A DNA stretch of 32,214 bases, taken from positions 1 to 32,214 of the IMG/VR virus record IMGVR_UViG_3300032327_000225. One strand, written 5' to 3'. The notes beneath the pieces were generated by a model. It was not told the DNA's origin and searched no databases. It saw nothing but the letters and a program-made list of their open reading frames with translations. Shown here piece by piece: positions 1-32,214 of the stretch. Made by a program: the position numbers and the translations under genes. Source of the stretch: a virus. Taxonomy: Duplodnaviria > Caudoviricetes. How positions within the stretch are numbered: position 1 is the stretch's first letter; every line of letters begins with the position of its first letter.

Positions 1-86
1 CTACCAGGTGGGCTACTTTGCCGTGGTTTGTATGGTCCATGCCCTGTTGTCTTGCTATCGGTGTTTGCTATTGTTTGTGATGCCAT
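1..86 (-). CDS. PAAR-repeat spike-tip protein, 5' part only (runs off window)
   Basis: Not in the ORF track. ATG at 86 is coupled to the upstream stop (TAATG) and reads MASQTIANTDSKTTGHGPYKPRQSSPPG; D-x-x-TGHG-x-x-P is the usual PAAR N-terminus. Confidence 0.7.
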   Translation of the reverse strand, partial: MASQTIANTDSKTTGHGPYKPRQSSPPG

Positions 87-541
87 TATGGAGGGGTTCC
101 TGCTACAAGAGTCTTTAACAGATTGGCTACTCTGTCATAACTTACCAAATCAACAGTATGGACAAAGGTATCACTACCTATTGTGTACGTGCAATCTTTT
201 TTAAGAAGTGGAGGACTGTCGACTCGAATTATTTTACTGTACGTCCCTGCAGACGGTGGAGCAACCCCACTTTGCTGTTGATACCCAAGATCCAACCAAT
301 GCCACGTTATAGGAATAATGGTTTGGTATGCACCAGATAACGTGACCAAACCTGGAGCTGTTTCTATAGTCACTCCTGGGTCAACAAAGTCTGCTGTCAC
401 TGTGGGAATCTCGGTTGAGGGGGTATCCGTTGTAACAGGTTCTCCAGTATTTGGATCTATAGCAGTATCTGATATTGAAACTACAATAGTTGTGGTAAAT
501 GGTTCACCAAATATTACAGTTTCCGATGATGGAGTTAACAT
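86..541 (-). CDS. Hypothetical protein, probably baseplate/virion-associated
   Basis: 151-aa Thr/Pro-rich, beta-type ORF. Late promoter TAAATA lies 5 nt before the ATG, and it is translationally coupled to the PAAR gene. Confidence 0.55.
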   Translation of the reverse strand: MLTPSSETVIFGEPFTTTIVVSISDTAIDPNTGEPVTTDTPSTEIPTVTADFVDPGVTIETAPGLVTLSGAYQTIIPITWHWLDLGYQQQSGVAPPSAGTYSKIIRVDSPPLLKKDCTYTIGSDTFVHTVDLVSYDRVANLLKTLVAGTPP

Positions 542-546
542 GAAAC

Positions 547-552
547 TATTTA
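547..552 (-). promoter_or_regulatory. T4-like late promoter core TAAATA, 5 nt before ATG 541
   Basis: Minus strand reads TAAATA-GTTTC-ATG, and the TAA is also the stop of ORF 550..840. Confidence 0.65.
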
Positions 553-840
553 AGCCAGGGCAATACCACTAGTTCCAGTTAGATAGTTTTTAGCCATTTC
601 TTCCATGGTAGGTTCGCAAACAATGACCTTGTCCTTGGGAAACTTAATAACTTTATCTGTATCAACTGTAAACAACCAAGGCTGTAAGCCCAGTCCTTTA
701 GCACCCATTACCAGTGTAAGTGGCCGATCAATTCCATAATGTGTTGGAGTTTCTTCGGACAATTTGCCAATAAGCTCTTCACCTGTGATTAACTTTACTG
801 TTACTACCTCGCCAATTGTGGCGCCTTTTGAGATTAACAT
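550..840 (-). CDS. Small protein with probable Sm-like/SH3-type beta fold
   Basis: GEVVTVKLITGEELIGKL resembles the Sm1 motif; SD AAGGA upstream. Confidence 0.5.
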   Translation of the reverse strand: MLISKGATIGEVVTVKLITGEELIGKLSEETPTHYGIDRPLTLVMGAKGLGLQPWLFTVDTDKVIKFPKDKVIVCEPTMEEMAKNYLTGTSGIALA

Positions 841-852
841 ATATTTTTCCTT

Positions 853-1539
853 TTATTCGTTACTTACAAATTCTGTCATCATTGGGAATACTTTGGCAAT
901 GACTTCTGCACATGCTTTGGCTACCATTTGATGTTCTAGCTGAGTACCATTAGCTGAACGCAGTTCAATAAAATGGCACCAAGATCTAAGTGTTCCATTC
1001 ATATACAGGCGACTAACAGTGAGCCCTTCTGGTAATACTGCACGGGCTTGTTCTTTGGCAATGCCATTGGCTATTGCCCATTCATATGCGTGTTCAGCTT
1101 CGCGAATAACGTCTTGCTGTTTACGCTCCCACATTTCCATTAGATTCTGCTCATTAAGAGTCAGTCCTGAAATCTTAACTGAGTTTTGGCGATTCTTAGG
1201 ATCCTGTAGCCTTGCCTCACGAGTTACAAATGACAGGTCTTTTGTAGGGTCAGCATAGCGTTGACTAAACTCTTGAAAGCTGAATGAGCGGTGACGCAGG
1301 ATCTGTCGAGCAATATCACGAGTCGTTTCAATTTCGATACAGGCACTGACCATCTCCAGAGGGCTCCAGTGCTGGTTCTTGACCAAATAACGAATCAGCT
1401 TTTCACTTGTTTCTGTATTAAGCTGATTAGAGGGATTGCTTACACGAGCACAGAAAGCAATCAGCTCTTGTGCGTTGTCTACACCGTGTGATACAAATTC
1501 TTCAGTTGGTTGTGAGTATGATACCAGTTTAGCTTTCAT
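853..1539 (-). CDS. thyX: Flavin-dependent thymidylate synthase
   Basis: ThyX signature RHRSFSFQEFSQRY, HWSPLE and EQARAVLP. Confidence 0.97.
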   Translation of the reverse strand: MKAKLVSYSQPTEEFVSHGVDNAQELIAFCARVSNPSNQLNTETSEKLIRYLVKNQHWSPLEMVSACIEIETTRDIARQILRHRSFSFQEFSQRYADPTKDLSFVTREARLQDPKNRQNSVKISGLTLNEQNLMEMWERKQQDVIREAEHAYEWAIANGIAKEQARAVLPEGLTVSRLYMNGTLRSWCHFIELRSANGTQLEHQMVAKACAEVIAKVFPMMTEFVSNE

Positions 1540-1543
1540 TATT

Positions 1544-1702
1544 TTACTTTTTAAGATATGATGAGATTTGAGTTACTTCCATTTTACGACGATTATTTTC
1601 ACGCTCAAGAAATTCAACCTTACGGCCAATGACCTGCAGAGCCTGTGTTAGTTGCTTGACCTGTTGTTCAAGTTTTGCAATATGTTGATCTTTAGGATCC
1701 AT
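1544..1702 (-). CDS. 52-aa coiled-coil hypothetical protein
   Basis: Not in the ORF track. Reads MDPKDQHIAKLEQQVKQLTQALQVIGRKVEFLERENNRRKMEVTQISSYLKK*, has SD GAGGA, and fills the gap between neighbours. Confidence 0.75.
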   Translation of the reverse strand: MDPKDQHIAKLEQQVKQLTQALQVIGRKVEFLERENNRRKMEVTQISSYLKK

Positions 1703-2090
1703 CTGTGTCCTCTTCGTGGAGCAGGGCTTCTAATAACTTGTAGTGGTCATAGGCTTTTTGTAGTGCTTCCCACTTGGCCAACTTTTTAGTATCGGGTTGT
1801 AAGATTGCCAGACGTTTTTCTACATTGTTGAACAGTTTTTCCAAACTGCGTCCTTTGATTGTTACGTCGCTGTCAAATTTTGCCTGACCCGTAACATGTA
1901 GACTGGGACTAGTAGAGCCCACAGAAGTAGAATAGGCAGCGGAGTTAACTGTGTATCCGCCGTTAGGCACTCCATTATAAGTGTAGGCAGAATTCAATAA
2001 AGTTCCTGTAGAACTTGTACTGCATATTGTTATAGTAGTTCCAGTAGTTGAATACACTGACGGATGAATCATTGAACTCACGGTTACCAA
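1692..2090 (-). CDS. Hypothetical protein (Ser/Thr-rich N-terminus, helical C-terminus)
   Basis: 132-aa ORF overlapping its neighbours in an operon-like arrangement. Confidence 0.7.
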   Translation of the reverse strand: MVTVSSMIHPSVYSTTGTTITICSTSSTGTLLNSAYTYNGVPNGGYTVNSAAYSTSVGSTSPSLHVTGQAKFDSDVTIKGRSLEKLFNNVEKRLAILQPDTKKLAKWEALQKAYDHYKLLEALLHEEDTDGS

Positions 2091-2491
2091 CTTTCTTGTG
2101 AATTTGATGTAGAACTCAATGCTTCAATTATCTGTGCCTGTTCCCATGCTTTACGCAGGGTGGGATTGTTTTCACGGTCTTGACTTGTGTGTTGTAAATC
2201 CATCCACACATATGGACTGCGTGTTCTATGGGCACCGACTAGTCTAGGTTGATGTATCTTACCCATGTCCCACAGGTCATGAGCCACCATGATAACTTTA
2301 TCATGATCACACATGGCAAGACTACTCTGATCATAATCTGGAACGGCGTGATACGCATCGATAACTTCGATCCACTGTTCTTTAGTTTCGCACATTGTAC
2401 TCGCAGTGATGCTGACAACGCTGTCGATACTGACACGACCTTCTGCGATGTCTCTGATACAACGGCTAGCACTAAATCCAACTTTAAGCAT
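2084..2491 (-). CDS. Hypothetical phage protein
   Basis: 135-aa ORF with short overlaps on both sides. Confidence 0.75.
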   Translation of the reverse strand: MLKVGFSASRCIRDIAEGRVSIDSVVSITASTMCETKEQWIEVIDAYHAVPDYDQSSLAMCDHDKVIMVAHDLWDMGKIHQPRLVGAHRTRSPYVWMDLQHTSQDRENNPTLRKAWEQAQIIEALSSTSNSQESW

Positions 2492-2714
2492 TTTTAAAGA
2501 ATTCTGTTAATTGTTTAAAGCCGCCAATATATTCATCATCTAAGAATATTTGTGGAACAGCTCTGGCATTAGGGACCGACTCTAATAACTGTTGAGAAGT
2601 CCAAGTACCTTGCGTAATATTACGCTCCTCAATTTCAATACCCTTTAATTGTAACATATTTTTTGCCTGTTCGCAATAGGGACAATTGGTTTTCGACCAT
2701 ACAATAGCTTTCAT
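2484..2714 (-). CDS. grx: Glutaredoxin (RNR electron donor); true start probably ATG 2714 (MKAIVWSK)
   Basis: CPYC active site and VPQIF...YIGGF; SD AAGGA before 2714; adjacent to nrdB. Confidence 0.95.
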   Translation of the reverse strand: MKAIVWSKTNCPYCEQAKNMLQLKGIEIEERNITQGTWTSQQLLESVPNARAVPQIFLDDEYIGGFKQLTEFFKNA

Positions 2715-2724
2715 TGGTAATTCC

Positions 2725-3819
2725 TTATAGTTCTGGTAATTCTTCTTTGCTAACATTATCACTCATAACACCCACAATGTAATTTGTACTTTCAGTTTCT
2801 TGCAGTGCCGATTGTTTCTTGTTGATATCCACATGACGGTTAAACCAAGGAATAGGACTGGACTTTGGATGCTCACCTAGATACTTGATACCGATGTCCT
2901 TGAGTCTGTTAAATGCTGTAAAATCTACAAAGTTTTTAAGTATTTCTGCGTTTAGTCCAATAACTGGACCTAACTTGAACAGGTAATCTGCCCAGGCTTT
3001 TTCTTCAGCGATAACTTCCATGTACATGGCATATACTTCTTCAGCACATTCTTGTTTTAATTTGACAAAGTCAGCATCATCCTTATCAACGTTGTTGATA
3101 ATCCAGGCTGTCCATTCTGCGTGTAGGATTTCATCCTGTAGGATCAGTGAGATAATATTGCCATTGCCAATATAGAGCTTGTTCTCTACCATGGCCAGGC
3201 TTGTGGCAAATGAAACCATAAAGCGGAATGCTTCTAGAGCGTAACTGGCATGCAGGGCTAACCATATTGCTCGCTTGTGATCGTATACTGGGATATCCTC
3301 GCCAACTTCTTTACGACAGTTGAGAACGTGTAGGTCCTCATAGTAGCGACCAATGTTGGCAGCCATGTCTACAATTTCAGCAGTGTCGTGAATCTTGTTG
3401 AACTCCTCTTTAGGTACTCCGTAGACATTGCGAATAATGTGTGAGTAGCTCTTTGAGTGAATGTTTGTTTCAAAGAATCCCCAGTTGCTGACCAGTGCTT
3501 CTAACTCTGGAATACTTACCACAGGACTAAACACTTGATTAGGCGCACGACCTTGTATTGAGTCTAGTGCTGTCTGACGTAGCAGGTTTGAGGTAAAGAT
3601 ATGCTTGACAGCATCACTTGAATCTTTGTGATCCATCTTGTCTTTGGTAAGACTGATCTCTTCGGGTACCCAGAAGAATCCACGTGCCAGCTCTTCAAAC
3701 TTGGCGATACGTGGATGACGGTATTCTTCAAATCGCTGAACTGTAACAGCGCCATCTAAAAACATTCGACGCTTTAGATAGTTGGTTGGCGTTTTTAAAT
3801 CGTATTGTGCTTTGCTCAT
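2725..3819 (-). CDS. nrdB: Class Ia ribonucleotide reductase beta subunit
   Basis: FFWVPEEI, LDSIQ, ETNIHSKSY (radical Tyr), EAFRF, DEILH and C-terminal QETE..NY. Confidence 0.97.
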   Translation of the reverse strand: MSKAQYDLKTPTNYLKRRMFLDGAVTVQRFEEYRHPRIAKFEELARGFFWVPEEISLTKDKMDHKDSSDAVKHIFTSNLLRQTALDSIQGRAPNQVFSPVVSIPELEALVSNWGFFETNIHSKSYSHIIRNVYGVPKEEFNKIHDTAEIVDMAANIGRYYEDLHVLNCRKEVGEDIPVYDHKRAIWLALHASYALEAFRFMVSFATSLAMVENKLYIGNGNIISLILQDEILHAEWTAWIINNVDKDDADFVKLKQECAEEVYAMYMEVIAEEKAWADYLFKLGPVIGLNAEILKNFVDFTAFNRLKDIGIKYLGEHPKSSPIPWFNRHVDINKKQSALQETESTNYIVGVMSDNVSKEELPEL

Positions 3820-4061
3820 TGTTTATCCTGTTTTGTTAAGTCTGGAGTATTCCAGATATTTCTATTGTGTACTACACTGTCTTTTAATAATCTCCAGGTT
3901 TTTTCCTGGGGTGTTTCTGTCCACGTAAAATACAAACTATTTATGGGTGGACGGCCTGTTGTTTCATCGTACAAACTGCGATGCTGTATGTAGCGGCTAA
4001 GCCATATAGTTTTTCCACTAGTTACTCTAGTAGGTAACCATGCAAATTTAATATTTTCCAC
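3816..4061 (-). CDS. Hypothetical protein
   Basis: 81 aa, FAWLPTRVTSGKTIWL; ATGA overlap with nrdB. Confidence 0.7.
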   Translation of the reverse strand: MENIKFAWLPTRVTSGKTIWLSRYIQHRSLYDETTGRPPINSLYFTWTETPQEKTWRLLKDSVVHNRNIWNTPDLTKQDKQ

Positions 4062-4713
4062 TGGCCAACACGATACGAGCTATATGTTCCAATCGCTCTA
4101 TATGTTCATAGGCACGCCACGGGTTTGTATCAATAGCAACTACTCCGTGCCCTTTAATGCCTACAATGTCATAGGCAATATTACCAGCTGGATCTAATTG
4201 TAAACTCTTGTGGCATTCATCAGCAAGCTCTTGACTGATAGGAGCCACATCCGGTACATTGGGTGCCACTCTGGTGTAACGGTTCAGTTCTGGGAACGCA
4301 TCTGAGATAGTGCTGAGGTCAATACCGGCATGCATGGCCGCAATACAATAGGTGGGATGAACGTGTACCACCACTCTGACTTCACGGCTGTGCTGTCCCA
4401 TCATTTTCTGTAGACCAAAGTGTAGCGGTATTTCTCCACTGGGTCTAAGGTTGGCACTGATATCAGTATAGAGATCTTCTTTCCATCCCCAGCGTTCTGC
4501 CAATAACCCTGTGCCTGTTTCATTCCAGGTCAAAGGAGGCTTGATCATGATTTTTTTGAACTGATCTGGTTGTAGAGTCTGCTTGCGTACACCGCTGGGG
4601 GTAATATAAAAGTGATTACGGTCGTGATGACGAATACTTACATTACCGTCGCGGCTGGTGATCCAATTGCGTTTATACGCATCCAACATCACGTCACAAA
4701 TAGTTTCTAACAT
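4048..4713 (-). CDS. Class II aldolase/adducin-family protein (FucA/MtnB-like)
   Basis: DGNVS, ITPSG, PSGE..LH, metal-binding HVHP and GHGVVA. Confidence 0.9.
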   Translation of the reverse strand: MLETICDVMLDAYKRNWITSRDGNVSIRHHDRNHFYITPSGVRKQTLQPDQFKKIMIKPPLTWNETGTGLLAERWGWKEDLYTDISANLRPSGEIPLHFGLQKMMGQHSREVRVVVHVHPTYCIAAMHAGIDLSTISDAFPELNRYTRVAPNVPDVAPISQELADECHKSLQLDPAGNIAYDIVGIKGHGVVAIDTNPWRAYEHIERLEHIARIVLASGKY

Positions 4714-4752
4714 AGATATATTCTCAATTTATAATTTACAGGTTTTACTATT

Positions 4753-4941
4753 TTATTCACCGCTGTATTCTATCACAAGGGCGCCGTCAATGTCTATAAA
4801 TGCTCTATAGACATCGTCTTGGGATAATGCTTCTAGAATGCCAGATTTCGCGTCTTCTTCAATTTTGTCTAGGTAGTCTGCTATACCGTAGTAGTCAAGT
4901 CTAGCGGTCAATTGTTCATCTATAGTCAGTTCTTTTTCCAT
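4753..4941 (-). CDS. Small acidic hypothetical protein (start probably ATG 4941)
   Basis: MEKELTIDEQ...; SD-like AGGA upstream; overlaps the 3' end of the HNH gene. Confidence 0.55.
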   Translation of the reverse strand: MEKELTIDEQLTARLDYYGIADYLDKIEEDAKSGILEALSQDDVYRAFIDIDGALVIEYSGE

Positions 4942-5669
4942 TCTATATCCTGTTCTGGTATCCATCCTTTCCTGAAATACTTAACTAGATTCATAAACGG
5001 GCCTACTTCCTTGCCGTCGGTTTTCCAGTTATAATTCTTATTCATAGTCAATCCGTACAATTTACAATATGACGGTTTGTTGTTAGTAATCCATATATTG
5101 TAAATCTCATCTGCTTTTTTCCATAATGCTTTTGTGACTTCTGTTGCTCTAGGATGATTCCACGGTTTAATACCGGCACACGGATTATTATCCTTCATGC
5201 GATTCGAGTGGTTCTCTCGTTCCTCTAATGTTAAATCAGTTTTTCTTAATTTAACTGACAATCCTTTATTCCAAGCGCCATTTAATGTCGATGGATTATT
5301 TGGCCCTGTCATATACTCTTGATTCTTTTTCCTTGCTTCGCCATTTTTCCTTAAACAGTGATTATCACCGCTTGTGTTCTCACTAAATTTTCTTTTTAAC
5401 CAACCGTATGTTTTATTATTTCTTCTTACATACTTAGTAGGTACCGTTAACATATTGGCGGCAAAAATTAAAGAAGAATTTGTTGGATATATCTTAACTA
5501 ACAATAAATGACAAGTATAGTGCTCTTCCGGAGTTAACTCTACTAAGTTACTTAACTCATCAGTTCCGCCTATACATCTAGGAATAATGTGATGAGTCTC
5601 TGTATATTCGTCTAATATTCTATTTTGACCTCTTTCTATTATTTTATCATAAATCTGTTGGTAGTCCAT
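4926..5669 (-). CDS. Free-standing HNH homing endonuclease (Mob-like)
   Basis: ETHHIIPRCIGGTDELSNLVELTPEEHYTCH HNH motif and basic C-terminal region. AT-rich, with its own TAAATA (5688-5693) and SD AGGAGA. Confidence 0.9.
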   Translation of the reverse strand: MDYQQIYDKIIERGQNRILDEYTETHHIIPRCIGGTDELSNLVELTPEEHYTCHLLLVKIYPTNSSLIFAANMLTVPTKYVRRNNKTYGWLKRKFSENTSGDNHCLRKNGEARKKNQEYMTGPNNPSTLNGAWNKGLSVKLRKTDLTLEERENHSNRMKDNNPCAGIKPWNHPRATEVTKALWKKADEIYNIWITNNKPSYCKLYGLTMNKNYNWKTDGKEVGPFMNLVKYFRKGWIPEQDIEWKKN

Positions 5670-5711
5670 TATATTCTCCTATAAGTTTATTTATCATAAC
5701 TTACAAGTATC

Positions 5712-8036
5712 TTACAATTTACAACTTTCACAATCAGACTCATCATCTTGATATATTGTAATAGGTTCAGCCAATACAGGATTGGATGTACCGGTCACTG
5801 ATACCTTGGCACCAACTTTGTTTATTAATGAATAGTAGACGGTCTTGAGTCCCCATTTGTATGCTAGCATTAGGTTTTTGGCAATTAATGTACCTGGAAC
5901 TTTGCCGCCTGAAAAATGTGCGGGATTATAAAAAGTATTAGTACTCAAACTTTGATCAATGTACACCGCTAGTACTGCTGAAGTTTTTAGATAGTCTACA
6001 CAGTCTTTTTGGTCCCACATCATCTGATAGCGATTCTTCAAACGACGGTATTCTGGAACAACCTGTACAAATGAGCCTGCTTTAGATTCTTTAACACTGA
6101 TGAGTTCCATTGGCATTTCAATGCCATTTGTTGAGTTCAAAACTACTGAACTAGACTCAACTGGTGCCACAGCCATCAGTGTGGCATTGCGAATACCGTA
6201 CTGCTTCATCTTGGCACGTAGGGGTTCCCAATCTAGACTAGGTGTAAAGTCAGTTAGCTCGTTACTGCCCTTGGCACGACGTTCCCAAGGAAATATACCT
6301 TGTCCGTAATAAGTGTACTGGCTACGCCCGCATGGCCCACGTTCTTGGGCAAGCTCGACACTGGTTTCAGTAAGGTAGTATGCTTGGTGTTCCATCCAGC
6401 GTTTGACTTCAGCAAGAGCTTCTGGCTCACCGTATTTGAAACCTTTGCGAGCATGCCAGTAGGCTAGGTTGGTAATGCCAACACCCAGTGGCTCAAAATC
6501 TGTATTTGCCAGTTTGCTTTGAATTGAAAGGAAGTCTTGATAGTTTAGCAAGTTGCTTAGACTACGTACCAGTACACGACATGCCTTACGCATTTCTTGT
6601 GGATTACGGAAAGCACCCCAGTTGATACTACCTAGTGTACAAAGGGCAATACGGCCGCTGGGGTCTTCAATACGTTGAAAAGGTCTTGTAGGTAAGAGGA
6701 TTTCTTGACAGAGGTTTGACTGATAGATTGGGTCAGTTCGGGTGTCAAATGGTCCTTGGTTGATAACATTATCAATATTTACCAAATAGATACGACCCGT
6801 ATCTGTGCGCTCTTTTAGAATGCCATTTTTAAAAATGTCTTCAGCAGATACCACTTTCTTCTTAATGTTTTTGTCTGTTTCGTATTGTAAGTAGAGTGTT
6901 TCAAACTCTGCTGAGTCACGATAATATGCTTGGTATAGATCTGGAACTTCAGCTGGGTTAAACAGCGTAATGTTCTCACCTTTGCGATACCGGTTCCAAA
7001 ACATGGCGTTGACCACAACCGAGTAGTCCATTTGACGTACACGAACTTCTTCAGTGCCTTGATTATTCTTTAGCACAATAAGATCTTCAAACTGCGCATG
7101 CCATATTGGGAATGTCACAGTACACGACGCATTGCGGATACCTCCCTGCGAACAGCTACGTAGATCGGCAAACCATTTCTTTAGGAATGGGATCATACCT
7201 GTGTGTTTGATCTCGCCGTTGCGAATAGGAGCACCCAGGGGACGTAAGCGGCCAATCTCTAGACCAATGCCAGCACGTTTGCTGGCATATTTGGCCATCA
7301 TTTCACCTGCGGCAAAGATTGAGTCCAGGGTGTCATCACTGCTGATGAGAACACAACTGCTGAACTGTTTGGTAGTTGTACCTAGGCCGGCAAGTACAGG
7401 GGTAGCCAGTGTGAAGTGGCCTGCTGAAGCGCACTCATAATATTCTTTAACATATTTCAATCTCTTGTCGTTGGACTCTGAGTGAAACGCTGTGGCAGCG
7501 GCAACAGCATAACGTACCTGTGGTGTTTCATAAATCTGTCCTGTGGCACGATTCTGAACAAGATATTTTTCAGCCAACTGAGCAATGGCGGCGTATGTGT
7601 ATTCTTCATCCTTTGAATGATCAATGAATAGATCAATAATGTTCCACTCATCTTCAGTGTACCAATCTAGTAGTTCTGAAGTGTACATGCCTTCTTTGAC
7701 ATTTTTCTTTACAATCTCATACAGCCTAGGTGGATCATATTCACCATATACTTCTTTACGCAACATTGATACCTTTTGGCGTCCTGCTACATATTGATAG
7801 TTTACATTATTGATTTCTGGATTTTCTGTTTCGTCAATTAAGTCTACCATGGCCTTGAGTAATAACTCATCAATGGTCTCTGTTGACATGCCATCGTGCA
7901 ATTCTATTTGTGCTTTGATTTCGATCATGGATGGACTAACTCCATCAATGCCTTTACAATCGTATGCTACCTGTCTCTGTATCTTACTAATATCTAGTGG
8001 CACTTTTTCGCCATTGCGCTTTACAACTGTAATCAT
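5712..8036 (-). CDS. nrdA: Class Ia ribonucleotide reductase alpha subunit with ATP cone
   Basis: N-terminal VVKRNG ATP cone, FSSCVL, SNLCQE catalytic loop, KTVYY tyrosine pair and C-terminal CESCKL. Confidence 0.98.
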   Translation of the reverse strand: MITVVKRNGEKVPLDISKIQRQVAYDCKGIDGVSPSMIEIKAQIELHDGMSTETIDELLLKAMVDLIDETENPEINNVNYQYVAGRQKVSMLRKEVYGEYDPPRLYEIVKKNVKEGMYTSELLDWYTEDEWNIIDLFIDHSKDEEYTYAAIAQLAEKYLVQNRATGQIYETPQVRYAVAAATAFHSESNDKRLKYVKEYYECASAGHFTLATPVLAGLGTTTKQFSSCVLISSDDTLDSIFAAGEMMAKYASKRAGIGLEIGRLRPLGAPIRNGEIKHTGMIPFLKKWFADLRSCSQGGIRNASCTVTFPIWHAQFEDLIVLKNNQGTEEVRVRQMDYSVVVNAMFWNRYRKGENITLFNPAEVPDLYQAYYRDSAEFETLYLQYETDKNIKKKVVSAEDIFKNGILKERTDTGRIYLVNIDNVINQGPFDTRTDPIYQSNLCQEILLPTRPFQRIEDPSGRIALCTLGSINWGAFRNPQEMRKACRVLVRSLSNLLNYQDFLSIQSKLANTDFEPLGVGITNLAYWHARKGFKYGEPEALAEVKRWMEHQAYYLTETSVELAQERGPCGRSQYTYYGQGIFPWERRAKGSNELTDFTPSLDWEPLRAKMKQYGIRNATLMAVAPVESSSVVLNSTNGIEMPMELISVKESKAGSFVQVVPEYRRLKNRYQMMWDQKDCVDYLKTSAVLAVYIDQSLSTNTFYNPAHFSGGKVPGTLIAKNLMLAYKWGLKTVYYSLINKVGAKVSVTGTSNPVLAEPITIYQDDESDCESCKL

Positions 8037-8083
8037 TGCTTACCTATCTTTTTATTATTTTCGTTTTACTACGCTGGAGTTGA

Positions 8084-8089
8084 TATTTA
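8084..8089 (-). promoter_or_regulatory. Late-promoter core TAAATA upstream of nrdA
   Basis: CTAAATA overlaps the stop of ORF 8087..8521. Confidence 0.5.
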
Positions 8090-8521
8090 GCGAGGACGTT
8101 TTAACTCAACTAGGTTTTCAAGCCTGTATAAACTCGGTACATTATTTGCGCTAACTACCTGATTGTCTTGATAATTTAACGCCCATCTATCATCTACATA
8201 TACTATATTGTACAGTCTGCTTTGCTCTGTGTCTACTAGTGTTTTGACAGTTATAACAGCATCTTTAAAACGGTCAGTCAGCATCAAGGTATATCCAATC
8301 ATAATGGCTTTGGTAAAATCGTCATAGTGATTTTCAACTATGATTTCCCAAGGCGTAGGCCAGTTGGAGGAATTGTAAGGATCAATCTGATGATTGTGTG
8401 CGCAGAAGGGAGCGTGAGACCAAAAATCAATTAATGGCTCAAAGGGATCTGCACTGGTATCAATTGTCTTACGCAGATCAGACCAGGCTGACAACCTGTC
8501 CTCTACTTCTAACTTAAACAT
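8087..8521 (-). CDS. Hypothetical protein, possibly transglutaminase-like (BTLCP-like) fold
   Basis: WPTPWEII...YDDFTKAIMIGYTL loosely matches the BTLCP W.TP.E....GDCED.A...Y.TL pattern. Confidence 0.55.
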   Translation of the reverse strand: MFKLEVEDRLSAWSDLRKTIDTSADPFEPLIDFWSHAPFCAHNHQIDPYNSSNWPTPWEIIVENHYDDFTKAIMIGYTLMLTDRFKDAVITVKTLVDTEQSRLYNIVYVDDRWALNYQDNQVVSANNVPSLYRLENLVELKRPR

Positions 8522-10096
8522 TTATTGCCGTGCGTTAAATGTGTACGTGATGATTCCACCAGGTGGGTTTGTCTGTTGATTGTAATACACAACCACAAGA
8601 TTCTTTGTAGTTTTTACTTCAGCAAAGAAATTTATACCACCATCATTTACTCCAGTGTAGGTAAAGTTGTCTTTTACAGTGGCAACTGTACCGTTAACCA
8701 TTATGTCTAATACACCTTGTCTATTGACTCCATTATTTGTTTTAGTTAATGTATAGTTAATAGAGATACTCTGACCAACTCCAGCGTTTCGAGGATATCC
8801 AAACATTTCAATTCTTGAAAAATTTGATCTAGGTACTGTATATACAATTGGAGTTTTTGATTTTAATGCTACAGGACCAGCTACTAATGGTCTAACAACC
8901 ACTGCTGCATTAGTGTCCGAAAGATAAAACGTTGAGGCATTGATCACTGTTAATCTATCAAATGTATCACCTTCTGAGTAATTGCCAAAAGAACTAAACT
9001 TTATAATTTCGGTAGCCTGTGTAGTTGGCGAGTCACCTAGTTGATTATTGCCAACATCGTAATAATAATTGTTTACACTATTGATATCTGAAATAACTGT
9101 GGTGCTGGTAGATCCAGAAACAATTGCTTGACGATTAATATTGCTAAAAGTATTACTGTTGATTTGAATATGACGAGGACCGTATTGTTGTGGTGCCAAG
9201 CCAGTTGATATTTCACCTAGAACGATTCCTCTATCTAGGCGTTTGAATTTGTTTTCTGTAATAGTTATATTTGCAATATCGTAATTGCTTGTAATAGCTG
9301 ATGCTAAATTGTAAAATAGACAATTTTTAATTGTTACATTGTCTGTTAAATTTGCTGGATATGGCGCTGTGTCCCTTAGATTTACTGCGGTTGCCTGTGT
9401 GCTTGCTGGACTATCGCCTAGGAAGTCACAGTCTTCAATCAAGCTGTTCATTAGACAGTCTAACTGCATAACAGGAGCCGAATTTGTTACAGTAGATACA
9501 AATGTAAATCCATTAATTCGAACGTTACGTGGGCGATCACTGAGAGCAAATCCAGCATCGTTAAATGATTGATTGTTTCCGTCCAGTGTTTGGAATGTTG
9601 AAGCAGTTGACACATTGGTAATAACTGTTTTTTCAGAGCCTGCTCCGCGAAGCTCAGCGAGTGGTGGAATATAAATTGTAGCAGTTATATTGTAACTGCC
9701 TTCTGGGAAGTATAAGGGTTTGCCAATATTGGCAGCGTAGGTAATTGCGTTTTGAATAATAGTAGTGTGATTGGTAACAGTATTGACATCGCCAAAATCA
9801 TTTAGACTAACAATGTCATCAAGTTTATTTTGAACAGATCTGTATATGGCATCAGTAACTGTTTGATTACCGTATGTGTAACCGTTATCGGCTAGTAGAA
9901 AGAAATTGGTATCGTGTTCGGTGATAATTTTCGTATTACCAATTGCTGGGGCGCCTTCTCCAACAGCACCGTTACCGATGTACAACTCTTGTTGGTCAAT
10001 GCTCCATCCAAATTCTCCACTGGATAATTGTGGGAAATTTGTTTGGGCTGTTTGCCCTCTGCGTTGCTGAATTTTCGAGATTTGGATTATTGCCAC
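8522..10096 (-). CDS. Virion (baseplate/tail) protein with pectin-lyase-like right-handed beta-helix
   Basis: N-terminus AIIQISKIQQRRG...LSSGEFGW..D..ELYIGNG, then RSVQNKLDDIVSLNDFG and LYFPEGSY, and Asn-ladder repeats (I.NN.F.N). Late promoter 10119-10124 and SD AGGAGA. Confidence 0.8.
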   Translation of the reverse strand: MAIIQISKIQQRRGQTAQTNFPQLSSGEFGWSIDQQELYIGNGAVGEGAPAIGNTKIITEHDTNFFLLADNGYTYGNQTVTDAIYRSVQNKLDDIVSLNDFGDVNTVTNHTTIIQNAITYAANIGKPLYFPEGSYNITATIYIPPLAELRGAGSEKTVITNVSTASTFQTLDGNNQSFNDAGFALSDRPRNVRINGFTFVSTVTNSAPVMQLDCLMNSLIEDCDFLGDSPASTQATAVNLRDTAPYPANLTDNVTIKNCLFYNLASAITSNYDIANITITENKFKRLDRGIVLGEISTGLAPQQYGPRHIQINSNTFSNINRQAIVSGSTSTTVISDINSVNNYYYDVGNNQLGDSPTTQATEIIKFSSFGNYSEGDTFDRLTVINASTFYLSDTNAAVVVRPLVAGPVALKSKTPIVYTVPRSNFSRIEMFGYPRNAGVGQSISINYTLTKTNNGVNRQGVLDIMVNGTVATVKDNFTYTGVNDGGINFFAEVKTTKNLVVVYYNQQTNPPGGIITYTFNARQ

Positions 10097-10117
10097 TTTG
10101 AACTTCTCCTGTATGTG

Positions 10118-10801
10118 TTATTTATCGTACCAAACTCGTTTATTATCTACAAGTTTCCATCCTCTTCCTTTGCATCCGTTATCAACTATAACTTTTCCAC
10201 GTAAATTTTCATATGGGGATAATTTAGGCATGTCTGCACGTCTAATACGCCACCCTTTTGTCTGCTTTTGAAATAAGTGACTTTTAGGATTATTAAGTGC
10301 TGTAGGCATAGATTTATCTACATTATGTTCTTCACACCATTTGGATATATTTTGAACATACACTTCTGTTGGGTTGATGACTGTACTTACATACCACCCT
10401 TTAGTACGCTTTTCAGCTTGGTTAGCATACAAGTTTGTTTTTTCTTCTGGACTTAATAATTTCCACCAAGTTCTAATTCCTTGCATTGTGTTGTTACTAG
10501 TATCTCTAGTGGCATAATTTATAAACTTGCTTAAATCTCCACCCTCACCGCCTGATGCCAGATTATAGCTCATAGGATCAGTTGTAGCATTACTTTCAGC
10601 TATCCAGTGCTTTTCTCGTTCGGCTAGATGTGTTTTATTATTGCAATATTCAAGGACAATTTTTTCAAAATTTTCCTTTCCATATTTGTTAATTGCATTT
10701 TTGAGGATTTTTCCAGATCCAAGATAATATGCGTTATTACCTGCATCTTTTCCAATGTACCACTTGCCGTTTATTTTATTAACAACCTTATAAATTATCA
10801 T
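10118..10801 (-). CDS. Free-standing GIY-YIG homing endonuclease (Seg-like)
   Basis: IYKVVNKINGKWYIGK, YLGSG, KYGKENF, EREKHWI and YNLASGG; TAAATA 5 nt before the ATG. Confidence 0.92.
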   Translation of the reverse strand: MIIYKVVNKINGKWYIGKDAGNNAYYLGSGKILKNAINKYGKENFEKIVLEYCNNKTHLAEREKHWIAESNATTDPMSYNLASGGEGGDLSKFINYATRDTSNNTMQGIRTWWKLLSPEEKTNLYANQAEKRTKGWYVSTVINPTEVYVQNISKWCEEHNVDKSMPTALNNPKSHLFQKQTKGWRIRRADMPKLSPYENLRGKVIVDNGCKGRGWKLVDNKRVWYDK

Positions 10802-10836
10802 ACAAATATTTAGCTAGATATCTGTACAATAGGCAT

Positions 10837-11574
10837 TTATCCAAATAGTTTGTAATATTCTTCAACTTTGTTGAGCCATTGATCTTCCCAATAGTTAAAA
10901 TCTTTTGGCAATAGATCAAATTGCTGATATTTTGATTCTCCGTATACTCCGGGTGTTATTTCAAGCGGTTTAACTGCCATAAAGATAACACCTCTACGAA
11001 TATCGGTACCATATACTTTATTATGAGCAAGGATATATGCTACTAATTGCATCCGGTAATCGTCAACATACGATTCTTTTTTTTCTTTGTTTGATTGTTT
11101 ATGGTCCATTACAGCGGGCTCACCATCATAAACGCCTAGCAAATCTGTTGTACCCGAATAAAGTCCCGGGTAATATAAACTCTGCTCCATTGCCCATACT
11201 TCGTTTACTTTGCTCAATCCATTAGCAATAATAACATCAGCCATCTTATTAGCAATTTGATGGACTATGTTATTACCAGGCGTTCGAGGTACTCCAGCAA
11301 GAAAACATTCCAAATTTTTGTGCATGCTGGTTCCTCTCCCAGATGCCTCTGTTACAATTTGTTGTGCTTTCTCTTCACCAATGCGTTTCTTCCACTCATT
11401 CAAGTGTGTCATGTCCTTAGTTGCAGATAGGATTGTTGTTACACTAGGTAGACGCTCACCGTCGGGGGTGGCATAGACACGCTTGCGTGTTACAGGATCA
11501 TTAATCTGTTTACAGGCTTTATATTGAAAACGTTCTACAAATGGTGGTGGGTTTATTGTTGTTATTGTGTCCAT
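10837..11574 (-). CDS. PD-(D/E)XK exonuclease (MGME1/Cas4-like phage exonuclease)
   Basis: LPSVTTIL, RGTSMH..LE, E..LY..LYSGTTD, DHKQS and QL.AY. Start is ATG 11574 or GTG 11577. Confidence 0.88.
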   Translation of the reverse strand: MDTITTINPPPFVERFQYKACKQINDPVTRKRVYATPDGERLPSVTTILSATKDMTHLNEWKKRIGEEKAQQIVTEASGRGTSMHKNLECFLAGVPRTPGNNIVHQIANKMADVIIANGLSKVNEVWAMEQSLYYPGLYSGTTDLLGVYDGEPAVMDHKQSNKEKKESYVDDYRMQLVAYILAHNKVYGTDIRRGVIFMAVKPLEITPGVYGESKYQQFDLLPKDFNYWEDQWLNKVEEYYKLFG

Positions 11575-11579
11575 CACTA

Positions 11580-11608
11580 ATTATACTACAGTTTTGAGTG
11601 TGGTGCAA
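11580..11608 (-). promoter_or_regulatory. Sigma70-type (early) promoter of the exonuclease gene
   Basis: TTGCAC-17 nt-TATAAT on the minus strand, ending 5 nt before ATG 11574. Confidence 0.75.
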
Positions 11609-11611
11609 CCT

Positions 11612-11965
11612 TTATTTTAAGGCAGCGGATGCGGCGTTGCTGGCCATTTGATCTATGGATTTGCCGGCAGTAGAGTCCTTGCTGGATACTGCGGGTTCTT
11701 CTGGAGTCGACACTTGAGTTTTAAGCACAATGCCTTGTGGAGTAACGTCCTGGATAAGTTCACCTTTTGGATCAACTTGATTTTTAACTTTGGCCATTAT
11801 GTCTTGTGTAATTTCGCCATAACCTTGTGATCTCAACATGTTATTGATTGCAGGCCACGGGACGATAGATGTAGTACGTTTGGTATCAGCACGACCTTGC
11901 ATAACTTTTAAAACATTAGCAAGGTCATCCTGGAATTGACTACCAGCGACTTCAAAGAGGCGCAT
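11612..11965 (-). CDS. Hypothetical protein, probably head-associated
   Basis: MRLFEVA N-terminus; TAATG coupling to the upstream gene. Confidence 0.7.
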   Translation of the reverse strand: MRLFEVAGSQFQDDLANVLKVMQGRADTKRTTSIVPWPAINNMLRSQGYGEITQDIMAKVKNQVDPKGELIQDVTPQGIVLKTQVSTPEEPAVSSKDSTAGKSIDQMASNAASAALK

Positions 11966-13173
11966 TATGAACCTAAGATTTTCATCAAGCGATTGCCACG
12001 CTCGATGCTCTCACGCTTGATGCGTCCTGTTGTATCTGAGCCACCTGCAGCTGCATCACTTGCGGCAAACTCGTCAGCTGGCATATTCATTTCGTCTGGA
12101 GCTGTCATGTCCATGTTTGCATCAACATCGTCCATACCTGGATCTTGACCCATTTGTTCTTCAGCAGGAGCTTCGCCAGCTAGAACAGCAACAGCATTGT
12201 TGATTTCTTCACGAGCTGATGTTAGTGCGCTTAATGCACCTTCTAGTGCTGTGCCAACTGATGACTTGAATGTCTCAGCTTCTTGCATGCCAAAGTTAGC
12301 GCGAATGTTATCTGCTAGTTCAATCATGCTCTTGGTTTGATAGTTACCAACACGTTGCATCCATGATGTAAAGTCATTGACCATGTCAGCAGCGGCTGTG
12401 ATAGATTTGGCTTTGCCTTCTTCATCTTCGGCGATGTAGTTGGCAATACCTTCAGCGATGAACGCTTGATACGCACGATGTTTTAGTTCTGTGCTTTCTT
12501 TAACTGCTTTTTTTGATCTTAAATTTTTCATATCTTTAGCGTCGATGTCGCCGTCCTTGTCAGTATCTAATTTCTTTTGACCACCTTTTAATGGCTTGGT
12601 AGCTTCTGTTGTTTTTTTAAATGGATTTTTCTTTTTGTCAGCAACTGCTTTCTTCATTGGCTCTTTCTTGTCGCCATCTTTGTCCATGTCTAGAAAGTCT
12701 GGCTTGGCACCTTCTGTTGTAGTCTTGGATTTCTTTTCTGGAAGTCCTTTGTGTTTTGTACCAGCAAACTTTTCCAATTCTTTTGTAGACATCTTTGACA
12801 TCTCAGCCGATGCGCCTTTACCTGCTGGCTTCTTGCCTGACTTCTTAGCGGCCAGTGCAATACCAGCAGCTTGTTGCTGTGCTTTGCTAACCGCTTTCTC
12901 CGCAAGTACAATTGACTCACCTAGCATTTCTTTAATCTTTGTATTTAGAACGCTGAGAATAAACTTGTCTTTCTGATAGCTTTCATTTGAAAGCAAATCA
13001 TTAAAGTTAGCAGTAGTTTCTGTAGTAGCTAGATTAGTACGATACCTGTTGCGAGCATCTTCTAATTGTTCACGAGTATATTTGTCAAAGTTAATTTTAA
13101 CATTGAACTGTTTATACAAAGTTTCATTTAGAGACTTTGCTGTTATGGGGCGAGCTATTTCAAAAGTTTTCAT
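11965..13173 (-). CDS. Prohead core/scaffold-like protein with inserted DUF3008-like and DxDxDG modules (start probably ATG 13173)
   Basis: Charged helical protein containing AVSKAQQQAAGIALAAKK...KGASAEM...KELEKFAGTKHKGLPEK (DUF3008-like), KPDFLDMDKDGD and LDTDKDGDID, with an acidic tail. Late promoter 13198-13203. Confidence 0.65.
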   Translation of the reverse strand: MKTFEIARPITAKSLNETLYKQFNVKINFDKYTREQLEDARNRYRTNLATTETTANFNDLLSNESYQKDKFILSVLNTKIKEMLGESIVLAEKAVSKAQQQAAGIALAAKKSGKKPAGKGASAEMSKMSTKELEKFAGTKHKGLPEKKSKTTTEGAKPDFLDMDKDGDKKEPMKKAVADKKKNPFKKTTEATKPLKGGQKKLDTDKDGDIDAKDMKNLRSKKAVKESTELKHRAYQAFIAEGIANYIAEDEEGKAKSITAAADMVNDFTSWMQRVGNYQTKSMIELADNIRANFGMQEAETFKSSVGTALEGALSALTSAREEINNAVAVLAGEAPAEEQMGQDPGMDDVDANMDMTAPDEMNMPADEFAASDAAAGGSDTTGRIKRESIERGNRLMKILGS

Positions 13174-13200
13174 TTTAGGTTCCAAAAATCTATATTGTAT

Positions 13201-13668
13201 TTATGTCAGTTTACACAACTTGTTGAACCGAGAGTCGATGCTTTTTTTATAAAACAGCTTCTGTTCACAGGCTGTAGCGGCTTTTCCAAGGATATAATCA
13301 ACTTTATCCGGGTCTTTGTCTTTGGATGCTCGAATTGCGCAGGCATTAGCAGCTTGTTCAGCAAAGGCTTTGTAACCGTACCACTTGTCATTTTCAATTA
13401 ATTGATCGTCAATCCATCTTCCCAGAGCTAGGTCATTTGCTATGATAATAGCAGTTTGAGCTAGATTTAATGGTCCGGCTACATCATGATTTCTACTGTT
13501 TTTAATAAAATACGCACCGGTTCTTTTTACAACAGAATATGTGCCAATTTGGACACTGCCGTTTTTTTGCTGAGTAGGTAGCACAATTCCTTTGCTTTTA
13601 AACTCTTGTTTAACTGCTTGGGCTAATTGTTCAAACTTTTCAAATAGGTGTTTTTCTGTTAATGGCAT
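13201..13668 (-). CDS. Hypothetical protein
   Basis: 155-aa ORF in the late operon. Confidence 0.7.
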   Translation of the reverse strand: MPLTEKHLFEKFEQLAQAVKQEFKSKGIVLPTQQKNGSVQIGTYSVVKRTGAYFIKNSRNHDVAGPLNLAQTAIIIANDLALGRWIDDQLIENDKWYGYKAFAEQAANACAIRASKDKDPDKVDYILGKAATACEQKLFYKKSIDSRFNKLCKLT

Positions 13669-13861
13669 TTGTCTTGAGAGTTATATGTGTGCTATCGTTA
13701 CTTATTTCGTACACACCCTTGCGGACCAAATTGCGAGCCAGCACTTCCTCTCTATCGAACAAAGAGTGGATGGGAATCTCTTGACGATGATTCTTGATAA
13801 ATTCATTTTCTTCGTTGGTGAGAAGAATGGAGGGAGCACCTAGAACTTGATGTATTTTCAT
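13640..13861 (-). CDS. Hypothetical protein (possible winged-helix-like)
   Basis: LTNEENEFI...DREEVLARNLVRKGV; ATGA overlap. Confidence 0.65.
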   Translation of the reverse strand: MKIHQVLGAPSILLTNEENEFIKNHRQEIPIHSLFDREEVLARNLVRKGVYEISNDSTHITLKTNAINRKTPI

Positions 13862-14304
13862 GAGCCTTGGCTTTGATTCTGTGTTAACTGCTGTTTAATT
13901 TTCATAGCAGTGACTTGAGGCGGTTGTCCAATTCCCTGCGCAGTCTTAGGTACTGGTTTACCTGCGGCGGTTGCAACTGGTGGTTGACCCATCGGTTGGC
14001 CTTGTTGCTGTGCTGCGGTAACTGGCGCTGTTTGAACTGTGCCAGCCGCTGCTTGTGGTTGTGTACCTGGACCAACTGTGCCTTTGGCAGTTTGAGCAAC
14101 TCCGGCTTGACCTGGTGCAGGTTGAGCTTGTGCTGTTGGTTGTGTGGCCTGTTGTAGCGCGGCTTTTTGTAAATCGGCTATTTGTTTTTGTAGATCAGAA
14201 ATGCCAGCTGTTAGCTTTCCAATGTCTTGTTTTTCTTCCCCAGGAGCTGCGTTGCCCGGCGGCACGGATAAATTTGCTTCCTTAAAGAATTCTCTTGCTC
14301 GCAT
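13858..14304 (-). CDS. Gln/Ala/Pro-rich low-complexity protein with CTS-like N-terminus
   Basis: MRAREFFKEA, a short coiled coil and a long QPA-rich disordered tail. Confidence 0.7.
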   Translation of the reverse strand: MRAREFFKEANLSVPPGNAAPGEEKQDIGKLTAGISDLQKQIADLQKAALQQATQPTAQAQPAPGQAGVAQTAKGTVGPGTQPQAAAGTVQTAPVTAAQQQGQPMGQPPVATAAGKPVPKTAQGIGQPPQVTAMKIKQQLTQNQSQGS

Positions 14305-14305
14305 A

Positions 14306-14548
14306 TTAGTGAGGCAGTTTTGTTAGGACGACAACCATAGTTGATAAAACTCCAGCTATTACAGTGCCCGCTGTACCTATCAATACTTTAACCATACTCA
14401 TGTGGCTTTTTTCAATAGTTTCTTGTAAGGTGCTTACTTTGCCTTCAATCGTAGAAAGGCGATTGTCGAGCTGTTTGTATCTTTCAGCACATAATTCAAC
14501 GTGGGCTTCTAGGTTTTCTTTTTCAATTTCTGTAGTTCTTGATGTCAC
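14306..14548 (-). CDS. Coiled-coil protein with single C-terminal transmembrane helix
   Basis: EKENLEAHVELCAERY coiled coil followed by VLIGTAGTVIAGVLSTMVVVL; SD GGAG. Confidence 0.75.
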   Translation of the reverse strand: MTSRTTEIEKENLEAHVELCAERYKQLDNRLSTIEGKVSTLQETIEKSHMSMVKVLIGTAGTVIAGVLSTMVVVLTKLPH

Positions 14549-14603
14549 TTTCTCTCTCCAAAATGTACTTCCCCGGTTTGGACTGCGTATTTTTCAAATG
14601 TGC

Positions 14604-15017
14604 CTAAAGTGCCTTGACCACAGTATTTGTAAAAGATTTATCATTTAAATCGAACACTGCCTGCACTGTATTTATTGTTTCTGTCAAATTTAGTATCACT
14701 GGGACCTTGTCTAAATCGCGTTGAAGCAGTGCCACATGATCGTCGCCTTGGGCAAACCCGCCAGTACGATCGGGACGAAACTCAAAAGTCCACACTCGGT
14801 GTTTTCCTTGGTATGCTGAGCCAAATCCTAGTCCTTTGACATCAATGATTTTTGAGGTAGGGTTATGATCATAGGTCATAATGGCACGTAGCCCAATACA
14901 CTGCATCAGGGTGGTCCAGTTGCGGAATTGGTCTAACTCTTGTTGGGTCCCTTGATTGATGCGTCTAACGTCTGTGTTGGTGATGTCAACAAGGGTGTGT
15001 ATTTCTATTATGTCCAT
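14604..15017 (-). CDS. Hypothetical virion-associated protein
   Basis: 137 aa; perfect T4 late consensus TATAAATA at 15035-15042. Confidence 0.7.
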   Translation of the reverse strand: MDIIEIHTLVDITNTDVRRINQGTQQELDQFRNWTTLMQCIGLRAIMTYDHNPTSKIIDVKGLGFGSAYQGKHRVWTFEFRPDRTGGFAQGDDHVALLQRDLDKVPVILNLTETINTVQAVFDLNDKSFTNTVVKAL

Positions 15018-15034
15018 TATTTACCTATATAATG

Positions 15035-15042
15035 TATTTATA
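15035..15042 (-). promoter_or_regulatory. T4 late promoter consensus TATAAATA
   Basis: Exact 8-mer just downstream of a terminator, re-initiating transcription. Confidence 0.75.
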
Positions 15043-15045
15043 GTC

Positions 15046-15072
15046 AAAAGAAAAGGGAGTAAAAACTCCCTT
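15046..15072 (-). terminator. Rho-independent terminator
   Basis: AAGGGAGT-TTTT-ACTCCCTT followed by TTCTTTT on the minus strand. Confidence 0.85.
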
Positions 15073-15099
15073 GTCGACTGCTTTTTAAACTACTCTAAA

Positions 15100-15399
15100 T
15101 TATAGAGCAACGGCGGTAACTGTTAAACCAGTTGCAGCTGATAGCTCTTGTAGGTATGTTCCTGCTGTGTACTGTGAACCAGTAAACGCTAGACCTTCAA
15201 CGATGAACTGAATTGAGTCGCTTGAACCAGCTGTGAAAGCACCGACTGCTGATACAGTAGCACGTAGGCTCAATGCTGTGTACATTGCGTCAACGTCAGC
15301 TTGTGTCATGTTTGTCTTAGCAACTGCAATGATCTGTAGCTCGCGTCCGTAAAACTGAGCTGGTAATACATTACCGTGAATTTTTGTGATTCCTGCCAT
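15100..15399 (-). CDS. Small, probably abundant structural protein (decoration/tail-type)
   Basis: Monocistronic unit with late promoter 15456-15461, a 5'UTR hairpin, strong SD AGGAGA and its own terminator; Ala/Thr/Gly-rich. Confidence 0.7.
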   Translation of the reverse strand: MAGITKIHGNVLPAQFYGRELQIIAVAKTNMTQADVDAMYTALSLRATVSAVGAFTAGSSDSIQFIVEGLAFTGSQYTAGTYLQELSAATGLTVTAVAL

Positions 15400-15483
15400 G
15401 ATATATTTCTCCTAATCTCGATTGGCATACTCCCCTCTGGAGTATTGTGTAAGAGTATTTATCCAATTAAGGAAAAACCAGCT

Positions 15484-15783
15484 CTAATCGTCGTTTTTAG
15501 CGTCGCCTTCAATGATACGTAGACTGTGTTTGGTGTCTTTAGAGTCACGTAGTTTGCGGATACCACGTGTGAATTTGGCAGGGTCTGCACCCTTGATTGA
15601 ATTAAGGAAACGGCGCTCTAGTTCGTATGCTAGTTCTGGGTCGAAGTTTTCACGTATTAGTCCCAGTAGATTAATAGCTGAATTAATAACATGGACAGCA
15701 CGGCTTTCAATGACAGCTTCGGCATCTTTTTGAACAGCTATGTCGTTAAGTTCTTCTAGCAAGCTACGAGTATGTCTTTTCAC
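15484..15783 (-). CDS. Hypothetical protein
   Basis: MKRHTRSLLEELN...; TAAATA at 15803-15808; ends in TAG. Confidence 0.75.
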   Translation of the reverse strand: MKRHTRSLLEELNDIAVQKDAEAVIESRAVHVINSAINLLGLIRENFDPELAYELERRFLNSIKGADPAKFTRGIRKLRDSKDTKHSLRIIEGDAKNDD

Positions 15784-15855
15784 GATTATATTCCCTTTGT
15801 AATATTTAGTTATGCTGTTAATTCATTATACACAACGTTTTGGCAAAAATATATG

Positions 15856-15905
15856 TGCAATTGCAACAAAAATGTAGTCTTCTGATGCTATACTTAAGAT
15901 AAATA
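15856..15905 (+). promoter_or_regulatory. Island promoter: palindrome TGCAATTGCA, extended -10 TGCTATACT and late TAAATA
   Basis: Palindrome 15856-15865, TGn-TATACT 15886-15894 and TAAATA 15900-15905. Confidence 0.55.
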
Positions 15906-15955
15906 GAAGTAAGTGAAAACCATGAGTCTACACTAAATTTAAGGAAAAACACAAA

Positions 15956-16117
15956 ATGTTTAAAATTATCAAGCAAGTAGCACAGGTATTTAAATCAAAC
16001 GGCGCAAACAGCCTAGAGCAGTACATTAACAGCAAGAATCCACAAACCAATGCTGATGTTGATCAGTTAACTCGCGAATACCAAACACAGCCAGAAACCT
16101 GGGCAAGAGGACTATAA
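15956..16117 (+). CDS. 53-aa protein, DUF3563-like
   Basis: Not in the ORF track. SD AAGGA; reads MFKIIKQVAQVFKSNGANSLEQYINSKNPQTNADVDQLTREYQTQPETWARGL*. LE.YI.S......DV....REY resembles DUF3563. Confidence 0.7.
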   Translation: MFKIIKQVAQVFKSNGANSLEQYINSKNPQTNADVDQLTREYQTQPETWARGL

Positions 16118-16118
16118 T

Positions 16119-16235
16119 ATGAAAATCATTCAATCAATCATGAATTTTATCAACGCATTGAGATATGCTAGTCAAGCTGCTAATTTGGCACGTAACGGCA
16201 AATACAAAGAAGCACAGGCCATGTACAGAGACTGA
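16119..16235 (+). CDS. 38-aa amphipathic helical peptide
   Basis: Not in the ORF track. SD AGAGGA; reads MKIIQSIMNFINALRYASQAANLARNGKYKEAQAMYRD*, with TGATG coupling to the GNAT. Confidence 0.7.
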   Translation: MKIIQSIMNFINALRYASQAANLARNGKYKEAQAMYRD

Positions 16236-16783
16236 TGCCCATGGTTCGCAGACTACTTGTACAAGAGTATCCAAAGTACAGAGCGCATCTTAAAACTCTA
16301 GACGAGACTAGTAGACTGTTGAGATTTGGATATCAAATAAGCGACGAAGGCATTGATGCTGTATGCGACAGCGTTGAAAAGGATGTTGTTCATCACATAC
16401 TGTTTTGTATTGAGAATCAACAGTTAGATATTATTGCTGTAGGGCATGTTGCCACCCGTAATGGTATGGAACTGGCGTTTTCGGTACACAAAGATTATCA
16501 AGGACAAGGGCTTGGCAACAGGCTAATGAGTCGCTGTATTCGCTATTGTCGCACCCACGGTATCCTTAAGGGCTGTATGGTTTGTTTATCTAGTAATGCG
16601 GCAATCAAGCACCTTTGCCTTAAAAATGGCATTCATATTCATTCAGAGCATGGGGAAACACTAGCTGATATTGAGCTAGATAGTCCTAATGTCAGTACCT
16701 TTGTGGAAGAGCAAGTGTCTACTAATCTAGCAATATTTGATTATGCTCTTAAGAGATCGTTATTGTCTTGGTCATTTAAGTAA
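16235..16783 (+). CDS. GNAT-family acetyltransferase (Pat/acyl-CoA-synthetase-acetylating type)
   Basis: LD..SRLLRFG, ELAFSV, acetyl-CoA motif YQGQGLG and CLSSNAA. Confidence 0.88.
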   Translation: MPMVRRLLVQEYPKYRAHLKTLDETSRLLRFGYQISDEGIDAVCDSVEKDVVHHILFCIENQQLDIIAVGHVATRNGMELAFSVHKDYQGQGLGNRLMSRCIRYCRTHGILKGCMVCLSSNAAIKHLCLKNGIHIHSEHGETLADIELDSPNVSTFVEEQVSTNLAIFDYALKRSLLSWSFK

Positions 16784-16797
16784 AATAGCCACTTCAG

Positions 16798-16831
16798 TTT
16801 ACAAATAGATAATATATCTATATAATAAATA
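16798..16831 (+). promoter_or_regulatory. Overlapping sigma70 (TTTACA-17-TATAAT) and late (TAAATA) promoters
   Basis: TTTACA 16798-16803, TATAAT 16821-16826 and TAAATA 16826-16831, followed by inverted repeat GACAGCAA-AG-TTGCTGTC at 16836-16853. Confidence 0.75.
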
Positions 16832-16886
16832 CTCGGACAGCAAAGTTGCTGTCGTACACAGAAACACATACACAAGGAGATTTACA

Positions 16887-17123
16887 ATGTTTTCATTTGA
16901 TTCAATCATCGACACCGTTCAAAACGGCAAAAAGCAGTTTGTAGAGACTTTCGTTACAGACGCAAAATTCAAAGCAGAACTAGTCAAATTAATAGATGCA
17001 CAAGCCGAATTTGCCAAAGGTCAAGTTAATACCACCTTAGCAATCGCAGAAGCATTTTACACCAATGCTAATAAAGCGGTTAATAAAGTATCTAAAAAAG
17101 CTGCCAAAGTTGAGGTAGCATAA
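16887..17123 (+). CDS. Phasin-like amphipathic helical protein
   Basis: Small, all-helical, Ala/Lys-rich with no Cys or Trp; IDTVQNGKKQFV.TFV...K.EL..LIDAQ.EFAK pattern; SD AAGGAG. Confidence 0.55.
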   Translation: MFSFDSIIDTVQNGKKQFVETFVTDAKFKAELVKLIDAQAEFAKGQVNTTLAIAEAFYTNANKAVNKVSKKAAKVEVA

Positions 17124-17124
17124 T

Positions 17125-17397
17125 ATGTCATTCGAAACTCCAAAACTACCAGAAGTAAAATTCAACCAATCAAAAAATGGTTACGAAATTAGAAGCGATA
17201 TCTTAGCTATGGCTAAAGATGCTGTTATCGAAGAATACAAATACAAATATGCCGGTTGGGAATTAACAGCTAAAAAGGATGAAAAGACCGGAGAATTAGT
17301 TGGCTCTGTTACTATGCCAGAATTTCCAGGTCTTGATAAAATTTTAGAGGCCGCAGAAAAAATGTATGGTTTTGTAAATTCAGGCGCAAAAAAATAA
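17125..17397 (+). CDS. Hypothetical phage protein
   Basis: KNGYEIRSDILAMAKD...P..DKILEAAEKMYGFV; SD GAGG. Confidence 0.8.
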   Translation: MSFETPKLPEVKFNQSKNGYEIRSDILAMAKDAVIEEYKYKYAGWELTAKKDEKTGELVGSVTMPEFPGLDKILEAAEKMYGFVNSGAKK

Positions 17398-17442
17398 AGG
17401 AAGGCGCATAGCGCACACAAGTAGGTTATACTATAAAACACT

Positions 17443-17466
17443 GAAAGGACTCTTAAGAGTCCTTTC
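17443..17466. terminator. Bidirectional terminator between convergent units
   Basis: Perfect 24-bp palindrome GAAAGGACTCTTAAGAGTCCTTTC with T-rich runs on both sides. Confidence 0.85.
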
Positions 17467-17470
17467 TTTA

Positions 17471-17576
17471 TAAGTGGTCGTTTTAAGAATGGCTTCCAAG
17501 GGCACGACTCCTTACCATACTAGCCCAGCACCCGGGCACACACAAACCGTTACGAATAACGGGTCCTAAGGTGTGT
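17471..17576 (-). ncRNA. Candidate structured RNA with three stem-loops and a pseudoknot
   Basis: Helices ACACAC/GUGUGU enclosing CUUAGGAC plus CCGUUA-UUCG-UAACGG; GCCCGG-GUG-CUGGGC; and AUGGU-AAGG-[AGUCGUGC]-CCUU-GGAA-GCCAU. The 3' ACGAC is complementary to loop GUCGU. Confidence 0.6.
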
Positions 17577-18159
17577 TTGTTTGTCTCCGTCTCTTAGATT
17601 CTTTAGAAGAGACAGAAACGTATTCCCAATTATTTATATTATCAGAACGAGGCATTCCGTCATATACTGATTTTAAAATTCTTTTATTAGTTCCGTTTAA
17701 GTCTGTAACATTCACAGTTCCTACAGAAGTTTTGCCGCCGTTGTTGCCTTTAGTTTTTAATCCGTGAGCTTTTCTACGTTCAGGAGTCCAATAAGTTTTA
17801 TTAAACTCGCTATGTCTTTTTCGATCAGCTGCGTCCCATTTAGGAACAGGAGGTTGCTTACCTCCAATTGTTTTATTAGTTAATATACCGTTAACCTCTA
17901 TTCCCAGTCTGCCATATTTTAAAATATAATAGTCTTCTCGATTAAAAGCCAGTAGTTCGCTTTCAATGTTACTTTCTAGCTCTACAATAGTAGGCGGAGT
18001 TCCGGAATCGATTAAATGTTTAATCATTTGCCATTTTTCTTTGTTTTCTTTTTTTGAAGAATTTTCATTAAGATGGTCAAACTTTCTTGAACCGGATCCT
18101 TTACCTACATAAAAAGGGAGACCGGTGTTAGGATTAATATAAGCATAAATGTAATACAT
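17566..18159 (-). CDS. GIY-YIG endonuclease (LEM-3/COG3680-like N-terminus); true start probably ATG 18159
   Basis: YYIYAYINP...PFYVGKG.G.R..DH, AFNREDYYI.KYGR and G.LTN; AT-rich. Confidence 0.88.
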   Translation of the reverse strand: MYYIYAYINPNTGLPFYVGKGSGSRKFDHLNENSSKKENKEKWQMIKHLIDSGTPPTIVELESNIESELLAFNREDYYILKYGRLGIEVNGILTNKTIGGKQPPVPKWDAADRKRHSEFNKTYWTPERRKAHGLKTKGNNGGKTSVGTVNVTDLNGTNKRILKSVYDGMPRSDNINNWEYVSVSSKESKRRRQTNTP

Positions 18160-18171
18160 ACATTTATTTAT

Positions 18172-18196
18172 CACCTACCTTATAATAAGGTAGGTG
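18172..18196 (-). promoter_or_regulatory. Perfect 11-bp hairpin abutting the late promoter (18165-18170) of the GIY-YIG gene
   Basis: CACCTACCTTA-TTA-TAAGGTAGGTG followed by A-TAAATA-AATGT-ATG. Confidence 0.7.
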
Positions 18197-18200
18197 TTCT

Positions 18201-18512
18201 TTAAGCAAATTGTTTTCCGTGCAATTTAACATTTAATACAGTCTGAATAATGTTCCAAGCAGACTTATATTCTTTATTGGCAATCAGTTGTTTGACTTGT
18301 GCTTTTTGTTCAGAAGATGCCTTCATAAAGAATTGAGCCACTTCCATAGCACCAATATTGCCTGGATATACAGCTTCCTGATGTATGCTTTCGCCGCCAC
18401 CATCGCCGCCACTATCCCCAGAATAGTCTCCGCCGTATCCATACCAACCATAGTACATGCCGCGTGACTTCTTGCGCTTTTTACGTTCAGTTATAAACTC
18501 ACTTGCTTTCAT
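18201..18512 (-). CDS. Probable internal head protein (CTS-like start, basic plus Gly/Tyr-rich segment)
   Basis: MKASEFITE-RKKRKKSR-GMYYGWYGYGGDYSGDSGGDGGGES then EAVYPGNIGAME; SD AAGGA. Confidence 0.7.
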   Translation of the reverse strand: MKASEFITERKKRKKSRGMYYGWYGYGGDYSGDSGGDGGGESIHQEAVYPGNIGAMEVAQFFMKASSEQKAQVKQLIANKEYKSAWNIIQTVLNVKLHGKQFA

Positions 18513-18543
18513 AGTAGATTCCTTCTAGTCCGCATCCAACCTT

Positions 18544-18624
18544 TCATACTGGGCTATAAGGATTTAATTTATAATCCTCATCACCTTGTTGTTCTGGTGT
18601 AACTGGGTATTGATTATTTGACAT
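18544..18624 (-). CDS. 26-aa Pro/Tyr peptide
   Basis: MSNNQYPVTPEQQGDEDYKLNPYSPV*, tiling the gap between neighbours. Confidence 0.4.
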   Translation of the reverse strand: MSNNQYPVTPEQQGDEDYKLNPYSPV

Positions 18625-18694
18625 AGCAAGAAAACCAAATAACAGCAATAGCCACAGATAATAACAATGCTATTGCTTTTGGATCGTCTTTCAT
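18614..18694 (-). CDS. 26-aa single-pass membrane peptide
   Basis: MKDDPKAIALLLSVAIAVIWFSCYVK*, starting 1 nt after the upstream stop. Confidence 0.45.
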   Translation of the reverse strand: MKDDPKAIALLLSVAIAVIWFSCYVK

Positions 18695-18695
18695 T

Positions 18696-19859
18696 TTATT
18701 GATCTTGTTGTTTAACAATTCTATAGTCCGTATCTGGATACTCTGGATACTTGCGATTTAGTTTGCCCATTAGATCTGTACGATCGTTAGCTGGAATATT
18801 TGCCGTGCGATTTGTGGGAATATGTGTTACTGCGTATGTTCCTGGACCATCATTTGGATCGTCTTCAGCACCTGGCTCTGCATCTGGTTCAGCTTCAACC
18901 TTGCTTGCCACGCTTAGTGGATATTTCTCTTGAATAGCTGCAATTTCTTTTGGAATATCGTATCCACCGCGAACTAGTTCAGTACTGCCTTGTTTAATTT
19001 CTTCACCGTGTGCTTGAATGCCGCGAATAATTTCCGTCATCAGTCCTGGAAATAGTTTAGCAAATTTTGCATCGTTACCTTGACGATCGTGCCGACTGTC
19101 TTGATCACCGTTGACAATTTGATTAGTGGCTGCATGAAACTGCCATTTACCGTCAGCAACATCCTGATTTTGTTTGTCTGTAATACTAACGATCATACCG
19201 TTCGGCGCATAGTTAGTAAACCAACGAAGCCCTGAACTTGAGTTAGTACAAAAGTTTGGCTTGTAACCTTCTGCATTACCAAATGTATAGCAAGCACCGT
19301 AGTTTAATGGAACAATAGCAAAGTAACGATCATTGTCTACTACCACAACATCTTTCTTTTCACGCTTCATCTTTTCGATATGTTCGGCATCTTTAATACG
19401 ATCTAGTTCATTGCGATAGCCACGGTCGTTACGAATACGTTGTAGTTGTTTAATACTCTTAAACTTGTTAAAATCTTGATCAGCTGGGCGTAGTAGGCTA
19501 CGCTTGTTTAATGCATACCAAGCACCTAGTGCATCGCCTCCCTCACCGTTAATATCTTCGTAGTCAGCAGCGCCGTTGATGTATAGTCGTGTAAGCCAGT
19601 CATCAAACCGTCCATCTGCAGACAAGTCACCATAGTTGTTGCTACGTAGTGTGTCATCTAACAACTGACTCCACGCCTTGACAATGTCTTGATCGGACGG
19701 CTTAGGTCCCAATCGGGCAACTAGTGTGCGCGGTAGTGTTGCATCATGACGCCAAGCAAGGCCTATCATCTTAGCCATCTTAGGATCATTGATGATCTTA
19801 GCGGCAATGTTGGCTTCTGCTAGTGCTAATTTAGATTCAAATATTTGTTTAAAGTTCAT
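18696..19859 (-). CDS. Probable internal head/ejected protein
   Basis: MNFKQIFE...LAEA start and a central VPLNYGAC...NFCT...KWQFH domain; ATGA coupling. Confidence 0.7.
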   Translation of the reverse strand: MNFKQIFESKLALAEANIAAKIINDPKMAKMIGLAWRHDATLPRTLVARLGPKPSDQDIVKAWSQLLDDTLRSNNYGDLSADGRFDDWLTRLYINGAADYEDINGEGGDALGAWYALNKRSLLRPADQDFNKFKSIKQLQRIRNDRGYRNELDRIKDAEHIEKMKREKKDVVVVDNDRYFAIVPLNYGACYTFGNAEGYKPNFCTNSSSGLRWFTNYAPNGMIVSITDKQNQDVADGKWQFHAATNQIVNGDQDSRHDRQGNDAKFAKLFPGLMTEIIRGIQAHGEEIKQGSTELVRGGYDIPKEIAAIQEKYPLSVASKVEAEPDAEPGAEDDPNDGPGTYAVTHIPTNRTANIPANDRTDLMGKLNRKYPEYPDTDYRIVKQQDQ

Positions 19860-20737
19860 CCTGTGATCAATGCCCGTTTAAAAAATGATAATACAGCGCC
19901 TAGTTTCTTTTGGTCGCCACTCGAAATGTCTTTGAGTAGTAGTTGCATGCCTTCGGGACGCTGTGCAGAATATCCATGGTAACTGCGATTAATTTCACCA
20001 GTTTCGTTTGGATAGTAGTGATGTGCAGCCATGTGTATTGCTTGACTAATAGCGGCATTTAAGAACTCAGGTCTTTGTTTTTCGCCAGCATCAAGACTCA
20101 TTATAGCTTGATCTAATTTTTTTAACTGTGCAATCTTGCGTTCAGCTTTTTCAAACGCATCGTTTTTAATCTGATTAGCAACATGGCCTTTGATATCAGC
20201 TATGGCTGTGGTCATGGCTTTGTTCCATAACGGGCTGAATTTTTGAACCAATGTGTCCTGATTCAGTACTGTGGCTTTTTCAAGACTTTGTTTAGCCTGT
20301 TGGCGAGTCTTTTTAAGTGTTTTAGTATTGCCAGTATCTTGTCCAGCCCACATTTTTTGTGGGTTGCCGCCTAGTTCGCTTTTTAGGAAATTTAATACAT
20401 TTCCGCCACGACTATCTGAATAATTTTTTACTTCTCCACCTGTACTAGCGGCTGCTACGTAACTACCAGTATTGCCGCCGGTGGCCCTGATAGCACCAAC
20501 ACCGTTGGGATATTTCATAATGACCCAAGCGCCGCGGTATGAATCTTTTAATTCACTCCATGCAATCTTTGCAATAGGTTTGTATGCTTGCTCGTGTCCA
20601 AGATCGCCTTCTCGGTGTAGTTGTTTTACTACTTCGGCACCGCCGGGTAATCCGCGGATAATGTCCATTGACGAACTGGCTTCAAATACTAGGCTTTCGC
20701 ATAGTTGTGCAAATATTTGGTAACTTGTGGCTTTCAT
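19856..20737 (-). CDS. Probable internal head protein
   Basis: MKATSYQIFAQLCESLVFEA; TAAATA (20743-20748) lies 5 nt before the ATG. Confidence 0.7.
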   Translation of the reverse strand: MKATSYQIFAQLCESLVFEASSSMDIIRGLPGGAEVVKQLHREGDLGHEQAYKPIAKIAWSELKDSYRGAWVIMKYPNGVGAIRATGGNTGSYVAAASTGGEVKNYSDSRGGNVLNFLKSELGGNPQKMWAGQDTGNTKTLKKTRQQAKQSLEKATVLNQDTLVQKFSPLWNKAMTTAIADIKGHVANQIKNDAFEKAERKIAQLKKLDQAIMSLDAGEKQRPEFLNAAISQAIHMAAHHYYPNETGEINRSYHGYSAQRPEGMQLLLKDISSGDQKKLGAVLSFFKRALITG

Positions 20738-20750
20738 AAGAGTATTTATC

Positions 20751-21533
20751 TTAACTTAATCTAGGGCGGTCTTGAGTGATCTCACGGCGATTTGCGTGTT
20801 CTACGCTGTCGCCTTCTGGCCACGAGTATATGTAGTTGCCGAATTCATCTTGTACTAATAACCAGCGGATTCCGCCAGCTGAATATTGCTTAATGTCAGC
20901 GGTGTAGCCAGGAATAGTAGTGTCGAAGTCAATGTTGCCATCTCCTAGATCATCACCGTTTTTACGGACCCAGTTAGCTACGGCATTTACTTCGCCCGTA
21001 GAGTTAGGACCTTGACCGCCTAGGTTGGCTACTACATACACATCATCTGTAGGAGTGCGTGTTAGTGTGCGGAATAACTGTTTGCCTAGTGTACGAATAG
21101 CACGGCTCATGTTGCCCGGTAAGTTTGATACCTTATGGAAATCTGGGCTTTGTACACCAGCTGTCTGTAGGTTTGCACTTGCCACTGCTGGCAAGTTAGC
21201 AGTGCGGACTTCTGTATTTAATGCTGTATTAGTATCAGGTTCGGCAAATCCCCAATCGTCATCTTCGGGTTCTGCTTCTATGTTACGTATACGGCTTAAC
21301 ATATCTCCCATGCGTGGATTATGTATACCAGCTGTTGCACGAGCAGTAGCTGATGCTGACGCTTTTTTACGCTCAGGTGCATCAGCTGGTGCTTGCGGTT
21401 TTTGTTCCGGAGTTCTATTGGATAGTGGTTGATCATATTGCGGAGCGTCTAAATCAGGACCTAGATTAACCTTAGACTTGGTTTTAGTCTTAGGTTGTGT
21501 GGCTTCTTTAAAATATTGTTTAAACGATTTCAT
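20751..21533 (-). CDS. Probable internal head protein (true start ATG 21533, MKSFKQYFKEA)
   Basis: N-terminus closely resembles T4 internal-protein capsid-targeting sequences; TAATG coupling to the nuclease gene. Confidence 0.7.
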   Translation of the reverse strand: MKSFKQYFKEATQPKTKTKSKVNLGPDLDAPQYDQPLSNRTPEQKPQAPADAPERKKASASATARATAGIHNPRMGDMLSRIRNIEAEPEDDDWGFAEPDTNTALNTEVRTANLPAVASANLQTAGVQSPDFHKVSNLPGNMSRAIRTLGKQLFRTLTRTPTDDVYVVANLGGQGPNSTGEVNAVANWVRKNGDDLGDGNIDFDTTIPGYTADIKQYSAGGIRWLLVQDEFGNYIYSWPEGDSVEHANRREITQDRPRLS

Positions 21534-21973
21534 TATTGGCACCATGATTGTTTGGCATCACCGTAGTATTCGCGAGCATGTCCATTAGCAATTAATGCTT
21601 GACGTAGGCTCTGTCCATCTAGTATGATGTCACCAAGTACACGACCACCGTACTTGTCCCATCCGTATAGGGTAACTTGACGTTTAGTTGATTTGTTTAT
21701 AAGAGCTTTAGTAAAAACGCTAGCGTCTTCACCTCGAGATTTTTCGCTGTCGCATTGTCCGCGAAATCCTTTCTCTGGCGTGTCAATACCGTAAATTCTT
21801 ACTGCTAACTCTGGCTTGAGGGGTGCAGGTAGAAAGGGTGCGGCGATAACAACTGTATCGCCATCCGTTGCTCTGATAATTTGTGCGTCATAGGTAACAC
21901 CTACTGGCGTCTTTTGTGCCAGTGCAGGCATTGCCGCTACTGCGATTAGTAGGATTAATAATAGTTTTTTCAT
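21533..21973 (-). CDS. Thermonuclease (SNase-like) with signal peptide; start probably ATG 21973
   Basis: MKKLLLILLIAVAAMPALA signal; DGDT, RIYGIDTPE and DKYGGRVLG. Confidence 0.92.
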   Translation of the reverse strand: MKKLLLILLIAVAAMPALAQKTPVGVTYDAQIIRATDGDTVVIAAPFLPAPLKPELAVRIYGIDTPEKGFRGQCDSEKSRGEDASVFTKALINKSTKRQVTLYGWDKYGGRVLGDIILDGQSLRQALIANGHAREYYGDAKQSWCQ

Positions 21974-21977
21974 TTTG

Positions 21978-22619
21978 TTATTTTTCGCCAATGAAGATAT
22001 GACCTACTCTACTTGCTGTCCAAGTATTATTGTTAGTTGATCCATACCTTGTATTTAATGCTGAACGTACTCCTTGATTTACCGCACTAGCATCCCACAC
22101 TGTAAGAACCACTATATTACCGCTAGCCACAGCATTTAAAGCATTAGCCAATGCTGTTACGTCACCAGGAACTCCGTAGGTATCGTAGTTGGCTATGCTG
22201 ACAACATCACCGTAGGAGTTTAACACTACCATGTTATGTCCACGGTCGCCAATATTTAACACTTCAATGTCATTGACAACTACTCTGGCATTTTGATAGT
22301 TTGGAACATCAAACGTTGACGAATAAACATAAATCTTATTACCGCTAACATACTGCGTAGTTGATATTGCTGACGTTGTTCCAAATGCTTCGTAGAATGT
22401 AAATGCACCAACTGTGGCAATCCAAGGACGGCCAGCAACCAGTCCGCCTATGTTGGGATTGTTGACCACTATATTGTCATTGTATTGTGTTGGCAACTGT
22501 GTGATATCGTAGGTTGCTCGCGGATTACCGCTGACGGCACGTTTAGTTGCGGCCAAATCTAGTTTGGCTTTTTGCCTCAGCTCTTTTGTTGCCAGTGTTG
22601 ATATTCCGTTAAGTGCCAT
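21978..22619 (-). CDS. Virion-type protein with C-terminal ILEI/PANDER (GG-lectin)-like domain
   Basis: RGHNMVVLN...YDTY...LANALNAV.SG.IVVL.VWDAS...FIG; TAAATA 7 nt before the ATG. Confidence 0.65.
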   Translation of the reverse strand: MALNGISTLATKELRQKAKLDLAATKRAVSGNPRATYDITQLPTQYNDNIVVNNPNIGGLVAGRPWIATVGAFTFYEAFGTTSAISTTQYVSGNKIYVYSSTFDVPNYQNARVVVNDIEVLNIGDRGHNMVVLNSYGDVVSIANYDTYGVPGDVTALANALNAVASGNIVVLTVWDASAVNQGVRSALNTRYGSTNNNTWTASRVGHIFIGEK

Positions 22620-22629
22620 AGTGTGATAT

Positions 22630-23337
22630 TTATCGTTTAATTGTAGCCAGCTTTAAAAACTCCAAGCCCTTGATATACATCCAACCTATGTCAAATTCGT
22701 ACCATTTACGGCTAAACTTGGGATTGGCAATGTCTGCATGGTGATTATTGTGTAGTTCTTCTCCGCCAATCCATATACCTATTGGCATTAAATTGGTACT
22801 TTTATCGTTAGTGTCGGTGTTGCGATAACCCCACCAATGTCCTGCTCCGTTGATAAATCCAGCAGCCCAGAAAGGAATCCATATCATCTGTACCCCCCAT
22901 ACTAAGAATCCCCAAGGTCCAAATAATGCCAAGTCTATGGCCAACATTACAAGAACACCCCAGCGGTGGTATGGAATGTATAGTTTACGTTCGATCCAGT
23001 CTTTGGGAGTGCCCATGCCATATTTCATAACCATGTGAGCGTCACCGCCTGCTCGGTTGTAATACTTGACGCCGCCAAATACTAGATTCCAAATGCCAAA
23101 TATGTGCGGACTGTGTGGGTCGCCTTCTACATCTGTATTTTGATGATGTTTACGATGTATTGCTACCCATTGCTTGGTAGTCATGCCAGTTGTAAGCCAT
23201 AGCCAAAAACGCATAAAATGACTTATTACTGGATGGAACTCTACGCCGCGATGTGCTTGACTGCGATGTAGGTATAGGGTTACTGACACTATGGTCAAGT
23301 GTGTCATTAAGAGAGTTGCCAATATTAGTTCTATCAT
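22630..23337 (-). CDS. desA: Membrane fatty-acid (delta-9-type) desaturase; true start ATG 23337
   Basis: Three His boxes (HRSQAH, HRKHH, HNNHH), GDPHSP, TM helices and EFDIGW; SD AAGGA. Confidence 0.93.
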   Translation of the reverse strand: MIELILATLLMTHLTIVSVTLYLHRSQAHRGVEFHPVISHFMRFWLWLTTGMTTKQWVAIHRKHHQNTDVEGDPHSPHIFGIWNLVFGGVKYYNRAGGDAHMVMKYGMGTPKDWIERKLYIPYHRWGVLVMLAIDLALFGPWGFLVWGVQMIWIPFWAAGFINGAGHWWGYRNTDTNDKSTNLMPIGIWIGGEELHNNHHADIANPKFSRKWYEFDIGWMYIKGLEFLKLATIKR

Positions 23338-23351
23338 ATTTTCCTTGTTTA

Positions 23352-24842
23352 TTATCTTACCCAGTACCAAATGACCCTTGGATCTGAAACACTTATACTA
23401 CTTGTTCTACTCGCAAGTTGTTGGAACCAAGGTGCTGGATTAAAACTATTCAGTGATATAATTGTACCCCACCATGCTCCATCGCTGTCTGTGCCCAACA
23501 TCATATTGCCGCCAGGATAGTTACCAGATGTTGCTAGATATGGCATACGGGCTTCAACTGTGTCGGCTGAGTAGGTCCAAGAGGCAGTATCGCCAGGAGC
23601 ACCTGCGTCAAATTTTACCAATTCTGTGATGTCTTTGCGATAACCTACTCCACCCAATTGCTGTGTACCCATTGCTGGTGATGTGCCTGGAGTATATGTA
23701 TCTACAAAACTGTAGTTTTCATTAGCACGCCACGCACCGCCATTGCGTCCACGATAACCCGCATCCAACATATAGTCAAATGTCTGTTGGGCATCGCTGA
23801 CATTTTTCTTGATGTAGTCTGCCCATGCCAGTATGCTGTAGTTGTTGTCGGCGCTTTGTGTGCTGGCATAGTCAACTAATGTAGCGGGCGGAGTTGTGCT
23901 GTTGCGTAATAATACTGTGCTATCGTCCCACCCATCTCGTAGGTTATTCTGTACCACCAGAGTCCAACCTCCGCCTGCTGTAGTCATGTCACAGTAGACT
24001 TGGAATGGTGTACCACTATTGATATTTGGGTTCTTGATCCAATATAATCCGTCTGCGCTGGCAGGATAGTCTTGTTTGATCTGCCAAGCACTAGCGCCAG
24101 GATCTGCGATACTCAAACCTGTAAATCCAGTACCGCCTGTACTCTCATTAATGTTTGCGCTGAGAGTTGCTAGTATTGGGCCAGTGATGCTATCCGAACG
24201 AATGGTCACACGATAGGCCTCTAATCCTTCTGCGATATTGTCGCTGATAGATGTTACTGTAAATTCGCCTGCGTTGTTGGTATAGGTAAATGTTCCACTA
24301 GTTGTGTCAAAATCACTAAGTCTGTTTTCCAAAGTCCAGTAGTAGGTGCCGTTAGTGATGTTAGTGCCACCGGCAATAAATGTTTGAGCATTTCCTTCAT
24401 TAGCTGTGTTGCCTCCGCCCCAAGCAAGTGAGTAAGTTGGTCCCGTACTAGCATCAGTGATTGACCAAGCACCACTGTCATAGTAATCAGAAGCACCTGG
24501 ACTAGATCCCAAAAGAACACCCCAAGACTCCGTACCTTCTGTGGTTGTGTCAGCAACAAATCCTATAGTAGTCGCAACAGTTTGCGCGAAGGAAGTTGTG
24601 CCTGGATCCCAGATGCCTGACAATGTGCCAGTCATGTCTGTGGCAGGATCAGCAGTAGGCTCACCTTTGCCTACTACGGTCCAGTAAACAAGATTGCCAG
24701 TCCAGTTTGACACCTGAATAGTGACATCTGTACCGTAGCCTTCTGTAGGGCTTGCTCCGTATGTGGCATAGGCTGTTGGAGTTCCTCCTCCGCCAGAGCC
24801 GCTGCTGACAACAGCACCTATTAATGTTAGCATAATGCTCAT
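23352..24842 (-). CDS. Tail-fibre-associated adhesin: Ig/Calx-beta-like repeats plus fibrinogen C-terminal-like domain
   Basis: D.TTEG.E and DNIAEGLE repeats; DGLYWI...PFQVYCDMTTAGGGWTLV. Confidence 0.8.
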   Translation of the reverse strand: MSIMLTLIGAVVSSGSGGGGTPTAYATYGASPTEGYGTDVTIQVSNWTGNLVYWTVVGKGEPTADPATDMTGTLSGIWDPGTTSFAQTVATTIGFVADTTTEGTESWGVLLGSSPGASDYYDSGAWSITDASTGPTYSLAWGGGNTANEGNAQTFIAGGTNITNGTYYWTLENRLSDFDTTSGTFTYTNNAGEFTVTSISDNIAEGLEAYRVTIRSDSITGPILATLSANINESTGGTGFTGLSIADPGASAWQIKQDYPASADGLYWIKNPNINSGTPFQVYCDMTTAGGGWTLVVQNNLRDGWDDSTVLLRNSTTPPATLVDYASTQSADNNYSILAWADYIKKNVSDAQQTFDYMLDAGYRGRNGGAWRANENYSFVDTYTPGTSPAMGTQQLGGVGYRKDITELVKFDAGAPGDTASWTYSADTVEARMPYLATSGNYPGGNMMLGTDSDGAWWGTIISLNSFNPAPWFQQLASRTSSISVSDPRVIWYWVR

Positions 24843-24851
24843 TGCGTATCC

Positions 24852-27800
24852 TTAATCGTCGTTAATAATGTCAGCACCAGCAACCATCCAAACATCACCA
24901 TGATTTTCAGCATCGTCTGAACGGGTGCCTTCTTTGATCTTGATCAGTGTAATCATCTGTCCTGAACCGCTGTCAGGGAATCTAATAGCAGGAGTTTTCA
25001 TATCCCCGCCTGATAACCATAGTTCACCCGTTCCGCCGTTGTTACTGTACTCACACTCTACACGAACATCGTTGCCGCTGATGTTGATGACGGTCACAGT
25101 ATACCCAACTGGTAGTGAGACTTTTTTCCAGTTAGGAATAACCATCGCATAGTTTTCACTTTCGACGAGAATATGACGACCACTATCTTCTGTTTTCAGT
25201 GTATAACGACCAGCACTGATCTTCACCTGTGGCACAATGGCTGTGCTGAATGTCTGCTTGCTACCATCAGCAAACTCAATGGCACCACCCTCATTGCTCA
25301 GGATTGTCTGTGGATAGAAAGTGAACTGTTCTTCTGGGTAGTTGGTGTAGTAATACTTGACATTGTCCACGGCTATAATGCCATTACTGTGAGCTGTAGG
25401 AGTAAACGTTGTGCTTGTTCGACCACTTAGTCTCCAAACTTTAATCTTGTCATCGTTAGGTTCAGCATAGGTCCATAAACCATGTAGGCCAACACCTGTA
25501 CCGTCCAATGGTAGTGTAACGATGAACGCATTGTCAGTATCATCATCCGGAGCATCAGTAAAGCCTACCAATGTAAACTGGTCACCGTGTATGCTCAGTG
25601 CTTTGTTGCCATAACCCTCATAGTTCAACTGAGTGTCACTTTCGTGTATGCCAAACAAACGTTTCCAAACAACTTCACCGTCGGTGTCTAACTTAACAAT
25701 ATGGATGGCTTGGTCGTTAATAATATCAGTGTAGTCAGTGACTTCCCAAGCAATTACAATCTCATCTGTAGCAGGATCAACTGCTACACTGATGTTGCTT
25801 TCCGGACCTTCCCATCCATCATCTGTATCAACACCAATAAACTGCTGCCATATGATGTTTAGACTGCTGTCCAACTTGGTGACTAGTATTTCGTCTGTTT
25901 CGTCTCTATTGTTGTTATACATTTGGTGTACTACAACAATGCTGTCATTGGCCATTAGAGCCACTGCTCCTCTATAAGCATCTTGTTCACCCATGTCGTC
26001 GTTAACAAACTTGCTGGCCAGTACTGTGCCTGTACTTGAATATTTGACTACCAGTGCTTGATCATAGTTTACTTCATAGCGCCCGTTACCCACAGCATAC
26101 AAATGTGTGCCAGTAGAGTTCCACGCTACGCCAGTAAACACATCGCTAGTTGGCCCACCAATGGCAATGGTCATGTCTGGTGTCCACACAAATGCTTCGC
26201 CGTCTAAATTCTGCTTGATAGCAAATGTTGCTTCAACGTCAGCAAAGTCAACACTCATATCAGTGCTGAGTAATAAGTGTGTTGATGGAACGCTGCCGCT
26301 AATGGTTATTGGATTAGCAAGAGCAGTACCGTCAACGTTGGTAACGTTAACAGTTACATTATTAGCAGGTGCTGTGCCGCCAGCAAAACTTGTTCCTGGG
26401 ATAGTGATCACATCACCCACTACATAGTTTTGTCCTACTGTATTAATTCCACCGTAGTTAAATACGCCAGTAGTTGGATCAAACTGTGCGTAAAAGGTTG
26501 CTCCATTACCAGTTTGATAGGGTGTGCTAGTTATGTTTGTGTATAGACCTTCAAGGGCACTGCCAGGGCCTGAATACGCGGCAGTTGCTCCGGTGATACC
26601 GCCGCTTCCATCAACCACTGTTATTGTGATGATAACGTCAGTGCCTTCGCCTATTCCGCCATTAAAGTCTCCACTATCAAGTATAAGTTTGTGTCCAGGT
26701 AGATAGTTTGTGCCACCAGTAGTTACAGCTAAACCAGAAATAAGATTACTGCTGTCAATAGTTACTTGAAATACTGCCCCACTACCTTGACGTGTCGCAC
26801 CAGTTAAGCCATCGTAATAGTTAACATTATCAACTCGAACTTGGTCAATGATGTCACTGCCAGTAATCCACCAGTCGCTATAGTTACTAAAAGATTCTCC
26901 TGGGAAATGTTCAGCATCAATGTCTGCTTTGGCAACCCACAACTTATCAACACCGCTTCCTGCCAACGGAGTAACACTACCGTATTCCGCATACTCGTTA
27001 AACTTTTGACCAACTACAGCTATTTTACCAGTTGAACTAACATCAGCATCATAAGCGTATACATCGCCTTCGTCTCTGAGTGTTGTTGTGTTAACCACTG
27101 TGCCTGATCCTGAATCAATCTGTAATATCACAGTTTCAGTCCACTCGCTGTCCATTGTGTCACCGTTGAATGTTGGAGTTGTAATTACCACTACAGGATT
27201 GCCAGTGACTGGATCAAAGGTCATTGAACGCACTTGACATTCTGCGTTGTCATAATAGTCCTGAACGCCGGTGTAGTTGTTGGTGCCGCTGACAGCCGTG
27301 CCGGACACAATAGTAACTGTGTCTACTGATCCCACATAATAATCACTGTTAGTTATAGTTGCTACTTCTAAAGTTAATGAATTAACATTGTTACCGCCAA
27401 GATCGTAGCCACTGATAACTATCCTATCCCCTACTTTATATCCATTGCCACCTGTGTCCACAGTGACAGTATCGTAAACGCCGTCTACTACGGAAACATT
27501 AAACCGTGCCCCAGCACCACTGTACAGTTGAGTTGCCCATACTACGGCACCTTCTGGAGTGAATTTGTAAATGTGTGCGTTGCTATTGTTCCAATAGTTA
27601 CTGCCCACAGCATAGGCAAATCCGTCACGATCGTGACATACACTTTCAAACCAAATGTCGTCGTTATAGTTAGGGAATACACCATACATAGTAGCATAAC
27701 CCAACTGACGTTGATTTAATTTGATGTTGGCATCTGCTGGTGCTGAGAATGTACCGTCTTTGCCAAATGTCCAAGTGTTGACCTTGCTGGCTGTGCGTCT

Positions 27801-29438
27801 TACGCTGACACCCACCGCCTGTGTGACGATGTTTCCAGAGCCGTCTTTGGACATGTTAATATCGTTTTGTAGTACTGTTGGACCGTTAACAGCTACTAGT
27901 GTATTGGTTAACTTGCCTGGAATACGGCTTGTACTCAGTGTCCAACCTTCTGCTGACCAAGCGGTAGCCGCTGTGTCAAACTGTGCTAGGAATCCTTGAT
28001 TGAAGTAATCACTATTGCCCCACGGTGTGTCCAAGTCAGGACCACTTTGTCCAAGTCTAACAGCACCGCCAATAAGAATCTTATTGCCTTGAACACTCAT
28101 TAAGTCTGTCATCATACCACCCCAAGGAGCATCGTTACCTTCTCCTGGAACTTCTTGTGCGTTGGGATTGTCAAAATAACTTTGCCAAATCACAGCACCT
28201 GTGGCCTTGTTGTATCGGGCCAGAGCCAATGTGGCATTCCAATATCCGCTTTGTGCGTTGTCTACCTCGCCTGCTAGTCTGTATTGATAAGTGCTGGCAT
28301 ACAAGTATAAGTCGCCATCGTCACCTACCGCTGTGCTAACACCTACCCAAAAGCATTCGCCGGGTCCAACTCTACGATCCCATACCATAGCACCCTGTGC
28401 GGTCATCTTGAATACCACAATGGCATTGCTTCTGCGACCGTTAAACTGCTGTGAGGTAGGAGAGTCAACCCAATAACTACCAGTGGCATAGATGTTGCCC
28501 AGACTGTCAAGACTGATGCCTGATACTTGACCTTCATTGACTTCATCTAGCGATACAGTTTTCTGCCAAGCTGATCCGCCTGCTGAAGTGATCTTGGCCA
28601 CTAACATTACCTTATCTGTAACTGTATTTTCGCTGATTGTGTGTACAACTTCAGCAGAGCCAGCTATCACAATGTCATCATTAAAATCCACTGCTAGAGC
28701 ACGGATGTGTGAGTAGCCGCTGTCAACCATTAGTGATCGTTGCCAGATAATTGTATCAGCAGAGGAGTTTAGTTTGGCCACAAATGCTATATCTTCGTCA
28801 CTGACCTGGTAGTAAAAATCACCACCAATGATGATGTTGTTTTCGCTGTCCATAGCAATGGCAGTGACATTGAAATTTTGATTAAGCACCAAGTCTTCAC
28901 TGAATATAACAGCACCTGTGACACCGTTGATTTTAACAATAATCTGAGTGTTGCTGTCATCTGGATTCACCGCAAATAAGATGTTGTCATCACTGTCAAT
29001 GGCCACATTGCTTTCTGGATAGTAACTGCCGTTGACAGCACCCAGTGACTTCTTCCAAATCAATTCACCTGCTGGAGTAAACTTGAATACTGCTATTCCG
29101 TCACTGTTAAGGTTAATTCTAGCAACAACAATAGCATTGCCTTCGCTGTCATAGTTGGTGCTGTAGACTGTTACACCGTCCCACTGTGGATTATTTGTTT
29201 CGTCTTCTCTGCGTAATCTAACAAACCAACGATCAGCATCGCCAGTTTCTACTTGAATACTGCTAGTTGATGTTAGTGATCCGCCGTTAGAATAGTCTAG
29301 TAGATTCCACGGAGTAGAACCGTCACCAAGTTTTAGTAGGCCAGTGTCATACTCAAATCCTGGTTCACCTTGTGCCAGTGTAGGATTTGATAATGTCCAG
29401 GCCGCAGCCGTGTCGCGTCTAAATTTAATTTTTGCCAT
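24852..29438 (-). CDS. 1528-aa tail fibre/receptor-binding protein: Mtd_N-like N-terminus, beta-propellers, GG.NY..GD repeats
   Basis: KIKFRRDTAAAWTLSNPTLAQGEPGFEYDTGLLKLGDGSTPWNLLDY; repeated v.K....G...W and iAvDs.dNi propeller blades. Confidence 0.85.
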   Translation of the reverse strand: MAKIKFRRDTAAAWTLSNPTLAQGEPGFEYDTGLLKLGDGSTPWNLLDYSNGGSLTSTSSIQVETGDADRWFVRLRREDETNNPQWDGVTVYSTNYDSEGNAIVVARINLNSDGIAVFKFTPAGELIWKKSLGAVNGSYYPESNVAIDSDDNILFAVNPDDSNTQIIVKINGVTGAVIFSEDLVLNQNFNVTAIAMDSENNIIIGGDFYYQVSDEDIAFVAKLNSSADTIIWQRSLMVDSGYSHIRALAVDFNDDIVIAGSAEVVHTISENTVTDKVMLVAKITSAGGSAWQKTVSLDEVNEGQVSGISLDSLGNIYATGSYWVDSPTSQQFNGRRSNAIVVFKMTAQGAMVWDRRVGPGECFWVGVSTAVGDDGDLYLYASTYQYRLAGEVDNAQSGYWNATLALARYNKATGAVIWQSYFDNPNAQEVPGEGNDAPWGGMMTDLMSVQGNKILIGGAVRLGQSGPDLDTPWGNSDYFNQGFLAQFDTAATAWSAEGWTLSTSRIPGKLTNTLVAVNGPTVLQNDINMSKDGSGNIVTQAVGVSVRRTASKVNTWTFGKDGTFSAPADANIKLNQRQLGYATMYGVFPNYNDDIWFESVCHDRDGFAYAVGSNYWNNSNAHIYKFTPEGAVVWATQLYSGAGARFNVSVVDGVYDTVTVDTGGNGYKVGDRIVISGYDLGGNNVNSLTLEVATITNSDYYVGSVDTVTIVSGTAVSGTNNYTGVQDYYDNAECQVRSMTFDPVTGNPVVVITTPTFNGDTMDSEWTETVILQIDSGSGTVVNTTTLRDEGDVYAYDADVSSTGKIAVVGQKFNEYAEYGSVTPLAGSGVDKLWVAKADIDAEHFPGESFSNYSDWWITGSDIIDQVRVDNVNYYDGLTGATRQGSGAVFQVTIDSSNLISGLAVTTGGTNYLPGHKLILDSGDFNGGIGEGTDVIITITVVDGSGGITGATAAYSGPGSALEGLYTNITSTPYQTGNGATFYAQFDPTTGVFNYGGINTVGQNYVVGDVITIPGTSFAGGTAPANNVTVNVTNVDGTALANPITISGSVPSTHLLLSTDMSVDFADVEATFAIKQNLDGEAFVWTPDMTIAIGGPTSDVFTGVAWNSTGTHLYAVGNGRYEVNYDQALVVKYSSTGTVLASKFVNDDMGEQDAYRGAVALMANDSIVVVHQMYNNNRDETDEILVTKLDSSLNIIWQQFIGVDTDDGWEGPESNISVAVDPATDEIVIAWEVTDYTDIINDQAIHIVKLDTDGEVVWKRLFGIHESDTQLNYEGYGNKALSIHGDQFTLVGFTDAPDDDTDNAFIVTLPLDGTGVGLHGLWTYAEPNDDKIKVWRLSGRTSTTFTPTAHSNGIIAVDNVKYYYTNYPEEQFTFYPQTILSNEGGAIEFADGSKQTFSTAIVPQVKISAGRYTLKTEDSGRHILVESENYAMVIPNWKKVSLPVGYTVTVINISGNDVRVECEYSNNGGTGELWLSGGDMKTPAIRFPDSGSGQMITLIKIKEGTRSDDAENHGDVWMVAGADIINDD

Positions 29439-29441
29439 TTG

Positions 29442-32214
29442 TTATACTCCGTTTCCGTCTATTAGTAGTTCACCAGCCGCTGGTGTGTTGGCGTTGCCGC
29501 CGTCTATTTCAAAATTCTGTAGTGCCGCCACCTTGGCCGCGAGTTCATCAAGTGCTGCCTGTATGGTATTTACTGCGGGATTGTTCCAGTTGTCTGTATC
29601 ATCCGGAGTGTAGGAAATTGTTCCATTTGTAGGTAATGTTAGCACACCATCATTACCAAACTTCCATTGATGATTATCTGTGCTGTATTTTGTAGCAATA
29701 GTAGCACCATCGTTGTCAACCCATACCCACGAATCTTCATCAGACCCCTGTGGGCCTGCTGTGATACCAGCATAGTTGCCTGCTACGGTTTTTAATGTAG
29801 CACCGTTGATAATGCTTTGATCTGGCAATACAACAACACCGCCATCGGTAATTTCTAATGTGTATTGATTGTTAAGTCCCGGATTAGGATTTTTATTGTA
29901 CAGCTTGCTAGTGGTGATCTTTCCAGCATCTAATGTGTTGACAAAGCCAATACCAAAGTCGGTGATAGATAATCCACCGCCGCTTCCACCACCTAATACA
30001 CTTGTACCGTTGCTATCAACGATATCACCACCTGCTGGCAATTTTAGTTTACCATCTTTGCCAAAGGCCCAGTCTACGTTGGTGTCGCTAGATAACTTTA
30101 AATATCCGGGAACATTGTAAGGGTCAACATAATCAGAAGAAAACAAATCAAAATTAGATGAAATGTTAGGAGTGTTTAGACCCCAACCTTGTGATCTCCA
30201 AGTACTGCCCGGAGCAGGAGTATCTACTGCTACAAACAGTCCAGGAAGTGTTACTCCTAGTGCTGCACCTGATGCAAATCTAAAACTATAAAAACTAGGA
30301 TTAGCACTAATGAGTGCTCCAATTGCCGGGTCTTCCAGTTGCAGTTCTATACCTCCAGTATTTGGATCATATACAGAACCAGTAATTTCTAGTCTTAGTC
30401 CGGTGGATACTACCACATCGGCTGGATTGGTAATAGTAGCCGCGTTAGGCAATATTATACCACCTTCGCCGCCAGTTCCGGCTATTGTCAAAAAGCCTGT
30501 AGCAGGGTTAATTCCTACTTTAGATGTGTTATTCCAAGTGCCATCATAAAATACTAGATTAGCAACACCGCTCACATTATCGCCGTTAGCTGGAACTAAT
30601 ACTCCGGGGTAGGCTGTAGTCTGTACAGTGTTGTCTGGGAATGACAACGAACCATCTTGACCAAAGACCCACTGTTTGTAAGTGGCGCCATCGGATATAT
30701 CTGAACCTGATATAATATAATTCTGTTGCCCTAGTAAAAATACACTACCTGTTGTGGCGCTGTTGGCAGTAAGGAATAAATTTCCATCCGTACTAGTACT
30801 GGCCAAACTTTGTCGACCATCTGCTCCAGTTACGCCTACTGATCGTAATCCAACGCCGCCTGGCAATGTCAATTCACCAGTTGAACTAAGACTTACTGTG
30901 CTAGTTCCGTTAACTAATGTACTTGTAGTGGTAAATCCGTTACTGCCGGCCGGCCCCACAGATCCCTGTGTTCCAGTATTACCAATAGGTCCTTGAATTC
31001 CCTGCGGTCCTTGTTGTAGAACAAAATTAAATATTGCACTACTTGTAGTTCCGACATTGGTTACGCTGGCAGTAGATGTGCTTACTGTAACAGTTCCAAT
31101 GGTAACTGTGGCCGCAGTGCCTGTTGTGCCTCGTGGACCGGTCGCACCGGGTTCACCCGTTAATCCTGTTTCGCCGCGATCGCCTTTTGGTCCTGTAGGT
31201 CCTAGTAAGCCCTGTGTACCTGTATTTCCCTGAATGCCTTGATCACCTTTAGGTCCAGTTGGTCCAGCAACTCCTTGAGTACCTGTACTGCCCTGTGCAC
31301 CGGTATCTCCTTTAGCGCCAGGAATACCTTGATCGCCTTTCTCGCCCTGTGTACCTTGCAGGCCACGTTCACCTTGTGGTCCAACGATTGGACCAATATT
31401 TTCCCAAAGTGTTGTTAATGTGTTCCAAAAGTAAACATCACCGTCAGTTGTATTAATCCAACCTTGTCCGGCAGATCCAGCACCTAGTGATTCAACTGTA
31501 GTAGTTGCACTGCTGCCAACTAGAACAATGCTAATACCCTGTGCACCGGTATCTCCGATAGGACCTTGTACACCCTGTGTTCCTGTGTTACCGACTGGAC
31601 CTTGAATACCAACGGTTCCTGTATTACCTTGGATACCTTGTGGTCCAATCGGACCTTGGACGCCTTGTGTTCCTGTATTACCTTGAATACCTTGATCACC
31701 TTTTGGTCCTGCTGGAATACCGCTGATAGCAATAGTAACATAGTCTTGTGATGCTAATATGGATCGGCCTTGATCAGGACCAACAACCACGGTGTTGTTT
31801 ACTGTGTTAATCGACAGTGGAATGTTGTCGATGTAGATGGTAGCAGTACCTACATACAAACTACGCCACTGATTAGTTGGACTACCTAAGTCGTACTGCT
31901 TGTCTGCATTAGGAACTAGGCTACCTGGAGTAGTTAAAGTGCCTGTTGAGCTAAACGTCCATATAGACAGATTAGATAAGACATCAATACTGTTGGTGCT
32001 CTGTATGCGGGCATTATCGCTTTCAGCGTTGGCCGCACCGGGTAAATTTAACTGTCCTGTAGTAGATAATGCTACGGTATAAGTGCCATTAACCAGTATA
32101 GATGTTGCAGTTATGTAGTTTTTATCATTGGTAAAGTAGCTGATGTTTGTTACTGTAAAACTGTCTACGTATTGATTAACTGTGCTGGATGTTAGATAAC
32201 CTTGTGACGTTACA
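29442..32214 (-). CDS. Collagen-like tail fibre protein, 5'-truncated by the window edge
   Basis: The frame stays open beyond the track's TTG at 31859 to the edge (...VPNADKQYDLGSPTNQWRSLYVG). It has Gly-X-Y runs, WxFGxDGxLxLP repeats and C-terminal IDGG motifs. Confidence 0.85.
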   Translation of the reverse strand, partial: VTSQGYLTSSTVNQYVDSFTVTNISYFTNDKNYITATSILVNGTYTVALSTTGQLNLPGAANAESDNARIQSTNSIDVLSNLSIWTFSSTGTLTTPGSLVPNADKQYDLGSPTNQWRSLYVGTATIYIDNIPLSINTVNNTVVVGPDQGRSILASQDYVTIAISGIPAGPKGDQGIQGNTGTQGVQGPIGPQGIQGNTGTVGIQGPVGNTGTQGVQGPIGDTGAQGISIVLVGSSATTTVESLGAGSAGQGWINTTDGDVYFWNTLTTLWENIGPIVGPQGERGLQGTQGEKGDQGIPGAKGDTGAQGSTGTQGVAGPTGPKGDQGIQGNTGTQGLLGPTGPKGDRGETGLTGEPGATGPRGTTGTAATVTIGTVTVSTSTASVTNVGTTSSAIFNFVLQQGPQGIQGPIGNTGTQGSVGPAGSNGFTTTSTLVNGTSTVSLSSTGELTLPGGVGLRSVGVTGADGRQSLASTSTDGNLFLTANSATTGSVFLLGQQNYIISGSDISDGATYKQWVFGQDGSLSFPDNTVQTTAYPGVLVPANGDNVSGVANLVFYDGTWNNTSKVGINPATGFLTIAGTGGEGGIILPNAATITNPADVVVSTGLRLEITGSVYDPNTGGIELQLEDPAIGALISANPSFYSFRFASGAALGVTLPGLFVAVDTPAPGSTWRSQGWGLNTPNISSNFDLFSSDYVDPYNVPGYLKLSSDTNVDWAFGKDGKLKLPAGGDIVDSNGTSVLGGGSGGGLSITDFGIGFVNTLDAGKITTSKLYNKNPNPGLNNQYTLEITDGGVVVLPDQSIINGATLKTVAGNYAGITAGPQGSDEDSWVWVDNDGATIATKYSTDNHQWKFGNDGVLTLPTNGTISYTPDDTDNWNNPAVNTIQAALDELAAKVAALQNFEIDGGNANTPAAGELLIDGNGV
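30950..31710 (-). repeat. Collagen Gly-X-Y coding repeats (three blocks)
   Basis: Recurrent G(N/D/S)TG(T/A)QG and GPKGDQGIQG units, and an exact 20-nt repeat CCCTGTGCACCGGTATCTCC at about 31291 and about 31537. Confidence 0.85.

Follow-up and report, generated by a model that had tools for sequence, protein, structure and literature searches.

Small RNAs that act in trans by base pairing, and that present their recognition sequences in loops, occur in bacteria and phages. The element described here resembles them in its small fold, in recognition through single-stranded loops, in its two contacts, in an origin from its own promoter or from a 3' end, and in its frequent terminator; it differs in that its complement is a conserved functional site of 23S ribosomal RNA (rRNA) rather than an mRNA, in that its long form is pseudoknotted, and in belonging to no Rfam 15 family. 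Box C/D and H/ACA guide RNAs are likewise antisense to conserved rRNA and pair in two parts, but the present RNA has no boxes, an arm order opposite to that of the H/ACA pocket, no partner enzyme nearby and a bacterial-virus context. TnpB omega-RNAs also overlap the 3' end of a nuclease open reading frame (ORF), whereas the nuclease here is of the GIY-YIG and not the RuvC type, the RNA mostly occurs without it, and there is no variable guide, the 3' tail and both loops being conserved. Synthetic oligomers against helix 69 pair with the same helix, with a block of translation reported (passages of PMC12828698, citing Kulik 2017); they are single-arm PNA, of which the present RNA would be a natural, structured, two-arm equivalent.

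For the gene arrangement, the counterparts are endonucleases of phage T4. At its 3' end the free-standing GIY-YIG gene segG overlaps the gene 32 operator, a pre-existing pseudoknotted RNA, in the latter's 5' part; relatives of T4 without segG retain this RNA (passages of PMC535899). In T4, however, the RNA is the translational operator of the next gene, according to the same passages, whereas here the genes downstream vary and can be convergent or carry a promoter of their own, and a duplicate of the RNA's 5' end remains in front of the nuclease. Further likenesses are the intergenic GIY-YIG genes of Seg type with a late promoter beside a hairpin, the homing-site-like sequence that adjoins the promoter in the I-TevI operator, and the position of SegB among RNA genes (passages of PMC2988022). 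What differs from the Seg type is a subfamily with its own C-terminal region and putative cutting activity that follows one ncRNA locus through six gene contexts.

The locus lies in a 32-kb virus record, here called the window (all 32,214 nt of the stretch analysed), which also carries tail, virion, ribonucleotide reductase and other homing-endonuclease genes. The element is one member of a conserved family, widespread among large uncultured phages, and its main feature, overlooked in the original prediction, is complementarity to rRNA. The nuclease gene that overlaps it is, judging from the comparison of alleles below, an insertion at the RNA locus.

Re-reading positions 17471-17576 confirmed the minus-strand sequence quoted in the original prediction, which had singled out a GC-rich stretch of about 105 nt in AT-rich surroundings; the G+C content is 51% in the element and 36% in both 300-nt flanks. 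The several helices, the UUCG loop, the terminator-like hairpin that follows and the UAG of the GIY-YIG gene inside CUUAGGAC all lie where they had been placed (Table 1). Folding energy is within chance relative to shuffles (z = -0.35 for 17460-17590 and -0.90 for the interval first proposed), an uninformative score that leaves support for the element's reality to come from its homologues. The covariance-model match listed in Table 1 is the sole strong one in the window, and this copy is itself part of the model's training set. A tRNA/tmRNA scan of the window found none. The comparison with Rfam proposed alongside the original prediction returned no family: Rfam 15 had no match at the gathering threshold in the window or in 20 homologous loci, matches over the motif at E <= 5 in 8 loci were weak and unrelated, and Flavo-1, tested separately, was found in 0 of 4 records. 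Membership of the hammerhead, twister, pistol, hatchet, HDV-like or riboswitch families was rejected on the same gathering-threshold result.

Table 1. Features of the RNA element, the overlapping nuclease gene and their surroundings in the window.
Feature	Position	Strand	Evidence or remark
Structured RNA element, long pseudoknotted form	17474..17578	-	Covariance-model match 17474-17581, 61.6 bits; homologues
Arm 1 (ACCUUAGGACC), antisense to E. coli 23S 1921-1931	17562..17572	-	GIY-YIG UAG at 17568-17566 inside
P1, ACACAC 17576-17571 with GUGUGU 17543-17538	17538..17576	-	Encloses arm 1 and P2
P2 hairpin, UUCG loop	17547..17562	-	Optional; variable relative of helix-69 complement
P3 hairpin, loop pairs with 3' tail	17523..17537	-	Typical loop antisense to 16S 517-528; this copy's own is not
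P4 hairpin; arm 2 = UCGUGC, 17507-17502, antisense to 23S 1964-1969	17484..17522	-	
3' tail; ACC pairs with P3-loop GGU (AGC with GCU typical in family)	17474..17484	-	
Terminator-like hairpin between RNA and convergent gene	17443..17466	-	
GIY-YIG endonuclease gene, 197 aa, ATG 18159	17566..18159	-	Pfam PF22945, E = 4.5e-9 (LEM-3-like)
ATAAATA, late-promoter-like, 5 nt before ATG	18165..18171	-	Same position at most other filled loci
Partial duplicate of RNA 5' end (through CCUUA), extended to 11-bp hairpin	18172..18202	-	Directly after upstream stop codon
Upstream gene, 103 aa, function not assigned; TAA abuts 5' duplicate	18201..18512	-	

Three pattern scans of IMG/VR, each returning at least 120 loci, covered 20, 14 and 2 of its 64 parts. 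Of 157 sequences extracted, 153 remained as long-form members once mis-extractions had been dropped, so that the collection of homologues suggested in the original prediction holds at least that many; about 150 are distinct among the matches listed, all from uncultured phages. Mean identity among members is 63%, and since they are related, the counts given here are not independent events. A core-free pattern alone found about 50 members within 2 of the 64 parts (counted by eye), which indicates that the family is abundant. In five genomes of 137-353 kb the covariance model gave a single strong match apiece, besides a weaker, core-degenerate copy in one (G002) and a doubtful match in another (G001). 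That second copy (L653:1500-1580, in a complete genome) has P3, P4 and the tail intact and keeps the 16S-matching loop, with a degenerate core (CCUUAAAC). Searches of cultured phages yielded no member; most matches in a scan of genome contigs were chance ones, and at least one was an rRNA gene (L506). Bacterial rRNA operons that carry a phage label account for many records of the phage collection (H25-H42).

P2 is missing in 30 of the 153 long forms, with 9 unparsed. Shorter architectures, the smallest of about 75 nt, retain only the CUUAGGAC strand and the UUCGCUAC loop, that is, the two arms. One short form follows an ORF whose end resembles that of a ribonucleotide reductase large subunit, an identity that we presume from the C-terminal motif CxxCxG/A, and terminates in a U-tract. 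Short forms lie directly 3' of a gene ending in CxxCxG/A at ten loci (L005, L018, L029, L039, L050, L056, L091, L092, L096 and L101), where a P1-like helix is closed on the 5' side and a U-tract often lies 3' of arm 2.

Covariation in the helices, a check that the original prediction had put forward, was significant (E <= 0.05, tree-aware null, 157 aligned sequences) for two pairs of P3 and seven pairs of P4, and also for two non-canonical, subtype-linked pairs. P1, P2 and the pseudoknot pairs fell below significance in this test (best pseudoknot E = 6.5), P1 because its 5' register varies. When the named structure was scored on an alignment of 71 sequences, 81.4% of cells were paired, compared with 66.2% after shuffling and 31-45% after sliding; by element, the share was 96.9% for P3, 93.2% for the pseudoknot and 65.7% for P1.

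Two tertiary contacts had been proposed for this copy: GUCGU of the P4 loop with ACGAC of the 3' tail and, alternatively, GGU of the middle hairpin (P3) with the overlapping ACC. Over 18 P3-loop types, several of them mis-parsed, cognate P3-loop/tail duplexes were better than permuted ones (p = 4e-5), whereas cognate P4-loop/tail duplexes were not (p = 0.71); the conserved pseudoknot therefore joins the P3 loop to the 3' tail. It is the alternative, GGU/ACC, that holds for the family. GUCGU/ACGAC is confined to this copy, an ACGAC tail being present in 1 of the 26 members with this P4-loop type, and was discarded as a family pseudoknot, although the two contacts could be in competition within this copy. 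Internal pairing of the core loop with the P4 loop was also set aside: it shows no covariation, both sides being nearly invariant, and the rRNA match explains both loops better. Homologues, covariation and the lack of any Rfam 15 match together bear out the original view of a real, conserved, pseudoknotted RNA-like element outside Rfam.

As to complementarity to rRNA, a short-form member matches an annotated 23S rRNA at 19 of 19 bases. We compared 174 sequences (153 long forms and 21 short or added ones, 19 short forms having been chosen by eye) with the rRNA of E. coli rrnB, which may not be that of the hosts; the longest exact antisense match averaged 12.7 nt, against 9.0 nt in the sense direction and 9.0 nt for shuffles. 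All 174 are antisense to 23S at about 1920-1930, over up to 19 nt, and the CUUAGGAC strand, arm 1, is antisense to E. coli 23S 1920-1931, the base of helix 69. Because most members came from a core-containing pattern, this core match is partly built in. Among 50 members of the core-free search with a visible 5' part, 41 have CUUAGGAC and 9 have variants (by eye), of which five change A to G and so still pair with U1923, as G-U, and four break a pair with the E. coli sequence.

Arm 2, the P4 loop, was in none of the viral search patterns, and through it 123 of the 174 sequences have at least 8 nt complementary to 23S 1920-1985, compared with 2.5% of shuffles. It comes in three types, antisense to 23S 1929-1937, 1964-1969 (this copy) and 1966-1979; in the commonest, 1-4 target bases are shared by the two arms, and some members (L007, L043 and L393) are without a recognisable arm 2. 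Single members carry added modules against 23S 1825-1835 (L633) and 1904-1914 (L048). An extra P2-P3 segment complementary to 23S at about 1825-1835 was noted in L633, L642, L535, L567, L559 and L329, the first two of which have a U at core position 8 in common. When 29 of the 174 sequences were compared with 220 rRNA tiles, 23S 1901-1940 and 16S 501-540 ranked first and second; 126 of the 153 long forms have a P3 loop antisense to 16S 517-528, a match that is gone in this copy and may be due to chance.

E. coli, an Acinetobacter-labelled operon and a third genome have the same 23S target site. The 23S sites belong to helices 67-71 of domain IV, and their clustering there suggests that the target is rRNA in its folded state and not linear DNA; in 10.1101/2022.08.30.505801, H67-H71 are described as a single mobile interface unit. 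A conserved single-stranded sequence complementary to a trans target is thus present, the target being 23S domain IV. This copy is a weak example (11 nt in arm 1, 6 nt in arm 2, no 16S match) in a window that contains 55 rRNA matches of at least 11 nt, so its anti-rRNA assignment rests on family membership. For the family, the complementarity makes pairing with rRNA highly probable. Dimerisation through the self-complementary CUUAGG and mimicry of an anti-Shine-Dalgarno sequence are not needed given the 23S match.

Several features point to the CUUAGGAC strand as the transcribed one and place it in the genome. G-U pairs outnumber A-C mismatches in variable stems (83 versus 34), one near-invariant G-U pair is kept in 155 of 156, and the upstream gene is on the same strand in 112 of 118 members. 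The core lies within 14 nt of an upstream stop codon in 86 of the 118, and UAG lies inside the core in 24 cases, 20 of them unrelated genes and 4 GIY-YIG. Co-oriented ORFs at 18696-31859 are spaced equally tightly, from overlaps to +14 nt, and proximity to stop codons therefore reads as compaction; a functional tie of the RNA to stop codons was rejected on this ground. TAAATA stands upstream of 13 of the 38 copies without a called adjacent gene and of 4 of the 114 with one (p = 3e-6), the count of 38 being inflated by missed short upstream ORFs. The commonest neighbour, an 86-aa protein without a Pfam match, occurs at 35 of 83 loci and no neighbour family is constant, which, with the TAAATA enrichment, fits a stand-alone RNA gene in a late region. 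This neighbour (L523:1318-1578 and relatives) usually sits behind a sigma-70-like promoter just 3' of the RNA. One RNA run (X1; weak, contigs only, share 0.05) covered no more than part of the nuclease gene and a neighbour, and none of the element itself.

Surroundings otherwise encoded on the minus strand include a plus-strand island, 16235-17397, that converges on the RNA and contains a GNAT acetyltransferase gene, 78-aa and 90-aa ORFs and a sigma-70-like promoter at 16798-16826. Two more homing-endonuclease-like genes, at 10118-10801 and 4926-5669 on the minus strand, lie near the ribonucleotide reductase genes.

Domain and fold searches of the nuclease found a GIY-YIG domain only, and neither RuvC nor HNH. 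The domain is N-terminal and has the conserved Tyr, Arg, Glu and Asn columns; the predicted model, locally confident (pLDDT 85.8, pTM 0.52), resembles GIY-YIG domains weakly (best E = 0.004; I-TevI 1ln0, E = 0.27, target TM 0.61). Among 72 full-length relatives of 52-96% identity, 66 have a C-terminal peptide that reads the RNA 5' core, in three frames, as against 0 of 20 more distant or partial matches. The RNA overlaps or abuts the 3' end of every distinct full-length nuclease locus retrieved (the window, L121, L122/L123/L646, L124, L647, L201/L202/L643/L645 and L642), loci that present six upstream contexts and differing RNA subtypes. The copy at L642:1214-1340 is much altered, with a longer 3' half, and the nuclease there ends just before the core. 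Each nuclease locus has a 5' RNA remnant before the TAAATA motif, degenerate in L201. The nuclease cassette is thus flanked by a 5' remnant of the RNA on one side and by an intact copy on the other, the last nuclease codons encoding the 5' end of the intact copy.

Empty alleles accord with this arrangement. Between the empty locus L370 and the filled L121 the upstream gene is 85% and the downstream DNA 95% identical, and the two have in common the upstream gene, P3 to the tail and the downstream DNA, with a different P2; since L624 is an empty allele with an L121-type P2, co-conversion of P2 is not established. Further empty alleles, L349 and L551, compare with the filled L124 and L647, and none was found for the window's own upstream gene. 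In the other direction, the GIY-YIG gene is present at 4 of the 83 RNA loci with at least 2 kb of DNA, and the nuclease profile matched in 0 of five RNA-bearing genomes, two of them complete. Model R1 found no RNA copy beside N-terminal-only GIY-YIG relatives at 100 loci, with limited sensitivity, given that it missed the divergent copies at L122, L123, L646 and L642. The nuclease is likely to be a free-standing homing endonuclease, and so an invader of a known kind. The ATAAATA before it resembles the late-promoter consensus of T4 type. The adjoining hairpin at 18172-18202 also scores as a plus-strand terminator and contains the Shine-Dalgarno-like AAGGUAGGUG; it may hide the nuclease start, terminate convergent transcripts or serve as an operator.

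On balance we lean towards a late, trans-acting anti-23S small RNA that would block subunit joining, with the GIY-YIG gene as an insertion and likely a homing endonuclease. The CUUAGGAC strand would be transcribed as the last part of a late operon or from a TAAATA promoter of its own, and P1 and P4 would then present two single-stranded arms, arm 1 to 23S 1920-1931 and arm 2 to a second domain-IV site at 1929-1937, 1964-1969 or 1966-1979, while fold and 3' end would gain stability from the P3/tail pseudoknot. The probable target is domain IV where it lies exposed, on free or immature 50S subunits. If it paired at the base of helix 69, the RNA could disturb bridge B2a, reducing 70S formation or 50S maturation, and might also expose rRNA to turnover. 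Passages of PMC4289901 describe H69 as forming bridge B2a and as exposed on free subunits, and report ribosome degradation with A1919G or A1960G; anti-H69 PNA is reported to block translation (PMC12828698, citing Kulik 2017). The blocking of subunit joining is the weakest and least certain step, and, as ribosomes are still needed late in a lytic infection, inhibition is not an obvious purpose for the phage. The nuclease, for its part, would spread by cutting empty alleles.

Other readings account for part of the same evidence. The RNA might pair with rRNA and yet steer or protect ribosomes, bridging helix 69 and the 16S 530 loop and so favouring 70S monosomes on short-leader late mRNAs, or shielding the site from host rRNA nucleases. 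The 126 of 153 long forms with 10-11 nt antisense to 16S 515-533, the rank of the 16S 501-540 tile as second of 220, and the several window genes with TAAATA 5-7 nt before ATG, a spacing that suggests little or no leader, would all suit such a role; but the 16S-matching loop is occupied by the pseudoknot, the 16S match is missing from 27 of the 153, this copy included, while the variant loops examined retain the pseudoknot, and about 24% of shuffles reach 10 nt somewhere in rRNA, so that a single ancestral coincidence with 16S is possible. We regard steering or protection as unlikely, if by no means negligible. Decidedly unlikely is a bolder reading, in which a ribosome-control RNA would invade 23S helices 69-70 and mostly also the 16S 530 loop, reprogramming subunit joining and mRNA choice, and the specialised homing endonuclease would also cut host rRNA genes, because its insertion site copies conserved rRNA-gene sequence. 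The abutting of the two antisense arms on the target in the commonest type, on a compact, pseudoknotted scaffold, recalls a guide for modification or cleavage of 23S near 1930 by an enzyme of phage or host; arm 2, however, shifts by 35-45 nt between subtypes and hence frames no single nucleotide, the consensus has no C/D or H/ACA box visible by eye, and no enzyme family accompanies the RNA (the window's GNAT gene is at 1 of 83 loci), all of which makes a guide quite improbable.

Readings that do away with pairing to rRNA fare worse. Acting in cis at the 3' ends of late mRNAs, whether as a self-cleaving ribozyme or as a processing or stability signal, the RNA would owe its rRNA match to a captured, inverted fragment of an rRNA gene. 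In 86 of 118 members its core does sit 14 nt or less from an upstream stop, and the RNA is small and pseudoknotted, with invariant loop bases and rearranged architectures. Such spacing is nevertheless normal for co-oriented genes in the window, some copies have their own promoter, there is about one copy per genome, no Rfam ribozyme matched, and one captured fragment cannot explain arm-2 types for three sites; ribozyme and 3' processing roles, both raised in the original prediction, leave the 23S complementarity unexplained, and we hold a cis element to be highly improbable. That the opposite strand is the functional one, a mimic of 23S helices 69-70 and a decoy for rRNA-binding proteins or nucleases, is barely plausible: the plus strand does carry rRNA-sense sequence at 17562-17572 and the complement of the hairpin also folds, but wobble bias, the orientation of upstream genes, the position of TAAATA and the U-tracts of short forms favour the CUUAGGAC strand, and the order of the rRNA pieces is swapped. 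The strand evidence and Rfam also led us to reject a twister-like motif on the opposite strand. Scarcely credible, finally, is the suggestion in the original prediction that the RNA is a partner or guide in a ribonucleoprotein (RNP) with the GIY-YIG nuclease, in the manner of a TnpB omega-RNA. At all full-length nuclease loci examined the RNA overlaps or abuts the 3' end, and its core is read by 66 of 72 protein ends, yet the dependence runs one way: 79 of 83 RNA loci are without the gene, 0 of 5 genomes match the profile, and 20 of the UAG overlaps involve unrelated genes. Empty alleles exist, and both RNA ends are conserved with no variable guide. A homing endonuclease fits the nuclease better than an omega-RNA partner does.

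The element belongs to a real class of phage RNA, apparently not described before, with complementarity to the interface between the ribosomal subunits. The factors that we know of at the ribosomal bridge and decoding surface are proteins. We found no description of the motif or class in the literature, a listing in some supplements or subscription journals being possible; the core motif does not occur in the passages or supplement of PMC10085705 available or in seven supplementary files of PMC10690425, nor is the class described in the abstract and outline of 10.64898/2026.09.22.753630.

The proposal is cheap to test because the target site is the same in E. coli and two other genomes and the shortest members have about 75 nt. 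The three types of arm 2 map rRNA strands that can be invaded, and could inform antisense antibacterials directed at helix 69. The nuclease shows that the RNA locus is conserved enough to sustain a dedicated parasite. If the reading is true, a viral RNA that pairs with the bridge and decoding-site RNA of the ribosome would represent a new mode of host take-over.
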